In this document: positions 1 to 64,000 of the stretch, piece by piece
How positions within the stretch are numbered: position 1 is the stretch's first letter
Layout of the letters: every line of letters begins with the position of its first letter
Origin: an uncultured Thermoanaerobaculia bacterium
GTDB lineage: Bacteria; Acidobacteriota; Thermoanaerobaculia; Multivoradales; JAGPDF01
Direction: 5' to 3'
Length of the DNA: 64,000 nucleotides
Assembly: GCA_964618415.1 (NCBI GenBank)
Contig: CAZUAT010000002.1
Span: 47,758-111,757, forward strand
Translations under genes and position numbers: made by a program
The notes under the pieces: model-generated
What the model was told of the DNA's origin: nothing
What the model saw: the letters and a program-made list of their open reading frames with translations, nothing else
Databases searched by the model: none

Positions 1-1230
1 GAAGAAGCGCAGGTCGCGCTGTTCGAGGGAAACCAGGCGCTGCAGCTCCTCGAGGCTCTCGGTGGCGGCACCGGCCGACTCCGGCAGCAGGCGCCGCGCG
101 GCGGCGAGGCGCAGTCCGAAGCCGGTCCACGACTGCAGCGCTCCGTCGTGCAGATCGCGGGCCAGACGGACCCGCTCCTCGGTGGCGGCACCGGCGCGCA
201 TGCGGTCGATCAGCTCGAGGCCTTCGATGCGCGCTCCCGCCAGCGCGGCGGTGATCTCTGCCAGCACCAGCTCGTCGGCGGTGGCGGCGATCGGGTCGAC
301 CACGAACATGCGCAGGCGGACGAGCTCGCCGTGCCAGACCGCCGACAGGAGCGATCGCCCCCCGAGCCGGGCGGCCAGCTTCGGGTGGAGCGGCTGGTCG
401 CCGCTCCAGCGCGCAAAGTGGCCGCCATGATGGGTCAGAACCTCCGCCGTGCGGTCGCGGCGGGCGAGCAGGAAGCCGCCCTGGGCGAGCTCGTCGTGCA
501 CCAGTTCGTCGAGGCTCAGGCCGAGCCCGCCGCTTGGGAGCACCCCGGCGCGGCTGGCGAGGCGCAGCCGCGGCCGGTCGCGCACCGACCAGGCGAGCAC
601 CAGGTCGGCGCCGGGATGGACCCGCGCTGCGTGGGCGAGCAGCTCACCGAGCACCCGGTCAGGGTCGCCGGCGGTCAGATGCGGCCAGTCGGCCAGCAGC
701 GCCAGTTCGGCGCGCGTCCGCTCCTGGTGCCATCCGAGGTAGCCGAGCAGGAAGGCGACCACGGCCATGTAGACCCCGCGGATCACCCAGTCGTTGAGCT
801 GGAAGCTGGGGTCCCGCAGCACCTCGGCGAAGTAGTAGCCGAAGCCGAGGAAGGCGGCCAGGCTGGCGACCGCCGTCCACAGCGTCCCGCGCCAGCGCCA
901 GCGCAGCGTGGCGCAGACCAGCGAGAAGACGAAGTAGGCGATGAACGGGCTGGCCGGGCCGGAGGTGAAGTAGGTAAAGGTCGAAAAGAAGAGCAGGTCG
1001 AAAACGTGCTCGGTCAGGGCCCCCCAGCGGCTGGTGCGCGGCGCCCGCCAGGTGTAGAGGGCGAGCAGACTCGAGTACGCGAGGTAGGCGGCCAGCAGCC
1101 CGTACGCGATGGCGGCGTACTTTGCCGGCTCCGATGGATCCCGCCAGAGCGCCAGCAGCGAGGAGGCCGCGATGACGACGCGGCCGCCGGCGATCAGGCG
1201 CTCGGCGCGTCGCCGGGGGGGGAAGGGCAT
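1..1230 (-). CDS. Sensor histidine kinase, HisKA_3 (NarX/LiaS/DesK-like) type, with a multi-TM N-terminal domain. It is partial because the C-terminal ATPase part lies upstream of the window.
   Basis: Reverse-strand translation from the ATG at 1228-1230 reads MPFPPRRRAERLIAGGRVVIAASSLLALWRDP. Several hydrophobic helices follow. The sequence ends at the window edge in ...RVRLARDLHDGALQSWTGFGLRL, which is the HisKA_3 H-box motif LHDxxxQ. It is not in the ORF track because it runs off the window. Confidence 0.6.
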   Translation of the reverse strand, partial: MPFPPRRRAERLIAGGRVVIAASSLLALWRDPSEPAKYAAIAYGLLAAYLAYSSLLALYTWRAPRTSRWGALTEHVFDLLFFSTFTYFTSGPASPFIAYFVFSLVCATLRWRWRGTLWTAVASLAAFLGFGYYFAEVLRDPSFQLNDWVIRGVYMAVVAFLLGYLGWHQERTRAELALLADWPHLTAGDPDRVLGELLAHAARVHPGADLVLAWSVRDRPRLRLASRAGVLPSGGLGLSLDELVHDELAQGGFLLARRDRTAEVLTHHGGHFARWSGDQPLHPKLAARLGGRSLLSAVWHGELVRLRMFVVDPIAATADELVLAEITAALAGARIEGLELIDRMRAGAATEERVRLARDLHDGALQSWTGFGLRLAAARRLLPESAGAATESLEELQRLVSLEQRDLRFF

Positions 1231-1346
1231 CGGCACGCGGCGATCCTACCGGGGCGACCGCAGCGCCCGATCTACCGAACGATAGAGGACTGATGTGCAA
1301 CCTTGGTCCGATTCCCGGCCGTTCGACGCCCGGATAGCCTTCGCGC

Positions 1347-1913
1347 ATGATCCGAAATCGCTCTCTCCTGACGCTCACTGTTCTGCTGCTCACCCCCGTC
1401 GCCCTCGTCGGCTGCGGACGCAAGAAGCCGGCGATCGCTCCCGCCGCTCCCGACGTGGCCGTCACCGAGCCGGCGACGCCGACGGTCGCCGACCCGGCCG
1501 AGTCGGACCCGATCGAGAACCCGCTCGATGGGGACCTGCTCGCCGCCAACGAGCATGCGTACGCCACCGGACTGCTGGGCGACATCTACTTCGAGTTCGA
1601 CCTCGCCTCGCTGAGCGAGCAGGCGCGCGAGCGCCTGGCGCGCAACGCCGACTTCCTGCGCTCTCACCCGGAGTTCGTAGTGCGTATCGAAGGGCACTGC
1701 GACGAGCGCGGCACCAACGACTACAACCTCGCCCTGGGCGAGCGCCGGGCGCATGCGGCGCGCGACTACATCGCGCAGCTCGGCATCCCCGCTCAGCGGT
1801 TGCGCACGGTCAGCTACGGTGAGGAGCGGCCGGTCTGTGCGCGCTCTGACGAGTCGTGCTGGCAGTCCAATCGCCGCGCTCATTTCGTCCTCGTCGAGCG
1901 CCTCGGCAGCTGA
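1347..1913 (+). CDS. pal: Peptidoglycan-associated lipoprotein Pal (OmpA-family C-terminal domain)
   Basis: It carries a lipoprotein signal with the lipobox LVGC. The OmpA_C motifs present are YFEFDLASL...RNADFL..., then HCDERGTNDYNLALGERRA, then YGEERP. Confidence 0.8.
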   Translation: MIRNRSLLTLTVLLLTPVALVGCGRKKPAIAPAAPDVAVTEPATPTVADPAESDPIENPLDGDLLAANEHAYATGLLGDIYFEFDLASLSEQARERLARNADFLRSHPEFVVRIEGHCDERGTNDYNLALGERRAHAARDYIAQLGIPAQRLRTVSYGEERPVCARSDESCWQSNRRAHFVLVERLGS

Positions 1914-1928
1914 CCCCGGCTGGGGTCA
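1911..1928. terminator. GC-rich hairpin between the convergent pal and punA genes, a possible bidirectional terminator
   Basis: TGACCCC-GGCT-GGGGTCA forms a perfect 7-bp stem with a 4-nt loop. It sits exactly between the two convergent stop codons. There is no T-tract, as expected in a high-GC genome. Confidence 0.35.
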
Positions 1929-1936
1929 GCGAGCGG

Positions 1937-2773
1937 TCAGCCGGCGGTGAGCCGGTCGTCGGCCAGCAGCTCGGCGAGCAGCTCGGCCAGACGACCGGAC
2001 GCCTGCCGGCCCGCCTGCAGCACCTCCTCGTGGTCGAGCGGTGTGTCGACGACGCCAGCCGCCGGGTTGGCGACGAGCGAGAGGACCAGGCAGTGCATCC
2101 CGAGGTGGCGGGCGGCAATGACCTCGTGCACCGTCGACATCCCGACCAGGTCGGCGCCCAGAGTGCGCAGCATCCGCACCTCGGCCGGCGTCTCGTACGC
2201 CGGCCCGGGCAGGCCGGCGTAGACCCCCTCGGGCAGCTCGAAGCCCAGCCCGGCTGCCGCTTCGCGCGCCAGCCGGCGCAGCGCCGGGGCGTATGCGCCG
2301 GTCATGTCGGGAAAGCGTGGTCCCCAGGAGGCGGGCGGTTCGCCGGCCAGCGGGGAGCTGCCGGTCAGGTTGAGCTGGTCGGCCACGGCGACCAGGGTGC
2401 CGGCCGGCCACTCGGTGCGCACGCCGCCGGCTGCGTTGCTCATGACCAGCGTCCGGGCGCCCAGCAGTGCCGCCAGGCGCAGCGGGAAGACCACCTGGGC
2501 GGGCGTGTAGCCCTGGTAGCCGTGCAGGCGACCGCGCAGGTAGAGCACCTGCCGACCCGCCGCGGTTTCGAAGCGCTCGAGGGTGTGGGCGTGCCCGGCG
2601 ACCGTGCGCAGCGGAAACGGCAGCCAGTCGGCCAGAGAGTCGGTGCCGTGACGGCGTCCCGGCAGGTCGACGCTGAGCCCCGAACCGGCGACCACGACGA
2701 CCTCCGGCTCGGGGTGACCGGCGGCGCGCCAGCGCGCCGCGGCCGCATCGAGAGCCTCCGCGAGGTGATCCAT
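1937..2773 (-). CDS. punA: Purine nucleoside phosphorylase (PNP family I, inosine/guanosine type)
   Basis: It spans 278 aa. PNP-family motifs present are VVVVAGSGLS, MSNAAGG, the MSTVHEVIAA motif and EEVLQAG. Confidence 0.8.
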   Translation of the reverse strand: MDHLAEALDAAAARWRAAGHPEPEVVVVAGSGLSVDLPGRRHGTDSLADWLPFPLRTVAGHAHTLERFETAAGRQVLYLRGRLHGYQGYTPAQVVFPLRLAALLGARTLVMSNAAGGVRTEWPAGTLVAVADQLNLTGSSPLAGEPPASWGPRFPDMTGAYAPALRRLAREAAAGLGFELPEGVYAGLPGPAYETPAEVRMLRTLGADLVGMSTVHEVIAARHLGMHCLVLSLVANPAAGVVDTPLDHEEVLQAGRQASGRLAELLAELLADDRLTAG

Positions 2774-2821
2774 GGCCGGCGATCCTATCCGTCCGACGCG
2801 ACCGCGCTATCCTTCGCCGCG

Positions 2822-4341
<1,520 letters not shown>

Positions 4342-4345
<4 letters not shown>

Positions 4346-5553
4346 GTCGCGGCGCGGCCGCCTCGTTCCCGCTCTACCTGGCGTGGCGCTACCTGCGCAG
4401 CACGCGGCGCGACGCGTTCACCAGCTTCCTGTCGGCGGTCGCGGCGGGCGGCATCGGCCTCGGCGTGGCCGCGCTGGTGCTCGCGCTCGGCGCCCTGGCC
4501 GGGATGCAGCAGGCGCTGCGCAGTGAGATCGTCGCGCGCACGCCCGGCCTCGCGGTGACGCTGCCGCACGACGCCGATGCGCTGGCCGTCGCCGACCGGC
4601 TGGAGCGTGCTGCCGGCGTGACCGGCGTGCAGCGGATCCTGCCCGGCCGCGGCTGGCTGTTGACCTCCGGGCGGACGCAGCCCGTCGAACTGGTCGGCTT
4701 TTCGGGCGCCCTGCCGCCGTCGTTTCCCAACCCGTCGGGGTCGCAGCCCGGGCTCTACCTCGCCGACGTCGACGCCACCCGATTCGGACTCGTGCCCGGC
4801 GACATCGTCACCCTGGCGGCGCCGCGGCCGACCCTCACGCCGCTGGGGCCGCAGCCGCGGCTGCTCTCGGTGCGCCTCGAGGGGACGTTCGAGGCGGCGC
4901 CATCGGGCGACGAGGCGCGCGCCGCGCTGCCGCTCGAACGCGCCGAGATCCTGCTCGGAGCCGACCGGCCGGTGCGTCTCGAAGTGGCGGTGGACGACCT
5001 GGAGGCGGCTCCCGCGCTTGCCGCCGCGTGGCGCGAGGAACTGCCGGCGGGCACGCGCATCGAGACCTGGCGCGACCTCAACCGACCGTTGTTCTTTGCC
5101 CTCGCGCTGGAGCGCACCGTGCTGTTCCTGGCCGTCTCGCTGATTGTCGCGGTGGCGGCGGTGGCGCTGTTCTCGGATCTCCAGCTGGTCGCCTCGACCA
5201 AGCGGCGGGAGCTGGTGGTGCTGGGCGCGCTCGGTGCCGGTCCGGCTCAGCTGCGGCGGATGTTTCTGCTGCTCGGTGGCATGCTCGGCGCCCTGGGGGC
5301 CGTGGCAGGCGGGCTGGTCGGCTGGGTCGCCGCGGTCGTCTGTGACCGGTTCGAGCTGCTACGTGTGCCGACCGGCCTGTTGCTGTTCGATGCCCTTCCG
5401 TTCCGGGTGCGGCCGCACGATGTGGTTGCGGTCGTGCTCATGACCCTGGCGCTCACCTTCGCCTGTTCGGCGCTCGGCGCCCGGCGGGCGGCGGAGGTGG
5501 CGAGCGGAGAGGGCGATTCGCGCGGCGGGGGCCCGGGGAGCCTGCGCGCGTGA
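4342..5553 (+). CDS. Lipoprotein-releasing ABC permease, LolC/LolE (FtsX) family. Only a single copy is present.
   Basis: A GTG start overlaps the lysS stop. Translation begins FPLYLAWRYLRSTRRDAFTSFLS, which is the conserved LolC/E N-terminus. It has 4 TM helices and a large periplasmic loop. Confidence 0.8.
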
Positions 5554-6233
5554 GTGTCGCGGTTGCGGCCCGCGGGCTGGTCAAGTCGTACCGCGACGCG
5601 GCGCGCGAGGTGCCGGTGTTGTGCGGCGTCGACCTGGACCTGGCGCCGGGCGAGCTGGCAGCCGTGGTCGGGCCGTCGGGATCGGGCAAGTCGACCCTGC
5701 TGCATCTGCTCGGCGGGCTCGATCGACCGGACGCCGGCACGGTCGAGGTGGGAGGCCGCCGGATCGACACCCTGGCCGCCGACGACCTCGCCGCCTTTCG
5801 CAATCGCACCGTCGGATTCGTCTTTCAGTTCCATCAGCTGCTGGCCGACTTCACGGCGCTCGAGAACGTCGCCCTGCCGGGGCGCATCGCCGGTCTGGCG
5901 CCGCGCGAGCTGGCCGAGCGCGCCGAGGCGCTGCTCGCCGAGGTCGGCCTGGCCGAACGCGTCGACCACTTCCCGAGTCAGCTGTCGGGCGGGGAGCAGC
6001 AGCGGGTGGCGATCTGCCGCGCGCTGCTGCTCGAGCCGCCGCTGGTTCTGGCCGACGAGCCGACCGGCAATCTCGACGCCGCTGCCGGGGAGCAGGTCTT
6101 CGCGCTGCTGCAGGAGATGGTCGCCCGCCACGGGACCACAGCGCTGGTGGTCACCCACAACCGCGAGCTGGCGGCCCGGTGTGCTAGGCTTCTGACCTTG
6201 GAAGAGGGGCGGCTGCGCGTCGGAAGTGCCTGA
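5550..6233 (+). CDS. lolD: Lipoprotein-releasing system ATP-binding protein LolD
   Basis: It has Walker A GPSGSGKST, the signature LSGGEQQRVAICRAL and Walker B LVLADEPTGNLD. It overlaps the permease stop by 4 bp. Confidence 0.85.
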   Translation: MSVAVAARGLVKSYRDAAREVPVLCGVDLDLAPGELAAVVGPSGSGKSTLLHLLGGLDRPDAGTVEVGGRRIDTLAADDLAAFRNRTVGFVFQFHQLLADFTALENVALPGRIAGLAPRELAERAEALLAEVGLAERVDHFPSQLSGGEQQRVAICRALLLEPPLVLADEPTGNLDAAAGEQVFALLQEMVARHGTTALVVTHNRELAARCARLLTLEEGRLRVGSA

Positions 6234-6274
6234 GCTAGCTCGACTTCCGAGCCTGCTGCGACGACGGAGGCGAG

Positions 6275-8701
<2,427 letters not shown>

Positions 8702-8773
8702 GCCCGCACCCGGCCGGAGACACGCCCGGGAGGCCCGTGCGGGGCCCTCGGTATTCCGTTTGCAGCGTTTTTC
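8702..8773 (+). terminator. Putative intrinsic terminator downstream of clpC
   Basis: An inverted repeat GCCCGCAC...GTGCGGGGC is followed by a T-tract (..GCGTTTTT) in the 99-bp clpC-bamA spacer. Confidence 0.3.
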
Positions 8774-8800
8774 GGGGATGATCTTCCGCCCGACGGACTC

Positions 8801-11176
8801 ATGCGCGCCGCCAAGACGATCTTTCTGACCCTCGCCCTGACGCTTTTCCCGGCGCTCGCCTCCGCCGAGACGATCCGGGCCATCGAGTTCCGCGGCCTGC
8901 GTTCGGTGGCCGAGGAGACGCTGCGCTTCTACCTCGGCCTCGAGGAAGGGCGCGAGCTCGACGAGGCCGCCCTCAACCGGAACATCCTCGACTTGTGGAG
9001 TCGGCGGCTGCTCGACGACATCCGGGTCGAGAAGGAGCCGGCAGGGGACGGCGTCAAGCTCGTCGTAACGGTCGTCGAGCGGCCGATCCTGCGGTCACTC
9101 GACTTCAAGGGGCTCAAGCGCCTCTCGCGCACCGACATCAACGACCGGATGGCCAAGGAGCAGATCGACGTGCGCGAACGCGATCCGCTCGACATCGGCG
9201 AGATCCGACGCCTCGAGGTGGCCATCGAGGAGATGTACCGCGAGAAGGGCTTCCGGTTCGCCGACGCCACGTGGACGATGGAGGAGTCGGCTCCCGGCGA
9301 GCGCCGGGTGCTGTTCGCCATCGACGAGGCCGAAAAGGTCCGCATCGGGAAAATTGGCTTCGATGGCAACAAGGTCCACGGCGACCTGCGCCTGCGCTGG
9401 ACGATGAAGAAGACCAAGGAGACCAACCTCGTCTGGCGGATGTTCAAGAAGGACCTCTACAACGCCGCGACCGTGGAAGAGGACCTGGGCCTGGTGCGTG
9501 ACCTCTACCGCGCCGGCGGCTACAAGGACATCGAGCTGGGTGATCCGGAGCTGTCGGTCATCAACCGCCGCGGCAAGCGCCGGCTGGCGATCGACATCCC
9601 GGTCGACGAGCACGAGCGATGGAAACTGGGCAAGATCTCGACCGAAGGCAACCAGGTGTTCGCCACGGAGGCTCTGCTGCGCCGGTTCGAGAAGCCGCGC
9701 GGCGGCTGGCTGCGCTCGAAGGTGCTCGACAAGGGCGTCGAGGCGATCAACGAGACCTACCGCAACTACGGCCACATCTTCGCCCGCATCACGCCGGAGA
9801 TCGTCGAGGCGGGCGATCTGGTGGCCGACCTCGTCGTGCGCATCGAGGAGGGGGATCAGTATCGGGTCGGGCGCCTCGAGTTCGAGGGCAACACACGAAC
9901 GCGCGACAAGGTCCTGCGGCGCGAGTTTCGGGTGCACGAGGGCACGCTTCTGAACATGGGTGCCATCAAGAGCAGCCTGTTCAAGGTCAATCAGCTCGGT
10001 TACTTCAAGCTCGACGAAGACGAGCCGATCTCCTTCGAGAACTTCGACAGCGAGAAGAAGACGGTCGACCTCGTGCTGCACGGCCAGGAATCGGACCGCA
10101 CCGAGGTGCAGGTGGGCGGCGGCTACAGCGAGGGGTACGGCTGGTTCGGCCAGCTCTCGCTGCGCACCCAGAACTTCCTCGGGCGCGGCGAGTCGGTGGG
10201 CGTCTCGTTCCAGTCCGGCCGCTACGCCGACGAGTTCGACATCTCCTACTTCATCCCCTGGTTCCTGGATCGCCCGCAGTCGGTCGGCCTGCAGGTTTTC
10301 GACACCAAGCTCGACTACAGCGACATCTTCAACTTCGAGAACGCCCGCGAGAGCAGCGGCGCGGTGGCGACCTACGGGCGCAGTTTCCGCCTGTTCAACA
10401 GCTTTTCGACCAGCTTCACCCGCTCGGAGCTGTCCGGCACCACCACGATTCGCAACGCCCTCGGCGAGCTGGTGCCGATCGAGACCGACCTGTCGAACTC
10501 CTCGCTGCGGTTCGCCTACCGCTACGAGAGCCGCGACAGCCGTTTCGAGCCCACGGTCGGGACCGCGCTTTCTACCTCCCTCGAGTACGCCGGCGGATTC
10601 CTGGGTGGCGACAACTACTTCGTCCGGCCGGAGGTCGGGCTGAGCTGGTTCCGTCCGCTGGTGGAGAGCGGCAAGGTGCGGCCGCTGATTGCGTTCAATA
10701 TCGAGGGCGGGTTTGCCGATCCGTTCGGAGGGCGCGAGCTCGACTACTTCGAGCGCTACTTCCTGGGTGGCGAGAACAGCGTCCGCGGGTTCAACTACCG
10801 GTCGATCAGCGTGCGGTGTGAGGGCGGAGAGCCGATTCCGATCCGGCCCGAGGATCCCGTCTGCCACCGGGACGAGATCTACCCCGACGAGTTCGGACGC
10901 TCGCGCGGCGGCGACAAGTACGCCCAGTTCAATCTGGAGCTCCACCTCCTGCTGGGTGGCCCCTTCCGAGTGCTGGCGTTCTACGACGCCGCCAACGTCT
11001 TCGGTGACGACCAGTCGATCGACCTCGGGCGCCTGCGTTCGTCCGCCGGGATCGAGCTGCGCGTCTTCGTGCCGGTGTTCGGTGCTCCGCTGCGGTTCAT
11101 CTACGCGACCAACCTGGACGAGCTGCCGCTCGATCGTTTCGAGTCGTTCCAGTTCAGCATCGGCTCGACCTTCTGA
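8801..11176 (+). CDS. bamA: Outer membrane protein assembly factor BamA (Omp85; POTRA repeats plus a C-terminal beta-barrel)
   Basis: It spans 791 aa and has a signal peptide. POTRA-like repeats are present (IRAIEFRGLRSV, ILRSLDFKGL, KIGKIGFDGNKV, KLGKISTEGN, RVGRLEFEGN). A C-terminal bacterial surface antigen barrel ends in an aromatic residue (..FSIGSTF). Confidence 0.9.
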   Translation: MRAAKTIFLTLALTLFPALASAETIRAIEFRGLRSVAEETLRFYLGLEEGRELDEAALNRNILDLWSRRLLDDIRVEKEPAGDGVKLVVTVVERPILRSLDFKGLKRLSRTDINDRMAKEQIDVRERDPLDIGEIRRLEVAIEEMYREKGFRFADATWTMEESAPGERRVLFAIDEAEKVRIGKIGFDGNKVHGDLRLRWTMKKTKETNLVWRMFKKDLYNAATVEEDLGLVRDLYRAGGYKDIELGDPELSVINRRGKRRLAIDIPVDEHERWKLGKISTEGNQVFATEALLRRFEKPRGGWLRSKVLDKGVEAINETYRNYGHIFARITPEIVEAGDLVADLVVRIEEGDQYRVGRLEFEGNTRTRDKVLRREFRVHEGTLLNMGAIKSSLFKVNQLGYFKLDEDEPISFENFDSEKKTVDLVLHGQESDRTEVQVGGGYSEGYGWFGQLSLRTQNFLGRGESVGVSFQSGRYADEFDISYFIPWFLDRPQSVGLQVFDTKLDYSDIFNFENARESSGAVATYGRSFRLFNSFSTSFTRSELSGTTTIRNALGELVPIETDLSNSSLRFAYRYESRDSRFEPTVGTALSTSLEYAGGFLGGDNYFVRPEVGLSWFRPLVESGKVRPLIAFNIEGGFADPFGGRELDYFERYFLGGENSVRGFNYRSISVRCEGGEPIPIRPEDPVCHRDEIYPDEFGRSRGGDKYAQFNLELHLLLGGPFRVLAFYDAANVFGDDQSIDLGRLRSSAGIELRVFVPVFGAPLRFIYATNLDELPLDRFESFQFSIGSTF

Positions 11177-11231
11177 TTTCGCCCGCTATTTCGCGCACCC
11201 GCGCTCTGGCCCTTTACGAGGAGTACTCGAC

Positions 11232-11777
11232 ATGAAGCAGCGATTCCGATTCGTTCTCTTTGCGGCTTTCGGACTGGCGGCGCTGACCGCCACCGGCGCG
11301 CGCCTGGAGGCGCAGGAGACCAAGGTGGCAGTGATCGACGTGCGGCGCCTGGTGACCGATTCGGTGGCCGGCAAGGCGGCGCTCGACGAGCTCAAGCGGA
11401 TGCAGGACGAGAAGGTCGCCGAGGCGCGTACGCGGCAGGAGGAACTCGACACCCTCCGGCGCCGGATCTCGGAAGGACGCCTCTCGCTGGCCGACGACAA
11501 GCTCGCCGAGCTCAGCAAGGAGCTGGAGGAGAAGGCGACTGCCTTCCGCCGGTTCCAGGAGGACGCCGAGCGCGAGCTGTCGAAGCGCCAGGACGAGACC
11601 TACGCCGCGATCGAACGTCAGATGGCGCCGATCATCGAGGCGGCGGGCGCTGAGGGCGGCTACACGCTGATCTTCAACAAGTTCCAGAGCGGGCTGGTCT
11701 TCGCCGCCGAACAGGTCGACATCACCGACGAGATCATCCGGCGCTTCGACGCCGCGGCGGCGTCGGCCAAGCCCTGA
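11232..11777 (+). CDS. skp: Periplasmic chaperone Skp/OmpH
   Basis: It spans 182 aa. It has a signal peptide and a coiled-coil-rich OmpH-like sequence (KVAVIDVRRL...ELSKELEEKATAFRRFQE). It sits in the canonical position between bamA and lpxD. Confidence 0.8.
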   Translation: MKQRFRFVLFAAFGLAALTATGARLEAQETKVAVIDVRRLVTDSVAGKAALDELKRMQDEKVAEARTRQEELDTLRRRISEGRLSLADDKLAELSKELEEKATAFRRFQEDAERELSKRQDETYAAIERQMAPIIEAAGAEGGYTLIFNKFQSGLVFAAEQVDITDEIIRRFDAAAASAKP

Positions 11778-11781
11778 CCGC

Positions 11782-12825
11782 GTGACGGCGACGCTCGGTG
11801 AGCTCGCTGAGCTGACGGGAGGCCGCGTCGTCGGCGATCCGGCCCGGCAGATCCGGGCGGTTCGTCCCCTCGACTCTGCCGGTCCGGACGACCTGTCCTT
11901 TCTGACCGGCGCCGGCTACCTGGCTGCGGCGCGGGCCAGCCGGGCCGGCGCAATCCTGACCGGTCGGGAAACGGCCGGCCTGGCGGGCGACCAGCTCGTC
12001 GTGGCCCGGCCTTCGCTGGCTCTCGCTGCCATCCTGCGCCGCTTTCATCCGCTTCCCGCTCGGCGCCCCGGCATTCACACCACGGCAATCGTCGGGGAGG
12101 GCGCGACGGTCGATCCGACCGCCACGCTCGATGCGTGGACGGTGGTCGGCGAGCGCAGCCGGATCGGCGCCGGGGCCCACCTGCATCCGCACGTGGTCGT
12201 GGGGGCGGACTGTCGGATCGGCGAGCAGGTCGTGCTGCACCCGCACGTCGTCCTTTACCCCGGAGTGACGGTCGGCGACCGGACGGTGATCCACGCCGGC
12301 ACGGTCCTCGGCGCCGACGGGTTCGGTTACGCCACCGACGGCGGCGTGCACCACAAGATTCCACAGGTCGGCGGCGTCGAGATCGGCAGCGACGTCGAAG
12401 TGGGCGCCCTGAGCGCGATCGACCGCGCAGTGCTCGGCGCGACACGAGTTGGCGACGGCACGAAAATCGACAATCTGGTCCAGGTCGGACACAATGTCGT
12501 CATCGGTCGCGCCTCGATACTGTGCGGGCAGGCTGGCATCGCCGGCAGCGCTCGCCTGGGTGACGGAGTGGTACTCGCCGGGCAGGCGGGCGTCGGAGGG
12601 CATCTGACGCTGGGCGATCGCGTCCAGGTCGCTTCGAAGTCGGCGGTTTACGATTCGGTAGACCCGGGAACGCAGGTCGCCGGAATTCCGGCGGTGCCGA
12701 TCGGTGCCTGGCGGCGCCAGCAGGCGCTGCTGCGCCGCCTGGCAGCGCTGTTCCGTCGCGTGCGCGGGCTCGAGCGCCAGCCTGGCGACGGAGCGGCCGA
12801 GACGACAGAGGAGGAGCTGGATTGA
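11782..12825 (+). CDS. lpxD: UDP-3-O-(3-hydroxyacyl)glucosamine N-acyltransferase LpxD
   Basis: It has an LpxD N-terminal domain (LAELTGGRVVGD...LSFL) and a left-handed beta-helix with hexapeptide repeats. Its position in the skp-lpxD-fabZ-lpxA order is conserved. Confidence 0.9.
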   Translation: MTATLGELAELTGGRVVGDPARQIRAVRPLDSAGPDDLSFLTGAGYLAAARASRAGAILTGRETAGLAGDQLVVARPSLALAAILRRFHPLPARRPGIHTTAIVGEGATVDPTATLDAWTVVGERSRIGAGAHLHPHVVVGADCRIGEQVVLHPHVVLYPGVTVGDRTVIHAGTVLGADGFGYATDGGVHHKIPQVGGVEIGSDVEVGALSAIDRAVLGATRVGDGTKIDNLVQVGHNVVIGRASILCGQAGIAGSARLGDGVVLAGQAGVGGHLTLGDRVQVASKSAVYDSVDPGTQVAGIPAVPIGAWRRQQALLRRLAALFRRVRGLERQPGDGAAETTEEELD

Positions 12826-13313
12826 GCCAGAGTGCCTGGGACAGTCGATGGGTGATGTCGATTCTGCCGCACCGATACCCGCTGCTGCTCATCGATCGCG
12901 TGCTGGAGATCGAGCCGAGGCAGCGGATCGTGGCGCTGAAGAACTTCACCATCAACGAGGAGTTCTTCCAGGGGCATTTTCCGGGGCACCCGATCGTGCC
13001 CGGGGTGCTGTTGATCGAAGCGATGGCGCAGGCGGGCGGCCTTCTGCTGCTGCACGACGACCCGCATCGCGAGGACAAGCTGCTCTATTTCGGAGCCATC
13101 GAGCGGGCGCGTTTCCGGCGCCCGGTGGTCCCCGGTGACCAGGTCCGATTCGAGGTCGAAGTGCTGCGGATCAAGGCGGCGCACGCCAAGATCGGCGGCC
13201 GCGCGCTGGTAGACGGCAAGGTCCACGTCGAGGCCGAGCTGCTTTCGACGTTCGTGCCGCGTGGCCGGGCCGACGGAGCAGCGGCTGGCGGAGACGGCGC
13301 GGAGCCCCGTTGA
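12822..13313 (+). CDS. fabZ: 3-hydroxyacyl-ACP dehydratase FabZ
   Basis: Motifs are ILPHRYPLLLIDRVLE and then FFQGHFPGHPIVPGVLLIEAMAQAGG. The start is a TTG at 12822, which overlaps the lpxD stop. Alternative starts are GTG 12852 and ATG 12855. Confidence 0.9.
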   Translation: MSQSAWDSRWVMSILPHRYPLLLIDRVLEIEPRQRIVALKNFTINEEFFQGHFPGHPIVPGVLLIEAMAQAGGLLLLHDDPHREDKLLYFGAIERARFRRPVVPGDQVRFEVEVLRIKAAHAKIGGRALVDGKVHVEAELLSTFVPRGRADGAAAGGDGAEPR

Positions 13314-14134
13314 GCGCCCGCGTCCATCCGCTCGCCTGGGTCGATCCGTCGGCCGTGCTGGCCGACGACGTCGAGGTCGGGCCTTTTGCGCGCATCGGCC
13401 CCGAGGTGGAGATCGGAGAGGGCAGCGAGATTGCTTCTGGCGCCCAGATTCAGGGTCCCACGCGGATCGGGCGCGGCAACCGGATCCATCCCAACGCCTG
13501 CGTCGGCACCGACCCGCAGGACCTCAAGTTCGCCGGCGAGCGGGTCTCACTCGAAATCGGCGACCGCAACGAGATCCGCGAGCACGTCACCATCCATCGC
13601 GGCACAGGCAAGGGTGGCGGCTGGACCAGAATCGGCAGCGATAACCTGTTCATGGTCTATTCGCACGTGGCCCACGATTGCCGGGTCGGAGATCGCACGA
13701 TCTTCGCCAACAACGCCACACTGGCCGGGCACTGCGAAGTGGAGGACGACGCTGTCGTCGGCGCATTCGCGGCGCTGCAGCAGTTCGGTCGCATCGGGCG
13801 CCACGCCTACATCGGAGGGTACTCCCGGCTGCTTTCCGATGCGCTGCCGTTCGTCAAGACGGTCGGCATGCGGCCGGTGGTGCTGGGTGTCAACCGGATC
13901 GGGCTGCAGCGCAAGGGCTTCGATGCGGCGCGCATCCAGGCGCTGCAGACGGCCTTCCGGATCTATCTGCGCAGCGGTCTCAACTCCGGCGCGGCGCTGG
14001 AAAGGCTCGAGGGCGAGATGCCGGACAATCCAGACGTCCGCTACCTGATCGACTACGTCCGGGGCGCGCGACGCGGCGTGATCCGGGCCCTGCCCGGCCG
14101 CCGCGGCGGCGAGGAAAGCGGTGCCGAAGACTGA
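13310..14134 (+). CDS. lpxA: UDP-N-acetylglucosamine O-acyltransferase LpxA
   Basis: It has hexapeptide repeats and the LpxA C-terminal helical domain (RIGLQRKGFDAARIQALQTAFRIYLR). The start is a TTG that overlaps the fabZ stop. Confidence 0.9.
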   Translation: MSARVHPLAWVDPSAVLADDVEVGPFARIGPEVEIGEGSEIASGAQIQGPTRIGRGNRIHPNACVGTDPQDLKFAGERVSLEIGDRNEIREHVTIHRGTGKGGGWTRIGSDNLFMVYSHVAHDCRVGDRTIFANNATLAGHCEVEDDAVVGAFAALQQFGRIGRHAYIGGYSRLLSDALPFVKTVGMRPVVLGVNRIGLQRKGFDAARIQALQTAFRIYLRSGLNSGAALERLEGEMPDNPDVRYLIDYVRGARRGVIRALPGRRGGEESGAED

Positions 14135-15083
14135 CCTGCGCGCCGGAGTGTTCGGCGTCGGCGCGCTCGGGCGGCACCACACGCGGATCCTCGGCGATCT
14201 GGCGGGAGTGACGCGGGTCGGCATTTACGATCCGAACCCGGAGGCCGCCGCGGCGGTAGCCACCGAGTACGGTGCCCAGGTCTTCGATTCGTTCGACGAA
14301 CTGGCCGGGTCGATCGACGCTGCGGTCGTGGCCGCCCCGACGGTGGCGCACGTCGAACTCGGCACGCAGCTGCTTTCGCGCGGCGTGCACGTGCTGGTGG
14401 AGAAGCCGATCGCCGCGTCGGTGGACGGCGCCGACGCCCTCATTGAGGCTGCGGCGGCGGCCGGCCGCGTGCTCGCAGTCGGGCACGTGGAGTTTCACAA
14501 TCCCGCCGTGGCGGCGCTGCTGGCGGCCGGCGGGAGCCCGCGGTTCGTCGAGATCGAGCGGCTGGGCACGTTCACGCCGCGCAGTCTGGACATCGACGTC
14601 ATCGCTGATCTGATGATCCACGATCTGCAGCTGCTGCTGGCGATGGACGACAGCGGCCTGCGCGAAGTGCGCGCAGTCGGCATTCCAGTGCTCTCGGGAC
14701 GCATCGATATCGTCAATGCGCGCCTGGAGTTCGAGTCCGGCATGGTGGCCAACGTGACCGCGTCACGGGTCTCCGGCGAGCGGGTGCGCAAGCTGCGGGC
14801 GTTCTATCCAGATCGCTACCGGTCGCTGGACTACCAGGCGCAGGAGATCAAGGGCTATCGGCTGGACGGCGAGGGGCCGGGGCGACGGATCCTGCCGGAG
14901 GCGATCGATATCGAGAAGGGCGAGCCGTTGCGGCTCGAGCTCGAAGGCTTCCGCGACGCCTGCCTGGCAGCGGGCGGCGCGGGCAGCGGCGGTCGGATCG
15001 TCGACGGATCGGCCGCGCGTGCAGCACTGGCATTGGCCGAGGAGGTGGCGCGCTGCGCCGCCGGATCGCCAGCCGCCGCGTGA
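14121..15083 (+). CDS. Gfo/Idh/MocA-family NAD(P)-dependent oxidoreductase fused to the lpx cluster. It is a candidate UDP-GlcNAc 3-dehydrogenase, GnnA-like.
   Basis: It has an N-terminal Rossmann fold (GVFGVGALGRHH) and the EKP motif (VLVEKPIAAS) typical of Gfo/Idh/MocA. The GTG start overlaps the lpxA stop by 14 bp. Confidence 0.75.
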   Translation: MPKTDLRAGVFGVGALGRHHTRILGDLAGVTRVGIYDPNPEAAAAVATEYGAQVFDSFDELAGSIDAAVVAAPTVAHVELGTQLLSRGVHVLVEKPIAASVDGADALIEAAAAAGRVLAVGHVEFHNPAVAALLAAGGSPRFVEIERLGTFTPRSLDIDVIADLMIHDLQLLLAMDDSGLREVRAVGIPVLSGRIDIVNARLEFESGMVANVTASRVSGERVRKLRAFYPDRYRSLDYQAQEIKGYRLDGEGPGRRILPEAIDIEKGEPLRLELEGFRDACLAAGGAGSGGRIVDGSAARAALALAEEVARCAAGSPAAA

Positions 15084-15174
15084 TAATCTGGCGGTCCGCG
15101 TGTCGGGGCCGGCGGCGCGCCGGATCCATCCAAATCGAGACTGAAACGCCCCAGGCGGGCGGTTTGCGGAGGCG

Positions 15175-16068
15175 GTGATGAGTGAAGTGCGCATCGGCGT
15201 GATCGGAGGCAGCGGCCTCTATGCGATGGAGGGGCTCGAGGTCGAGCAGGAGCGGGTGGTCGAGACGCCGTGGGGGGCACCGTCCGATCCGTACGTGATC
15301 GGCCGCATCGACGGTCGTCCGGTCGCCTTCCTGGCCCGCCACGGCCGCGGTCACCGCTTCCTGCCCACCGAGGTCAACTACCGGGCCAACATCTACGGTT
15401 TCAAGAAGCTGGGAGTCGAGTTCCTGATTTCGGTCTCGGCGGTCGGGTCGATGAAGGAGCAGTACGTGCCCGGCCACATCGTGGTCCCCGACCAGTTCTT
15501 CGATCGCACCCGGCATCGCGCGGACACGTTCTTCGGCAACGGCATCGTGGCCCACGTCTCTCTGGCTCGTCCGGTATCCGCGGCGCTGGCGGACGTCCTC
15601 TACAACGCGGCGGCCGCCGAGCGGGCGACGGTGCACCGCGGCGGGACCTACCTGTGCATGGAGGGGCCGCAGTTCTCGACCCGCGCCGAGTCGATGGTCT
15701 ACCGGCAGTGGGGAATGGACATCATCGGCATGACCAACCTGCAGGAGGCGCGCCTGGCGCGCGAGGCGGAGATCGCCTACGCCTCACTGTCGATGGTGAC
15801 CGACTACGACTGCTGGCACGAGGAGGAAGAGGCGGTCACCGGCGAGGGCGTCATGGAGGTGCTGCGCCGCAACGTGGAGCTCGCCCAGCGGGTCGTCCGA
15901 CGCGCGGTGGCGGACCTCGACGGCGTGGAGAACGACTGTGCGGATGCGCTGCGCATGTCGCTGATCACCGAGCCGTCGCTGGTCCCGGAAGAGACACTGG
16001 CGATGCTCGAGCCGCTGGTCGGCAGGTACCTGGACCGCAGCGGCAGTCAGCTCGCCTGGAAGCGCTGA
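15175..16068 (+). CDS. mtnP: S-methyl-5'-thioadenosine phosphorylase (MTAP/MtnP)
   Basis: Motifs are IGVIGGSGLY, the TPWG motif and MTNLQEARLAREAEIAYASLSMVTDYDCW. An ATG at 15178 lies 6 nt after a GGAGG and is the more likely true start. Confidence 0.85.
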   Translation: MMSEVRIGVIGGSGLYAMEGLEVEQERVVETPWGAPSDPYVIGRIDGRPVAFLARHGRGHRFLPTEVNYRANIYGFKKLGVEFLISVSAVGSMKEQYVPGHIVVPDQFFDRTRHRADTFFGNGIVAHVSLARPVSAALADVLYNAAAAERATVHRGGTYLCMEGPQFSTRAESMVYRQWGMDIIGMTNLQEARLAREAEIAYASLSMVTDYDCWHEEEEAVTGEGVMEVLRRNVELAQRVVRRAVADLDGVENDCADALRMSLITEPSLVPEETLAMLEPLVGRYLDRSGSQLAWKR

Positions 16069-16109
16069 GCGCTCAGCGGACGCCGGGCGGACGAGGCGAC
16101 AGCGAACCG

Positions 16110-16883
16110 ATGCGCATCCTGGTCACCAACGACGACGGGGTCTACTCCGAGGGGATCCGGCTTCTCGCGGCCGAACTGGCGCGGCTGGGCGAAGTCGTCG
16201 TGGTGGCGCCGGACCGCGAGCAGAGCGCGACCGGGCACAGCCTCACGCTCTCCCGCCCGCTGCGCATGCAGCCGCTGCAGGACGGCTGGTACGCCGTCGA
16301 CGGTACGCCGACCGACTGCGTCAACCTCGCCGTCCTGGCGCTGCTGCGCGACACGCCGCCCGATCTGGTGGTTTCGGGGATCAACTTCGGCCTCAACGTC
16401 GGCGACGACGTCACCTACTCGGGCACCGTCTCGGCGACCTTCGAGGGGTCGATTCTCGGCATTCCGTCGATCGCCTTCTCGCAGGAGGTCAGCGAGGGGT
16501 TCTCGTTCGAGCGCGCCGCCCGCCTGGCCGGTCGGCTGGTCGAAGAGCTGATTGCCGAGCCGATGCCGCCCGGCATGCTGCTCAACGTCAACTTCCCGGC
16601 CGGCGAACCGCGCGGCGTGGTCTTCTCGCGCCTCGGCAAGCGGGTCTACCGCCAGTCGGTGATCGAGAAGGTCGACCCGCGAGGCCGCAAGTACTACTGG
16701 ATCGCCGGCACGCCGGAGTGGCAGGAAGACCCGGATACCGACCACGGCGCCGTACAGAACGGCTGCATCTCGGTCACGCCCCTCCACCTCGACCTGACCG
16801 ACTACCGGGGCCTCGACACCTGGGGCGGCTTCGCGGGGCGCATCGACGGGATCCTGAGGAGCGACGCCGCCCGTGCTCGATGA
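16110..16883 (+). CDS. surE: 5'/3'-nucleotidase SurE
   Basis: Translation begins MRILVTNDDGVYSEGIRLLA. The motifs VVAPDREQSATGHSLT and GINFGLNVGDDVTYSGTV are present. The surE-pcm gene pair is conserved. Confidence 0.9.
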   Translation: MRILVTNDDGVYSEGIRLLAAELARLGEVVVVAPDREQSATGHSLTLSRPLRMQPLQDGWYAVDGTPTDCVNLAVLALLRDTPPDLVVSGINFGLNVGDDVTYSGTVSATFEGSILGIPSIAFSQEVSEGFSFERAARLAGRLVEELIAEPMPPGMLLNVNFPAGEPRGVVFSRLGKRVYRQSVIEKVDPRGRKYYWIAGTPEWQEDPDTDHGAVQNGCISVTPLHLDLTDYRGLDTWGGFAGRIDGILRSDAARAR

Positions 16884-17538
16884 CACGCTGGCTCGCGATC
16901 GGATGGTGCGCGAGCTGATCGAACGGCGCGGCGTGCGCGATCCCCGAGTGCTGGCGGCGATGCGCGAGGTTCCGCGCCACCTGTTCGTGCGCGAACACCT
17001 CTGGAGCCAGGCCTATGGCGACCACGCGCTTCCGATCGGCGAGGCCCAGACGATCTCGCAGCCGTTCGTGGTCGCCCGCATGACCGAGATCCTCGAACTC
17101 GATCCGGCGACGCACAAGGTGCTCGAGATCGGCACCGGATCGGGCTATCAGACGGCGATCCTGGCCCGGCTGGCGCGGTGGGTCTACAGCCTCGAACGGA
17201 TTCCGGATCTCGCCCACCAGGCGATCCGTCGTATGCGCCAGCTCGGGATCCTGAACGTCAAGATCCAGGCGTTCGACGGTACCGTGGGCTGGAGCGACGT
17301 GTCGCCGTTCGACCGCATCCTGGTGACCGCCGGCGCGCCGGTGGCGCCACGGCCGCTGCTCGACCAGCTGGGGCCCGGCGGCCGGCTGCTGGTTCCGGAG
17401 GGCGACCGGCGCCGGCAGCGCCTGGTGCTCTACGAGCGGCTGGGTCGCAAGACAAGACGCACGGAGTTCGACGAGGTCGCCTTCGTCCCGCTGCTCGGCC
17501 GCCACGGCTGGCAGCCCGGCGATGGCGGCGAACGGTGA
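16873..17538 (+). CDS. pcm: Protein-L-isoaspartate O-methyltransferase
   Basis: It has an SAM motif VLEIGTGSGYQTAILA. It has the QTISQP and FVPL motifs. It overlaps the surE stop. Confidence 0.9.
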   Translation: MLDDTLARDRMVRELIERRGVRDPRVLAAMREVPRHLFVREHLWSQAYGDHALPIGEAQTISQPFVVARMTEILELDPATHKVLEIGTGSGYQTAILARLARWVYSLERIPDLAHQAIRRMRQLGILNVKIQAFDGTVGWSDVSPFDRILVTAGAPVAPRPLLDQLGPGGRLLVPEGDRRRQRLVLYERLGRKTRRTEFDEVAFVPLLGRHGWQPGDGGER

Positions 17539-17613
17539 CCGCGCCGGCGGCCGGAGAGGCGCCGGGCAACTGAGGGGCGGCCGCCGCGCAGACGGCGTCG
17601 CCGGGAGACATCG

Positions 17614-18132
17614 GTGGACGATCTCAAGCAGTACATCCGTGAAGTGCCGGACTTCCCCAAGCCGGGCATCAACTTCTTCGACATCACGACTCTGCTCAAG
17701 GACCCGCTGGCCCTGCGCATGGCGGTGGACCGGTTCGTCTGGCTGTTCTCCAAGGAGCACCGGCCGGACAAGGTGATCGGCATCGAGTCGCGCGGGTTCA
17801 TGTTCGCGCCCTCGGTCGCCTACAACCTCAACGCCGGGTTCGTACCGGTGCGCAAGCCGGGCAAGCTGCCGGCAGCGACGGTGGCCGAGACCTACGAGCT
17901 CGAGTACGGCAGCGACAAGCTGGAGATGCACGCCGACGCGATCACCCCGGGCGAGAGGGTCCTGATCGTCGACGACGTCGTCGCCACCGGGGGCACAGCG
18001 CTGGCAACCGCCAAGCTGGTCGAAGGGCGCGGCGGGCAGGTGATCGGGTTCGGCTTCATCATCGAGCTGACTTTCCTGCCGGGCCGCGAGAAGCTGGCCG
18101 GCTACGACATCGAGTCGCTGATCCGCTACTGA
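17614..18132 (+). CDS. apt: Adenine phosphoribosyltransferase
   Basis: Motifs are [12 protein letters not shown] and then IESRGFMF. The PRPP-binding motif is [13 protein letters not shown]. Confidence 0.9.
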
Positions 18133-18146
18133 TAAACTGCCGCCAG

Positions 18147-18223
18147 GCGGCTGTAGCTCAGCTGGATAGAGCAGGAGCGTCCTAAGCTCTTGGTCGGGGG
18201 TTCGACTCCTCCCAGCCGCACCA
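18147..18223 (+). tRNA. tRNA-Arg (anticodon CCU)
   Basis: It is 77 nt long. The acceptor stem pairs GCGGCTG with CAGCCGC. The T-arm reads GGGGG-TTCGACT-CCTCC. The anticodon stem pairs GGAGC with GCTCT, with loop GTCCTAA. The CCA end is encoded. Confidence 0.75.
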
Positions 18224-18302
18224 GCCCGCCTGCGACGGCGGTACCACATCGAGATCCAGATCGAGCCGGTCGGAGACCGGCAGAGGCGAGAGGGCGTTTT
18301 CC

Positions 18303-19031
18303 ATGGCTCACGAACTGTCCCGCGAAGAGCTCAAGCGCAACGAACTCGGCGAGGCCGTCGAGGCCGGTGTGTCGTTCGCGGAGAAGCATCTGCGCGTCAT
18401 CCTCGGCATCGTCATCGGCGTCGTCGCGGTCGCCCTCGCCGGCTGGGCGGTGTTCGCCTGGCGCGGCGCCCGGCTGGACTCAGCGAGCGAGGCTTTGGGG
18501 CGCGCGCAGCGGGTGGCGAGCGCCGAGATCGTCGACAGCGGCGCGCGGCCGGACGATGCGGTTCGCCCGACCTTCGCCGCCGCGGCCGAGCGGGACGCCC
18601 AGGCCCGTCAGCTGTTCGATGCGGTCGTCCAGCAGTATGACGGCACCGGCGCGGCGCGGGCGGCCCGGCTGCGCCTGGCCGAGCTGGCGTTCGCCGCGGG
18701 GGACTTCGCCGCAGCCCGGGCCCACTACGTGGCGGTCGGCACGAGCGACGACGCGCTGGGCGTCGGAGCCGCGATCGGGCTGGCGGCGGTCGACCGCGCG
18801 GAGGGGCGCGGCGCCGAGCTGATCACCCGCCTGCAGAACGACCTCGCCAACGCGCGCGGCCCGCTGCCGGCGGATCTGCTGCTGGTCGAGCTGGCACGCA
18901 CTCACGCGGCGCTCGGCAATCGCGCCGACGCGCGCGCCGCCTGGCAGCGCCTCGTCGACGAGCACCCGGGCTCTGCCTGGGCAGCCGAAGCGCGCGGGCA
19001 GCTCGCCGGATCCACCTCCGCTTCCCGCTGA
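18303..19031 (+). CDS. YfgM-like membrane-anchored TPR-like protein (a putative SecYEG-associated ancillary protein)
   Basis: It has an N-terminal cytoplasmic segment, a single TM helix (VILGIVIGVVAVALAGWAVF) and an Ala-rich TPR-like periplasmic domain. The architecture and the N-terminus ELKRNELGEAVEAG..FAEKH resemble E. coli YfgM. Confidence 0.55.
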   Translation: MAHELSREELKRNELGEAVEAGVSFAEKHLRVILGIVIGVVAVALAGWAVFAWRGARLDSASEALGRAQRVASAEIVDSGARPDDAVRPTFAAAAERDAQARQLFDAVVQQYDGTGAARAARLRLAELAFAAGDFAAARAHYVAVGTSDDALGVGAAIGLAAVDRAEGRGAELITRLQNDLANARGPLPADLLLVELARTHAALGNRADARAAWQRLVDEHPGSAWAAEARGQLAGSTSASR

Positions 19032-19045
19032 GGCCGGAGGCGGGC

Positions 19046-20362
19046 TTGAGCGGCCCCTACCGGATCCTCACTGACCTGCGTGCGGGCCGCCGGCTGTCTG
19101 CCGCCGATCTCGGGGCGGTGGCGCGCGGAGCCGTCGACGGCTGCTGGAGCGACGCGCAACTGGGGGCCTTTCTGATGGGCGTCGCCGTCCGCGGTCTGGA
19201 TGTCGAACAGACCCGCGCCTTGACGCGCGAGATGCTCGACAGCGGCGAACGGTGGGAGTTGCGACGCACCTTTCCCGGGCTGGTCGACAAGCACTCCACC
19301 GGCGGCGTCGGAGACAAGGTGTCGATCGTGCTCGCCCCGCTGCTGGCCGAGTGCGGCGTGCCGATCGTCATGCTCACCGGGCGCGGTCTGGGGCACACTG
19401 GCGGCACGGCCGACAAGCTCGAATCGATCCCGGGCCTGCGTCAGGAGCTGGATCGGGCGGCGGCGGTGCGCGTCCTCGAGCGCACGGGTATGGCCCTCGG
19501 GCTGGCCACCTCGGGCATCGCGCCCGCGGATCGGCGCCTCTACGCCCTGCGCGACCACACCGCGACCGTCGACTCGCTGCCGCTGATCGTCGCCAGCATC
19601 CTGTCCAAGAAGCTCGCCGCCGGAGCGGCGGCGATCGTGTTCGACGTCAAGGTGGGCGACGGCGCCTTCCTGGCCGATCGCGAGGCGGCGCGCGAACTGG
19701 CGCGCCAGCTGGTGGCGGTCGCCGAGGAACTCGGTACATCGGCCTCGGCGCTGCTGACCGACATGAGTCAGCCGCTCGGTGACTGGGTGGGGCATGCCGC
19801 GGAGATCGCCGAGGCGCTGCAGGTCATGCGTGGTGAGGGCGCGGCAGAGACCGCGGAGCTCACGATCGTGCTGGCCCGGGAGGCGGCGGCGCAGGTGGGC
19901 GTGGAGCTGACGGAGCCGAGGTTGCGGGCCACGCTCGCTTCGGGCCGGGTCGCCGAACGGTTTTCCCGCTGGGCCGTCGATCAGGGCGCCTCGCCGGCAT
20001 GGATGGCCCGCCCCGAACTGCCGCTCGCACCCGTCGAGCAACCGATCCGGGCGCCCCATGGCGGTGTGCTGGCGCGAGTCGCCAACCGTCGCCTGGGGCT
20101 GCTGCTGGGCGAGGCCGGCGGCGCCCGTCGCGGACCTGGCGACGAACTGGACCGGGGTGTCGCCCTGCACTACCGGACGCGGCTCGGCCGACGCGTGGAA
20201 GCCGGCGAGGAGCTGGCGCGGATCTACCTGCGCCGCGACGACGCGGCTCTCGTCGACCAGGTTGCGGCCTGCTTCGAGGTCGGCCCCGAGGGAGTCGCGC
20301 CGCCGCTGATCGTCGAACGGGCGGCGGGGGGGCCGCCGTCCCCGGCCGCGCCCGCCGACTGA
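19046..20362 (+). CDS. deoA: Thymidine / pyrimidine-nucleoside phosphorylase
   Basis: Motifs are DKHSTGGVGDKVS and TGRGLGHTGGTADKLE. It has the glycosyltransferase family 3 architecture. Confidence 0.85.
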   Translation: MSGPYRILTDLRAGRRLSAADLGAVARGAVDGCWSDAQLGAFLMGVAVRGLDVEQTRALTREMLDSGERWELRRTFPGLVDKHSTGGVGDKVSIVLAPLLAECGVPIVMLTGRGLGHTGGTADKLESIPGLRQELDRAAAVRVLERTGMALGLATSGIAPADRRLYALRDHTATVDSLPLIVASILSKKLAAGAAAIVFDVKVGDGAFLADREAARELARQLVAVAEELGTSASALLTDMSQPLGDWVGHAAEIAEALQVMRGEGAAETAELTIVLAREAAAQVGVELTEPRLRATLASGRVAERFSRWAVDQGASPAWMARPELPLAPVEQPIRAPHGGVLARVANRRLGLLLGEAGGARRGPGDELDRGVALHYRTRLGRRVEAGEELARIYLRRDDAALVDQVAACFEVGPEGVAPPLIVERAAGGPPSPAAPAD

Positions 20363-20366
20363 GCGG

Positions 20367-21467
20367 TCAGCGCCAGATCTTCTGCTGGCGGCTGTCGCCG
20401 AGCCGGAACTCGGCGCTGCGCCCGTCGACGCGCACCAGCGGGCGGTGGGTGGAGTCGCCGGGCATGCGCGCCCGTTCCGTCAGCTGCGTGTCGTCGCTCA
20501 GCTCGGCGAGGGTCCACTCGTCGGTGAGCGCGTCGAGCCAAAGCAGGAACGGGACGTCGCCGCCCGCCTCGAAGGTCGGCTCGAGAGATCCGGGCGGTCC
20601 GACCGCCGCCAGTTCGCGGCTGCCCTCGTCACTCCAGCGTGCCAGGACGACTCGGTACTCGCCGTCGTGGAACCGGTTCCAGGCGATCAGCGCGCCGCCC
20701 GGGACCGCGGCGACCGCCGGCGTGATGTCGGGCACGTCGTTGGCCTGGCCGACCCGGCGCGGGCGACTCCAGGAGGTGCCGTCGCCGACGGCGGCCAGGA
20801 TCTCGTCGTCGGTGCCGTCGAAGGCGCTCCAGACCAGCAGCGTGCGGCCGTCTTCGAGCCGGGTGGCGCTGAGGGCGACCTGGCTGCCGGGGCCGGGCGG
20901 CGCGATCTCGATCGGCGCGCCGAACGCGCCGCCCTCCCAGTTCGCCCACCGCACCGAATAGCCGCGCGGATCGTGTCCTTCCAGCCAGGCGATGCCCGGG
21001 GCCGTCTGCCCGCCGGCCACGACCACCGGCCACAGCCGGGAGGCGCCTTCACTGCCCGCCGACGCTGCCGGCGGCGCGACCCGCACGACACCGGCGTCGG
21101 TGGCGCGCCAGAGCGCCAGCTCGGTGCGTTCCCCGGCCAACTCGAAGCCGGCCAGCAGCCAGCCATCGGGCAGGTCGGCGATACTGCTGATCTCGCTGCG
21201 ACCTTCGCCGGCGAGCTGCGCCGACTTCGAACCGGCATCGACGCGCCACCCACCTCCGGCGCGCCAGACGACCGGTCCGCCGGCGGTCTGCGAGCGGGCC
21301 ACCAGCGCCGGCAACGTGCCACCCATCCGGCGCGCCGCAGGCTGGGCGACGGCTGCCGCGGCAACGAGCGGCGCGAGCAGCAGCAGCGCCCGGACCAGTG
21401 CGCCGGTGCGGCGAGGGAGGATCGTGCGGGCCGGGATTCGGGAGTCGAAAGCCATGGCGCGCTCCAT
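20367..21467 (-). CDS. Secreted hypothetical protein with BNR/Asp-box-like repeats (possible beta-propeller)
   Basis: It has a signal peptide LVRALLLLAPLVAAAAVA. Asp-box-like motifs are present (GDGTSWS, WSDEGS, EDGRTLLVW). Codon usage is good relative to the antisense frame. Confidence 0.5.
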   Translation of the reverse strand: MERAMAFDSRIPARTILPRRTGALVRALLLLAPLVAAAAVAQPAARRMGGTLPALVARSQTAGGPVVWRAGGGWRVDAGSKSAQLAGEGRSEISSIADLPDGWLLAGFELAGERTELALWRATDAGVVRVAPPAASAGSEGASRLWPVVVAGGQTAPGIAWLEGHDPRGYSVRWANWEGGAFGAPIEIAPPGPGSQVALSATRLEDGRTLLVWSAFDGTDDEILAAVGDGTSWSRPRRVGQANDVPDITPAVAAVPGGALIAWNRFHDGEYRVVLARWSDEGSRELAAVGPPGSLEPTFEAGGDVPFLLWLDALTDEWTLAELSDDTQLTERARMPGDSTHRPLVRVDGRSAEFRLGDSRQQKIWR

Positions 21468-21522
21468 GGTACGGACCGGCGCGCGGGCCTGTCAAACCAG
21501 TCGCCGGCGGTATCATCGCGAC

Positions 21523-22779
21523 ATGCGCGCGGCGGTGCTGGCGGTCGGGTCGGAACTGCTGTCGACCGATCGCCTCGACACCAACTCCCTGCGCCTCGCG
21601 GCGCTCCTGGAGCGGCACGACTGCGAACTGGTCGGCAAGGCGGTGGCGGCTGACGACGAAGCGGCGATCGCCGACGAGATCCGGCGCCGGCTTGGAGTCT
21701 GCGACCTGCTGATCGTCACCGGCGGCCTCGGCCCGACCGCCGATGACGTCACCCGTGAAGGGTGCGCGCGGGCGCTGGGCCTGGGGCTGCGCGACGACCC
21801 GGCAGTCTGGGCCGAGATCGAGCGCCGCTTCGCGCGCTTCGGGCGCCGGCCGTCGCCGAACAATCGCCGCCAGGCGCAGGTCCCTGAAGGCGCCACCGTG
21901 CTCGCCAATGAACGCGGCTCGGCGCCCGGTCTGCGCCTGGAAGCGGCCGGGACGACGATCTTCCTGCTGCCCGGCGTACCGTGGGAGATGGAGCGCCTGC
22001 TCGAACGGGAGGTCGAGCCCTGGCTCGCCGGGCGCGCCAGCGGGCGGGGCCGCGAGCGGCGGACTCTGCGCCTGGCGATGCGCCCGGAGTCGGAAGTCGA
22101 CGAGGCGCTCGAGCCGGTCTACATCGAGTTCGAACGGCGATGGATCACCGTGCTCGCGTCACCCGGTGAGGTGAAGATCCGGCTCACCGCCGCCGGCGAA
22201 CCGGAAGCGCGCGGGCGGCGGCTGACGGCGATGGCCGAGCGAGTGCGGCAGGTACTGGGCTCGACGATCTACGGCGAGGGCGAGGAGGGCGGCCTCGAAC
22301 AGGCAGTGGGCGAACTGCTGGCGGCCGCCGGCGCCACCGTGGCGGTGGCCGAGTCGTGCACCGGCGGGCTGGTGGCCGAGCGGCTGACCCGGCCGCCCGG
22401 GGCGAGCAGGTACTTTCCCGGTGCCGTGGTGACGTACGCCAACGCCGAGAAGACTCGGCTGCTGGGAGTCGATCCCGACATGCTCGAACGCTGCGGTGCG
22501 GTGAGCGAGGAGGCGGCGCGCCGGATGGCCGAAGGGGCGCGCGAACGATTCGGCACCGACTTCGCCCTCGCGGTGACCGGCATCGCCGGACCCGAGGGCG
22601 GAAGCGCCGAGAAGCCGGTGGGCACCGTGCACATCGCGCTGGCGGCGGCCGGGGGGACCGAGCATCGCCAGCTTCGCCTGGTCGGCGACCGCGAACGGAT
22701 CCGCTGGCAGGCCTCGCAGGCGGTGCTCGAGCTGTTGCGCCGCCGGCTGCTGGCCGCCGCGGGGAGCGTCGACGCGTGA
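21523..22779 (+). CDS. cinA: CinA-family competence/damage-inducible protein (N-terminal MoCF-binding domain plus C-terminal PncC NMN deamidase domain)
   Basis: Translation begins MRAAVLAVGSELLSTDRLDTNS. Motifs are LIVTGGLGPTADD, then FLLPGVPWEM. The C-terminus carries VAESCTGG...TGIAGP. Confidence 0.85.
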   Translation: MRAAVLAVGSELLSTDRLDTNSLRLAALLERHDCELVGKAVAADDEAAIADEIRRRLGVCDLLIVTGGLGPTADDVTREGCARALGLGLRDDPAVWAEIERRFARFGRRPSPNNRRQAQVPEGATVLANERGSAPGLRLEAAGTTIFLLPGVPWEMERLLEREVEPWLAGRASGRGRERRTLRLAMRPESEVDEALEPVYIEFERRWITVLASPGEVKIRLTAAGEPEARGRRLTAMAERVRQVLGSTIYGEGEEGGLEQAVGELLAAAGATVAVAESCTGGLVAERLTRPPGASRYFPGAVVTYANAEKTRLLGVDPDMLERCGAVSEEAARRMAEGARERFGTDFALAVTGIAGPEGGSAEKPVGTVHIALAAAGGTEHRQLRLVGDRERIRWQASQAVLELLRRRLLAAAGSVDA

Positions 22780-23399
22780 GCGGCCGCGGCGCGCTGCTGC
22801 TGGCCGGCTCCTACCTGCTCGGTTCGATCTCGTTCAGCCTGCTGGTGGTCTGGCTGAGCGCCCGGATCGACGTGCGGACCGTCGGCAGCGGCAACGCGGG
22901 CGCGACCAACGTGCTGCGCACCAGCGGGCGGTGGCTCGCCCTGCTGGTCGTCGTGCTGGACATGGCCAAGGGGTTCGCCCCGGTGCGCTTCGCGCTGGTC
23001 TCGGGACTGCCGGTGGCGCTCGCCGCAGCGGCCGGATTTGCGGCGATGATCGGGCACAGCTTTCCGGTCTTCTTCGGCTTCCGGGGCGGCAAAGGGGTGG
23101 CGACTGCGTTCGGCGCGTTCCTCGCCCTGATGCCGCTGGCCGCCGGCCTCGGCCTCGCCCTTTTCGTCCTCGTGGTGGCGCGTACCCGCTACGTGTCGCT
23201 GGGCTCGATCGTCGCGGCGCTCGCGCTGCCGCCGCTCGTCGTGCTGCTGGGGCGCAGCGGTCTCGCGCCGGCCCTGCCCCCCGGCGCGGTCGCGGTGATC
23301 GTCTGCGCGGCCGCGCTGATCCTGTTTCAGCATCGCAACAACGTGGCCCGGTTGCGGGCCGGTACCGAGCGTCGGCTCGGCGAAAGGAGCCGCACGTGA
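22776..23399 (+). CDS. plsY: Glycerol-3-phosphate acyltransferase PlsY
   Basis: Motifs are GSISFS, GSGNAGATNVLRT and HSFPVFFGFRGGKGVAT. It is a multi-TM protein. The GTG start overlaps the cinA stop. Confidence 0.85.
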   Translation: MSGRGALLLAGSYLLGSISFSLLVVWLSARIDVRTVGSGNAGATNVLRTSGRWLALLVVVLDMAKGFAPVRFALVSGLPVALAAAAGFAAMIGHSFPVFFGFRGGKGVATAFGAFLALMPLAAGLGLALFVLVVARTRYVSLGSIVAALALPPLVVLLGRSGLAPALPPGAVAVIVCAAALILFQHRNNVARLRAGTERRLGERSRT

Positions 23400-24409
23400 G
23401 CCTTCTGGGAGTCCTCGGAGCGGGGTCGTTCGGGACCGCGGTGGCGGTGCATGCCGCCGGTACCGGTCGGCCGACCCGGCTGTGGGCGCGGCGCGCCGAC
23501 CAGGCGCGTGAAATGCACGAGCGTCGCGAGAACACGCTCTATCTGCCCGGCATTCCGTTCCCGGACCGGCTCGAAGTGACCGCCGACCTGGAAGCGATGG
23601 CCGAGGTGGAAACGCTCGTCGTCGCAGTGCCGTCGCACGGCTACCGCGCCGCGCTCGCCGCGTTCCTGGCTCGGCGCGGGGAGCGCCGGCCGCTGACCGT
23701 CGTTTCAGCGACCAAGGGAATCGAGATCGACACGCTGGCGCGGATGAGCCGGGTGTCGATCGAGGAGGGCGAGCGCAGCGGCACGCCGATCCGGTTCGCG
23801 GTGTTCTCGGGCCCCACCTTCGCGGCCGAACTGGCGCGCGGCATGCCTTCGGCCGCCGTGGTGGCGAGCAGCGACGAGCAGGTGGCGGCGACGCTGCGCG
23901 AGGAGCTGGCCTCGCGCAGCCTGCGCCTTTACTCTTCTGGGGACGTGGTCGGGGTGGAGCTCGCCGGCACGGCGAAGAACGTCATCGCGATCGCCGCCGG
24001 TGTCCTGGCCGGGCTCGGCCTCGGCCACAACATCCTGGCGGCGCTGATCACCCGTGGACTGCACGAGATGACCCGCCTGGCGGTCGCCTCGGGCGGCGAC
24101 CCGGAGACGCTGCGCGGACTGGCCGGCCTCGGCGACCTCGTGCTGACCTGCACCGGCGGCCTGTCGCGCAATCGCCGGTTGGGCATGGAGCTGGCCCGCG
24201 GTCGGACGCTCGCCGAGGTCCAGAGCGGCACGTCCGAGGTGGCCGAGGGAGCGCGCAGCTCGCTGGCGCTGCGCCAGCTGGCCGCCGAGCGGGGGATCGA
24301 GATGCCGATCGTCGAGCAGATGACCGCAGTCATGTACGGGGGCAAGAGCCCTGAGGCGGCGCTCACCGACCTGATGTCGCGCGAACTCAAGGACGAGGCG
24401 CGGCTCTGA
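23396..24409 (+). CDS. gpsA: NAD(P)H-dependent glycerol-3-phosphate dehydrogenase
   Basis: An AAAGGAG RBS precedes the GTG. Motifs are GAGSFGTAVA, the GTAKNVIAIAAG motif, then LGDLVLTCTGGLSRNR. It overlaps the plsY stop. Confidence 0.9.
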   Translation: MSLLGVLGAGSFGTAVAVHAAGTGRPTRLWARRADQAREMHERRENTLYLPGIPFPDRLEVTADLEAMAEVETLVVAVPSHGYRAALAAFLARRGERRPLTVVSATKGIEIDTLARMSRVSIEEGERSGTPIRFAVFSGPTFAAELARGMPSAAVVASSDEQVAATLREELASRSLRLYSSGDVVGVELAGTAKNVIAIAAGVLAGLGLGHNILAALITRGLHEMTRLAVASGGDPETLRGLAGLGDLVLTCTGGLSRNRRLGMELARGRTLAEVQSGTSEVAEGARSSLALRQLAAERGIEMPIVEQMTAVMYGGKSPEAALTDLMSRELKDEARL

Positions 24410-24441
24410 TCGCCCCGGCGTCTCGATAGACTGGCGGCTCC

Positions 24442-25986
24442 ATGGCCGGCGACCACCAGTTCCTGCTCATCCTCGATTTCGGCAGTCAGTTCACCCAGCT
24501 CATTGCGCGTCGGGCGCGCGAACAGCGCGTCTACTGCGAAGTGCATCCGTTCGATCTGCCGATCGAGGAGATCCGCCGCCGCGCGCCGATCGGCATCGTT
24601 CTGTCGGGCGGACCGCAGAGCGTCTACGACAGCGACGCGCCGCTGCCGCGGCCGGAGCTGTTCGAGCTCGGCGTGCCCGTGCTCGGCATCTGCTACGGCA
24701 TGCAGGCGGCGGCGCGGCTGCTCGGCGGCGAGGTCCAGTCCGCCACCCACCGTGAGTACGGGCGGGCCGAGCTCGAGGTGACCGAGCCGGGGGCGCTGTT
24801 CGCCGGTCTGGCTGCGCGCGAGACCGTCTGGATGAGCCACGGCGACCGGGTGACCGCGCCGCCAGCGGGGGCGCGCGTGACCGCGCGCAGTGAGAGCGTC
24901 GACATCGTCGCGTTCGAGGACGCCGAGCGCCGGCTGTACGGAATCCAGTTCCACCCCGAGGTCAGTCATACCCAGAACGGCAGCGCCCTGCTCCACAACT
25001 TCCTCTATCGCGTCTGCGGGGCGCGGGGCGACTGGACGATGGCGGGCTACCTGGACGAGGCGGTTCGTGGGCTGCGCGACCGCATCGGAGAGGACCGCGT
25101 CCTGTGCGGGATCTCCGGCGGCGTCGACTCGGCGGTGACGGCGGCTCTGCTGCAACGCGCGGTCGGCGACCGGCTCACCTCGGTGTTCGTCGACACCGGG
25201 CTGCTGCGGCTCGACGAGCGCCGCCAGGTGGAGGACAGCCTCACCGACGGGCTCGGTATCCCGGTCGTCACTGTCGACGCGGGGGCTGAGTTCCTCGCCG
25301 CGCTGGCCGGCGTGACCGACCCGGAGGCCAAGCGCAAGACGATCGGCCGCCTGTTCATCGATGTCTTCGAGCGCGAGGCGAAGCGGTTCGAGCGCGTCCG
25401 CTATCTCGCCCAGGGGACGCTCTACCCGGACGTCATCGAGTCGACTTCGGTCAAGGGCCCGTCGGCGGTGATCAAGTCGCACCACAACGTCGGCGGGCTG
25501 CCGGAGCGGCTCGGCTTCGAGCTGATCGAGCCGCTGCGCTGGCTGTTCAAGGACGAGGTCCGGCAGCTCGGCCGCGAGCTCGGCCTGCCGGCCGAGTTCA
25601 TCGGTCGGCATCCGTTCCCGGGGCCGGGCCTGGCGGTGCGGATCCCCGGCGAGGTGACCGCCGAGCGGGTTCAGGTGCTGCAGCAGGCCGACGCGATCTT
25701 CCTCGCCGAACTGCGCGCCGCGGGCTGGTACGGCAAAGTCTCCCAGGCGTTCGCCGTCCTGCTGCCGGTGCGTTCGGTCGGCGTCATGGGCGACTTCCGC
25801 ACCTACGACAGCGTCCTCGCGCTGCGCGCCGTCGAGACGCAGGACTTCATGACCGCCGACTGGAGCCAGCTGCCGTACGACCTGCTCGGCCGGGCCGCCA
25901 ACCGGATCGTCAACGAGGTGCGGGGCGTCAACCGGGTGGTCTACGACGTGACCTCCAAGCCGCCCGGGACGATCGAGTGGGAGTGA
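24442..25986 (+). CDS. guaA: GMP synthase (glutamine-hydrolysing)
   Basis: It has a GATase domain (ILDFGSQFTQLIARR, GICYGMQ) and an ATP-PPase P-loop SGGVDSAV. The C-terminal dimerisation domain ends ..PPGTIEWE. Confidence 0.95.
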   Translation: MAGDHQFLLILDFGSQFTQLIARRAREQRVYCEVHPFDLPIEEIRRRAPIGIVLSGGPQSVYDSDAPLPRPELFELGVPVLGICYGMQAAARLLGGEVQSATHREYGRAELEVTEPGALFAGLAARETVWMSHGDRVTAPPAGARVTARSESVDIVAFEDAERRLYGIQFHPEVSHTQNGSALLHNFLYRVCGARGDWTMAGYLDEAVRGLRDRIGEDRVLCGISGGVDSAVTAALLQRAVGDRLTSVFVDTGLLRLDERRQVEDSLTDGLGIPVVTVDAGAEFLAALAGVTDPEAKRKTIGRLFIDVFEREAKRFERVRYLAQGTLYPDVIESTSVKGPSAVIKSHHNVGGLPERLGFELIEPLRWLFKDEVRQLGRELGLPAEFIGRHPFPGPGLAVRIPGEVTAERVQVLQQADAIFLAELRAAGWYGKVSQAFAVLLPVRSVGVMGDFRTYDSVLALRAVETQDFMTADWSQLPYDLLGRAANRIVNEVRGVNRVVYDVTSKPPGTIEWE

Positions 25987-26008
25987 CCGGAGCGGTGAGG
26001 CGGAGTCG

Positions 26009-27550
26009 ATGATTCCTGGAAACGCGGCAGGCGAGAGGGCGATCGAGATCGACGGCGAAAGTCTCGATTTCGACACCTTCCGGCGGGTGGCGCTGGGCGG
26101 CGAGGCGGTGCGGCTCGGCGAGGCAGCGCGGGCGCAGATCGAGGCGGCGCGCGGAGTGATCGACCGCGCCGTGGCGAGCGGCGAGGCGGTCTACGGCGTC
26201 AACACCGGCTTCGGCAATCTGGCCAACGTGCGGATCGACGACGCCGACCTCGAGACGCTGCAGCGCCACCTGCTCCTCTCCCACGCCGCCGGCGTGGGCG
26301 AGCCGCTGTCGGACGCGGCGGTGCGGGGCATGCTGCTGCTGCGCGCCAACACCTTGGCGCGCGGCCACTCCGGAGTGCGCGTCATCCTCGTGGAGCGGCT
26401 GCTCGAACTGCTGCGGCTCGGCATCCTGCCGGTCGTGCCGTCGCGGGGTTCGGTCGGCGCATCGGGAGATCTGGCGCCGCTGGCCCACCTCGCGCTGCCG
26501 CTGATCGGGGCTGGCGAGGTGCGCGTGGGCGGTCGGCGCCGGCCGGCGGCCGAAGCCCTGGCCGAGGCCGGCCTGGCGCCGCTCACGCTGGCCCCGCGCG
26601 AAGGGCTGGGCTTGATCAACGGGACGCAGGCGATGACGTCGCTGCTCGCCCTGGCAGTACTCGAAGCCCGCCGGCTGGTGCGCGCGGCCGACCTGGTCGG
26701 GGCGCTCACGACCGACGCGCTGCGCGGCACGGACGCCGCGTTCGACGAGCGGATCCAGGCGGTGCGACCGCACCCCGGTCAGGCAGCGGCCGCCGCGAAC
26801 CTGCGCCGGCTGCTGGTCGGCTCGGCGATCCGCGAATCGCATCGCCACGGCGACACGCGGATTCAGGACCCGTACTCGATTCGCTGCATGCCGCAGGTGC
26901 ACGGCGCGGTGCGGGACGTGCTGGACGATGTCGAGCGGAAGGTGCGGATCGAGATGAACGCCGCCACCGACAATCCGCTGGTCTTCGCGGCGGCCGACGA
27001 GACCGTCTCGGGCGGCAACTTCCACGGCGAACCGATGGCGATGGCCGCCGACTTCCTGGCCATCGCGCTGTGCGAGCTCGGGTCGATCTCGGAGCGACGC
27101 ACGGAGAAGCTGACCAACGACGTCTTCTCCGGGCTGCCGCCGTTCCTGGTCGCCAACGCGGGACTCAACTCGGGGTTCATGATGGCGCACGTGACGGCGG
27201 CGGCGCTGGTGTCCGAGAACAAGACGCTGGCCCATCCTGCCTCGGTCGACTCGATCCCGACCTCGGCCGACAAGGAGGACCATGTCTCGATGGGGATGGG
27301 TGCGGCGCTCAAACTGATGCGCGTGATCGACAACCTGCGGTCGATTCTGGCGGTCGAACTCACCGCCGCCGCGCAGGGGATCGATCTGCTGCGGCCACTG
27401 GCCAGCAGCGTGGCGCTCGAGCGGCTGCACGCCGATCTGCGCCAGTCGATTGCGCCGTGGGACCACGACCGCGAGATGGCGCCCGATCTCGAAGCGGCGC
27501 GTCGCTTTCTCTCGACCGAGGTCGACCGCCACCTGGACGGGCTTGGCTGA
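26009..27550 (+). CDS. hutH: Histidine ammonia-lyase
   Basis: The MIO-forming ASG triad lies in GSVGASGDLAPLAHL. It is family-typical in YGVNTGFG and in the segment HGEPMAMAAD. Confidence 0.9.
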   Translation: MIPGNAAGERAIEIDGESLDFDTFRRVALGGEAVRLGEAARAQIEAARGVIDRAVASGEAVYGVNTGFGNLANVRIDDADLETLQRHLLLSHAAGVGEPLSDAAVRGMLLLRANTLARGHSGVRVILVERLLELLRLGILPVVPSRGSVGASGDLAPLAHLALPLIGAGEVRVGGRRRPAAEALAEAGLAPLTLAPREGLGLINGTQAMTSLLALAVLEARRLVRAADLVGALTTDALRGTDAAFDERIQAVRPHPGQAAAAANLRRLLVGSAIRESHRHGDTRIQDPYSIRCMPQVHGAVRDVLDDVERKVRIEMNAATDNPLVFAAADETVSGGNFHGEPMAMAADFLAIALCELGSISERRTEKLTNDVFSGLPPFLVANAGLNSGFMMAHVTAAALVSENKTLAHPASVDSIPTSADKEDHVSMGMGAALKLMRVIDNLRSILAVELTAAAQGIDLLRPLASSVALERLHADLRQSIAPWDHDREMAPDLEAARRFLSTEVDRHLDGLG

Positions 27551-28029
27551 CCTGCAACTGCGGCGCGAGAAGCGGGAACTGCAGAGGGACGAAGCCGACG
27601 ATCGGGTGGAAGGCCCGGGAGAGCATCGCGCGTTGCCTGGGAGGCCCGCGCGCGACCTCGCCGTCGCGCGCGGCAGCAACTCGATACTGGACACCGCCGG
27701 AATGGCAGGTCGGAACAGCGCACCCAGCCGGAGGCTCGCGATGGCCAGGCTATTCGAGGCTGCCCGACGCTGGGGTGTGCGGAATCCGTACTGCCGATGC
27801 TTCCGCGGAACCTTCCACTCCCGACCGTCGAGGGCCATTGAACCGCCCCCGGGGCGCGAAGTCAAGGCGCCGGCCTGGGGCGAAACACCCCGTATTTCAT
27901 CCAAAATCCCGGATCTTCTTGAGCCGCCGGCACCTGCGGCGACGTGACAGTTTTTCCCCGCCTCGCCGCCGACGCCCCGCCGCCCGGGCGGCGGCCGGCG
28001 CTCCGTCCAGGTCGAACTAGAATCGCCCC

Positions 28030-29712
28030 ATGAACCCGGCTGCAAGCCCTCCCCGGACCGTCCAGGCGCCCCGTGGATCGGCGATCTCCTGCCTCGGCTG
28101 GCAGCAGGAGGCCGCCCTGCGGATGCTCATGAACAACCTCGACCCGGAGGTGGCCGAACGACCGGCCGACCTGGTCGTCTACGGCGGTTCGGGCAAGGCA
28201 GCGCGCAACTGGGACTGCTTCGAGGCGCTGGTGGCGACGCTGCGCCGGCTCGGCGCCGACGAGACGCTGCTCGTGCAGTCGGGCAAACCGGTGGCGGTCT
28301 TCCGGACTCACCCCGGCGCGCCGCGGGTGTTGATCGCCAACTCCAACCTGGTGCCCCACTGGGCGACCATCGACGAGTTCCGCCGCCTCGAGGGGCTGGG
28401 GCTGACGATGTACGGCCAGATGACCGCCGGTTCCTGGATCTACATCGGCACCCAGGGGATCCTGCAGGGGACGTTCGAGACGCTGGCCGAGTGCGCGCGC
28501 CAGCGCTTCGGCGGCACGCTGGCGGGCCGCCTGGCCGTGACTGCCGGGCTGGGGGGCATGGGCGGCGCGCAACCGCTCGCGGTCACGATGAACGAGGGCG
28601 TCTGCCTGGTCGCGGAGGTCGACCGGTCGCGCATCGACAAGCGACTCGAAACGCGCTACCTGGATCGCGTCGCACCGGACCTCGACGCCGGGATCGACGC
28701 CGCGCTGGCGGCCGTGGCGGCGCGCGAAGCGGTGTCGATCGCCGTCGAGGCCAACGCCGTCGACCTGCTCGAACGGCTGCTCGAGCGGGGCGTGCAGCCC
28801 GACCTGGTGACCGACCAGACCTCGGCGCACGACAACCTGCACGGCTACGTGCCGCATGGCCTGACCTTCGCGGAGGCACTGGAGCTGCGGGCGGTCCATC
28901 CCGAGACCTACGTCGAGCGCGCGATGCAGTCGATGGCCACGCACGTTCGGGCGATGCTCGAGCTGCAGCGGCGGGGCGCGGTGGTGTTCGACTACGGCAA
29001 CAACCTGCGCGGCCAGGCACAGGAGGCCGGGGTCTCCGACGCTTTCGAGATCGGCGGTTTCGTGCCGCTGTTCATCCGGCCGCTGTTCTGCACCGGGCAG
29101 GGGCCGTTCCGATGGGCGGTGCTGTCGGGCGATCCGGCGGATCTCGCGGCCACCGACGCGGCGATCCTCGAAGCGTTCCCGGACGACGCAAAACTGCATC
29201 GCTGGATCCGCATGGCGCGCGAGCGCGTGGCGTTCCAGGGGCTGCCAGCGCGGATCTGCTGGCTGGGCTACGGCGAGCGGGCCCGCGCCGGCCGGGTGTT
29301 CAACGACCTCGTCGCCTCCGGCCGGGTCTCGGCGCCGATCGTCATCGGACGCGACCATCTCGACTGCGGGTCGGTGGCCTCGCCCTACCGCGAGACGGAA
29401 GGCATGCGGGACGGCTCGGACGCGATCGCTGACTGGCCGCTGCTCAACGCCCTGCTCAACGCCGTCAACGGTGCCACCTGGGTGTCGCTCCATCACGGCG
29501 GCGGGGTGGGGATCGGCAACTCGATCCACGCCGGTATGGTCATCGTGGCCGACGGCACACCGGAGGCTGCCGAGCGGCTCGAACGCGTGCTGACGGGCGA
29601 CCCCGGCATGGGCGTCGTCCGGCACGCGGACGCCGGCTATCCGGAGGCGATCGCCTGCGCCGCCGAGCGCGGGGTCGATCTGCCGATGTTGCGTCGCCCC
29701 GCGGAGGACTGA
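28030..29712 (+). CDS. hutU: Urocanate hydratase
   Basis: It spans 560 aa. Urocanase-family motifs are present ([44 protein letters not shown]). Confidence 0.9.
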
Positions 29713-29727
29713 GGCCAGGCAGCGGCT

Positions 29728-32700
29728 TTGCAGCCCCGGGGATCGATCGCCAAGTCCCCGGCTCTGCTGACTGCCCGAATCCGTGCCGCTGCCGCCATGA
29801 AGCGCCGACGCCCGCTGTCCGCTGCTACCGACCTCTTGCTGCTGGCAGCGCTGTCGGCGGCCCCGGCGCTGACTGCCGCGCCCGGCGCAGTGCTGCTGGG
29901 CGTCGCCACCGGGCTCTGGGCGCTGCAGGTCGGACGGCCGCGGGAACGGCGGGTCGGCGCGCTCACATTCGGCCTCGGGGCGGTCCTGCTGACCGTCGCC
30001 GCGCTGAGCGCCTGGCGGCCCGCCACCCCCCCGTCCCCCGTCGACCTGGAGCGCTCGCACGCGCGCTGGTGGGCGGAGCTCGACGGCGCGGCTCGCACGG
30101 CAGCGCAGACGCTCGGTGCTGACCTCGAGTCCGCCGCCCGCCGCGAGGTGCTCTTCGAGCGGCTGCAGGCGATCGGCGCCGGCGGGCGGGGGCGAATCGC
30201 CCGCACCCTGCTGCTCGTCGATCGGGACGGAGAAGCGGTCGCCTGGGGTGGTCCCGGTCTGCTGCACGACCTGCGGCCGGAGGAGATGACGGCCCCCGGT
30301 CGGGGGCTGCGTCAGAGCGCGACCGCCGCCACGCTGTTCACCTCGGTGCCGGTCGAAGCGCGACGGGGCTGGCACCTGGTCGCTGGAGCGAGCTTTGCCC
30401 GCGACGGAGCTCCGCCGCTGGCCGATCCCGCCCTTGCCGCGCGCGCACCAGGTGGCTGGCACCTGGTGGTCGGAGAAGGGGAGGGCGCCCCGACAAAGTT
30501 GGTCGTGGGGGCGGGCGACGGCCCAGCGGCGGAAGGCGGGGCGTGGCAGGGCGTGGCGACCGGTCTGGTCGCGCTGGGTCTGCTCTGGATCGCGGCTTTA
30601 CGGGCAGTCGGGCGGGCGCTGCTGTCCGGAACCGTGCTGCCGCCCCGACAGCCGGTCGCCAGTGTCCTGGTGCCCGCCGCGCTCGCCGCACTGCTGACAG
30701 TCCATGCGCTCGGTGCGAACGCCTCGGAACAGGGCGGGCTCGCCCTGGCTCTGACGACCGCGCTGGTCGGGATCGAAATCGGTCGCCGGCGGTGGGCGGG
30801 CAGGCTGGTGCCGGTGGCAACCCTGCTCGGCCTGCTCATGCCGGTGGCGCTCGCCCTGGCGCTGCGTTCGCTGGCCGACCCGCTGGCCCCGTGGAGCGAG
30901 GCGCGCTTCGGGGACGGCTCGGCGCTCGCCGGTCGTCTGGCGCTGCTGCTGGCCATCTTTGCACCCGTGGCCGTCGCGGCCGGGGGCGCGGCGTCGCGGC
31001 GGGGCGGGCGCTGGGGCTGGACGGCCGCAGCACTCGCCCTCCTGGGCGGGGCCCTGGCGGGCCGACCGATCGTCGCGCTCGTTGTCCTCGCCGCGGCCGG
31101 CCTGGCCGCGACCCGGATGGCAAGCGGGGCTCGGCTCGGGCTCAACCTGTCGACCGCGGCAGCGCTGCTCGTCAGCGGTCTGATCGGCGGCGGCGCCGGG
31201 GCGGCGGGCGAGCAGCTGGCGATCGAGCGCGCGCTGCCGCGTCAGGCCCGGCATCTGATGCCGCCTTCGCCCGCAGAGCTGGTGGGCGTCGCCGCCGCCA
31301 TGGACGAGGCGCTGGCTCGCCACGACCCCGCCCGGTTTCTGCCGGCGGATGGCAGTGTCACGGGGCGTGGTGACTTGGCGTTCGCGATCTGGCGGGATTC
31401 CCCGCTGGCCCGCGTCGACCTGCTCTCGGCGCTGGTCGTGGAGTTCGAGGACGGTGGGCGCTCGACCTTCTCCTACGGGTTGCCGATCGACGCGGCCGGT
31501 GACCTCGTGTCGGCGCCGGAGCGGTGGTCGGACCTGGAGGAACAGAGCTGGCCGGAGCGACGGATCGGCGGCGTCATCGAGCGGACGATTCCGGCAGTCG
31601 GCGCGGCCGGCGACGAGTTCGGAGCGGTGCGCCAGCTGCGCTGGTGGGCCGTGCCGCGCGTCGGCTTCGGTGCCGGCGCGACGTGGACACCCGATCTGGA
31701 GTCGACGCTGCTGCGCGGCCTCACCCTGGGAGCACGGCCGTTCGGGCTCGCGCCACAGGTGCGATACGTGGTGCGCGGCGCCGAGGGGAGCTGGCGCGCC
31801 TCGTCCTGGCTCGAAGGCACACCGCCGGTCGAGCGCTGGCCCGCGCCGGGCACGATCGGGGAGGTCATGACCCCCGACGGGACGGCGCGAGCGGCGGCGG
31901 AGACGGGCGGGTCGCTGCGGGTGGCCGTCTTTCTGCCGCGGCCTGGACCCGGTGCGGCGCTCGAGCGGACCGGTTCCGTCGCCGCCGCGCCGCTGCTCGC
32001 CCTGCTGGCGCTGCTCGCGCTCGGCTGGCTGCTGGCGCTGCCGCGCAGCGCCGTTCGAGACCTCCTGCGGCGGGCCACGCGGTCGTACTCGAAGCGGCTC
32101 GTGATCGTCTTCGCGGCACTGCTGCTGCTCCCGGTCGGCGCGTTCTACTTCTTTCTCTCGCGAACGCTCGAGCGCCGGATCGTCCGCGCGCAGGAGGACG
32201 CGGCGCGGGCGGCGCTCGGTTCGGCGCAGCGCGTGCTGGGAGAGTACGTGCTGACCCTGCAGCCCGGCTTCGGAGTTGGCACGGCGATCGATGACGTGCT
32301 GCTGGAATGGCTGTCGCGCGTCGTGCGCCACGATGTCCACCTCTACTGGGGCAGTGAGATCTACGCCTCGTCGAAGCGCGACCTGTTTGCCGCCGGGCTG
32401 CTGCCGCGTCGGCTGCCCGGCGACGTGCAGGCGCGCCTCGAGCTGGGCGGCGACCGGCTGGCGCGGCGCACCGGCCAGGTCGGTGCGGCCGAGTATCTGG
32501 AGCTGTACACGCCGCTCGCGGTCCCGGGTGAAGTGGAAGCCGACGACGGCTCTGCGACGCGGCTCGTCCTGTCGATGCCTCTGCTCGCGCAGCAGGAGGA
32601 GGCGGTGGCGGAGGCGGCGCGACTACGCCGGCGGGCGCTGCTGGCCTCGCTGGCGTTGCTGGTGGCGCTGGCGGCGACCGGCGCCCGGGCGGCGCGCCGC

Positions 32701-33894
32701 TTCACCCGGCCGATCGAGGAGCTGGTGGCCGGCACTCGGCGCATCGCCGCCGGTGCGCCGACACTCGGCGTGCGCCCCGGAGATGCCGAGCTGGAGGCGC
32801 TCAGCGAGGCGATCGATCGGATGGCGGCGCGCATTGCCGCCGGCCGCGAGCGACTGCTGGCAGAGAAGCGCCTGGTCGAGCGGATCGTCGAATCCGTCGC
32901 TGGAGCGGTAGTCGCGCTCGACGCTGCCGGGCGGGTGCTGATCATCAACCGCTCCGGCCGCGACCTGCTGGCGGTCGAGCCGGGCGACGATCTGATCGCC
33001 CGTCTGCGGGCACAGGTCGACGATCCGGTCCAGCCGCGTCCGGAGCTGCGCGCGGTGGCCGAGTTCGCGGACACCACGGCCGCGGATCCGGCACGGCACG
33101 CCGTCCACCTGAGCGACGCGACGGCCGAGGATCGGGACTGGACGCTGGTGCGCGTGCCGCTCGAAGAGGCGGGCGAGGCGGCCGTGCTGCTGGTGGTCGA
33201 GGACGTCACCGACGTCGTGCGGGCGCGACGGCTCGAGGCGTGGGCCGAGATGGCGCGCCTGATCGCTCACGAGATCAAGAACCCGTTGACGCCGATCCGG
33301 CTCTCGGCCGAGCATCTGCGCGAGGCCTGGCAGCGCGATCGAGCGCACTTCGAATCGGTGTTCGAGCGCTGCACGCGCAACATCCTCACCCAGGTCGAGG
33401 AGCTGCGGCAGATCGCGTCGGAGTTCTCGACCTACAGCCAGATTCCGCGTCTCGAACGCCAGGCGGGGGACCTCAGCGCCGCCGTGGGTGCCGTGGCCGA
33501 GGCCTACCGAGCGTCGCCACCGCCAGGGGTAGAGGTTCGCCTCGACCTGCCCGCCGAGTCACTGCCGGCCGACTTCGACCCGCGGCTGCTGCCGCGGGCC
33601 ATCCGCAATCTGATCGAGAACGCGGTGCGGGCCGTCGCCGGCGGCGGCACCGTCGAGGTGCGAGTGGCGCGGGAGGGCCAGATGGCGACCGTCACGGTCA
33701 GCGACGACGGGCCCGGGGTGCCGCCGGACCAGGTCGGCAGGGTGCTCGAGCCCTACTTTTCGACCCACGCGACGGGCACCGGCCTCGGCCTTCCGATCGC
33801 GGCGCGGATCGCCGAAGAGCATGGCGGTTCGCTGGTCGCCCGCAACCGAACTGGCGGCGGATTCGAAGTCGTCGTTACAATCCCCCTTCAATGA
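29728..33894 (+). CDS. Very large multi-sensor histidine kinase, NtrY-like. Its layout runs from a polytopic N-terminal TM block through two periplasmic sensor regions, a HAMP and a PAS domain to HisKA and HATPase.
   Basis: The C-terminus reads ARLIAHEIKNPLTPIRLSAEHL (H-box), NLIENAVRA (N-box), then DDGPGVP and GTGLGLPIA (G-boxes). There are at least 10 predicted TM helices. The start is uncertain: the ORF opens with a TTG at 29728, and an alternative ATG lies at 29797. Confidence 0.7.
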   Translation: MQPRGSIAKSPALLTARIRAAAAMKRRRPLSAATDLLLLAALSAAPALTAAPGAVLLGVATGLWALQVGRPRERRVGALTFGLGAVLLTVAALSAWRPATPPSPVDLERSHARWWAELDGAARTAAQTLGADLESAARREVLFERLQAIGAGGRGRIARTLLLVDRDGEAVAWGGPGLLHDLRPEEMTAPGRGLRQSATAATLFTSVPVEARRGWHLVAGASFARDGAPPLADPALAARAPGGWHLVVGEGEGAPTKLVVGAGDGPAAEGGAWQGVATGLVALGLLWIAALRAVGRALLSGTVLPPRQPVASVLVPAALAALLTVHALGANASEQGGLALALTTALVGIEIGRRRWAGRLVPVATLLGLLMPVALALALRSLADPLAPWSEARFGDGSALAGRLALLLAIFAPVAVAAGGAASRRGGRWGWTAAALALLGGALAGRPIVALVVLAAAGLAATRMASGARLGLNLSTAAALLVSGLIGGGAGAAGEQLAIERALPRQARHLMPPSPAELVGVAAAMDEALARHDPARFLPADGSVTGRGDLAFAIWRDSPLARVDLLSALVVEFEDGGRSTFSYGLPIDAAGDLVSAPERWSDLEEQSWPERRIGGVIERTIPAVGAAGDEFGAVRQLRWWAVPRVGFGAGATWTPDLESTLLRGLTLGARPFGLAPQVRYVVRGAEGSWRASSWLEGTPPVERWPAPGTIGEVMTPDGTARAAAETGGSLRVAVFLPRPGPGAALERTGSVAAAPLLALLALLALGWLLALPRSAVRDLLRRATRSYSKRLVIVFAALLLLPVGAFYFFLSRTLERRIVRAQEDAARAALGSAQRVLGEYVLTLQPGFGVGTAIDDVLLEWLSRVVRHDVHLYWGSEIYASSKRDLFAAGLLPRRLPGDVQARLELGGDRLARRTGQVGAAEYLELYTPLAVPGEVEADDGSATRLVLSMPLLAQQEEAVAEAARLRRRALLASLALLVALAATGARAARRFTRPIEELVAGTRRIAAGAPTLGVRPGDAELEALSEAIDRMAARIAAGRERLLAEKRLVERIVESVAGAVVALDAAGRVLIINRSGRDLLAVEPGDDLIARLRAQVDDPVQPRPELRAVAEFADTTAADPARHAVHLSDATAEDRDWTLVRVPLEEAGEAAVLLVVEDVTDVVRARRLEAWAEMARLIAHEIKNPLTPIRLSAEHLREAWQRDRAHFESVFERCTRNILTQVEELRQIASEFSTYSQIPRLERQAGDLSAAVGAVAEAYRASPPPGVEVRLDLPAESLPADFDPRLLPRAIRNLIENAVRAVAGGGTVEVRVAREGQMATVTVSDDGPGVPPDQVGRVLEPYFSTHATGTGLGLPIAARIAEEHGGSLVARNRTGGGFEVVVTIPLQ

Positions 33895-35387
33895 GCCCCC
33901 GGGGTGCCGTGCGTGTCGCCGCCGCCGTGGCTGGATGCAGCCTCGCCGCGATGCTGACGGCGGCCTGCGGCCCCGGCCGGCGCGATGCCGTCGTTCCCGG
34001 CACGGCGGTCTGGCTCTCCGCCGCGGCCGCGCCGCTGGACCTGGCGACGCTCGACCGGCTGCGGGCCGGCGGCGTGACGACCTTCTTCCTGGAGGCGGCG
34101 CAGGTCGAATGGTCCGGCGGCGCGAGTCGACTGGTGCCCGGGGGGATGGCCCGCCTGCCGCGGCGTGACCGCGCCACGCTGGTTGTCGCCGGGGATCGCC
34201 CGCCGGCCGGACTGGACAGCGACGCCGCCGCGGCGGGTCTGGTCCAGGGAGTCGAGGCGCTGCGCCTGGCCGCTGAAGGGGCGGGTCATCTGCCCGCCGG
34301 CCTGCACTTCGAGCTGCGCGGGCGAGGCGGACTGGCCGCCCTGGGCGCGCTGCTGGCCGCGCTGCGCGACGAGACCGACGGCCGGCTGCTGCTTTCGGCC
34401 GGTATCGGACGGAGCGACCTGGACGATCCGGAGCTCGCGAAGCTGGCGGCTGAGGCCGATTTTCTGGTGGCGTTTCTTTACGGACAGCGGCCGGGCGACG
34501 CGGAGGATCCACGCAGCTGGGATCTCCAGGAGGTCGAGCGGGGGCTGCAGCGCCTGGAGACCCTCAACTGTCCCTACTACGTGACTGCGGTGACGGCCGG
34601 CAGCGCTTCGCTGCGGGATCGCCGCGGCAGCCGGCGCGAGGTCTCCACCTCGTTCGACATCGCGCAACTGGTGCGCGACAGCCGCTTCGAGCTCAAGCGG
34701 GGGTTCTCGCTGGAAGGTATCGACCGCCAGGTTCATGAATTGCGAGCCCGTTCTCCGTTGACCATCGGCGACTGGGAGATGGTCACCGGCGAGTCGATCC
34801 GGATCGTCCGCTTGGCCACCACCAACGTCGAGGAGTTCCTGCGCCGCTGCGGCGCCTGGTCGACCGAACGGATGCTCGGCCCGCTGTTCTGGCGACTGCC
34901 GGAACCGGGCGAACGCCTGGTGCTGACGGTCGACAGCCTGATCGCGGGGCTCGATCCGGCGCCGTCGCGTCCGCAGATGGCGCTGGCGCTCGAACCGCTG
35001 CCGTCGCGGCGCGGAGTGCGCAACGTGCGGGTCAGGCTCACCTCGCTCAACGACGAAAACACGGACTTGGCGTTCTTCGAGGCGAACTACGTCGACGTGA
35101 TGGTCACTGGAGCCCGCATCGCCGACGCCGAAGCCGGCGACTTCGCCCGCTATGAGCTGTCGCGCGACGGCGACAGCTCGACCATGCAGGCACTGCGCGA
35201 GGCCGACCGCGTCCGTCTCTGGGTGCCTTGGGTGGCGGGCCGCGAGGAGCTGCTCTCCGGTCCGATCGAGATCGTGGCGCGCGGTCGCGAGAAGCCGGCC
35301 GTCTTTACCGCCGGTCGGTTCGCCCTGTCCGACGGCTCGATCCTGGCCATCGAGCGCCAGGAGTGGGCCGAGGAGCGTGCGCCGTGA
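33891..35387 (+). CDS. Hypothetical lipoprotein (498 aa)
   Basis: Its ATG overlaps the kinase stop in an ATGA overlap. The signal and lipobox read AAMLTAACG. It has no recognisable domain. It is coupled downstream to the metzincin via a GTGA overlap. Confidence 0.55.
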   Translation: MSPRGAVRVAAAVAGCSLAAMLTAACGPGRRDAVVPGTAVWLSAAAAPLDLATLDRLRAGGVTTFFLEAAQVEWSGGASRLVPGGMARLPRRDRATLVVAGDRPPAGLDSDAAAAGLVQGVEALRLAAEGAGHLPAGLHFELRGRGGLAALGALLAALRDETDGRLLLSAGIGRSDLDDPELAKLAAEADFLVAFLYGQRPGDAEDPRSWDLQEVERGLQRLETLNCPYYVTAVTAGSASLRDRRGSRREVSTSFDIAQLVRDSRFELKRGFSLEGIDRQVHELRARSPLTIGDWEMVTGESIRIVRLATTNVEEFLRRCGAWSTERMLGPLFWRLPEPGERLVLTVDSLIAGLDPAPSRPQMALALEPLPSRRGVRNVRVRLTSLNDENTDLAFFEANYVDVMVTGARIADAEAGDFARYELSRDGDSSTMQALREADRVRLWVPWVAGREELLSGPIEIVARGREKPAVFTAGRFALSDGSILAIERQEWAEERAP

Positions 35388-37957
35388 GGCCGGCTGGGGC
35401 TGCGGCCTGGCGGGCGCCACGCGGGTGGGCCGTCGTCTGCTGGGCGTTGGTGACAGTCGGCTGCGCAGGCGTGCCACGGCCCGAAACCGCTGCTCCGGAG
35501 GCGCCCCCGCGTCCACCGAGCGAGATCGAGCGGGCGATCGAGGGAACTGAAGCGCGACATGGCCTGCTCCGGCTGCAGCTGGACCGCCGGCGGGGCCGAC
35601 TGCTGGCTCTGCTGCCGGCGCCGGCGGGCCCGCGCGCCAGCATCGGCCTGTACGTGCATGCCGCCGGCATCCGAACGGGGCTCGGCTCCAACCCGGTAGG
35701 GCTCGATCGCGGCCAGCTCGGCGAGACCCGGCTGGTGGAGCTTCGCCGTCTGGGCGGCCGGGTCGTCATCGAGGCGCTCAACACGCGCTACCGCGCCCTC
35801 TCTGACGACCCCGCAGAGGTCGAGGCGGCGCGCGAGTCGTTCGCCACGTCGATTCTGTTCGCCACCGAGATTCTGGCCGAGGACGACGAGGGCACGCTGC
35901 TCGTCGACCTGTCCGACTTTCTCCTCCGCGACGCGCACGGCATCGCGCGCCGGCTGGCAGCAGCGGGCCAGGGAACCTGGTCGCTCGATGCACGGCGCAG
36001 CGCGATCGATCTCGACTCCTGCCGGGCGTTTCCGGAGAACGTGGAGCTCGAGTCCTGGCTGACCTTCGTCGGCAGCGGTCCGGCGCCCGAGGTCGAGGCC
36101 GTGGCGCCCGACGCGAGCGCGGTGACGCTGGTCGTGCATCAGTCGCTGCTCGCTCTGCCGGCAGAGGGATACCGGCCTCGCGAGCACGACTTGCGGATGG
36201 GATCGTTTGCGGTCGACTTCGTCGACCTCGCAGCGCCGCTCGGTCGGCCGCTCGCGCGGCGGTGGATCGCGCGGCATCGGCTCGAACCGGTCGACCCGGG
36301 CACGCCGGCCGCCGGCGTGCGCGACCCGATCGTTTTTCACGTCGACCGCGGCGCACCCGAGCCGGTGCGCACGGCACTGCTCGAAGGCGCGGCCTGGTGG
36401 GCGGCGGCGTTCGACAAGGCCGGCCTGCCGGGTGCGTTTCGCGTCGAACTGCTGCCCGAAGGGGCTGACCCGCTCGACGCGCGCTACAACGTGATCCAGT
36501 GGGTGCATCGCGCCACGCGGGGCTGGTCGTACGGTGCGGCCCTGATCGATCCGCGCAGCGGCGAAATCCTGAAGGGGCACGTCTCGCTCGACTCGCAGCG
36601 CATCCGTCAGGACCTGCTGCTGTTCGAGGGACTGGCCGGTACGGCGGCCACAGGGAGCGGCGGCGCGGACGATCCGATCGAGCTGGCGTTGGCGCGGATC
36701 CGCCAGCTGGCCGCACACGAGGTCGGACACGCGCTCGGCTTCCAGCACAACTTCGCGGCGTCGACGTTCGATCGCGGCTCGGTCATGGACTACCCGGCGC
36801 CGCTCGTCACTGTCGACGCCGAGGGCCGGCTCGACTTCTCGCGTGCCTACGCGGTCGGCGTCGGGCCGTGGGACGACGCGAGCGTGCGCCACGCCTACGG
36901 TCAGCCGCCGGCTGGCATCGAGGAAGCGGCCTGGCTGGCCGGCGTGGTGGAGGAGACGCTCGCGCAGGGCCTCTTCCTCCTTTCCGACGACGATGCCCGG
37001 GGCGCGGCGAGCGGCCACCCTCGCGCCAGTCTGTGGGACAACGGCCGCGACCCGCTGTCGGCACTGGAGCGGACGTTGCGGGTCCGGCGGCTGGCGCTGG
37101 CGCGCTTCGGAGCGCGCAGTCTGGCGCCCGGGCAGCCGATGGCGAACCTCGAGGAGGTCCTCGCCACCGTCTATTTCCACCATCGGTTCCAGGTTGCCGC
37201 GACGGTCAAGCTGCTCGGCGGCCTCGACTACCGGCACGCAGTGCGCGGCGACCGCCAGCCGCCGGCGCGCGCCGTCGAACCGGACCGGCAGCGTCGGGCG
37301 CTCGAGCTGCTGCTCGGCACGTTGGCGCCAGCCGAGCTCGATCTCGCCGACAGCCTGCTCGTCCAGCTGACCCCGCGGGCGCCCGGCATGGAGCGGAGCC
37401 GAGAGCAGTTCCGCGGCCGCAGCGGCCCGGCCTTCGACCTGCTCGATGCGGCAGCCGCCGCGGCCGACCTGACGCTGCGCGGGCTGCTCGATCCAGCGCG
37501 CGGTGCGCGGCTGGTCGAGATGCATCGGCGCGCGCCACAGAGTCCAGACTTCAGCGACGTCGTCGGTGAGACCGTGGCGCGGGTGTTCGGCGACATGACG
37601 CTCCTGCCACCGCGCGAACTGGAGATCGCACGCGTCGTCCAGCGCACTCTGGTCGAACGGCTGCTCGACGTGTCGGCCGACGTCGACGCGTCGCCGCCGG
37701 TGCGCTCGCGCGTCGACGGCGCGCTGTCGAACCTGCTCGAGCGTCTCGATGGCTGGGACGCCGTCGACGCCGCGGAGCGCGCGCATATCGGATCGCTGGC
37801 CGCCGAAATCGGGCGTCATCTGGCCCGCCCCGCGCCCGCCCGCGTGCCGTCGCCGGGCGCCCCGCAGCCACCACCGGGCGAGCCGATCGGCAGCGCCGCC
37901 CCGGCCTGGCTTCGCGGGTTGGACCCGGGCGTCGAGTGCGGCCAGTTCCGGCCGTGA
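35384..37957 (+). CDS. Secreted zinc metalloprotease, metzincin type (DUF5117/DUF4953-like)
   Basis: The signal and lipobox read VVCWALVTVGCAG. The zinc motif is HEVGHALGFQH (HExxHxxGxxH), with a Met-turn SVMDYP downstream. It spans about 857 aa. Confidence 0.7.
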   Translation: MRPAGAAAWRAPRGWAVVCWALVTVGCAGVPRPETAAPEAPPRPPSEIERAIEGTEARHGLLRLQLDRRRGRLLALLPAPAGPRASIGLYVHAAGIRTGLGSNPVGLDRGQLGETRLVELRRLGGRVVIEALNTRYRALSDDPAEVEAARESFATSILFATEILAEDDEGTLLVDLSDFLLRDAHGIARRLAAAGQGTWSLDARRSAIDLDSCRAFPENVELESWLTFVGSGPAPEVEAVAPDASAVTLVVHQSLLALPAEGYRPREHDLRMGSFAVDFVDLAAPLGRPLARRWIARHRLEPVDPGTPAAGVRDPIVFHVDRGAPEPVRTALLEGAAWWAAAFDKAGLPGAFRVELLPEGADPLDARYNVIQWVHRATRGWSYGAALIDPRSGEILKGHVSLDSQRIRQDLLLFEGLAGTAATGSGGADDPIELALARIRQLAAHEVGHALGFQHNFAASTFDRGSVMDYPAPLVTVDAEGRLDFSRAYAVGVGPWDDASVRHAYGQPPAGIEEAAWLAGVVEETLAQGLFLLSDDDARGAASGHPRASLWDNGRDPLSALERTLRVRRLALARFGARSLAPGQPMANLEEVLATVYFHHRFQVAATVKLLGGLDYRHAVRGDRQPPARAVEPDRQRRALELLLGTLAPAELDLADSLLVQLTPRAPGMERSREQFRGRSGPAFDLLDAAAAAADLTLRGLLDPARGARLVEMHRRAPQSPDFSDVVGETVARVFGDMTLLPPRELEIARVVQRTLVERLLDVSADVDASPPVRSRVDGALSNLLERLDGWDAVDAAERAHIGSLAAEIGRHLARPAPARVPSPGAPQPPPGEPIGSAAPAWLRGLDPGVECGQFRP

Positions 37958-38754
37958 TGCTCGCGCGCCGCGCGATTGCGGTGCTGTTCCTCTCCGCCTC
38001 CTGCGCGGCCGGCGAACCGGCGGAGGTGACCGGGTCTGGGTCGACGCTGCCAGTTGGGCGCCCCACGGTGCTTGCCGTGCGACCTCATGATCCCACCTCG
38101 TTCACCCAGGGACTGGTGTGGGCGGATGGCCGGCTCTGGGAGAGCTCCGGCCAGTACGGAGCCTCGCGCCTCGTCGAGGTCGAACCGGCCGACGGCCGAA
38201 CTCTGCGCAGCGTGCCGCTGCCGGCGAACGAGTTTGCCGAGGGACTGGCACGCGTCGGCGATCGCCTGCTTCAGCTCACCTGGCAGGAGGGGGTCGTGCA
38301 CGTCTGGAGTCTGCCCGACCTGCGGCCCCGGCCATCTCTGCGGTTCGACGGGGAAGGATGGGGTCTGACCTTCGACGGCGAGCGACTGATCCAGAGCGAC
38401 GGTACCGCGCGGCTGCTGTTCCGTTCGCCGATGGACTTTGCGCTGCTCGGCACTGTCACCGTACGCCGTGACGGCCGCCCGGTCCCTTACCTGAACGAGC
38501 TCGAGTGGGCAGACGGAGCGGTCTACGCCAATGTCTGGATGAGCGACGAGATCCTGCGGATCGATCCGGAGACCGGCGCGGTGACCGCAGTCTGGGACGC
38601 GAGCGGCCTGCTGGCGCCCGGGGAGCGAGCCGGGGCCGACGTGCTCAACGGCATCGCCTGGGACGGCGAGCGGCGGATCTTTCACCTGACCGGCAAGTAC
38701 TGGCCGTGGCGCTTCGAGGTCGAACTTCCGCTGCCGGGCGCCGCCACGCGCTGA
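37936..38754 (+). CDS. Glutaminyl-peptide cyclotransferase (bacterial/plant beta-propeller type)
   Basis: It has a signal peptide. The family signature is [24 protein letters not shown]..., followed by [18 protein letters not shown]. It overlaps the metzincin 3' end by 22 bp. Confidence 0.8.
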
Positions 38755-38833
38755 GCCGGATGCAGCCGGCGGCGCTGGTGTCGGCCCGGGCGGCTCGATA
38801 CACTTACCAGCCCCGCGAGAGGAGCGAGCTTCG

Positions 38834-39838
38834 ATGACCCAGGCGCAGTGGTACGTGGCGGTGAACGGACAGCAGGAGGGCCCGCTGAGCGAGGAGGAGA
38901 TCGTCTCCCGCCTCGCCGCCGGCCGACTCGATCGCAACGCCCACGTCTACGGGCCCGGTATGGCCGCCTGGGCGCCGATCGGGAGTGTCGGGCGGTTTGC
39001 CAATGTGGCGCCCGCGGCCGCACCGCCACCGCCGCCGCCCGGCGGTGCGCACGAGATCGACTACGAGATCCGCGGCCAGGAGATGCAGTACGTCGAGGTG
39101 ACACTCGACCCGGGCGAGGCCTGCGTGGCCGAGGCAGGCGCGTTCTTCTACATGGATCCCGACATCCGGATGGAGACGATTTTCGGCGACGGGTCCGGGG
39201 CCAGCAGCGCCGGCGGCATGATGGGCAAGCTGCTGTCGGCCGGAAAGCGCGTGCTGACCGGGGAGTCGCTGTTCATGACCGTCTTCTCCAACAGCGGCAG
39301 TCAGCGGCGGACGGTTTCGTTCGCGGCCCCCTACCCGGGCAGCATCGTGCCGCTCGACCTGCGGCAGCTCGGCGGAAGCATGCTCTGCCAGAAGGATGCC
39401 TTCCTGTGCGCCGCTCGCGGCGTGTCGGTGGGCATCGCGTTTCAGCGTCGCCTGGGCGCGGGCCTGTTCGGCGGCGAGGGGTTCATCCTGCAGAAACTCG
39501 AGGGCGACGGCCTCGCGTTCGTGCACGCCTGCGGCATGATCGTCGAGCGGGATCTGGCCGCCGGCGAGACGCTGCGCGTCGACACCGGCTGTCTGGTGGC
39601 GTTCGAGCCGCGAGTGAAGTACGACATCGAGATGGTCAAGGGCGTCAAGACGTTCCTGTTCGGCGGCGAGGGCCTGTTCTTTGCCACCGTCACCGGGCCG
39701 GGGCGGGTCTGGCTCCAGACGCTGCCGTTCGCGCGGCTCGCGTCACGCGTTCTGCAGTCGTCCGGCATCGGCCGGGGACGTCGTGAAGAGGGGTCGATCC
39801 TCGGCTCGCTCGGCAATCTCCTCGACGGCGACGGCTGA
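38834..39838 (+). CDS. DUF4339 (GYF-like) plus AIM24/TIGR00266-family domain protein
   Basis: The N-terminus reads [18 protein letters not shown], which is DUF4339. After a Pro-rich linker comes an AIM24-like beta-rich core ([24 protein letters not shown]...[16 protein letters not shown]). Confidence 0.65.
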
Positions 39839-39841
39839 GCC

Positions 39842-41923
39842 GTGCGCTGCCGCAGTCTCTTCGGTCGCCTCGCGCCGGCGCTGTGTGTGGCCGCCCAGCT
39901 GACGGGCGGACTGTGCGCGCCCGCTCAGGCCGGCTATCCGGCCGACGTCCCCTCGGCCGAGCACGTCGCGCGGGCGCTCGCGGTCGTCTACCCGGCGCTG
40001 GTCAACCTGACCGTCGTCAACGAGCACTTCGCCGACGGACGCGCGCTGCGAGGGCCCGGGGCGGGGAGCGGAGTCATCGTCACGCCGGAAGGACACGTGC
40101 TGACCAACTACCATGTCGCCGGCGACGCCACCCGGATCACCGCGACGCTGACGACTGGTGAGATTCTCGACGCCGAGGTGGTGGCCCACGATCCGGCCAC
40201 CGACCTGTCCGTGCTGCGGCTGCGCACCGAAGCCCGGGCGGCCGACGCGCCGCCGCTCGTTCCGGCGCGATTCTCCGAGCGCGTGCTCGCGGTCGGCGAC
40301 CCAGTGCTCGCGATGGGCAATCCGCTGACCCTGTCGTCCTCGGTGACGCTCGGCATCGTCTCCAACGCTCGCCGGGTGTTCACCGACTTCCTCGGCAACC
40401 GGCTGGAGGACCTGGATCTCGGGTCCGGCGGACCGACGGGGCTGTTCACGCAGTGGATCCAGCACGACGCGCTGATCCTGCCGGGCAACTCCGGCGGTCC
40501 GCTGGTCGACCTCGACGGCGCCATCGTGGGTATCAACGAGCTGGGTGGCGGCGGCATCGGCTTCGCGATTCCGACCGCCATCGCGCGCGAAGTCCTCGCC
40601 CAGGCGCTCGCCGGCGGCCGAATCCGGCGCGCCTGGCTCGGCCTGGCGGTCGGTCCGGTCGCCAAGCTCGAACGGTTTGACGGCGCGCTGGTGCACACCG
40701 TCATGCCGGGCTCGGCGGCCGGGCGTGCCGGAGTGCAACCCGGAGACATCCTGCTGAGCCTGGCCGGCCAGCCGCTGGCGGTGCGTTTCTTCTACGCCGT
40801 ACCCGAGATCTACCTGACGATCTCCCGCCTGCCGATCGGCGAGCCGGTGCCGCTGGTCGTGGAGCGAGACGGGCGCCGCATCGAGCTCGAGGTCACGCCC
40901 GAGGAGATGGAGGAGGCGGTCGGCAAGCGGGCGGAGGTACGCCGACTGGGCATCACGGCGCAGGAGATCACCGGCCCGATGTCGCTGGGGCTGCACGTGC
41001 CGCCGCGTTCGGGCCTGCTCGTGACCAGCCTGCGCCCCGGCTTCCCGGCGGTCGGCGCCAAGCCTCCGATCGAGAGCGGCGACCTGATCACCGCCGTCGG
41101 CGAGCGAGCCGTGACGCGGCTCGACGAGCTCGACAACGCGCTGGCGGAAGCGGGGGGCGACGAGGTCCTGGTCACCTTGCGGCGTGAGGACGCGCGACTG
41201 CTGACGGTCGTGCGGCTGCGCGAGCCGGGGTCGGCGCGCTGGGGCGGCGAGCTGCCCAAGGCCTGGCTCGGCGTCGAGACGCAGGTGGTGACGGCCGAAC
41301 TGGCCCGGGCGATGGGACAGCCCGAACTGCGCGGGTTCCGGGTCACCGAGGTCTACCCGTGGACCCGGGCGGCCGAGAGCGGACTGCAGGTCGGCGACGT
41401 CATCGTGGCGCTGGCCGGCGAACCGATCGAGGCCGGCCGCGCCCAGGACGTCGAGAACCTGCGCGTCGCGGTCGAGGCGCGATCGATCGGCGAACGGGTG
41501 CCGATCGACGTGGTGCGCGGCGCGACGACCGAATCGATCGAGGTGGAGCTGCAGGCGCGCCCGACCTCGGCCGTGGAGGCGCGCACGGCGCGCCAGGCGG
41601 AGCTCGAGTTCACGGTGCGCGACCTGACTTTCCTCGACCGCATCGAGCGGCATCTGGATCGCGAGCAGGGCGGCGTCATCGTCACCGAGGTGACCCCCGG
41701 CGGCTGGGCGCAGATGGGCGGGCTCGAGACGGGCGACCTCGTGCTGGCGGTGGGCGGTTCGGCGCTCGCCGACGTGGCGGCGTTCGACGCGACGATGAAG
41801 CGGCTGATCCGCGAGCGCCCTGCGGCAGTACCGGTCTTCGTCCGCCGCGGCTGGCGTACGACCTACGTCTTCCTCGAACCGGAATGGCCCGGCGACGAGA
41901 ACGGTTCAGGAGAACTGCGATGA
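39842..41923 (+). CDS. HtrA/DegP-family serine endoprotease with an extended multi-PDZ C-terminus (about 4 PDZ domains)
   Basis: It has a signal peptide. The catalytic triad is complete: H in VLTNYHVAGDA, D in DLSVLRL, S in GNSGGPLVDLDGAIVGIN. Four PDZ-like modules follow (GDILLSLAG, GDLITAVG, GDVIVALAG, GDLVLAVGG). Confidence 0.85.
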   Translation: MRCRSLFGRLAPALCVAAQLTGGLCAPAQAGYPADVPSAEHVARALAVVYPALVNLTVVNEHFADGRALRGPGAGSGVIVTPEGHVLTNYHVAGDATRITATLTTGEILDAEVVAHDPATDLSVLRLRTEARAADAPPLVPARFSERVLAVGDPVLAMGNPLTLSSSVTLGIVSNARRVFTDFLGNRLEDLDLGSGGPTGLFTQWIQHDALILPGNSGGPLVDLDGAIVGINELGGGGIGFAIPTAIAREVLAQALAGGRIRRAWLGLAVGPVAKLERFDGALVHTVMPGSAAGRAGVQPGDILLSLAGQPLAVRFFYAVPEIYLTISRLPIGEPVPLVVERDGRRIELEVTPEEMEEAVGKRAEVRRLGITAQEITGPMSLGLHVPPRSGLLVTSLRPGFPAVGAKPPIESGDLITAVGERAVTRLDELDNALAEAGGDEVLVTLRREDARLLTVVRLREPGSARWGGELPKAWLGVETQVVTAELARAMGQPELRGFRVTEVYPWTRAAESGLQVGDVIVALAGEPIEAGRAQDVENLRVAVEARSIGERVPIDVVRGATTESIEVELQARPTSAVEARTARQAELEFTVRDLTFLDRIERHLDREQGGVIVTEVTPGGWAQMGGLETGDLVLAVGGSALADVAAFDATMKRLIRERPAAVPVFVRRGWRTTYVFLEPEWPGDENGSGELR

Positions 41924-42804
41924 CGAGATGGGGCGCGGTGGCGCTGACGGTCTGCGGACTCGCTGTGGCCGGTGCTGAGGGCGCCCGGGCTGCAGACTGG
42001 CCGGCGCTGGTCGAGCGCGTGGCACCGGCGATCGTCAACGTGAAGCTCTCGCTGAAGACCGAGTCGCCCTACGGCGGCGAAGCGGAGGAGTCGACGCACG
42101 AGGTGCTCGGCACGGTCGTCGACCCCGGCGGCCTGATCCTCATGTGGAACTCCCACTTTTCGCCCAACCGGTTCCTCGAGATCTTCAGTGGGCTGAGCGG
42201 CGAGACGCTCGACTTCAAAGTGACGCCGACCGACATCCGGGTCTCTTTCGACGGCGGGTCGACGGAGCACCCCGCTTTCCTCGCCGCCGCCGACTCCGAT
42301 CTCGACCTGGCGTTCATCCAGCTGCAGGAGCGCCCGGACGCGCCGCTGGCCGCGATCGACTTCTCCCGCGCCGCCACTCCGTCGACGGGTGACGAGCTCG
42401 CGGCGGTCGCGCGCCTGACCGCGGCGTTCGACCGCGTGCCCTATTTCGACGTGCTGCGTCTCACGGGTCAGATCCGCAAGCCGCGCACCGCCTGGATCGT
42501 CGGCGCGGGCAACGCAACGCAGACCGGAATGACCTACTTCGCCGCCGACGGGCTGCCGGCCGGCGTGCTCGTGACGGTCCTCTCGCGCGCCCGTACCGAC
42601 ACCAGCCCCAACAGCAGCAACGTGATGGCCGAGCTGCTGTCGGTGGGCCGAGGGACGGTGGAGGTCGGCCCCCTCGGGCTGTTCCTGCTGCCGGCGAGCC
42701 AGGTACAGCCGGTCATCGAGCAGGCGCGCCAGCGTGCCGTCCAGCTGCTTGCCGAACGGGCTGCAGCCGCAGCTGCGGAGACGCCGGCGGCGCCGGCGCC
42801 CTGA
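41920..42804 (+). CDS. Trypsin-fold (S1-like) secreted protein that lacks the catalytic serine, a probable pseudo-protease
   Basis: Its ATG overlaps the HtrA stop. It has a signal peptide. It is HtrA-like around the His (ILMWNSH) and the Asp (DLDLAFIQL). The GNSGGP box is replaced by GAGNATQTG. Confidence 0.55.
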   Translation: MTRWGAVALTVCGLAVAGAEGARAADWPALVERVAPAIVNVKLSLKTESPYGGEAEESTHEVLGTVVDPGGLILMWNSHFSPNRFLEIFSGLSGETLDFKVTPTDIRVSFDGGSTEHPAFLAAADSDLDLAFIQLQERPDAPLAAIDFSRAATPSTGDELAAVARLTAAFDRVPYFDVLRLTGQIRKPRTAWIVGAGNATQTGMTYFAADGLPAGVLVTVLSRARTDTSPNSSNVMAELLSVGRGTVEVGPLGLFLLPASQVQPVIEQARQRAVQLLAERAAAAAAETPAAPAP

Positions 42805-42813
42805 CGCCAGCGG

Positions 42814-43104
42814 TCAGCCGACCGGCGCGTTCTCGATGCGCAGCATCTTGGCCCACGCGGCGCGCAGGCCGGCGGGCAGGTCGAGCTGGGGAAACAGCTC
42901 GCAGACCTGCTCACGCGTCACCCAGGTCCAGATGTCGTCCCAGTCGGCGAAGCGGAGCAGGTGGGAGATCGCCCAGGCGCGCCGTTCGTCGGTGCCGTGG
43001 GTGAGGAGGTGGCGCAGGTCGGCGGCGGTGAACGGCACGTCCGGGAAGAAGTAGAGCGCGTCGCCACGCTCGAGGTCGGAACGATCGGTGCCGGAGGCCT
43101 GCAT
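42814..43104 (-). CDS. Small hypothetical protein (96 aa)
   Basis: It is a stand-alone ORF with a non-repetitive, protein-like composition (..YFFPDVPFTAADLRHLLTHGTDERRAW..). No domain was recognised. Confidence 0.35.
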   Translation of the reverse strand: MQASGTDRSDLERGDALYFFPDVPFTAADLRHLLTHGTDERRAWAISHLLRFADWDDIWTWVTREQVCELFPQLDLPAGLRAAWAKMLRIENAPVG

Positions 43105-43225
43105 CGCCGGATCAGTATAGCCATAGATCGCGCTGGCGCAAGCGCGCGCCGCGGCGGCGACCGGCTGCAGCTGACTCGGTCACAGCTTGACCGGGCGCGG
43201 GCCCTCGGCTAGATTGGTCCACGAG

Positions 43226-43301
43226 GCGGGCATAACTCAGTTGGTAGAGTGTCAGCTTCCCAAGCTGAATGTCGCGGGTTCGAATCCCGTTGCCCGCTCC
43301 A
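43226..43301 (+). tRNA. tRNA-Gly (anticodon CCC)
   Basis: It is 76 nt long. The acceptor stem pairs GCGGGCA with TGCCCGC. The anticodon stem pairs TCAGC with GCTGA, with loop TTCCCAA. The T-loop reads GGTTCGAATCC. The CCA end is encoded. Confidence 0.8.
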
Positions 43302-43325
43302 GTTTCGACTCCTCCGGCGGCCCCG

Positions 43326-44348
43326 TCAGCGGGCCGCCGTTTTCGTAGCAGCCAGCAGGTCTGCGGGTGGCCCGGCGGCGGGCAGAGCCGGCCACTCCGT
43401 TCCTGTAACGGTGCTCCACAGGTCGATCAGGTCTGTCGGGACCGGCGCTTCGACGCACAGCGGAGCGTCGCTCACCGGGTGGGCGAAGGTGAGTCGCCAG
43501 GCGTGCAGCGCCGGGCGCGGGAACTCCGCGAGCGGCCGTGCGCGGGCTCGCGGCAGGCCGCGCCAGCGCGCCTCTCCGTAGACCGGATCGCCGATCAGCG
43601 GATGCCCGAGGTGTCGCGCATGGACGCGGATCTGATGGGTGCGGCCGGTGTGCAGCCGCAGTTCGAGCAGCGCCAGGGGAGCGGAGCGCGCGACGACCCG
43701 GAAATCGGTACGCGCCGGCCGGGCGCCCGCCACCACCGCCATCCGCTTCCGGTCGCGCCGATCGCGGCCGATCGGCGCCTCGATCGAGCCGCTGTCGGCG
43801 CGCGGCGCGCCCCAGGTGATCGCCAGGTAGCGTTTGTCGACTTCGCGCTGAGCAAACGACCGGGCGAGTGCCGTGTAGGCACGCGGAGTGCGCGCGACGA
43901 GCAGCAGACCGCTGGTGCCGAGGTCGAGCCGGTGAACGATTCCCGGCCGGCCCGGGCCGCCTACGCCGGCGATGTCGGGATAGCGCGCCAGCAGGCGATG
44001 CGCGAACGTGCCGGTGGCGCGGCCGGCGCCGGGGTGGACGGCGAGATCGGGCGGCTTGTCGAACGCGAGCAGATCGTCGTCCTCGTACAGCACTGTCAGG
44101 GCCCCCTCTTCCGGCAGCAGACGGTCGTCAGTGAGCGGCGGGGGATCCCAACTCAGCACACTCTCGGCACGCAGCTGCGCGGACGGACGGGTGACCGCTG
44201 CGCCGTCCACCGTCACCCGGCCGGCGCGGATCCATTGCGCAACCTGGTTGCGCGGCAGAGCGAGCGATGTCGCGAGCGCGCGGTCGAGCCGTTCGCCGGC
44301 GAGCGCCGCGCCTGCGGTGAGACTGCCGGCCGCGGGCCGTCCGCTCAC
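43326..44348 (-). CDS. rluD: 23S rRNA pseudouridine synthase, RluD/RluA family, with an S4 N-terminal domain
   Basis: The S4 motif reads ERLDRALA...RNQVAQWIRAGRVTVDG. The catalytic motif reads HRLDLGTSGLLLVART. The GTG start overlaps the lspA stop by 4 bp. Confidence 0.8.
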   Translation of the reverse strand: MSGRPAAGSLTAGAALAGERLDRALATSLALPRNQVAQWIRAGRVTVDGAAVTRPSAQLRAESVLSWDPPPLTDDRLLPEEGALTVLYEDDDLLAFDKPPDLAVHPGAGRATGTFAHRLLARYPDIAGVGGPGRPGIVHRLDLGTSGLLLVARTPRAYTALARSFAQREVDKRYLAITWGAPRADSGSIEAPIGRDRRDRKRMAVVAGARPARTDFRVVARSAPLALLELRLHTGRTHQIRVHARHLGHPLIGDPVYGEARWRGLPRARARPLAEFPRPALHAWRLTFAHPVSDAPLCVEAPVPTDLIDLWSTVTGTEWPALPAAGPPADLLAATKTAAR

Positions 44349-44863
44349 GCCGCTTCCGGCGGTGTCGTCGGCTCGGCGGGGGTCAGCAGAGCGTCCAGCA
44401 GGACGACGACGACCCCGAGGAAGATCGCACTGTCGGCGAGATTGAAATCGGGCCAGCGGTAGCTGCCGAGATAGACGCCGAGGAAGTCGGTGACTGCGCC
44501 GCGGGTGACGCGATCGAGCAGATTGCCGACCGATCCGCCGAGGACCAGCGTCAACGCCCACAGCAGCCGGGTCTGGTCGGGCGGGGTGCGCAGGAAGACC
44601 ACGGTGATGAACGCCAGTACGGCCAGGCCGAGGCCGGCGAGCATCGCGGTGTGCAGGGCGTCTCCACCCGAGGCGAAAAGGCCGAAGGCGATGCCGGTGT
44701 TGCGCACGTTGGAGAGGTGGAAGAACGACAGGATCTCGCGCGAGCTGTGCAGCGGCAGGTTCGTTTCGACCAGCCACTTCGTCCACTGGTCGAGCCCGAA
44801 CACGAGCGCCATGGCGGCCAGGTAGCGTCCCTTGCCGGCCAGCATTGCCGCGAGTCGCTTCAC
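44345..44863 (-). CDS. lspA: Lipoprotein signal peptidase II
   Basis: It has 4 TM helices. Motifs are FGLDQWTK, the SNVRNTGIAFG motif and DFNLADSAIFLGVVVVLL. The ORF track merges it into a 398-aa artefact. The start is a GTG at 44863, with an alternative ATG at 44845. Confidence 0.8.
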   Translation of the reverse strand: MKRLAAMLAGKGRYLAAMALVFGLDQWTKWLVETNLPLHSSREILSFFHLSNVRNTGIAFGLFASGGDALHTAMLAGLGLAVLAFITVVFLRTPPDQTRLLWALTLVLGGSVGNLLDRVTRGAVTDFLGVYLGSYRWPDFNLADSAIFLGVVVVLLDALLTPAEPTTPPEAA

Positions 44864-45264
44864 GAGACCGCCTCGGTCGGCTGGACGCCTTCGAGGATCA
44901 CGACTGCGGCGGCAGTGCGCGCGTCGTGGGTGATCGACAGGTGCATCGCGGAGACCCCCATGGCGTCCGCGCGGCGCCGCGCGGCACCGTGGAGCGTCAG
45001 TGCCGGCGCGCCGGCTCCGTTGCGGACGACCTCGATCTGGTGAAAGCCGATGCCCGCCGCCCAGCCGGTGCCGAGCGCCTTCATGGCCGCCTCCTTGGCC
45101 GCGAACAGGCCGGCGATGTGTGCCACGCGTGCCGGACCGCTGGCCGCGCGCGGCTCGGTCGGCCGGCAGATGCGGCGCACCGCACCCTCGCCGTGGCGAT
45201 CGAGTAGGCGCGACATGCGATCGAGGTCGACCAGGTCGAGACCGACTCCCAGCACGCGGTTCAT
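44860..45264 (-). CDS. acpS: Holo-[acyl-carrier-protein] synthase
   Basis: Translation begins MNRVLGVGLDLVDLDRM. The motif FAAKEAAMKALGTG follows. It is about 134 aa long. It overlaps the lspA start by 4 bp. Confidence 0.85.
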   Translation of the reverse strand: MNRVLGVGLDLVDLDRMSRLLDRHGEGAVRRICRPTEPRAASGPARVAHIAGLFAAKEAAMKALGTGWAAGIGFHQIEVVRNGAGAPALTLHGAARRRADAMGVSAMHLSITHDARTAAAVVILEGVQPTEAVS

Positions 45265-45359
45265 GCGAGCTCCCCGGGGCCGCGGATCGGGCAGGCGTCA
45301 GCGCCGGCCGCAGCGGCCTCGCAAGCGAGGATAGCGCGACGGCGCTGCGCCTCCGAGGT

Positions 45360-45605
45360 TCACGGCAGGTGCAGCCGGCGGACGAAGCCATCGAGATCGT
45401 GCAGCGCCCAGACGAGGTGGACGAGGCCGAAGCCGCACAGGGCGCCGCGCGCCGCCCCGGATGCGGCGAGTCGGGCCAGCTCCGGCACGGCGATTCCGAC
45501 CGCGAACCGCTCCCAGCTTGCCGTCCAGGGGAGGACGGCAAGCAGGAGGCCCGCTTCGAGGCAGTAGACGAAGAAGAGAACGCGAAATGCCGATTCGAGC
45601 CGCAC
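45360..45605 (-). CDS. Small hypothetical membrane protein (81 aa)
   Basis: It has two hydrophobic helices (FRVLFFVYCLEAGLLLAVLPW, ALCGFGLVHLVWAL). It sits between the FecR/W-rich gene and acpS on the same strand. It may be spurious. Confidence 0.3.
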   Translation of the reverse strand: MRLESAFRVLFFVYCLEAGLLLAVLPWTASWERFAVGIAVPELARLAASGAARGALCGFGLVHLVWALHDLDGFVRRLHLP

Positions 45606-45652
45606 GAGACGCGGATGCTACCGCGATCGTCTCGTGCGGCTCGGGCGGGAAG

Positions 45653-47992
45653 CTACTTGTGGCGCGAGCTGGTGCGGTTGCCGGAACCGCCGCTGGAGGA
45701 GGCGCGGCTGCCGTTGCCTCCACCGTTGCCGCCGCTGCGCGGCGACGCACTCGAGCCGGACGGCTTTGACGGCGGTGGGACCGCGCGCGGCGCGTTCTGC
45801 GGAGGCCGCGGAGTCGCGGTGGTGGGCGGAGTGCCGACGCGCGGCGTCGGAGCGGGCCGCGGAGTGACCGCGGTGGGCGGACCGACCGGGCGAGTCGGCT
45901 CCACGCCCGAGCGGGTGCGCGGCACCGGAGTGCCCCAGACCGGACGCGGTCGATCGGTCGTCCCGACACGACCCCCGGGGGTGGCGTTGCCGCTGGCCGG
46001 CGGCTGCGGGCGCTCCCAGCGCCGCCCGGGCTCAGGCGTGGGCGCTCCAGGGGAGTCCGAGCCGGCGCGCGGGATGCCGCGCACCACCCGCTGCACCGGC
46101 GGCGTGCTGCCGGCGCCGCCACGATCGACCTGCGGGGTCGCCGGACGCGGCGGAAGAGCGCGCGGCGTCGACCCGTGAACGGTCGCCGGGGGCGTCGGTC
46201 GGTCGGCGCGCCAGCGCTGGCGGTCGTCGCCAGCCGGCGACACCGGGCGGGTGCGCACGGCCGGGTTGCCCGAGTCGAACACGGTCCCGTTCCGGGGCGG
46301 CGTGCGGTCGGTTGCCGACGGAGTCACGGGGCTGCCGGCACGAGGCGGGGTCTGCGGCCGCGCGCTGTCGAGGACGACGCCCGAACCGGTGTGGGCGCGC
46401 ACCTGAGGGTTGCTCGCCGCCGGCCGCTCCGCAGTCGGACGACCGGGGCGCCCGCCGCCCAGCTCGACGGTCGGTCGGCCGGAGCGCACGTCGCCGTCGA
46501 GATCGGGCACGCCGCCCGAACCGGAACCTGGGCGACCGGTAACGGGGCGCACGGGCGACGTCGAGTTGGGGCGCGCGCCGCTGCGCGGCAGTTCTCCAAT
46601 GCGGATCCGGTCGGTCGGGCGCGGCTCGATCGCCTGCACCACGGTGGGTGGCAGATCGCGCTTGCGGGCGACGAAGTCGGTCACATCGGGCAGGCCGGTG
46701 GTGAAGCGGGACCGGGCACGCCGCTCGAAATCGCGGAACACCTCGGGACGATCGAAGCCGTGGCGCGGCACGCCGCGGGTGTCGGTGGTCAGAATCCCGC
46801 GCGGGACGTTCGGACCGTGCTCGCGGGCCAGTTCGCGGGAGCCGCGGTGCCAGCGCCGCCAGTCGCGGTCACACACGCGCCGGGTGGGCCGGAAGCACCA
46901 GTTGTCGTAATGGCTCCACGAGCCTCCCGCCCAGCCGTAGGAACCCCAGCCGAAGCCGCGGTCCCAGCCGTGGCGGCGATACCAGTTGGTGTAGTAACCG
47001 ACGGGAATCCAGCCAGTCCAGGCGTCCGAGACGTGCCAGTAGACCCACGCGGGAGAGTAGCGGCGGCCCGGGCGCCAGACCCAGCCGTAGCCTCCGATCT
47101 CGGACCAGGTGCCGTAGTGGTACGGCACCCAGCCCCAGCGTTCGTACGACACCCAGGTCAGGCCGCTCGGCGTCCACGCCCACCGTCCGTGGGTGTAGGG
47201 ACGCCAGCCGACCTCGACGCGCGGCTGCCAGTAGGCGACCGCATCGATCGTCAGCCAGGTACCGTGACCGGCCATCGGTGCGGCTCGGTAAGCGAGCTCC
47301 GGTTCCACGTAGAGCGTCGCGTTGCGCGCTTGGGCGGCCTGCTCGAGTAGCTGTTCGCCCCACAGTTCGAGGGGGCTCCGTGCACCGGCAGCGATCTGGT
47401 CGACGCGCCGCCGGCCGGTCGAAGCGATCGCCGCCTCGCCACTGCGCACGATGACCGAACCGTCAGCCGTGGCCACTTCGGCGAAACCCTCACGCACGAC
47501 GACTTCAGTCCAGCCGCTCGCGTCTCGGCGCACGCGATAGGTGCCCGGCTCGTGGATCACCACCTCGACACTGCCGGCGCGGAGCTCCGGCAGCGCATCG
47601 CCGAGCGCCTCGTCGGAGACGACGAGGACGACTTCGCCCTGCTCGAGTTCGAGCCGGGTGGTCCGGTCTCCGCGGTCGCCCGAAAAGGCGATCCGCGACA
47701 GATAGACGGCGGAATCGCCGCCCACCCGAAGCAGGTTGCGGTCGGCCAGCGCGATCTCGACCCGCGCTCCACGTGCGACGCGCACCGCGTCGCCGGCCAG
47801 CAGGGGCTGGTTGAGTTCCGCGGTCTCGCCCGGGCCCTGACCGGCCGAGGTGAGAGTGGCGGTGCCGTCGAGCGCCGCGACGTACGAGTAGCTCTCCAGT
47901 TCGTCCAGCTCGCGGTCGGCCCGGGCGACAGTTGCCGGTCCCAACAGGAGCAGGGTAGTGGCCACGCAGGCCTGCAGGCAGATTCGGTTCAT
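45653..47992 (-). CDS. Secreted FecR-domain protein with a Trp/Gly/Tyr-rich repeat region and a long Pro/Thr/Arg-rich disordered C-terminal tail
   Basis: Its ATG is at 47992. It has a signal peptide MNRICLQACVATTLLLLGPATVARA. The FecR-like beta-sandwich region reads GDAVRVARGARVEIALADRNLLRVGGDSAVYL, then GTYRVRRDASGWTEVVVREGFAEV. An approximately 110-aa block is dense in W/G/Y (WGWVPYHYGTWSEIGGYGWVWRP, GWDRGFGWGSYGWAGGSWSHYDNW). After that come about 330 aa of low-complexity PT/R-rich sequence. Confidence 0.6.
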   Translation of the reverse strand: MNRICLQACVATTLLLLGPATVARADRELDELESYSYVAALDGTATLTSAGQGPGETAELNQPLLAGDAVRVARGARVEIALADRNLLRVGGDSAVYLSRIAFSGDRGDRTTRLELEQGEVVLVVSDEALGDALPELRAGSVEVVIHEPGTYRVRRDASGWTEVVVREGFAEVATADGSVIVRSGEAAIASTGRRRVDQIAAGARSPLELWGEQLLEQAAQARNATLYVEPELAYRAAPMAGHGTWLTIDAVAYWQPRVEVGWRPYTHGRWAWTPSGLTWVSYERWGWVPYHYGTWSEIGGYGWVWRPGRRYSPAWVYWHVSDAWTGWIPVGYYTNWYRRHGWDRGFGWGSYGWAGGSWSHYDNWCFRPTRRVCDRDWRRWHRGSRELAREHGPNVPRGILTTDTRGVPRHGFDRPEVFRDFERRARSRFTTGLPDVTDFVARKRDLPPTVVQAIEPRPTDRIRIGELPRSGARPNSTSPVRPVTGRPGSGSGGVPDLDGDVRSGRPTVELGGGRPGRPTAERPAASNPQVRAHTGSGVVLDSARPQTPPRAGSPVTPSATDRTPPRNGTVFDSGNPAVRTRPVSPAGDDRQRWRADRPTPPATVHGSTPRALPPRPATPQVDRGGAGSTPPVQRVVRGIPRAGSDSPGAPTPEPGRRWERPQPPASGNATPGGRVGTTDRPRPVWGTPVPRTRSGVEPTRPVGPPTAVTPRPAPTPRVGTPPTTATPRPPQNAPRAVPPPSKPSGSSASPRSGGNGGGNGSRASSSGGSGNRTSSRHK

Positions 47993-48167
47993 GGAGCCTC
48001 CTCGGCGCATCGCGCGCTCAACCGTTTCACGGGTAGGTACAGCAAAGTCTGCGCCAGGCCTCCCGAGGCGATCGGACAGCTCCGCCGGCCATCGACAGGG
48101 GCCGGATCTCCTGCTATCGTTTGTCGCGGAGATCCCGGCCGGAACAACTCTCGAGCGCGGAGACCGC

Positions 48168-49064
48168 ATGCTCAAGAAGCTGTTCGGCAAGGGTGAAGCT
48201 CGCGCGCCCGAACGCGCACGCGAGCCCGAGCTGTCGATCGACGATCTGATCGTGCTCGAGCGGTGGGACGAGGCGATCGCCCACCTCGAGGCGCGGGTCA
48301 AAGCCCATCCGCGCGACCTCCACGCGCAGCTCAAGCTCGCCGATGCCCTCGTCAAGGTGCGCAAGCCGCAGCGCGCCCTCGACCAGTATCTGCTGGTCGT
48401 CGACTCCTACGCCGAGGATGGCTTCTTCGACCGGGCGATCGCGCTGCTCAACAAGATCGGTCGCCTGGCGCCAGCCGACGAGCAGATCGCTGCGCGGCAC
48501 AAACGCCTGCAGCGGCTCAAGGAGCTCGAGCACAGCCGGGTAATGGCGATCGAGGGGCTGATGGCCGGGCAGGCGGACCAGGGCCCGCTGGCACGCCTGT
48601 CGCCGATCGAGGCGCAGCAGATCTGGCAGAGCGTGGCGAGTTCGGACCTGGTGCGCCGGCTGCCCGGCGAGCAGCTGCGCCGCCTGTTCCTGGGCGCTGG
48701 CCTGGCGATCTGGGAGGCCAACGAGATCGTCGCCGAGCGGGGCAGCGGTATCGAGCGGATGTTCCTGGTCGTCAAGGGGCAGGTCGAGGCGATCCTGGCG
48801 CTGCCGGACGGCAAACTGACTCAGCTGCGGGTGCTCTCGACCGGGGACCTGTTCGGCGAGCGGGCGCTGCTCGAGCACAAGCCGTGGCCGGCGACTTTCC
48901 GGGTCCTGGAGCGGACGCGGCTGCTGCGCATCGACAAGCAGGGCCTGGAGAAGGCGCTGGCCGGCAACCCCGACCCGCGGCAGTTGCTGGAGGCGCTGCG
49001 CTCGCAGCGCCACGATCGCGAGGTGGCGGCGGCCGTCGAGAAGCTGCTAGTTTCTCCCGCCTGA
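48168..49064 (+). CDS. TPR-like N-terminal domain plus a cyclic-nucleotide-binding (CAP effector) domain protein
   Basis: The N-terminus is helical TPR-like (HLEARVKAHPRDLHAQLKLADAL, DQYLLVVDSYAEDGFFDRAIALL). The C-terminal cNMP-binding fold reads ERGSGIERMFLVVKGQVE...LSTGDLFGERALL. Its stop overlaps the def start in an ATGA overlap. Confidence 0.7.
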   Translation: MLKKLFGKGEARAPERAREPELSIDDLIVLERWDEAIAHLEARVKAHPRDLHAQLKLADALVKVRKPQRALDQYLLVVDSYAEDGFFDRAIALLNKIGRLAPADEQIAARHKRLQRLKELEHSRVMAIEGLMAGQADQGPLARLSPIEAQQIWQSVASSDLVRRLPGEQLRRLFLGAGLAIWEANEIVAERGSGIERMFLVVKGQVEAILALPDGKLTQLRVLSTGDLFGERALLEHKPWPATFRVLERTRLLRIDKQGLEKALAGNPDPRQLLEALRSQRHDREVAAAVEKLLVSPA

Positions 49065-49582
49065 TGGCGGTCCTGCCGATCCTGCTCTACCCCGACCCGG
49101 TCCTGCGGCGCGTCGCCCGCGAGGTCGACCGGTTCGACGACCGCCTGCGCGCCCTGGTTGCCGATATGGCGGCGACCATGTACGACGCACCAGGGATCGG
49201 GCTGGCGGCGCCGCAGGTCGGGGTGGAGGAGCGCGTGGCGGTGGTCGACGTCGGCTCCGGGACGCCCGACTCGCAGCTCCTGGTCCTGGTCAACCCTCGT
49301 CTGGCCGCCCAGTCGGGCAGCCAGCCGAGCGAGGAAGGCTGCCTCTCGATCCCCGGTCTCACCGAAACCATCGAGCGCCCGGCGCGGGTGACCGTCGCCG
49401 CCCTCGACGCCGACGGACGTGCCTTCGAGGTAGCCGCAGAAGGGCTGCTGGCGCGCGCCCTCTGCCACGAGATCGACCATCTCGACGGCATCCTGTTCGT
49501 GGATCGCCTGACCGGCCTGCGCAAGGAGTCGGCGCGGCGCAAGCTGCGCCGTTTGCCCTACGTGCGCGAAGCGGCCAGCTAG
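49064..49582 (+). CDS. def: Peptide deformylase
   Basis: The motifs GIGLAAPQVG, EGCLSIPG and HEIDHLDG are all present. Confidence 0.9.
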   Translation: MAVLPILLYPDPVLRRVAREVDRFDDRLRALVADMAATMYDAPGIGLAAPQVGVEERVAVVDVGSGTPDSQLLVLVNPRLAAQSGSQPSEEGCLSIPGLTETIERPARVTVAALDADGRAFEVAAEGLLARALCHEIDHLDGILFVDRLTGLRKESARRKLRRLPYVREAAS

Positions 49583-49588
49583 CCTTCG

Positions 49589-51043
49589 ATGGTCCCGCCG
49601 CCGGATTCCCGCGCCCCCGCCCCGCAGCTGCGCCTCTACAACACCCTGGGGCGGCGCCTCGAGGCTGTCGAGCCGCTCGAGCCCGGGCTGCTGCGCATCT
49701 ACACCTGCGGTCCGACGGTCTACAACCACGTCCATATCGGCAACCTGCGGACCTTCCTGTTCGAAGACCTGCTCAAGCGGGCCCTGCGGCTGCTCGGGTT
49801 CCGGGTGATGCACGTGATGAACTTGACCGACGTCGACGACAAGACGATTCGCGGCGCGCGCGAGCGCGGCGTCGAACTCGACGAGTTCACGGCGCCGTAC
49901 ATCGAGTCGTTCTTCGCGGATCTCGAGCGCCTGGCGGTCGACCCGGCCGACGTCTACCCGCGGGCCACGCGTCACATCCCGGAGATGATCGCGATGATCT
50001 CCGCCCTGCTCGAGCGCGGCGTGGCCTACCAGGCCGACGGCTCGGTCTGGTTCCGCATCGCCGCCGATCCCGACTACGGCAAGCTGTCGGGCATCCGGGC
50101 GGAAGAGGTTCGCCAGGGCTCCCGGGTCGCGCAGGACGAGTACGAGAAGGAGGACGTGCGCGATTTCGTGCTCTGGAAGGGGGCCAAGGAGGGCGAGCCG
50201 AGCTGGGATTCGCCCTGGGGACCGGGCCGCCCGGGGTGGCACATCGAGTGCTCGGCGATGAGCGCGCGCTACCTCGGGGAAACGTTCGACATCCACTGCG
50301 GCGGAGTGGACAACCTGTTCCCGCACCACGAGAACGAGATCGCACAGAGCGAGTCGGCGAACGGTCGTCCGTTCGTGCGCACCTGGCTGCATGCCGAGCA
50401 CCTGATCGTCGACGGTCAGAAGATGTCGAAGTCGCTCGGCAACCAGTACACGCTGGGCGATCTGCTCGCGCGAGGACTCTCGCCGCGGGCCATCCGCTAC
50501 GCCTTGATCTCCGTCCACTACCGGCAGAAGCTCAACTTCACGCTCGAGGGCGTGCGCGCCGGCGCGGCGGCCCTGCGGCGGGTCGACGAGATGCGCTTCC
50601 GCCTCGCGCACGCGGCACCGTCGGCCCAGGCGGACCCGACGGCGGGCCAGTGGCTCAACAGCCGGCTGGACGCGTTTCGGAGCGAGTTCGCGGCGGCGCT
50701 CGCTGACGACCTCAACGTGTCGGCCGCTCTCGCAGCACTCTACGAGCTGGTGCGCGAGCTCAACATCGCGATCGAACAGCGGCGCGTCGGCGCCGGCGAT
50801 CTGGACAGCGTCGAGGCGGCGCTGCGCCAGGCCGACTCGGTGCTCGGAGTCCTTTTCAGCGAGGACGGCGGCAGTCAGGACTCCGAGACCGCCGAGATCG
50901 AGGCGATCCTGACGCGGCGAGCAGAGGCGCGGGCGCGGCGCGACTTCGCCGAATCCGACCGGCTGCGCGACGAGCTGCTATCGCGCGGCATCGTCATCGA
51001 GGACACGCCGCACGGCGCGCGCTGGAAGCGGCGGACCGACTGA
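49589..51043 (+). CDS. cysS: Cysteinyl-tRNA synthetase
   Basis: The HIGH-class motif reads TVYNHVHIGN. The KMSKS motif is literally KMSKSLGN. Zn-binding Cys-containing motifs are present. Confidence 0.95.
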   Translation: MVPPPDSRAPAPQLRLYNTLGRRLEAVEPLEPGLLRIYTCGPTVYNHVHIGNLRTFLFEDLLKRALRLLGFRVMHVMNLTDVDDKTIRGARERGVELDEFTAPYIESFFADLERLAVDPADVYPRATRHIPEMIAMISALLERGVAYQADGSVWFRIAADPDYGKLSGIRAEEVRQGSRVAQDEYEKEDVRDFVLWKGAKEGEPSWDSPWGPGRPGWHIECSAMSARYLGETFDIHCGGVDNLFPHHENEIAQSESANGRPFVRTWLHAEHLIVDGQKMSKSLGNQYTLGDLLARGLSPRAIRYALISVHYRQKLNFTLEGVRAGAAALRRVDEMRFRLAHAAPSAQADPTAGQWLNSRLDAFRSEFAAALADDLNVSAALAALYELVRELNIAIEQRRVGAGDLDSVEAALRQADSVLGVLFSEDGGSQDSETAEIEAILTRRAEARARRDFAESDRLRDELLSRGIVIEDTPHGARWKRRTD

Positions 51044-51077
51044 GAGTCCGGCGGGCGGAGCGCAGGGTGCGAGAGCG

Positions 51078-51473
51078 GTGACCGACAGGCGGCTGCCCGA
51101 CTTCGGGGATCTGCCGCACTCCCGGGCGCGCGGCGCAGCGGCGGAGGAGGCGGCCGAGCGCTACCTGGTCGCGCACGGCTACCGGATCGTCGAACGCAAC
51201 CTGGTGACCCGGGTCGGCGAGATCGACCTGATCGCGCTCGACGGCGACACCCTCTGCTTCATCGAGGTCAAGGCGCGGGCGAGCGACGAGTTCGGGCCGG
51301 CGATCGGCGCGGTCCGGCGCCGCAAGCAGGAGAAGATCGCCCGTGCCGCGGCGATGTTCCTCGCCCGCAACCGCTCCCAGCGCCCGTGCCGGTTCGACGT
51401 GGTCGGCCTCGATCGCCAGGCGGACGGCAGTTGGGCGGTCACCCTGGTGCGGGACGCGTTCCGGCTCGGGTGA
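51078..51473 (+). CDS. yraN: YraN-family (UPF0102) endonuclease-fold protein
   Basis: The motifs are GYRIVERNLVTRVGEIDLIALDGDTLCFIEVKAR, followed by RFDVVGL. Its length of 131 aa is typical. Confidence 0.8.
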   Translation: MTDRRLPDFGDLPHSRARGAAAEEAAERYLVAHGYRIVERNLVTRVGEIDLIALDGDTLCFIEVKARASDEFGPAIGAVRRRKQEKIARAAAMFLARNRSQRPCRFDVVGLDRQADGSWAVTLVRDAFRLG

Positions 51474-51498
51474 GCCGGACGGCGCGGTGGCGCTCGCC

Positions 51499-51528
51499 TT
51501 GACACCTGTGCCGGCGGTTGGATATCTT
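51499..51528 (+). promoter_or_regulatory. Sigma70-type promoter for the tRNA Gly-Cys-Leu cluster
   Basis: A consensus -35 TTGACA at 51499-51504 is separated by an 18-nt spacer from the -10 TATCTT at 51523-51528. The tRNA-Gly starts 13 nt downstream. Confidence 0.45.
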
Positions 51529-51540
51529 GCCGCGGCCCGG

Positions 51541-51615
51541 GCGGGAATAGCTCAGTGGTAGAGCACAACCTTGCCAAGGTTGGGGTCGCGGGTTCAAGTC
51601 CCGTTTCCCGCTCCA
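51541..51615 (+). tRNA. tRNA-Gly (anticodon GCC)
   Basis: It is 75 nt long. The cloverleaf is GCGGGAA / D-arm GCTC-AGTGGTA-GAGC / anticodon loop TTGCCAA / T-arm GCGGG-TTCAAGT-CCCGT / TTCCCGC-T-CCA. Confidence 0.9.
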
Positions 51616-51628
51616 GTTTTCGATCCTG

Positions 51629-51668
51629 CCGGGGGTCGTTCGAGCGATCGGACGGCCCCCGTTTTCGT
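51629..51668 (+). terminator. Hairpin plus T-tract between tRNA-Gly and tRNA-Cys, a terminator-like or processing structure
   Basis: CCGGGGGTCG...CGACGGCCCCCG forms an imperfect stem and is followed by TTTTCG. Confidence 0.3.
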
Positions 51669-51708
51669 AGGGCCGGGTCGATGCGGCCCGGTCAGGATGC
51701 CTCCCCGG

Positions 51709-51783
51709 GGCGACGTAGCCAAGTGGTAAGGCAAGGGTCTGCAAAACCCTCATTCGCCGGTTCGATTCCGGCCGTCGCCTCCA
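51709..51783 (+). tRNA. tRNA-Cys (anticodon GCA)
   Basis: It is 75 nt long. The acceptor stem pairs GGCGACG with CGTCGCC. The anticodon stem pairs AGGGT with ACCCT, with loop CTGCAAA. The T-arm reads GCCGG-TTCGATT-CCGGC. The discriminator is U, followed by CCA. Confidence 0.85.
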
Positions 51784-51800
51784 GCCTTTCCCTCCCTCCC

Positions 51801-51886
51801 GCCGGAGTGGCGAAATGGCAGCCGCAGGAGGCTTAAACCCTCCGGCCCGCAAGGGCGTGCAGGTTCGAATCCTGCCTCCGGCACCA
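51801..51886 (+). tRNA. tRNA-Leu (anticodon UAA), type II with a long variable arm
   Basis: It is 86 nt long. The acceptor stem pairs GCCGGAG with CTCCGGC. The anticodon stem pairs GGAGG with CCTCC, with loop CTTAAAC. The variable arm is GGCCCGCAAGGGCGT. The T-arm reads GCAGG-TTCGAAT-CCTGC. The CCA end is encoded. Confidence 0.85.
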
Positions 51887-51906
51887 GGCCCGGCCAAAAC
51901 CGAAGA

Positions 51907-52150
51907 CGCATAAGCAGAAGCAAGAGCACAAGCGAGAGCAAAAGCTCATAGAGGGAAAAAAGACCGGGGCGCGGCGGCTGGTGGCCAGGGCGGATCAGCC
52001 TGGGCGCTCGGGCGCTGGGGGTTCCGGGCCCTGGGGGTCGGGGGTGCTTGGGAAGCCCGCTGCGGCGGAGGCACGGGCGCCTCGCCGGCCACCCCCCGCT
52101 GTCTTTCCTTAACTGGAAGCTTTTGCCTTTGCTTTTGTCGTTGCTTGTGG
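51907..52150. repeat. Low-GC purine-rich imperfect inverted repeats, AAGCA/GAGCA-type simple sequence, flanking a ~140-bp GC-rich core between tRNA-Leu and dnaB
   Basis: The left arm is AAGCAGAAGCAAGAGCACAAGCGAGAGCAAAAGCTCATAGAGGGAAAAAAGAC (51911-51955). The right arm is its approximate reverse complement, CTGTCTTTCCTTAACTGGAAGCTTTTGCCTTTGCTTTTGTCGTTGCTTGTGG (52095-52146). A related motif CTCTAGAAGGGAAAGACAAAGAGCC recurs at 59148-59190. Confidence 0.3.
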
Positions 52151-52210
52151 TCTGGGTTGGCGCCCGCTGGCGGCGGCTCGGGTGGTGCCGAGACGCACTA
52201 AGATGGAGCG

Positions 52211-53563
52211 ATGCTGGACGTCCTGACCCCGGTCCAGGGGATTCCGCAAAGCGAGGAGTCCGAACGGGCGGTGCTCGCCGCCGTGATGCTCGACCCTCGT
52301 CTGCTCGCCGCGGTGGCCGGCCGGGTGCGGGCGGAGGACTTTTTCAGCGAACGGCATCGCGCCATCTACGCGGCGATGATCGATCTGCAGGAGGACGGCT
52401 CTCCGATCGACCTGCGGACCGTGCAGGCGCGCCTGGAGCAGCGCGCCCAGCTCGAGATGGTGGGCGGCCTGTCCTACCTGTCGGGCCTGGAACTCGATCT
52501 GCCCGAACTCGGGCGGTTCGACGATTACGTGGAGATCGTCAAGGAGCGCTCGGTGCGCCGGCGCCTGATCGACGTCTGCCGCGAGGTCACTCGCGACTGC
52601 CTCGATGGTGGCCTCGACGCGGCCGCGGCGCTGGGCCGCGCGGAGCAGGCGGTGTTCGCGCTCGGCGAGGAGGCCATCCGGCGCGGCTTCGTGCCGCTCT
52701 CCCGCGTGCTGGAAGAGACGCTCGAAATGCTGGAGGACAGCCCCGGCAAGGGCCTGACCGGCATTTCCTCCGGGTTCCTCGACCTCGATGCCAAGAGTCA
52801 CGGTCTCGGCCGCGGCGCCCTGATCATCGTCGCCGGGCGACCGGGTATGGGCAAGACCACGTTCGCGATGAACGTGGCGCAGCACGTTGCCATCCGCGAG
52901 CAGAAGACGGTCGGCGTCTTCTCGCTGGAGATGGGGCAGCAGGAGCTGGCGCTGCGCATCCTCGCCGCCGAGTCCCAGGTGCGATTCAGCAAGCTGCGCT
53001 CCGGGCTCTACTCGCAGAGCGAGGCGATCGACCTGATGGACACGATGAAGACGATCAGCCGGTCGCCGCTCTACATCGACGACTCGGCCTCGCCGGGCAT
53101 TCTCGAGGTCGCCTCGAAGGCGCGCCGGCTGAAGGCGGAGAAAGACCTCTCCCTGCTGGTGATCGACTACCTCCAGCTGATGCAGGCGGGAGGTCGCTAC
53201 GAGAACCGGAACCTCGAGATCTCGGCGATCACGCGGGCTTTCAAGCAGCTGGCCAAGGAGCTCGACATTCCGGTCATCCTGCTCTCCCAGCTGTCCCGCC
53301 AGCCCGAGCGGCGCGGGGGCGACCACCGCCCGCAGCTCGCCGACCTGCGCGAGTCGGGCGCCATCGAACAGGACGCCGACATGGTGCTGTTCGTCTATCG
53401 CGACATCGTCTACAACCCGGAGGCCGAGGAGCGGGCGGCCGAGCTGATCATCGCCAAGAACCGCAACGGCGAGACCGGCAGCGTCGACCTGGTGTTCATC
53501 GGCGAGAAGTCGCAGTTTCTCTCGCGTGCTGCACCGGGGCACCACGAGGCACCGTTTGCCTGA
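52211..53563 (+). CDS. dnaB: Replicative DNA helicase DnaB
   Basis: It has the N-terminal DnaB domain (SEESERAVLAAVMLDP), Walker A AGRPGMGKTTFAMN, Walker B LLVIDYLQLM and an arginine finger region. Confidence 0.95.
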   Translation: MLDVLTPVQGIPQSEESERAVLAAVMLDPRLLAAVAGRVRAEDFFSERHRAIYAAMIDLQEDGSPIDLRTVQARLEQRAQLEMVGGLSYLSGLELDLPELGRFDDYVEIVKERSVRRRLIDVCREVTRDCLDGGLDAAAALGRAEQAVFALGEEAIRRGFVPLSRVLEETLEMLEDSPGKGLTGISSGFLDLDAKSHGLGRGALIIVAGRPGMGKTTFAMNVAQHVAIREQKTVGVFSLEMGQQELALRILAAESQVRFSKLRSGLYSQSEAIDLMDTMKTISRSPLYIDDSASPGILEVASKARRLKAEKDLSLLVIDYLQLMQAGGRYENRNLEISAITRAFKQLAKELDIPVILLSQLSRQPERRGGDHRPQLADLRESGAIEQDADMVLFVYRDIVYNPEAEERAAELIIAKNRNGETGSVDLVFIGEKSQFLSRAAPGHHEAPFA

Positions 53564-54731
53564 TTCGCAGTCGGGAGCGCAGCCCCGGCGCGCCCGGGTC
53601 GAGATCGATCTCGCAGCCCTGGAGCGCAACTTCCGGCGCCTCGAGCAGCGGGTCGCGCCGGCGCGCGTCCTGCCGGTCGTCAAGGCGGACGCCTACGGGC
53701 ACGGCGCCGTCGAAGTGGCCCGCCGGCTCGGGCCGCTGACGCGATCCGGGGTGGCCGTGGCGCTGGTCGAGGAGGGGATCGAGCTGCGGCGGGCAGGGAT
53801 CGAGGCGCCGGTGCTCGTGCTTTCGCCGACCCCGCGCGGGGCCGAAGGGGCACTGCTCGAGTTCGACCTGACGCCGACCATCTCGGGACTCGATCAGCTC
53901 GAGCGGATCGAAACAGTCGGCGCGGCGGCCGGCCGACGGATCGCCGCCCATCTCAAGTTCGACACCGGCATGACCCGGCTCGGCCTGGACCCGGAAGCGG
54001 CGGCCGAGTTGGTCACACGGGTGCAGCGTTCACCGGGACTGGGCTTGGCGGGACTGATGTCGCATCTGGCCGAGGCGGAGGACGCGGCGAGCCTCGCCAA
54101 TGCGACGCAGCTCGAGCGGTTCCGGGCGCTGCTGGCGGCAGCCGGGCCGGCCGCAACCGACTGTTCCATTCACCTCGCCAACAGCGCCGGCGGGTTGCAG
54201 CTGCCGGCGACGCGTTTCGATCTGGTGCGCTCCGGGCTGGCGCTCTACGGCATCGGGCCTGCCGGCTGCGATGTCGAGCTCGAGCCGGTGATGGCGGTTC
54301 GCGCCGAGCTGGTGCTGGTGCGCGACGTGGCGGCCGGAACGCGGGCCGGCTACGGCGGACGCTGGACCGCGGAGCGCGCGACGCGAGTCGGGCTGGTTCC
54401 GGTCGGCTACGCGGACGGCTACCCGTGGCGCGCGGGAGCGACTGCCGAGGGCCTGCTCGCCGGGCGGCGGGTCCGCCACGCCGGGGCGATCAGCATGGAC
54501 TTGATGCTGTTCGACCTCGGCTCCGAGGGTGGCGAGGTCGGAGAGACGGTCACGCTGCTCGGACGCGACGGCGATGCATCGATTTCGGCGCTCGAGATCG
54601 CGGAACGCGCCGGCACACTGGTCTACGAGCTGCTCTGTCATTTCGGCCTGCGGCTGCCGCGCCGCACGGTCGAGAGCGCGGCGCCGGCGGAGCGGATCGA
54701 CGCGGGGCGCGCGGCCGGAGTCGAAGCGTGA
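53526..54731 (+). CDS. alr: Alanine racemase
   Basis: The PLP-binding motif is VVKADAYGHGAV (Lys). The C-terminal beta-domain is present. The start is uncertain between the GTG at 53526 and the TTG at 53556. The dnaB-alr adjacency matches the order in E. coli. Confidence 0.85.
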   Translation: MLHRGTTRHRLPDSQSGAQPRRARVEIDLAALERNFRRLEQRVAPARVLPVVKADAYGHGAVEVARRLGPLTRSGVAVALVEEGIELRRAGIEAPVLVLSPTPRGAEGALLEFDLTPTISGLDQLERIETVGAAAGRRIAAHLKFDTGMTRLGLDPEAAAELVTRVQRSPGLGLAGLMSHLAEAEDAASLANATQLERFRALLAAAGPAATDCSIHLANSAGGLQLPATRFDLVRSGLALYGIGPAGCDVELEPVMAVRAELVLVRDVAAGTRAGYGGRWTAERATRVGLVPVGYADGYPWRAGATAEGLLAGRRVRHAGAISMDLMLFDLGSEGGEVGETVTLLGRDGDASISALEIAERAGTLVYELLCHFGLRLPRRTVESAAPAERIDAGRAAGVEA

Positions 54732-55483
54732 AGCTGCCGGCGCCCGTCGACGGGTTCCTGACCGAGGTCGGGCGGTTCTTCGAGATCCTCGGCCGGGTGT
54801 TGATCTGGACGCCGCGCCCGCCGTACGACCTGCGCCAGCTGGTCCGCCAGATGGTCCGTGTCGGCGTCGACTCGCTGCCGGTCGTGCTGCTGACCGCTCT
54901 GTTCACCGGCATGGTGATGGCACTGCAGACCTTCTCGACGCTCAAGCGGGTCAACGCCGAGGGGTTCGTGGGCACGCTGGTGGCGCTGTCGATGGTGCGC
55001 GAGCTGGCTCCGGTGATCTCGTCGCTGCTCATCGCCGGGCGGTGCGGGTCGGCGATGGGGGCCGAACTGGGCACGATGCGGGTCACCGAGCAGATCGACG
55101 CGCTCGAGGTGCTCGCCACCGATCCGGTCCACTACTTGATGGTGCCGCGGGTCTGGGCCACGGTGCTGATGCTGCCGCTGCTGATCGTCGTCGCGGACGC
55201 GGTCGGTATCGCGGGCGGCTACCTGATCTCGGTCCTCTACTTCGGCTCCAACCCGGTGACCTACATGGAGAACACCTTCCGCTTCATGGACACCGCCGAC
55301 GTCACCTCGGGCTTGGTCAAGGCGGCGGTGTTCGGCCTGATCGTCGCGGTGGTCGGCTGTCAGAAGGGCTTCTACACCCGCGGCGGCGCCGAGGGAGTGG
55401 GGCGGGCGACCACCCGCGCCGTCGTGCTGGCGTCCATCACGATGCTGATCTCGGACTTCTTTCTCACCAAGATCCTCTACTGA
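54728..55483 (+). CDS. mlaE: Phospholipid ABC transporter permease MlaE
   Basis: It has 5-6 TM helices. The MlaE-family motifs are GVDSLPVVLLTALFTGMVMALQ, then MVRELAPVISSLLIAGRCGSAMGAELGTMRVTEQIDAL. Confidence 0.85.
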   Translation: MKLPAPVDGFLTEVGRFFEILGRVLIWTPRPPYDLRQLVRQMVRVGVDSLPVVLLTALFTGMVMALQTFSTLKRVNAEGFVGTLVALSMVRELAPVISSLLIAGRCGSAMGAELGTMRVTEQIDALEVLATDPVHYLMVPRVWATVLMLPLLIVVADAVGIAGGYLISVLYFGSNPVTYMENTFRFMDTADVTSGLVKAAVFGLIVAVVGCQKGFYTRGGAEGVGRATTRAVVLASITMLISDFFLTKILY

Positions 55484-56262
55484 TGCCCGCCTCCGCTCCA
55501 ATCGCTGCCATCACCGCGAAGATCCGCCTCAGCGAGGTGCGCAAGGCGTTCGACTCCAAGGTCGTCCTCGACGGGCTCGATCTCGAGGTGCCGGAAGGCG
55601 AGTCGATGGTGATCCTGGGCGGTTCGGGCTCGGGCAAGAGCGTGCTGCTCAAGCACATGGTCGGCTTGCTGCGGCCCGACTCGGGACGCGTCGAGGTGGA
55701 CGGCGTCGATCTCGCCACGCTGCGCGGGCGCGAGCTCACCGGCTTCCGCCGGCGCTTCGGGATGTCGTTCCAGGAGGGCGCGCTGTTCGATTCGATGACC
55801 GTGCGCGAGAACGTCGCATTCCCGCTGCAGCGCGCCAAGTGGCCGGCGGACCGCATTGCCGAGCGGGTCGCAGCCTGCATGGAGATGGTCCACCTGGTCG
55901 GGGCCGAGGAGAAGATGCCGGCGCAGCTTTCCGGCGGAATGCGGCGCCGGGTCGGATTCGCGCGGGCCATCGCGCTGGAGCCGCAGATCCTGCTGTTCGA
56001 CGAGCCGACGACCGGTCTCGACCCGGTCATCAAGGCGGTGATCGACGACCTGATCCTGGAACTGCAGGAGAAGCTCGCCTCGACCGCGGTGACCATCACT
56101 CACGATCTCGGCAGCGCCTGGAAGATCGCGGACCGCATCGCCATGCTGCACCGCGGCCGGATCATCGCCTGCGCGCCGCCGGACGAGTTCCGGCGCCTCG
56201 AGGATCCACGCGTGCAGCAGTTCATCCGCGGGCTGGCGACCGGTCCGCTGACCGAATCCTGA
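55483..56262 (+). CDS. mlaF: Phospholipid ABC transporter ATP-binding protein MlaF
   Basis: It has Walker A GGSGSGKS, the signature LSGGMRRRVGFARA and Walker B LLFDEPTTGLD. Confidence 0.85.
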   Translation: MPASAPIAAITAKIRLSEVRKAFDSKVVLDGLDLEVPEGESMVILGGSGSGKSVLLKHMVGLLRPDSGRVEVDGVDLATLRGRELTGFRRRFGMSFQEGALFDSMTVRENVAFPLQRAKWPADRIAERVAACMEMVHLVGAEEKMPAQLSGGMRRRVGFARAIALEPQILLFDEPTTGLDPVIKAVIDDLILELQEKLASTAVTITHDLGSAWKIADRIAMLHRGRIIACAPPDEFRRLEDPRVQQFIRGLATGPLTES

Positions 56263-56280
56263 AGGGCGGGAGGCTCGACG

Positions 56281-57765
56281 ATGTCGCAGACGGTGAAGGT
56301 CGGAATCTTCATGACCGTGGCGCTGGTGCTGCTGGGATGGTTGATCCTGCGCATCGAAGACTGGTCACCGTTCGCGGCACCGGGCAAGCGCGTCGATGCG
56401 GTCTTCGACTCGGTGGTCGGTCTCGACGACAAGGCGGCGGTCCGTGTGGCCGGGGTGCGGGTCGGGCGGGTCGACGGCATCCGGCTCGACGCCGACGGCC
56501 GTCGGGCGCGGATCACGTTGCTGCTCGATGCCGGCGTCACGCTGACCCAAGGAGCGGAGGCGACGATCTCCAATCAGGGCCTGCTGGGCGACAAGTTCGT
56601 CGAGCTGGTGCCTGGAGCGCCCGGGCTGCCGGAGCTCGCCGAGGGTGCCGTCCTGCCCGGGCGCACGCCGGTGAGCTTCGATCAGGCGATGGCCAAACTG
56701 GAGAAGATCGGCGACTCGATCGAAGGCTTCTTGTCGGGTGAAGGGGGCGAGGGCGGCAGCGCGGGCGGCGGTTTCGGAGTGCTGATCGACAGCATCCGGG
56801 CGACCTCGGACGAGCTGCGCGGTCTGATCGTCGAGAATCGCGCCAGCGCCGGCGCCACGATGCGTAACTTCGAGCGCTTCAGCGCGACCCTCGCCGACGA
56901 GCTGCCGCGGCTGACTGCCCGCATCGAGCAGGTCCTCGGGCAGGTCGATGGGGTGATCACCGAGAACCGAGGCGAGCTGCGCTCGTCGATGGCCAACATC
57001 AGCGAGGTGACCGACCGCATCCGGACCTCGGTCGACAATCTCAACGAGATCACCACCAAGATCGCCTCCGGCGAGGGCACGATCGGCAAGCTGGTCAACA
57101 GCGACGAGGCGCACGACGAACTGATGTCGGCGCTCGGCAGTGTCGAGAAGGGGGTCACGGCGCTGGGCGATACGCTCGGCCGGGTCCAGAAGCTGCGCCT
57201 CGACGTCGCCATGGAGAGCGCCTGGCTGACCGAGCCCGAGGAGGCGCGCAGCCGGGTGCGCCTCGACATCCTGCCGCAGGGCAGCGAGAGTGCGCGCTTC
57301 TACCGCGTCGATGTGGTGAGCGATCCGACCGGACGGCTCACTCAGCGGTTCGACACGATCACGACCACGCTGCCGGACGGCAGCACCGAGATCACGACGA
57401 TCGAACGGCTGCGGCGCGAGCAGAAGCGGGCGGAGTTCTCGGCCCTGGTCGGGTTCCCGTTCGCGGAGCGGCGCGGCCGCTTCTGGGCCGGCCTGGTCGA
57501 GAACAGCGGCGGCGCGGAGGTCGACTACGCGCTGGTGCCCGAGAAGCTCTGGCTGTCGCTCACCGCCTACGACTTCTCGCGCGAGTTCGATCTCGATCCG
57601 CACGTGCGCCTGACCGCCGAGTGGCGACCGTGGGAGAACGTCTACGTCACCGGCGGCTGGGACGACCTGCTGGTGGGCGAGAACGACTCGCCGTTCCTCG
57701 GTGCCGGTCTGCGCTGGACCGACGACGACCTCAAGTATCTCGCCGGCTCGATGCCGAAGTTCTGA
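56281..57765 (+). CDS. mlaD: MCE-domain protein, MlaD-like with a long C-terminal extension (494 aa)
   Basis: It has an N-terminal TM helix followed by an MCE domain (VVGLDDKAAVRVAGVRVGRVDGIRL). About 350 aa of helical or beta-rich sequence follow the MCE domain. Confidence 0.8.
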   Translation: MSQTVKVGIFMTVALVLLGWLILRIEDWSPFAAPGKRVDAVFDSVVGLDDKAAVRVAGVRVGRVDGIRLDADGRRARITLLLDAGVTLTQGAEATISNQGLLGDKFVELVPGAPGLPELAEGAVLPGRTPVSFDQAMAKLEKIGDSIEGFLSGEGGEGGSAGGGFGVLIDSIRATSDELRGLIVENRASAGATMRNFERFSATLADELPRLTARIEQVLGQVDGVITENRGELRSSMANISEVTDRIRTSVDNLNEITTKIASGEGTIGKLVNSDEAHDELMSALGSVEKGVTALGDTLGRVQKLRLDVAMESAWLTEPEEARSRVRLDILPQGSESARFYRVDVVSDPTGRLTQRFDTITTTLPDGSTEITTIERLRREQKRAEFSALVGFPFAERRGRFWAGLVENSGGAEVDYALVPEKLWLSLTAYDFSREFDLDPHVRLTAEWRPWENVYVTGGWDDLLVGENDSPFLGAGLRWTDDDLKYLAGSMPKF

Positions 57766-57783
57766 GCGCGGCGGCGGACGAGG

Positions 57784-59139
57784 ATGAGCCGGACGCTGCA
57801 CGTCTGCCAGGCCTGCGGGCACCAGTCGCTCAAGTGGCTGGGGCGCTGCCCGGAGTGTGGCGCCTGGTCGAGCTTCGTCGAGGAGGTGCGCGACACGCCG
57901 CGCCGCGCAGCGGCGTCGAAAGGCGGCGGCGCGACGCTGGTGGCCCTGTCGGAGGTCGAGCAGGAGGCGGTGGTGCGGGCGCCGTCCGGGCTGGCGCAGC
58001 TCGACCGGGTGCTGGGCGGCGGAGTGGTCGAAGGCGGGGCGGTGCTGCTCGCCGGCGAGCCGGGGATCGGCAAGTCGACCCTGCTGCTGCAGGTGGCCGA
58101 ACGGCTGGCGGCCGGCGGGCGCACGGTCGTCTACGCGAGCGCGGAGGAGTCGCCGCGCCAGCTGCGGCTGCGCGCCGAGCGACTCGGGGCCGTCTCGCCG
58201 GCGGTGCAGGTGGCGGGCGAGACCCGACTCGAGCCGCTGCTGGCGGCGCTCGCCGAGGCGGCGCCGGGGGCGGTACTGGTCGATTCGATCCAGGCGCTGC
58301 GCAGCGACGAGCTGGAGTCGCCGCCGGGCGCGATCGGGCAGGTGCGCCACTGCGCGCATCGGTTGGTGGAGTTCGCCAAGCGCAGCGGCGCGGCGCTCTT
58401 TCTGGTCGGCCACGTGACCAAGGAGGGGACGATCGCCGGCCCGAAGTCGCTCGAGCACCTGGTCGACACGGTGCTGTCGTTCGAAGGGGAACGCGAGTCG
58501 GAGTACCGGATTCTGCGCGCCTCGAAGAACCGCTTCGGCGCCACCGGTGAGCTGGCGATGTTCGAGATGCGCGAGAGCGGCCTGGTGCCGGTGCCCGACC
58601 CGTCCCGGGTCCTGCTGGCGCGGCGCCGCGAGGGTGCGCCCGGCTCGGCGGTGCTGCCCACGCTCTCCGGTTCGCGTCCGCTGCTGGTCGAGGTGCAGGC
58701 GCTGGTTTCACCGACCAGCTTTCCGTCCCCGCGCCGCATGGCGGTCGGCCTGGACGCCAACCGGGTGGTGCTGCTGGTGGCGGTGCTCGAGCGCTTCGCG
58801 CGGCTCGGGCTGGCCGACCGCGACGTCTTCCTCAATGTGGTCGGCGGCCTGACGATCAAGGAGCCGGCAGCCGACCTCGCGGTCGCCGCGGCGCTGATCT
58901 CGGCCACCCGCGGCGTCGTCCTGCCGCCCGACGCCGTCTACTTCGGCGAAGTCGGCCTGCTCGGCGAGATCCGCCCCGTCGGCGGCGCCGACGCCCGCCT
59001 GCGCGAAGCCACCGCCCACGGCTTCCGCCGCGCCGTCATGACCCGCACCGAAGGCCTCCAGCCCCGCGAAGGCCTCACGCGCGTCGAAGTCGCCACCCTG
59101 GAGGACCTGGCCGCCCAGATCGCTCCTGCGGACAGGTAG
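57784..59139 (+). CDS. radA: DNA repair protein RadA/Sms
   Basis: The N-terminal Zn ribbon is CQACGHQSLKWLGRCPECGAWSS. The RecA-like Walker A is GEPGIGKST. The motif KNRFG is present. It has a C-terminal Lon-protease-like domain. Confidence 0.95.
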   Translation: MSRTLHVCQACGHQSLKWLGRCPECGAWSSFVEEVRDTPRRAAASKGGGATLVALSEVEQEAVVRAPSGLAQLDRVLGGGVVEGGAVLLAGEPGIGKSTLLLQVAERLAAGGRTVVYASAEESPRQLRLRAERLGAVSPAVQVAGETRLEPLLAALAEAAPGAVLVDSIQALRSDELESPPGAIGQVRHCAHRLVEFAKRSGAALFLVGHVTKEGTIAGPKSLEHLVDTVLSFEGERESEYRILRASKNRFGATGELAMFEMRESGLVPVPDPSRVLLARRREGAPGSAVLPTLSGSRPLLVEVQALVSPTSFPSPRRMAVGLDANRVVLLVAVLERFARLGLADRDVFLNVVGGLTIKEPAADLAVAAALISATRGVVLPPDAVYFGEVGLLGEIRPVGGADARLREATAHGFRRAVMTRTEGLQPREGLTRVEVATLEDLAAQIAPADR

Positions 59140-59252
59140 TTGGAGGCAAAGACAAGAAGCTCTCTAGAAGGGAAAGACAAAGAGCCGCAGCGCCGCAGGC
59201 GGCACCGGACGGGGAGCGAGGGGGTCTCAGGTTGGCCGGCCAGCGGCCTGCC

Positions 59253-60023
59253 TCAGCGGCGGGTGCCGGGCCAGATGAGGTCGGGGGGTGGGTCGGCGGG
59301 GCGGCCGAAGACGTAGCCTTGGGCGAACTCGACGTCGAGGGCGATGACTGCGTCGAGTTCGCTCTCGGTCTCGACTCCCTCGGCGATCACCTGGGCCTCC
59401 ATCCGGTGGCAGAGGTCGACGATCGACTGCAGCAGCTTGAACTGGCGGGTGCCCGGAGTGAGGCCGGCGATCAGCTCGCGGTCGAGCTTGACGATTTCCG
59501 GGTGCAGATCCGAGATGTACTTGAGATTCGAGAAGCCGGCGCCGAGGTCGTCGATGGCCAGCGCGATCCCCTTGCGGCGGATCTCGGCCAGCACCGAGTG
59601 ACACTGCGTGAAGTACTTGAGCGGCACCGACTCGGTGATCTCGAGCGTCACCGGCCACTTGTGGCGGAACATCGGATCGTCCGGGCGGACCAGCCAGCCG
59701 TAGTCGAACTCGTGCGGATGGATGTTCAGGAAGAGCGAGTAGCCGAGACAGTGCCGGACGGCCTGCTCACGGTGGATGCAGCCCAGTTCGGCGATGCGTC
59801 CCGCCTGGATCGCCACCTCGAACATCTCCGGAGTCGACGTGAAGATATCGGTGCGCGGCCGGGCCAGCGCCTCGTAGGCGTGCAGGCGGCGGCGCTTGAC
59901 GTCGGCGATCGGCTGGAAGGCGACGTCGACCGCTCCCTCGTCGACCGCGGCATGGATGGCCCGGACCTTTTCGGCCGAGTAGAGCGAGCCGCTCGATGCT
60001 GCCAGCGAGGGGGGGAGGCTCAC
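59253..60023 (-). CDS. Stand-alone EAL-domain protein, a putative c-di-GMP phosphodiesterase
   Basis: The motifs are EALAR, DDLGAGFSNL, KLDRELI and EGVETESEL. It is about 257 aa long. The GTG start overlaps the purC stop in a GTGA overlap. Confidence 0.75.
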   Translation of the reverse strand: MSLPPSLAASSGSLYSAEKVRAIHAAVDEGAVDVAFQPIADVKRRRLHAYEALARPRTDIFTSTPEMFEVAIQAGRIAELGCIHREQAVRHCLGYSLFLNIHPHEFDYGWLVRPDDPMFRHKWPVTLEITESVPLKYFTQCHSVLAEIRRKGIALAIDDLGAGFSNLKYISDLHPEIVKLDRELIAGLTPGTRQFKLLQSIVDLCHRMEAQVIAEGVETESELDAVIALDVEFAQGYVFGRPADPPPDLIWPGTRR

Positions 60024-60925
60024 AGATCCTCGGGCTTCCGTCCGGTCAGGCGCTCGAAAGCCGCCACGTAGCGGTCGCGTGTTCCCTGCACGACCTCGTC
60101 GGGCAGCGCCGGCGGGGCCGACTCGCGGTCCCAGCCGACCGAGTCCAGCCAGTTGCGGACGAACTGCTTGTCGAACGACACCGGTTCGGTCCCGGGCTGC
60201 CACGCGTCGGCCTCCCAGTAGCGCGACGAATCGGGCGTCAGCGCCTCGTCGATCAGCGTGATCTCGCCGTCGATCCAGCCGAACTCGAACTTCGTGTCGG
60301 CCAGCAGCAGACCGGCGGCGGCCGCCTGGGCGGCGCCAGCGGCGTAGAGCGCCAGGGTCAGGTCGCGCAGCCGGGTCGCCACCTCCACGCCCAGCTCGTC
60401 GGCTACCCGCGCGAACGTGACGTTCTCGTCGTGGCCGGACTCGGCCTTGGTGGCCGGCGTGAAGATCGGCACCGGCAGGCGGCTGGCCCGCTCGAGTCCT
60501 CCCGGCAGCGGCACGCCGCAGACGGCGCCGCCCTCGACGTATTCGCGATAACCGCTGCCGGCCAGGTAGCCGCGCGCCACGCACTCGAACGGGATCACCT
60601 TGGCCTTGCGGGCGAGCACCGCGCGGCCGCGCAGCAGGTCGGCGTGGCGGCGCACCTCCGGCGGCATGGCGTCGAGATCGGCGGTAACGAGGTGATTGCC
60701 CACCACGCTGGCGAGTCGCTCGAACCACCAGTTCGTCAGCTGGCTGAGGACCTTGCCCTTGCCCGGGATCGGGGGGCGCAGCACATGGTCGTAGGCCGAC
60801 AGGCGGTCCGTGGCGACGATCAGCAACTCATCGCCCAGATCGAAGACGTCGCGCACCTTGCCGCGCCTGGGCGCAGGCAGACCCGCCAGATCCAGTTCCC
60901 AGACCGCACCGGCTTGCGAACTCAT
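60020..60925 (-). CDS. purC: Phosphoribosylaminoimidazole-succinocarboxamide synthase (SAICAR synthetase), long form
   Basis: It spans 301 aa. The motifs are GKVRDVF, then ATDRLSAYD and then LLADTKFEFG. Confidence 0.9.
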   Translation of the reverse strand: MSSQAGAVWELDLAGLPAPRRGKVRDVFDLGDELLIVATDRLSAYDHVLRPPIPGKGKVLSQLTNWWFERLASVVGNHLVTADLDAMPPEVRRHADLLRGRAVLARKAKVIPFECVARGYLAGSGYREYVEGGAVCGVPLPGGLERASRLPVPIFTPATKAESGHDENVTFARVADELGVEVATRLRDLTLALYAAGAAQAAAAGLLLADTKFEFGWIDGEITLIDEALTPDSSRYWEADAWQPGTEPVSFDKQFVRNWLDSVGWDRESAPPALPDEVVQGTRDRYVAAFERLTGRKPEDL

Positions 60926-60943
60926 GTGCCTCCCGCGATGATG

Positions 60944-62941
60944 TCACGCTCCGAGCGTGGCCCGGAACTCCCTTTCGATCAGATCGACCAGATCGCCGCC
61001 GCGCAGTTCGAGCAGCGTGTGGTCCCCCCAGAGCCCGGCGTCGACGATCTCGTAGATCGGCGTGTTGTCGAGGCCCTTGAGCTGCGCCACCCCGAGCTTC
61101 CGGAAGCCGGCCAGCAGACTGTGGCCGGGCACCTCGAGCTTGACCGCGGTCCAGGTGCGATCGCCGTCGACCAGGCGGAAGACGCGGTCGAAAGCGCGCT
61201 CGCCGCTCAGCCGGGCGACCAGCTCGCCGGTCGCCACGATCCCCTCGTTGACCAGCGATCCGTTGGTGTTGATGTAGGCGAAGAAGCCGCGCTCCTGCTC
61301 CTGCTTGTCGACCACGTCGGCGTTGCGCTTGTACATCGGCGCGAAGAAGCGGTTGACCGTCGCCTCCGGGTAGCCGTTGATGATCAGCAGATTGCGGATC
61401 TCCTCGATGTCCCGGTGCCCCTTGCCCGTCGTCAGGCGGGTCAGTTCCACCACGCCGTGGCCGAAGAACTCGTAGCGCTCGGCTTCGGTTGCGACGCCGA
61501 TGCGGATCGGCAGCAGCCGGTACTGGCCGTGATTGAGCGCGATCCGCAGGCCCTTGCTGAACGGGAAGCCGCGCGTGAGTGCCTCGCGATAGGCGCGCTG
61601 GATCAGGATTGCCAGCCCGACCAGGTAGCGCGCCTCGCGACTCGAGTAGAAGGCGCCGTCGCCGAGGTACTTCTCGAGCTTCGCGCGGTGCTGGGTGGCG
61701 AGTCGGTTCACCTTGCGCTGGAAGCGGAACATCATCCGGAACGAGCGGTCCTGCTCGAGCGTGCCCGAGCGCCGGAGCATGGTCACCGTCTCGGTGAAGT
61801 CGGAGATGTCGTAGACCAGACCGAAGCGCGACACCACCGGGTCGACCACCCAGGGCGCCATGAAGTCGAGCGGCCGGGTGCTTCCCGACAGTCGCACCCA
61901 TTCGGCCTGTCCGCCAGCTCCGCGCGGCGATCGGGTCTGGCCCACCAGCGCGTCGCCCTGGCGCTCGCACAGCACGATCGAGCGGCGCATCGCCTGCAGC
62001 AGCTCGAACTCCTTGAGCTTGAGCAGCAGGTTCTCCCAGACGTGGACGAGCTGCGGCGACAGCAGCTGCTCGGAGTCCCAGCCGGCGCGCGAGGCGAGAA
62101 AGGTCACCATGCCGGGCCGGTTGAGGTGGGTTCGCGGGTCGTCGGTGCGCGGCAGACCGAGCACGCCTGCCAGGCGCGCCAGCTCCGGGTCGCTGCGCAG
62201 CTCGGTGGCATACCACTCGGTGAGCCGCAGCAGCCGGGTGCGGAAGTCGCGCCCGTCGAGCCGCAGGCAGCCGTTGAAGTAGCTCGACAGTTCCGCGAGG
62301 TTGGGGCTGACGTGCGTCTCGGAGAGGATCAGCACGTTGTCCCGCATGCGGGTGAACAGCGCCGGGAATAGCTGCTCTTCCTCCTCGTCGGTGTCGCTCG
62401 ACAGCCGCTGCGCCAGCTCGTAATTGAGATTGGTCAGCCGGTCGATCACCTTCTGCAGCACGCGGTACTTGAGCAGGTCGCCCCAGTCGCGCCCGGCGGT
62501 GGCGTCTCGGCGCAGGAAGCGCTTCGGCGTCTCGCGCAGCACCCGCGCCATGGTGCCGGAGTGCCAGAGCCAGAAGATCGCCGGGAAGCTGCGGCCGTAG
62601 CTGGCGGTCGTGACGTTCTCGGCCGCCCGCATCAGCAGCAGGCGGTAGCTCTCCCACGAGCCCTGAAAAGTGGGGGAGTCGAAGGAGCTGCGCTGCAGGA
62701 TGGCGAGCTCGACCTCCTCCTCCTGGATGACGTAGTGCTCGAATGCGCGCTCGAGCGCGTCGAGCTCGGGCGTCGTGAGCACCGGAAATCCGTGCAGCGG
62801 CGTTGCCGCCTCGTCCTCGAGGTAAATGCGGTGCAGGGGGGGCAGCGAACGTTCCGCATCCGGCAGGATTCGTCGGATCTCCTCGGGGTCCCGGAGCAGG
62901 AAGTTGAACGGACCGGTGAGGAGCTGGACGAACGGGACCAT
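60944..62941 (-). CDS. Hypothetical 665-aa protein with a C-terminal divergent class III nucleotidyl-cyclase-like (palm) domain and an N-terminal region of unknown function
   Basis: In the C-terminal half, VYDISDFTETVTML parallels the cyclase motif F-x-D-I-x-G-F-T. KYLGDGAFYSS parallels KTIGDAYM. GLRIALNHGQYRLLPI...YEFFGHGVVELTRL parallels GIHTGPVVAG...YDVWGDTVNLASR. Both metal-binding Asp positions are conserved. No TM or signal peptide is present. Confidence 0.5.
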   Translation of the reverse strand: MVPFVQLLTGPFNFLLRDPEEIRRILPDAERSLPPLHRIYLEDEAATPLHGFPVLTTPELDALERAFEHYVIQEEEVELAILQRSSFDSPTFQGSWESYRLLLMRAAENVTTASYGRSFPAIFWLWHSGTMARVLRETPKRFLRRDATAGRDWGDLLKYRVLQKVIDRLTNLNYELAQRLSSDTDEEEEQLFPALFTRMRDNVLILSETHVSPNLAELSSYFNGCLRLDGRDFRTRLLRLTEWYATELRSDPELARLAGVLGLPRTDDPRTHLNRPGMVTFLASRAGWDSEQLLSPQLVHVWENLLLKLKEFELLQAMRRSIVLCERQGDALVGQTRSPRGAGGQAEWVRLSGSTRPLDFMAPWVVDPVVSRFGLVYDISDFTETVTMLRRSGTLEQDRSFRMMFRFQRKVNRLATQHRAKLEKYLGDGAFYSSREARYLVGLAILIQRAYREALTRGFPFSKGLRIALNHGQYRLLPIRIGVATEAERYEFFGHGVVELTRLTTGKGHRDIEEIRNLLIINGYPEATVNRFFAPMYKRNADVVDKQEQERGFFAYINTNGSLVNEGIVATGELVARLSGERAFDRVFRLVDGDRTWTAVKLEVPGHSLLAGFRKLGVAQLKGLDNTPIYEIVDAGLWGDHTLLELRGGDLVDLIEREFRATLGA

Positions 62942-63135
62942 GAGGTCTCTGGAGTCTCGGGCGCGTACTCGGGTGCGGATGCCGCGTGGTGTCTGCGCGA
63001 CCTTATCGCATCCCGGGCGCCTGCGAACGCGCCGTGGACGCTCTCCGGCTGCGGCCCGGATCGGCCGAACGGATTGATAGACTCCCGTCCGCTCCGGACT
63101 CGGCCTGCCGCCGACCCGCGGCCCTTCGACCGGAC

Positions 63136-64000
63136 ATGCCGACCGCGCCAGCCCCGACCGCCGTTCCCGCCCCCGGTCCGCCCGGGACGCTCGCCTTGGA
63201 GGTCGACCTCGACGTCACCGTGCTCGTGCCAGTGCTCGACGAGGAGGGTTCGGTCGAGGAGCTCGCCGCGCGGGTGGCCGGCGTCCTCGACGGCCTCGGG
63301 CGCAGCTTCGAGATCATTTTCGTCGACGACGGTTCGCGCGACGCGACGGTTGAGCGGATCCGCGCCGCCCGGCAGCGCGACGACCGGGTGAAGCTGGTGC
63401 GGCTGCGGCGCAACTTCGGCAAGGCCGCGGCGCTCACCGCGGGGTTCGATCGTGCCCGCGGGCGCTGCGTGGTCACCATCGACGGCGACCTGCAGGACGA
63501 CCCGGACGAGATCCCGCGGCTGCTCGAGGGGGTCGAGTCGGGCAATCTCGACCTGGTCTCGGGGTGGAAGAAGGAGCGCCGCGACCCGCTGTCGAAGACG
63601 CTGCCTTCGCGGCTGTTCAACTGGGCAACCCGGCGGGTGGCGCAGGTCGATCTGCACGACTTCAACTGCGGTTTCAAGGCCTACCGTCGCGAGGTGCTCG
63701 AGCAGGTGCCGATCTACGGCGAGCTGCACCGCTACATCCCGGTTCTGGCGGCGCGGCGCGGTTTTCGGATCGGCGAACTGGCGGTGCGCCACCACCCGCG
63801 CCGCAGCGGCGTCTCCAAGTACGGCTGGGACCGCTTCTACAAGGGGCTGCTCGACCTGCTGACCGTGCTGTTCATCACCCGCTACACGCGCCGTCCGCTG
63901 CACCTGTTCGGGGCCTTCGGCATGGCGGCCTTCGCGGCTGGCTTCCTGATCGACGCCTGGCTGGCGTTCCTGTGGGCGTTTCGCGGCGAGTCGCTCTCCA
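63136..64000 (+). CDS. GT2-family polyprenol-phosphate glycosyltransferase (DPM1/ArnC/GtrB-like). It is partial, truncated at the window end.
   Basis: Translation begins MPTAPAPTAVPAPGPP. The GT-A motifs are VLVPVLDEEGS, IIFVDDGSRD, TIDGDLQDDP and an ED-like motif. C-terminal TM helices are starting (LLDLLTVLFI). It is absent from the ORF track because no stop lies within the window. Confidence 0.75.
   Translation, partial: MPTAPAPTAVPAPGPPGTLALEVDLDVTVLVPVLDEEGSVEELAARVAGVLDGLGRSFEIIFVDDGSRDATVERIRAARQRDDRVKLVRLRRNFGKAAALTAGFDRARGRCVVTIDGDLQDDPDEIPRLLEGVESGNLDLVSGWKKERRDPLSKTLPSRLFNWATRRVAQVDLHDFNCGFKAYRREVLEQVPIYGELHRYIPVLAARRGFRIGELAVRHHPRRSGVSKYGWDRFYKGLLDLLTVLFITRYTRRPLHLFGAFGMAAFAAGFLIDAWLAFLWAFRGESLS

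Follow-up and report, generated by a model that had tools for sequence, protein, structure and literature searches.

The locus

The window analysed here, 64,000 nucleotides in all, is a housekeeping stretch of a Thermoanaerobaculia (Acidobacteriota) genome with its genes almost wholly on the + strand, which carries nearly all of them from about 1.3 kb to 42.8 kb. Positions 29728 to 42804 hold seven open reading frames, listed here with their neighbours:

28030 to 29712, + strand: hutU (urocanase), outside the reported cluster; Pfam Urocanase_N, Urocanase, Urocanase_C
29728 to 33894, + strand: giant multi-pass sensor histidine kinase, 1365-1388 aa; Pfam HAMP, PAS_4, HisKA, HATPase_c
33891 to 35387, + strand: lipoprotein, 498 aa; modelled GH18/DUF3142-like (beta/alpha)8 barrel (about residues 38-340) and C-terminal beta-sandwich (about 360-492)
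35384 to 37957, + strand: DUF5117/DUF4953 metzincin, 857 aa; Pfam DUF5117 107 bits, DUF4953 192 bits
37936 to 38754, + strand: type I (plant/Xanthomonas-type, beta-propeller) glutaminyl cyclase (QC); Pfam Glu_cyclase_2 277 bits
38834 to 39838, + strand: GYF_2-AIM24 protein, 334 aa, cytoplasmic; Pfam GYF_2 (formerly DUF4339) 53 bits, AIM24 255 bits
39842 to 41923, + strand: HtrA/DegP-type serine protease, 693 aa; Pfam Trypsin_2 and four PDZ matches
41920 to 42804, + strand: secreted HtrA-fold pseudo-protease (dead S1), 294 aa; no PDZ, conserved C-terminal helix
42814 to 43104, - strand: sm96, convergent 96-aa gene with no assigned function and no Pfam match; conserved downstream boundary of the neighbourhood

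The preliminary description of seven co-directional, close-packed genes holds: the frames are as reported, and their GC3 of 0.83-0.90 vs. GC2 of 0.50-0.56 is the coding signature of a genome of ~71% GC. The Pfam search also found every domain that had been expected (Glu_cyclase_2, DUF4953/DUF5117, AIM24, DUF4339, Trypsin_2, and PDZ). Six of the seven products are exported; lipoboxes and signal peptides were read directly from the sequence. The AIM24 protein, for which export had been left in doubt, has no such signal, since its GYF domain begins at residue 6.

Five of the six junctions are an overlap or a 3-nt gap. The coordinates bear out the ATGA overlap of kinase and lipoprotein (33891-33894), the GTGA overlap of lipoprotein and metzincin (35384-35387), and the ATGA overlap of HtrA and dead S1 (41920-41923). 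The reported 22-bp overlap of metzincin and QC exists if the QC starts at GTG 37936; with the likely start, ATG 37957, which is that of public gene calls for an identical protein, the QC has 265 aa and the overlap shrinks to 1 nt. The gap between AIM24 and HtrA is 3 nt (39839-39841) rather than 4, and 79 nt separate the QC from AIM24. A search for promoter-like and terminator-like sites inside the block found none, so co-transcription is conceivable here, and the seven genes, possibly together with hutU, may share one transcript in the source organism. Such a transcript would mean genome compaction, not joint function. Because of the + strand bias, and because lpxD-fabZ-lpxA outside the cluster are likewise joined by 4-nt overlaps (12822/12825 and 13310/13313), shared orientation and close spacing characterise the whole stretch and do not set these seven genes apart. 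The backbone genes (hutU on the upstream side; sm96, tRNA-Gly, rluB, and acpS on the downstream side) keep their positions as well as the cluster does. In relatives, sm96 directly follows whichever gene ends the block (QC, AIM24, or dead S1), and rluB comes next.

Kinase and lipoprotein

The kinase was earlier placed at the head of the unit, which is not demonstrable. Its start is ambiguous, either TTG 29728 (15 nt past the hutU stop) or ATG 29797 (84 nt past). The urocanase gene lies as tightly against it as the cluster genes lie against one another. hutU is directly 5′ of the kinase homologue in the window and in L007, L009, L010, L016, L019, L023, L031, and L063, and thus wherever the upstream sequence reaches far enough; L009 shows a 4-nt overlap of hutU with the kinase gene.

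The protein consists of a membrane and periplasmic N-terminal region of ~950 aa followed by HAMP-PAS-HisKA-HATPase_c. By hydropathy, the protein has three large loops among its TM segments, which number about 11-12 (loop residues 74-249, 445-723, and 792-946, numbered from ATG 29797). The position of HAMP requires the last two loops to be periplasmic, and the earlier count of two periplasmic sensor regions is thus roughly right. Residues 1-968 matched no Pfam family, and the best NCBIfam match, AtoS-like, is far under the cut-off. The window was said to lack a response regulator, and none was found by Pfam scans of 30 flanking ORFs or by tblastn with CheY, PhoB, NtrC, and NarL seeds; none appeared in the flanks of the relatives' loci either.

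Synteny tables drawn from 107 loci show kinase and lipoprotein always together and always after hutU. Their 4-nt overlap recurs in four lineages and gives way to a gap in L010. In that locus hutU-kinase-lipoprotein occurs with no other cluster gene and is followed by purE, dinB, and mreB. In L046 the QC comes directly after the kinase, which hints at some link between units.

The lipoprotein family is small (36 clusters), and at least 90% of 35 homologues share the lipobox Cys26. Unlike GH18 chitinases and the DUF3142 chitinase TfeC (PDB 8y6t), it matches no Pfam family. Strand beta-4, read by eye from the model without superposition, is G-L-H-F-[D/E]-L-x, to be set against the DGxDxDxE of GH18. 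The canonical DxDxE motif thus appears to be absent and the catalytic Glu to be missing.

Sensor kinases that work with a periplasmic or lipoprotein co-sensor include Vibrio ChiS, with the chitin-oligosaccharide-binding CBP, and CpxA, with NlpE. As in these systems, a membrane histidine kinase gene adjoins that of an exported accessory protein that could deliver a signal, here one with a modelled chitinase-like, sugar-binding fold. This accessory protein is, however, a GH18/DUF3142-like barrel rather than a solute-binding protein, and the present kinase differs in its unusual ~950-aa sensor region with 11-12 TM segments and no known domain, and in having no linked response regulator.

Metzincin and glutaminyl cyclase

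The metzincin belongs to a large family (5677 representatives at E ≤ 1e-3) with no solved homologue detectable by sequence. Its translation contains HEVGHALGFQH, SVMDY as the presumed Met-turn, and the lipobox VTVGC. The QC family is likewise large, with >3000 matches. The present QC bears the lipobox LSASC and matches 3NOL (9e-59), 3NOK, 3MBR, and papaya 2FAW in the PDB. Residues E62, N180, and K247 are invariant among 20 homologues. They probably correspond to the catalytic set E69/N155/K225 described for glutaminyl cyclase (PMC5837995), an assignment made by motif and not by alignment to solved enzymes.

A metzincin gene lies within 5 kb upstream of the QC gene in 24/30 species representatives labelled Acidobacteriota, among them 18/20 labelled Thermoanaerobaculia. 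In 50 QC loci from elsewhere (Myxococcota, Actinomycetota, Chloroflexota, Pseudomonadota, and further phyla) no metzincin gene is nearby, and the metzincin-QC-HtrA synteny that had been thought worth seeking in other phyla does not recur there. An HMM built from 97 diverse metzincins gave the same linkage result. The pair usually stands alone between one divergent and one convergent gene. Thirteen species have no kinase-lipoprotein pair at this site; the nearest call upstream of the metzincin is an opposite-strand ORF in 10 of 12 of them (L022 left out), and on the downstream side the first gene to be recognised is sm96 in 12 species, L062 being the exception. In three of these species AIM24 precedes sm96, and in L045 AIM24-HtrA-dead S1 does so. 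An unrecognised gene could be hidden before sm96 in L021, L028, and L032, where the gaps measure 1.1-2.1 kb.

In Bacteroidetes, a lipoprotein glutaminyl cyclase caps the substrates of signal peptidase I, the so-called Q-rule (PMC5837995, PMC10653852). The present QC resembles that enzyme in being apparently lipobox-anchored, in belonging to the plant-like beta-propeller type used by many Bacteroidetes, and in keeping the expected active-site residues. Yet when signal peptides were crudely predicted in about 28 Thermoanaerobaculia loci, Gln stood at +1 after only 5/59 of them, vs. about 60-80% in Bacteroidetes (PMC5837995), and nothing points to a Q-rule acting genome-wide. The class-wide link to a DUF4953 metzincin gene, missing from all 50 non-Acidobacteriota QC loci, is a further difference. 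To our knowledge, a metzincin-QC linkage has not been described for Bacteroidetes.

The AIM24 gene and the variable slot

The AIM24 protein matches 1YOX (PA3696) in the PDB at 1.3e-90. Its gene is missing or replaced in many relatives, and the slot from the QC to sm96 is found in six different states. In most other members of the window's subclade (L009, L014, L019, L023, L063, L101, L110, and L120) an opposite-strand M20 peptidase gene takes its place, so that two or more transcription units make up the block. The AIM24 gene is facultative and belongs to none of the three gene pairs.

HtrA and its dead partner

The HtrA has a signal-peptidase-I-type signal peptide and intact catalytic motifs for His (NYHV), Asp (TDLSV), and Ser (GNSGGP). 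As in DegP/DegQ-type HtrA (TIGR02037), Trypsin_2 with the triad precedes the PDZ domains, but there are four PDZ matches instead of two, and the score of 338 bits is under the 416-bit cut-off.

The last gene was taken for a dead S1 paralogue, and rightly so. It encodes a signal-peptidase-I-type signal peptide, and Pfam gives Trypsin_2 below threshold only (22.3 bits vs. a cut-off of 27.6). The AF2 model (pLDDT 87) has as its top Foldseek matches in the PDB exclusively HtrA1, DegS, or DegP protease domains (E about 5e-11). A profile-profile comparison with HtrA protease domains gives 89.5% probability and E = 2e-6, with the His and Asp columns aligned. The nucleophile column, assigned by motif, holds Ala in 50/60 members, and His-Asp-Ser is present in 0/60. 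The family comprises 74 clusters; because it is conserved as a family, the dead copy is under selection. Wherever the flank is long enough, HtrA immediately precedes the dead S1 gene; the two adjoin in about 25 loci, and their 4-nt overlap is seen in 5/5 lineages with gene calls. In L011 an opposite-strand M20 gene is followed by HtrA and dead S1, with metzincin, QC, and kinase all absent within 10 kb upstream.

In magnetotactic bacteria, MamE and MamO combine an active HtrA protease with a repurposed HtrA-like pseudo-protease (PMC4794232). Here too the gene of an active, PDZ-bearing HtrA adjoins that of a degenerate HtrA fold with lost catalytic residues. There is no magnetosome context, however; the dead S1 is small, secreted, and PDZ-less and has no TauE-like membrane domain, unlike MamO, and the active HtrA, unlike MamE, lacks c-type cytochrome (magnetochrome) motifs and carries four PDZ domains.

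Conservation and interpretation of the block

Comparison of about 50 related loci breaks the block into independent units, whose family sizes differ sharply. The full seven-gene set occurs only in the close relatives L007/L008 and L096, and in L016, where an M20 gene on the opposite strand is added. Within the window's subclade, L009, L014, L019, L023, L063, L102, and L110 have kept the order kinase-lipoprotein-metzincin-QC-(slot)-HtrA-dead S1 while protein identity dropped to ~40-55%. Outside the subclade most species retain the metzincin-QC pair only (>10 loci). A neighbour-joining tree of the metzincins groups every locus that has the kinase pair as well as the HtrA pair into a single clade, which excludes L031, with just the kinase pair, and L045, with just the HtrA pair.

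The preliminary description viewed the genes as a single dedicated envelope module. Three pairwise links stand, and conservation supports each of them; the seven-gene synteny is not conserved in relatives. We consider it likely that three bicistronic units, each conserved independently of the others, and one facultative gene have come to lie side by side in this lineage, on a conserved, co-directional housekeeping backbone, and that the block is not one dedicated seven-gene system. The analysis establishes which genes are present, how their products fold, that the catalytic triad is lost, and how the genes are conserved; the roles and contacts that follow are inferred. The orphan NtrY/AtoS-like kinase is translationally coupled to a lipoprotein that may serve as its extracytoplasmic glycan-binding co-sensor, by analogy with CBP and ChiS. 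Metzincin and QC are the class-wide core, usually as a two-gene operon of their own, and would process extracytoplasmic proteins or peptides: endoproteolysis by the metzincin would expose an N-terminal Gln or Glu, which the QC would cap as pyroglutamate. Alternatively, the QC may protect a narrow set of substrates. In the third unit, the dead protein, translationally coupled to the four-PDZ HtrA, could pair stoichiometrically with the active protease as its regulator or adaptor, a logic like that of MamO and MamE. The significance of the block lies in these three pairs.

It seems unlikely that the seven genes are one co-transcribed module for envelope maturation, quality control, or signalling, with the kinase as a sensor of the envelope's condition and with common substrates on which the lipoprotein, metzincin, QC, HtrA, and pseudo-protease would work jointly. 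The tight junctions with no internal promoter or terminator match, the export of six products, and the order retained through one subclade are all compatible with such a module. The kinase pair and the HtrA pair also co-occur at the locus above expectation (4/5 vs. 1/13 species representatives, Fisher p = 0.008, the representatives being phylogenetically non-independent). This co-presence is confined to a single clade of the metzincin tree, however, and therefore counts as one historical event. The M20 gene interrupts the block in most members of that clade, AIM24 is cytoplasmic and facultative, each pair is found alone (L010, L011, and the metzincin-QC-only loci), and the synteny is missing from all 50 loci of other phyla. 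By the same logic, the equally tight and conserved hutU would belong to the module, too.

Two further readings deny some or all of the links. According to one, which we regard as very improbable, QC and HtrA are general periplasmic housekeeping enzymes, the former capping most exported proteins in a Q-rule-like manner and the latter acting in DegP-like quality control, with metzincin, pseudo-protease, and lipoprotein not specifically related to them. The housekeeping genes around the cluster, the Bacteroidetes-like lipobox and active site of the QC, and the intact triad of the DegP/DegQ-like HtrA would fit. The scarcity of Gln after signal peptides speaks against a Q-rule, almost the entire class keeps metzincin and QC adjacent, with flanking genes on opposite strands, and unrelated neighbours would hardly show a dead S1 that never occurs without HtrA directly upstream and a conserved 4-nt coupling. 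We give scarcely any credence to the other reading, that all adjacency, the three pairs included, is neutral inherited order in a slowly rearranging region with no functional meaning. The unrelated backbone genes hutU, sm96, rluB, lspA, and acpS are indeed equally conserved in position; nevertheless, the pairs stay intact amid changing surroundings (L010, L011, L017-L036, and L045), and lineages at 36-55% identity still share the 4-nt overlaps of kinase-lipoprotein and HtrA-dead S1.

Genomic Setting and Gene Organization

The window has a GC content of about 71% and was assigned to the class Thermoanaerobaculia, phylum Acidobacteriota, from its named homologues. Identical contigs occur in samples such as SRR33304882 and SRR9016294. 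Seven ORFs at 29728–42804 (+) encode, in order, a sensor kinase, a 498-aa lipoprotein, a metzincin, a glutaminyl cyclase (QC), a GYF-AIM24 protein, a 693-aa HtrA protease with four PDZ stretches and a 294-aa HtrA-fold pseudo-protease, here called dead S1. All seven were found in the frames proposed in the preliminary description, with a strong coding signature (GC3 0.83–0.90), and every domain predicted there was recovered by Pfam. The observation of seven co-directional, tightly packed genes was confirmed. A lipobox or a signal peptide is visible on six of the products, whereas the AIM24 protein, named there as a possible exception to export, has neither. The overlaps ATGA (33891), GTGA (35384) and ATGA (41920) are correct, and the gap between the AIM24 and HtrA genes turned out to be 3 nt rather than 4 nt. 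The 22-bp overlap reported between the metzincin and QC genes holds if the latter starts at GTG 37936, but shrinks to 1 nt with ATG 37957, the start used in public gene calls of the identical protein. The start of the kinase is also ambiguous (TTG 29728 or ATG 29797), which places it 15 or 84 nt from the end of the upstream urocanase gene hutU.

The region around the block is a housekeeping stretch, with genes for a class II aminoacyl-tRNA synthetase and a clp ATPase, bamA, lpxD-fabZ-lpxA, pcm, cinA, guaA, hutH and hutU upstream, and cysS, dnaB, alr, mlaE/mlaD, radA and purC downstream. Since the + strand carries nearly all genes from 1.3 to 42.8 kb, 4-nt overlaps are present elsewhere in the stretch too, and hutU lies close to the kinase, the seven genes are not singled out by their co-directionality or tight packing. 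At the downstream edge, only 9 nt separate the last stop codon of the block from that of a convergent gene, sm96, after which come tRNA-Gly(CCC), rluB and acpS. The sm96 gene (42814–43104, −) encodes a 96-aa cytoplasmic protein without a Pfam match. In relatives it lies directly 3′ of the final gene, be this QC, AIM24 or dead S1, and is followed by rluB; as a marker of the backbone it is very stable.

Scanning 27.5–43.4 kb with sigma-70 and intrinsic-terminator consensus sequences, which are uninformative for this phylum, gave zero sites inside the block. The only clear matches flank the tRNA-Gly gene:

43187–43215, +, sigma-70-like promoter match, the sole one, 5′ of tRNA-Gly(CCC)
43226–43301, +, tRNA-Gly(CCC) gene, between two minus-strand genes
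43315–43339, +, strong GC hairpin followed by a T-run, 3′ of tRNA-Gly(CCC)

As the scan showed no internal signals, all seven genes may be co-transcribed in this organism; co-transcription alone would be no sign of a shared function. The Rfam scan of the whole window revealed tRNAs only. A 665-aa ORF at 60944–62941 (−) has a GC3 of 0.92 and a strong coding signature, and gave no Pfam match at E ≤ 0.1.

Conservation of the Seven-Gene Block

Related loci (L-numbers) were fetched with three kinds of anchor: lipoprotein and dead S1 homologues, 80 QC genes of GTDB species representatives with 10-kb flanks, and 27 metagenome dead-S1 homologues. All seven proteins, together with hutU, an M20 peptidase, sm96 and rluB, were then placed in these loci by tblastn. 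The uninterrupted seven-gene set appeared only in the window and in its close relatives L007/L008 and L096; L016 has the set with an extra M20 gene, and all other loci are subsets. In L009, L014, L016, L019, L023, L063, L101, L110 and L120, the QC and HtrA genes are separated by an M20 gene of the opposite strand; the window itself shows no opposite-strand interruption of the block. The proposal of a single dedicated module is supported in part: three pairs (kinase and lipoprotein, metzincin and QC, HtrA and dead S1) hold, whereas the single module does not. The full set is confined to close relatives and is interrupted by the M20 gene in most members of the clade.

Of the five species representatives with the kinase pair, four also have the HtrA pair at this locus, vs. 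one of the 13 without the kinase pair (Fisher p = 0.008). When the metzincins were placed in a neighbour-joining tree, the loci with both pairs formed one clade, outside which fall L031, with the kinase pair only, and L045, with the HtrA pair only. The association therefore goes back to one historical arrangement inherited by one subclade, and the p value was discounted as evidence of function. The backbone genes hutU, sm96 and rluB are kept just as faithfully as the block. Co-presence of the kinase and HtrA pairs is weak evidence at best for a functional union. The comparative data reveal three independently conserved, translationally coupled pairs: a mosaic, not a machine.

The Metzincin and the Glutaminyl Cyclase

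The translated metzincin contains HEVGHALGFQH and SVMDY, the latter being the presumed Met-turn, and matches PF16313 (DUF4953) with 192 bits and PF17148 (DUF5117) with 107 bits; its zinc motif is intact. The QC matches PF05096 (Glu_cyclase_2) with 277 bits and the PDB entries 3NOL (9e-59) and 2FAW (4e-37). Its residues E62, N180 and K247, invariant in 20 homologues, are expected, by motif rather than by alignment to solved enzymes, to be the equivalents of E69, N155 and K225, which are described as conserved in the QCs of papaya and Xanthomonas (PMC5837995). Judged by its sequence, the protein is a type I (plant-like) glutaminyl cyclase, the activity being predicted.

The metzincin gene lies upstream of the QC gene in 24 of 30 loci labelled Acidobacteriota and in 18 of the 20 labelled Thermoanaerobaculia. 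Recurrence of metzincin-QC-HtrA synteny in other phyla, which the preliminary description had left to be checked, was not observed: none of 50 QC loci from other phyla has a metzincin near the QC by tblastn, and a metzincin family HMM repeats this outcome. Metzincin-QC was hence rejected as a cross-phylum pair. Thirteen species have no kinase pair at this locus. For 12 of these, the ORF call closest to the metzincin on its upstream side was examined, and in 10 it is read from the opposite strand; sm96 is the first recognised gene downstream in 12 of 13, directly 3′ of the QC in five. The metzincin and QC genes thus form a two-gene unit of their own in most of the class.

The two enzymes may act one after the other on a restricted group of exported proteins or peptides, cleavage by the metzincin exposing a Gln or Glu that the cyclase would then cap. 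A Bacteroidetes-type Q-rule is unsupported: Gln occurs at +1 in just five of 59 signal peptides from 28 Thermoanaerobaculia loci, as predicted heuristically with a crude predictor that includes some TM-segment false positives. The literature search found no publications on DUF4953, a PDB sequence search gave no solved structure for the metzincin, and no earlier description of the class-wide metzincin-QC operon was found. This operon appears to be the first genomic hint as to which partners or substrates bacterial type I QCs may have outside the Bacteroidetes Q-rule, and it gives a context for the uncharacterised DUF4953 metzincins.

Metzincins of the window's clade (in the window, the gene starting at 35384) carry a lipobox, vs. 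a signal-peptidase-I-type signal peptide (e.g., AAA↓PP...) in many other Thermoanaerobaculia, such as L017, L018, L021, L027 and L032; anchoring of the metzincin therefore differs between clades. Tandem QC paralogues were seen in two loci labelled Chloroflexota, three in Candidatus Epilinea brevis (L030, 10001–12362) and two in an Anaerolineales MAG (L025, 10001–11165).

The Kinase and Its Lipoprotein

The kinase is a two-component sensor with HAMP, PAS_4, HisKA (33.7 bits) and HATPase_c (84.4 bits) domains and the H-box AHEIKNPLTP. As the preliminary description had noted, the 64-kb window has no response regulator; none was found within 10 kb in L007, L009, L010 and L014 either. The 968-aa N-terminal sensor region (29797–32700) comprises about 11–12 TM segments and three large loops. 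Since neither the loops nor the whole region matched any Pfam family even at E ≤ 1, the sensor is of an uncharacterised architecture.

The 498-aa lipoprotein has the lipobox LTAAC26, with Cys26 kept in at least 90% of 35 homologues, and its predicted fold is a (β/α)8 barrel of the GH18 type. No match was obtained with Pfam (Glyco_hydro_18 and DUF3142 included) or NCBIfam, and a precomputed PF11340 match exists for only two of 36 homologues. Mapped by eye, strand β4 reads G137-L-H139-F-[E/D]-L-x, with H139 invariant; as compared to the GH18 motif DxxDxDxE, the acid position on this strand, likewise mapped by eye, has no conserved Glu. The kinase and lipoprotein genes adjoin at the loci of the survey, with a 4-nt overlap in four lineages and a gap of about 100–230 nt in L010. 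In the latter locus, hutU, kinase and lipoprotein are followed by purE, dinB, an amidase gene and mreB, and metzincin, QC and HtrA genes are not present there. The lipoprotein, GH18-like and probably non-catalytic, could bind glycans and act as co-sensor of the giant orphan kinase to which it is coupled. We found no earlier description of such a kinase-lipoprotein combination.

Several variations were noted around this pair. The hutU gene lies directly 5′ of the giant kinase in the window (28030–29797), L007, L009, L010, L016, L019, L023, L031 and L063, i.e., wherever the upstream sequence suffices; in L009 the two genes share 4 nt. In depth, the hutU-kinase link equals that of kinase and lipoprotein, but a functional reason for it is not obvious unless the kinase is connected with histidine utilisation. 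The L046 locus (762–3351), from an uncultured member of the Thermoanaerobaculia, has the QC directly 3′ of the kinase homologue and lacks the lipoprotein and metzincin genes in the interval. The two middle genes may have been deleted here, or the arrangement may hint at a relationship of kinase and QC. Several lineages, L009 (11610–12224), L019, L023, L031, L063 and L110, have an additional gene of about 204 aa, lacking a Pfam match, between lipoprotein and metzincin; the window does not have it.

The HtrA Protease and Its Pseudo-Protease

The 693-aa HtrA has a Trypsin_2 domain (96.7 bits) and four PDZ stretches and scores under the TIGR02037 cut-off. The motifs NYHV, TDLSV and GNSGGP are present in its translation, so the His-Asp-Ser triad is intact. 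Dead S1, which belongs to a family of 74 clusters, reaches only a sub-threshold Trypsin_2 match in Pfam. Its model (pLDDT 87) retrieved HtrA1, DegS, DegP or DegQ protease domains as all of the top 50 Foldseek matches in the PDB (E = 5e-11 to 8e-10). With hhalign, the dead S1 profile matched an HtrA protease-domain profile built from 15 orthologues with 89.5% probability (E = 2e-6), the His and Asp columns being aligned and the match being limited to the N-terminal barrel. The same family profile gave no significant match to the single full-length HtrA sequence. Taken together, these data suggest that dead S1 has the same fold as HtrA and is an ancient divergent relative rather than a recent duplicate.

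Among 60 members of the family, the nucleophile column, which rests on the correspondence of GNATQ to GNSGG in the family alignment, contains Ala in 50, Pro in five and Ser in two. The His column (H 43, Q 9, N 6, E 2) and the invariant Asp are confirmed by the profile alignment. Both Ser-bearing members have Gln at the His position. Because the full triad is found in no member of the 60, this is a true pseudo-protease family, and the loss of the triad, together with the HtrA fold, bears out the reading of the last ORF as a dead S1 protein.

In each of the approximately 25 loci whose flanks are long enough, the HtrA and dead S1 genes are neighbours; a 4-nt overlap joins them in five of five lineages with gene calls. 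In L011, the pair is found with no metzincin, QC or kinase upstream. Dead S1 retains 64–69% identity between lineages where the lipoprotein of the block retains 48–54%. On a contig binned as Rhodocyclaceae (L013, 5571–6868), the only ORF before a dead S1 homologue of 48% identity is one of 100 aa that corresponds to the C-terminal PDZ part of HtrA. The pair may be truncated here, or the contig may be mis-binned or chimeric.

MamO and MamE provide the precedent of a pseudo-protease and an active HtrA (PMC4794232), and the literature search gave no bacterial HtrA pseudo-protease precedents besides MamO. By analogy, dead S1 may be a subunit that regulates the four-PDZ HtrA or serves it as an adaptor, although what is seen here of a MamE/MamO-type partnership is adjacency and translational coupling. 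We consider it a tentative proposition, somewhat less likely than not, that the four-PDZ HtrA requires dead S1 as an obligate subunit for its regulation, and that the pair represents a second, independent partnership of the MamO/MamE kind outside magnetosomes. No earlier description of an obligate HtrA and pseudo-HtrA pairing was found. Narrowly distributed, strongly conserved and coupled to a four-PDZ HtrA, the pseudo-HtrA family might lend itself well, as a natural case, to the question of how HtrA cages are regulated by dead protease subunits.

A broader alternative would unite the block of the subclade in one circuit, expressed as a single transcript from hutU/kinase to the pseudo-protease. 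A glycan-sensing kinase pair would supervise a metzincin-QC pair making pyroglutamyl-capped envelope proteins or peptides and a hetero-oligomeric HtrA cage of active four-PDZ and dead PDZ-less subunits. Such kinase-supervised envelope proteolysis and maturation, if true, would be previously undescribed. We consider this scheme improbable. The obligate-subunit reading of dead S1 is the more likely of the two. Each component belongs to a known superfamily, and the seven-gene combination is real yet lineage-specific. Since the comparative data show a mosaic, the seven-gene system as such matters little, and its parts are more useful than the whole: the pairs extend known themes (accessory-protein sensor, protease/pseudo-protease, QC lipoprotein) rather than form a new category, and the roles proposed for all three are hypotheses in an almost uncultured class.

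The AIM24 Protein and the Variable Slot

The AIM24 protein carries the Pfam domains GYF_2 (formerly DUF4339) and AIM24, the latter assigned by PF01987 (255 bits) and TIGR00266 (112.7 bits, cut-off 96.6). In sequence it is close to PA3696 (PDB 1YOX, 1.3e-90). It is probably a cytoplasmic protein unrelated to the other members of the block, and nothing relevant on AIM24 with GYF was found in the bacterial literature. Its gene lies in the slot between QC and sm96, for which six states were recorded: nothing, AIM24 alone, HtrA-dead S1, AIM24-HtrA-dead S1, and either of the last two preceded by the opposite-strand M20 gene.

Follow-up and report, generated by a model that had tools for sequence, protein, structure and literature searches.

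On balance, we favour reading the three minus-strand genes at positions 59253–62941 of the window (the whole stretch of 64,000 nucleotides that was analysed, from an uncultured Thermoanaerobaculia bacterium) as an old two-gene operon of the Thermoanaerobaculia, made up of a divergent class III-type cyclase and an ordinary purC, to which an EAL gene was appended later. The product of the first gene would be a highly diverged nucleotidyl cyclase of class III type, whose catalytic domain follows a novel all-alpha N-terminal domain of ~345 residues, and the stand-alone EAL gene would have joined the 3' end of the operon in a single sub-lineage, that of this window. The observations behind this reading concern the gene structure, the predicted fold, the conservation of residues and the synteny.

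Gene arrangement and family distribution

The unit begins with a 665-aa ORF (60944–62941, minus strand; stop codon at 60944–60946), followed on the same strand by a spacer of 18 bp (60926–60943; 'catcatcgcgggaggcac') in which a GGGAGG ribosome-binding site for purC can be read, by purC itself, coding for a SAICAR synthetase of 301 aa (60020–60925), and by the gene for a putative stand-alone EAL c-di-GMP phosphodiesterase of 256 aa (59253–60023), whose GTG start at 60023 overlaps the TGA stop of purC by 4 bp (GTGA). The coordinates and junctions are those of the original prediction, including the tight packing of the genes. A consensus scan identified a terminator-like hairpin with a T-rich tail on the minus strand, 55 bp 3' of the EAL stop (59185–59198), where the transcription unit probably ends, on weak evidence, the scan having returned two sites against 1.3 expected by chance. 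Given the 18-bp spacer, the 4-bp overlap and the lack of any terminator-like site inside the three-gene unit in the same scan, the 665-aa gene, purC and the EAL gene are almost certainly co-transcribed. The unit is flanked downstream by a convergent radA (57784–59139, plus strand) and upstream by a divergent gene for a GT2 glycosyltransferase (start at 63136, plus strand), and the neighbourhood, with purC, glycosyltransferases, peptidases and radA, is housekeeping in kind.

The product of the first gene is an orphan in sequence searches, with no matches in Pfam (E ≤ 1), NCBIfam or PADLOC, nor among PDB sequences with either phmmer or a profile, and it is predicted to be a protein without a recognised signal or membrane domain. 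The ORFs of the unit are real genes and not high-GC artefacts; the 665-aa protein has over 997 homologues, of about the same length. In an exhaustive profile search, the family comprised 272 clusters among 1.84 billion, which is far below the yield expected from canonical class III cyclases. All named family records belong to the Thermoanaerobaculia/Acidobacteriota, and a survey of species-representative genomes confirmed relatives in 398 stretches, where the locus is largely fixed. The gene appears to be near-core in the Thermoanaerobaculia. Two subfamilies can be distinguished, that of the 665-aa protein and a sister of ~780 aa, and the active-site signature is common to both. Other architectures using the N-terminal domain were considered and discarded, as the odd-length matches of the exhaustive search carry no Pfam domains and are fragment-like. 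A full-text literature search, the results of which were partly swamped by unrelated word matches, found nothing relevant.

Pycsar PycC and other defence cyclases are divergent class III-like proteins with altered base-specifying residues, and a very divergent cyclase missed by Pfam could likewise belong to a cyclic-nucleotide defence against phages of the Pycsar or CBASS kind, in which it would act as sensor and generator. We consider this extremely unlikely: unlike the defence cyclases, the 665-aa protein has no match in PADLOC and no effector gene alongside it in the loci with gene calls that were read, and it is vertically conserved in a housekeeping neighbourhood, with its 398 stretches at a largely fixed locus, unlike patchy defence islands.

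Predicted fold and active site of the cyclase-homology domain

The AF2 model of the 665-aa protein has a pLDDT of 82.4, and its comparison with the PDB by Foldseek gave 109 matches at E ≤ 1e-3. The top 50 are all catalytic domains of class III adenylyl or guanylyl cyclases, with target TM of 0.65–0.81 and a probability of 1.00, the best E-value (1.5e-6) being that of 2w01 and a target TM of 0.81 being reached with 4wpa. In the model, residues ~360–665 (60947–61864, minus strand) thus contain the palm fold of class III cyclases (beta-alpha-beta-beta-alpha-beta), and a GGDEF or a CD-NTase palm domain could be ruled out from the same matches. The register was set with hhalign, by aligning 42 diverse members with Rv1625c (reference sequence checked against PDB 4p2x), which gave a consistent register with a probability of 68.7% and an E-value of 4.5e-5; an earlier alignment of a shallow 12-sequence profile with mammalian adenylyl cyclase segments had given the same register, with a probability of 9.5%. 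Since no sequence method finds PF00211 (Guanylate_cyc), which was not recovered from Pfam even at E ≤ 10 with 12 isolated C-terminal domains, the class III assignment rests on a structure prediction and on a profile-profile alignment of modest score. Within these terms, the original prediction of a C-terminal half that resembles class III cyclases and keeps both metal-binding Asp residues holds, by Foldseek as well as by profile-profile alignment. No canonical class III cyclases that could serve as local references were found in the window or in the 87 loci.

Conservation was assessed in 42 clusters with identities of at most 50%, in which all 21 family-invariant residues fall in the C-terminal half. 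The key residues of the domain are D378, K424, D428, R466, E491, V498, E499, R502, K507 and K622. According to the hhalign register, D378, K424, D428, E491, V498 and R502 correspond to D256, K296, D300, D365, N372 and R376 of Rv1625c, respectively. Both metal-binding positions, D378 and D428, are invariant (42 of 42 clusters), as are the substrate Lys K424, R466, R502, which aligns with the transition-state Arg, and K622. The latter forms an invariant K622-G623 pair in a C-terminal 'LKG' hairpin, and its match to K411 of Rv1625c comes solely from reading the motif, as hhalign does not align that region reliably. At the second substrate position, E491 is Glu in 38 of the 42 clusters, Asp in two and Gln in two, whereas the transition-state Asn is missing, with Val at the aligned position 498 in 35 clusters, Ile in five, Ala in one and Leu in one; the adjacent E499 is invariant. 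With E423, K507 and N565, E499 makes up a set of invariant residues specific to this family, and a helical insertion of ~45 residues is found after the Arg helix (residues ~505–552).

A comparison with class III adenylyl and guanylyl cyclase domains (PF00211), such as Rv1625c (4p2f/4p2x), Synechocystis Cya2 (2w01), P. aeruginosa CyaB (3r5g), Spirulina CyaC (1wc1) and M. avium Ma1120 (4wp9), puts these features into perspective. The 665-aa protein shares with them the predicted fold, the two metal Asp residues, the substrate Lys, which precedes the second of these by four residues, the strand Arg of 'R-x-G/A-x-x-x-G', the transition-state Arg and, by motif reading, the C-terminal Lys of '[LV]KG'. 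Unlike them, it has Val in place of the ribose-orienting Asn, Glu where adenylyl cyclases have Asp and guanylyl cyclases Cys, Ser or Gly, the helical insertion, and the four extra invariant residues; it also escapes the Pfam model and is always fused to the ~345-residue N-terminal domain, which has no structural relative. The Asn to Val replacement, the non-canonical Lys/Glu pair and the four family-specific residues count against the reading that we favour.

Loss of this Asn strongly lowers activity in canonical cyclases, and pseudo-cyclase domains usually lose the metal Asp residues first. The domain may instead be a pseudo-enzyme that binds nucleotide or dimerises without cyclisation, serving as a nucleotide-sensing regulator or scaffold, as the loss of the Asn (V498), the non-canonical Lys/Glu pair, the missing match to PF00211, the large helical insertion and the extra invariant residues would all allow. 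We regard this as rather unlikely, because the whole family keeps, without exception, both metal Asp residues, the substrate Lys and the transition-state Arg, together with the two basic residues for phosphate binding, which is not the usual course of decay in pseudo-cyclases.

Residues 1–345 (61907–62941, minus strand) form a confidently predicted all-alpha domain (pLDDT 87.5, pTM 0.86). The original prediction had left the first ~330 residues unassigned, and they stay so: the N-terminal ~330–345 residues have no match in Pfam, and in the PDB Foldseek gave a best E-value of 0.59, with TM below 0.25. None of the residues invariant across the whole family lies in this domain, which is presumed to be a regulatory or sensor module. 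The confinement of the invariant residues to the C-terminal half, next to a more variable N-terminus, fits a conserved catalytic core joined to a more freely evolving regulatory module.

The cyclase-purC pair and the appended EAL gene

The call of purC as a SAICAR synthetase gene is firmly supported by Pfam SAICAR_synt (1.5e-68) and by the NCBIfam equivalog NF010568, matched over its full length with 394 bits (cutoff 251), and TIGR00081 is matched with 202 bits (cutoff 190). It is full-length and of the usual size (301 aa) for the housekeeping NF010568/PRK13961 type, from which it differs only in context, since it almost always stands second in an operon that begins with the cyclase-like gene. 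From the equivalog match and the housekeeping neighbourhood, purC probably codes for an ordinary housekeeping SAICAR synthetase. Among 76 loci of the 665-aa subfamily, 73 have purC directly downstream of the cyclase-like gene and on the same strand, the median gap being about 33 bp, and the other three have lost the adjacency. Synteny in related genomes extends to distant loci, in which the upstream GT2 and the downstream radA neighbours are both gone and the cyclase-purC pair is kept. If the two gene products are unrelated, such tight adjacency is left without explanation, which also counts against our preferred reading.

A coupling of the cyclase-like enzyme to de novo purine synthesis, by which it would use, or be controlled by, SAICAR, ZMP or ZTP, or would make a cyclic nucleotide that reports purine status, would explain the class-wide operon with purC, and the altered pocket (K424/E491, Val for the ribose Asn, and the invariant E499 and K507) could then define a new product or substrate class among class III enzymes, but this coupling appears unlikely to us. 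It is equally improbable, in our view, that the enzyme carries out a different nucleotidyl-transfer reaction tied to purine biosynthesis, with for instance ZTP as substrate or a purine-flux signal as product. Such a reaction would account for the gene staying in an operon with purC, and in its favour are the persistence of the adjacency through the turnover of both flanks, the altered base-reading residues K424/E491 with no ribose-orienting Asn, and the invariant E423, E499, K507 and N565. Against it, the same active-site signature is found in the ~780-aa sister subfamily, which is not linked to purC, no other pur gene is found near the unit among the loci with gene calls that were read, and Rfam gave no match at 58900–63400 (E ≤ 1), and so no purine or ZTP riboswitch, its only matches in the whole window being five tRNAs.

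The third gene product had been described as an EAL-only phosphodiesterase, and this stands, with Pfam EAL (1.4e-43) covering profile positions 3–236 of 236 as the sole domain. It was aligned with solved phosphodiesterase-domain structures, namely MorA (4rni, 6.4e-23), BlrP1, YahA and RocR, and in the MorA alignment the ExxE, DDxGxG (DDLGAG), KxD (KLD), EGVE and QGY motifs are aligned, while for EALxR (EALAR) and the Asn (in 'LNIHP') the evidence is the translated sequence itself. Judging from its motifs, it is a motif-complete, typical EAL c-di-GMP phosphodiesterase. It resembles the EAL domains of E. coli YahA/PdeL, P. aeruginosa PA3825 and MorA in being full-length with all motifs, and differs from them in having no sensor or partner domain and in lying behind purC only in one sub-lineage. 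The EAL gene follows purC in 21 of 24 loci at ≥65% identity, which form the close clade, and in none of ~50 loci at 48–55% identity. This confinement to the close clade indicates that the EAL gene was added late, to a two-gene unit that already existed.

The original prediction had suggested that the three genes could point to one nucleotide messenger circuit; in such a circuit, the first protein would make a messenger, tied to SAICAR/AICAR metabolism, that the EAL protein would degrade. The three genes are indeed co-transcribed here in all probability, their order recurs in 21 related loci, and the cyclase-purC adjacency is strongly conserved. This integrated circuit is nevertheless very unlikely and is not supported by the comparison of loci: the EAL gene is missing from the ~50 more distant loci and from three of the 24 close ones, the ~780-aa sister subfamily is linked to neither purC nor EAL, three loci of the 665-aa subfamily lack the purC adjacency, and purC appears to be of the ordinary housekeeping kind. 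Moreover, the proteins matched by fold are cNMP cyclases of class III and not GGDEF or CD-NTase proteins. Class III cyclases make cNMPs and EAL domains hydrolyse c-di-GMP, for which they are specific, and this EAL domain is a typical one, so the two enzymes would share no messenger. The EAL protein most probably acts independently on c-di-GMP.

Proposed activity and significance

For the two-gene operon that we favour, catalysis, substrate, dimerisation and regulation are inferred, as would be any physiological tie to purine synthesis. The catalytic domain would dimerise head-to-tail, as in other class III cyclases, with D378 and D428 binding two divalent metals and R466, R502 and K622 holding the triphosphate. 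K424 and E491 would read the base. The canonical substrate pair is Lys/Asp for ATP and of Glu/Cys type for GTP, so that the Lys would favour ATP, but as the pair found here is non-canonical, specificity cannot be read from it and to name cAMP is no more than a guess. The reaction would yield a 3',5'-cyclic purine nucleotide and pyrophosphate, and the more variable N-terminal domain would regulate the enzyme according to some signal.

If active, the protein would represent a branch of the class III nucleotidyl cyclases that had escaped annotation and that current family models miss wholly, and a natural case of replacement of the ribose-orienting Asn. It would carry a sensor-like N-terminal domain, in a lineage, the Thermoanaerobaculia, that is widespread in soil and sediment and hardly cultivated, and would add a cyclic-nucleotide pathway to the physiology of the Acidobacteriota. 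Should it prove to be an ordinary cAMP cyclase, the gain would be mainly one of annotation, in the form of a new family of Pfam type with an N-terminal domain that is also new. The persistence of the operon with purC hints concretely that purine supply and cNMP signalling may be in cross-talk.

A predicted class III-type cyclase domain in the 665-aa protein

The first gene of the minus-strand trio (60944..62941) is an ORF encoding a 665-aa protein with no family match in Pfam or NCBIfam, and none among the PADLOC models. Searches against the PDB sequences likewise gave no match, either by phmmer or with a 41-sequence profile, and twelve isolated C-terminal domains of the family matched nothing in Pfam, even at E ≤ 10. 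The 665-aa protein is nonetheless real and conserved, with more than 997 homologues of nearly equal length, and the best of these assign the window to Thermoanaerobaculia, Acidobacteriota. In a collection of species-representative genomes, 398 stretches were confirmed to carry relatives, and the best 80 are without exception MAGs of Thermoanaerobaculia, Acidobacteriota or Holophagales. When 1.84 billion cluster representatives were searched exhaustively with a profile, only 272 clusters came up at E ≤ 1e-3, a total far below canonical cyclase numbers, which indicates that the cyclase-like family is small and isolated.

The C-terminal half had originally been predicted to resemble class III cyclases and to retain both metal-binding Asp residues, which is borne out by the structural model, the residue register and the pattern of invariance. 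The AlphaFold2 model, obtained with a 41-sequence alignment, has a mean pLDDT of 82.4, and a Foldseek search of the PDB with this model gave 109 matches at E ≤ 1e-3, the top 50 being all catalytic domains of class III adenylyl/guanylyl cyclases. The matches include Cya2 (2w01, E 1.5e-6), CyaB (3r5g), CyaC (1wc1), Ma1120 (4wpa, target TM 0.81), Rv1625c (4p2f), rhodopsin-GC and sGC. When a profile of 42 diverse members of the family was aligned to one of Rv1625c, a class III cyclase of M. tuberculosis (sequence verified against PDB 4p2x), and mammalian AC domains, the probability was 68.7% (E 4.5e-5), with a residue register identical to that of a shallower alignment. In this alignment, D378 and D428 correspond to the metal-binding D256 and D300 of Rv1625c, K424 to the substrate-specifying K296, and R502 to the transition-state R376. 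The likeness carries two qualifications: the transition-state Asn that orients the ribose (Rv1625c N372) is lost, being replaced by Val (V498), and the second substrate-specifying position (Rv1625c D365) is occupied by Glu (E491) and not by Asp.

Across 42 clusters sharing at most 50% pairwise identity, 21 residues are invariant, every one of them in the C-terminal half: Y377, D378, E423, K424, G427, D428, G429, Y451, G464, R466, G494, E499, R502, L503, G506, K507, L563, N565, G617, K622 and G623. Among them are the two metal Asps, the substrate-specifying Lys, both Args and the Lys of the KG motif, a conservation that speaks for a catalytically active domain. At the level of motif reading only, the C-terminal 'QLKGLDNTPIYEIV' resembles the '[LV]KG...Y.[LV]' hairpin of canonical cyclases, with its phosphate-binding Lys. 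K424 favours a purine substrate, most likely ATP, although the K/E pair and the loss of the Asn make this assignment tentative.

The N-terminus, for which no assignable family had been proposed, indeed resembles neither a Pfam family nor a solved structure. Residues 1-345, modelled alone, form a confident all-alpha structure (pLDDT 87.5, pTM 0.86), for which Foldseek found no match among solved structures (best E-value 0.59, TM <0.25). Not one family-wide invariant residue is located in this half in the 42 clusters, and a search for alternative architectures containing the domain found none. This pattern fits a regulatory or sensor module joined to a strongly constrained catalytic core.

Operon structure and conservation of the purC neighbour

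The minus-strand trio, with its 18-bp gap and GTGA overlap, is exactly as first described. The 18-bp spacer following the cyclase-like gene, in which a GGGAGG ribosome-binding site can be read, leads to purC (60020..60925, minus), identified by Pfam SAICAR_synt (1.5e-68) and the NCBIfam equivalog NF010568 (394 bits, cutoff 251), and the purC stop overlaps as GTGA the start of the 256-aa EAL-only gene (59253..60023, minus), identified by Pfam EAL (1.4e-43); both proposed identities thus hold. The unit is bounded on one side by the convergent radA; on the other, a GT2 glycosyltransferase gene (start 63136) is transcribed divergently. A terminator-like hairpin lies 3' of the EAL stop (59198-59185, minus) and none was detected between the three genes, in a scan that is weak (2 sites seen versus 1.3 expected by chance).

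The G+C content is ~70% across the window, and the wider neighbourhood is of housekeeping character (def, cysS, tRNAs, dnaB, alr, mlaF/mlaD and radA). Of five tRNA genes, three are grouped just upstream of dnaB (51541-51883, +), and others lie at 43226-43298 (+) and 18147-18220 (+). In the ORF at 48263-49582 (+), listed with 439 aa, the Pep_deformylase match is confined to residues 271-421; the true start probably lies downstream of the listed GTG, unless the protein carries an N-terminal extension.

The window proteins were compared by tblastn with 80 related loci, 76 of which extend 1 kb or more beyond the 3' end of the cyclase-like gene. In 73 of these 76, the cyclase-like gene is followed directly by purC in the same orientation; the gap has a median of ~33 bp, and in one locus the two genes overlap by 4 bp. 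This adjacency is kept at 48-55% identity of the cyclase-like protein, even where both flanks have changed: in the distant loci Peptidase_M17 takes the place of GT2/GT4 upstream, and S10 peptidase, PMT_2 or hypothetical genes that of radA downstream. Only 28 of 87 loci have GT2 as a neighbour. Synteny of the cyclase-like gene and purC is strongly conserved, despite flank turnover. The adjacency is lost in three loci (L025, L037 and L061). L061 has a 650-aa caspase-domain (Peptidase_C14) protein (5051-7003, minus), convergent with the cyclase-like gene. In two loci from long-read MAGs, both without the EAL gene, the downstream purC is split into two tblastn segments (L006, 10295-10848; L011, 10031-10931), which suggests a frameshift, through assembly error or in a pseudogene.

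The divergent region between the cyclase-like and GT2 genes spans 194 bp, and an Rfam search found no purine or ZTP riboswitch, nor any other Rfam element, ahead of the operon. A motif in this region, TCTATCAA(T/C)C (63071-63081, minus), is kept in 13 of 13 loci of the upstream alignment; read on the opposite strand it is TTGATAGA, similar to the -35 and -10 elements of promoters. About 58 nt before the ATG there is another element, rich in TA and like an extended -10, GATAAGGT / TGTAGGCT (63000-63007, minus). In three loci (L012, L020 and L022) the first motif is merely 5-8 nt ahead of the ATG, a spacing that suggests a leaderless transcript.

The EAL gene and the ~780-aa sister subfamily

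Of the 24 loci whose cyclase-like protein is at least 65% identical, 21 carry the EAL gene; it is absent from all loci of lower identity. As far as the sequences indicate, the ancestral unit is the cyclase-like gene with purC, to whose 3' end one sub-lineage later added the EAL gene. The EAL product is, by sequence, a typical, motif-complete c-di-GMP phosphodiesterase, and we found no sign of a messenger common to it and the cyclase-like protein. The three-component second-messenger circuit of the original prediction is not supported, since the EAL gene is late and limited to a sub-lineage.

A longer branch of the family, of ~780 aa and also from Thermoanaerobaculia, keeps the active-site motifs (loci L085-L087, 7001-9340; proteins P0143 and P0271-P0389) and has an additional ~130 C-terminal residues with no Pfam match. 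Its gene is not adjoined by purC. The constant neighbours are an Hda/IstB-like (Bac_DnaA) gene in divergent orientation and a DinG-like helicase, and a thymidine kinase lies ~4-5 kb away. This purC-free subfamily and the three exception loci show that a neighbouring purC is not required by the cyclase-like enzyme. The purC product itself looks like an ordinary housekeeping enzyme, and the conserved operon may reflect a real coupling of purine supply to cNMP signalling, or merely a stable inherited operon.

Judged from the model, these proteins constitute an unannotated, structurally recognisable family of class III-type cyclases. It is distinguished by an N-terminal domain that matches no solved structure, by changes in the active site and by an operon shared with purC throughout the class, and merits a family description of its own.
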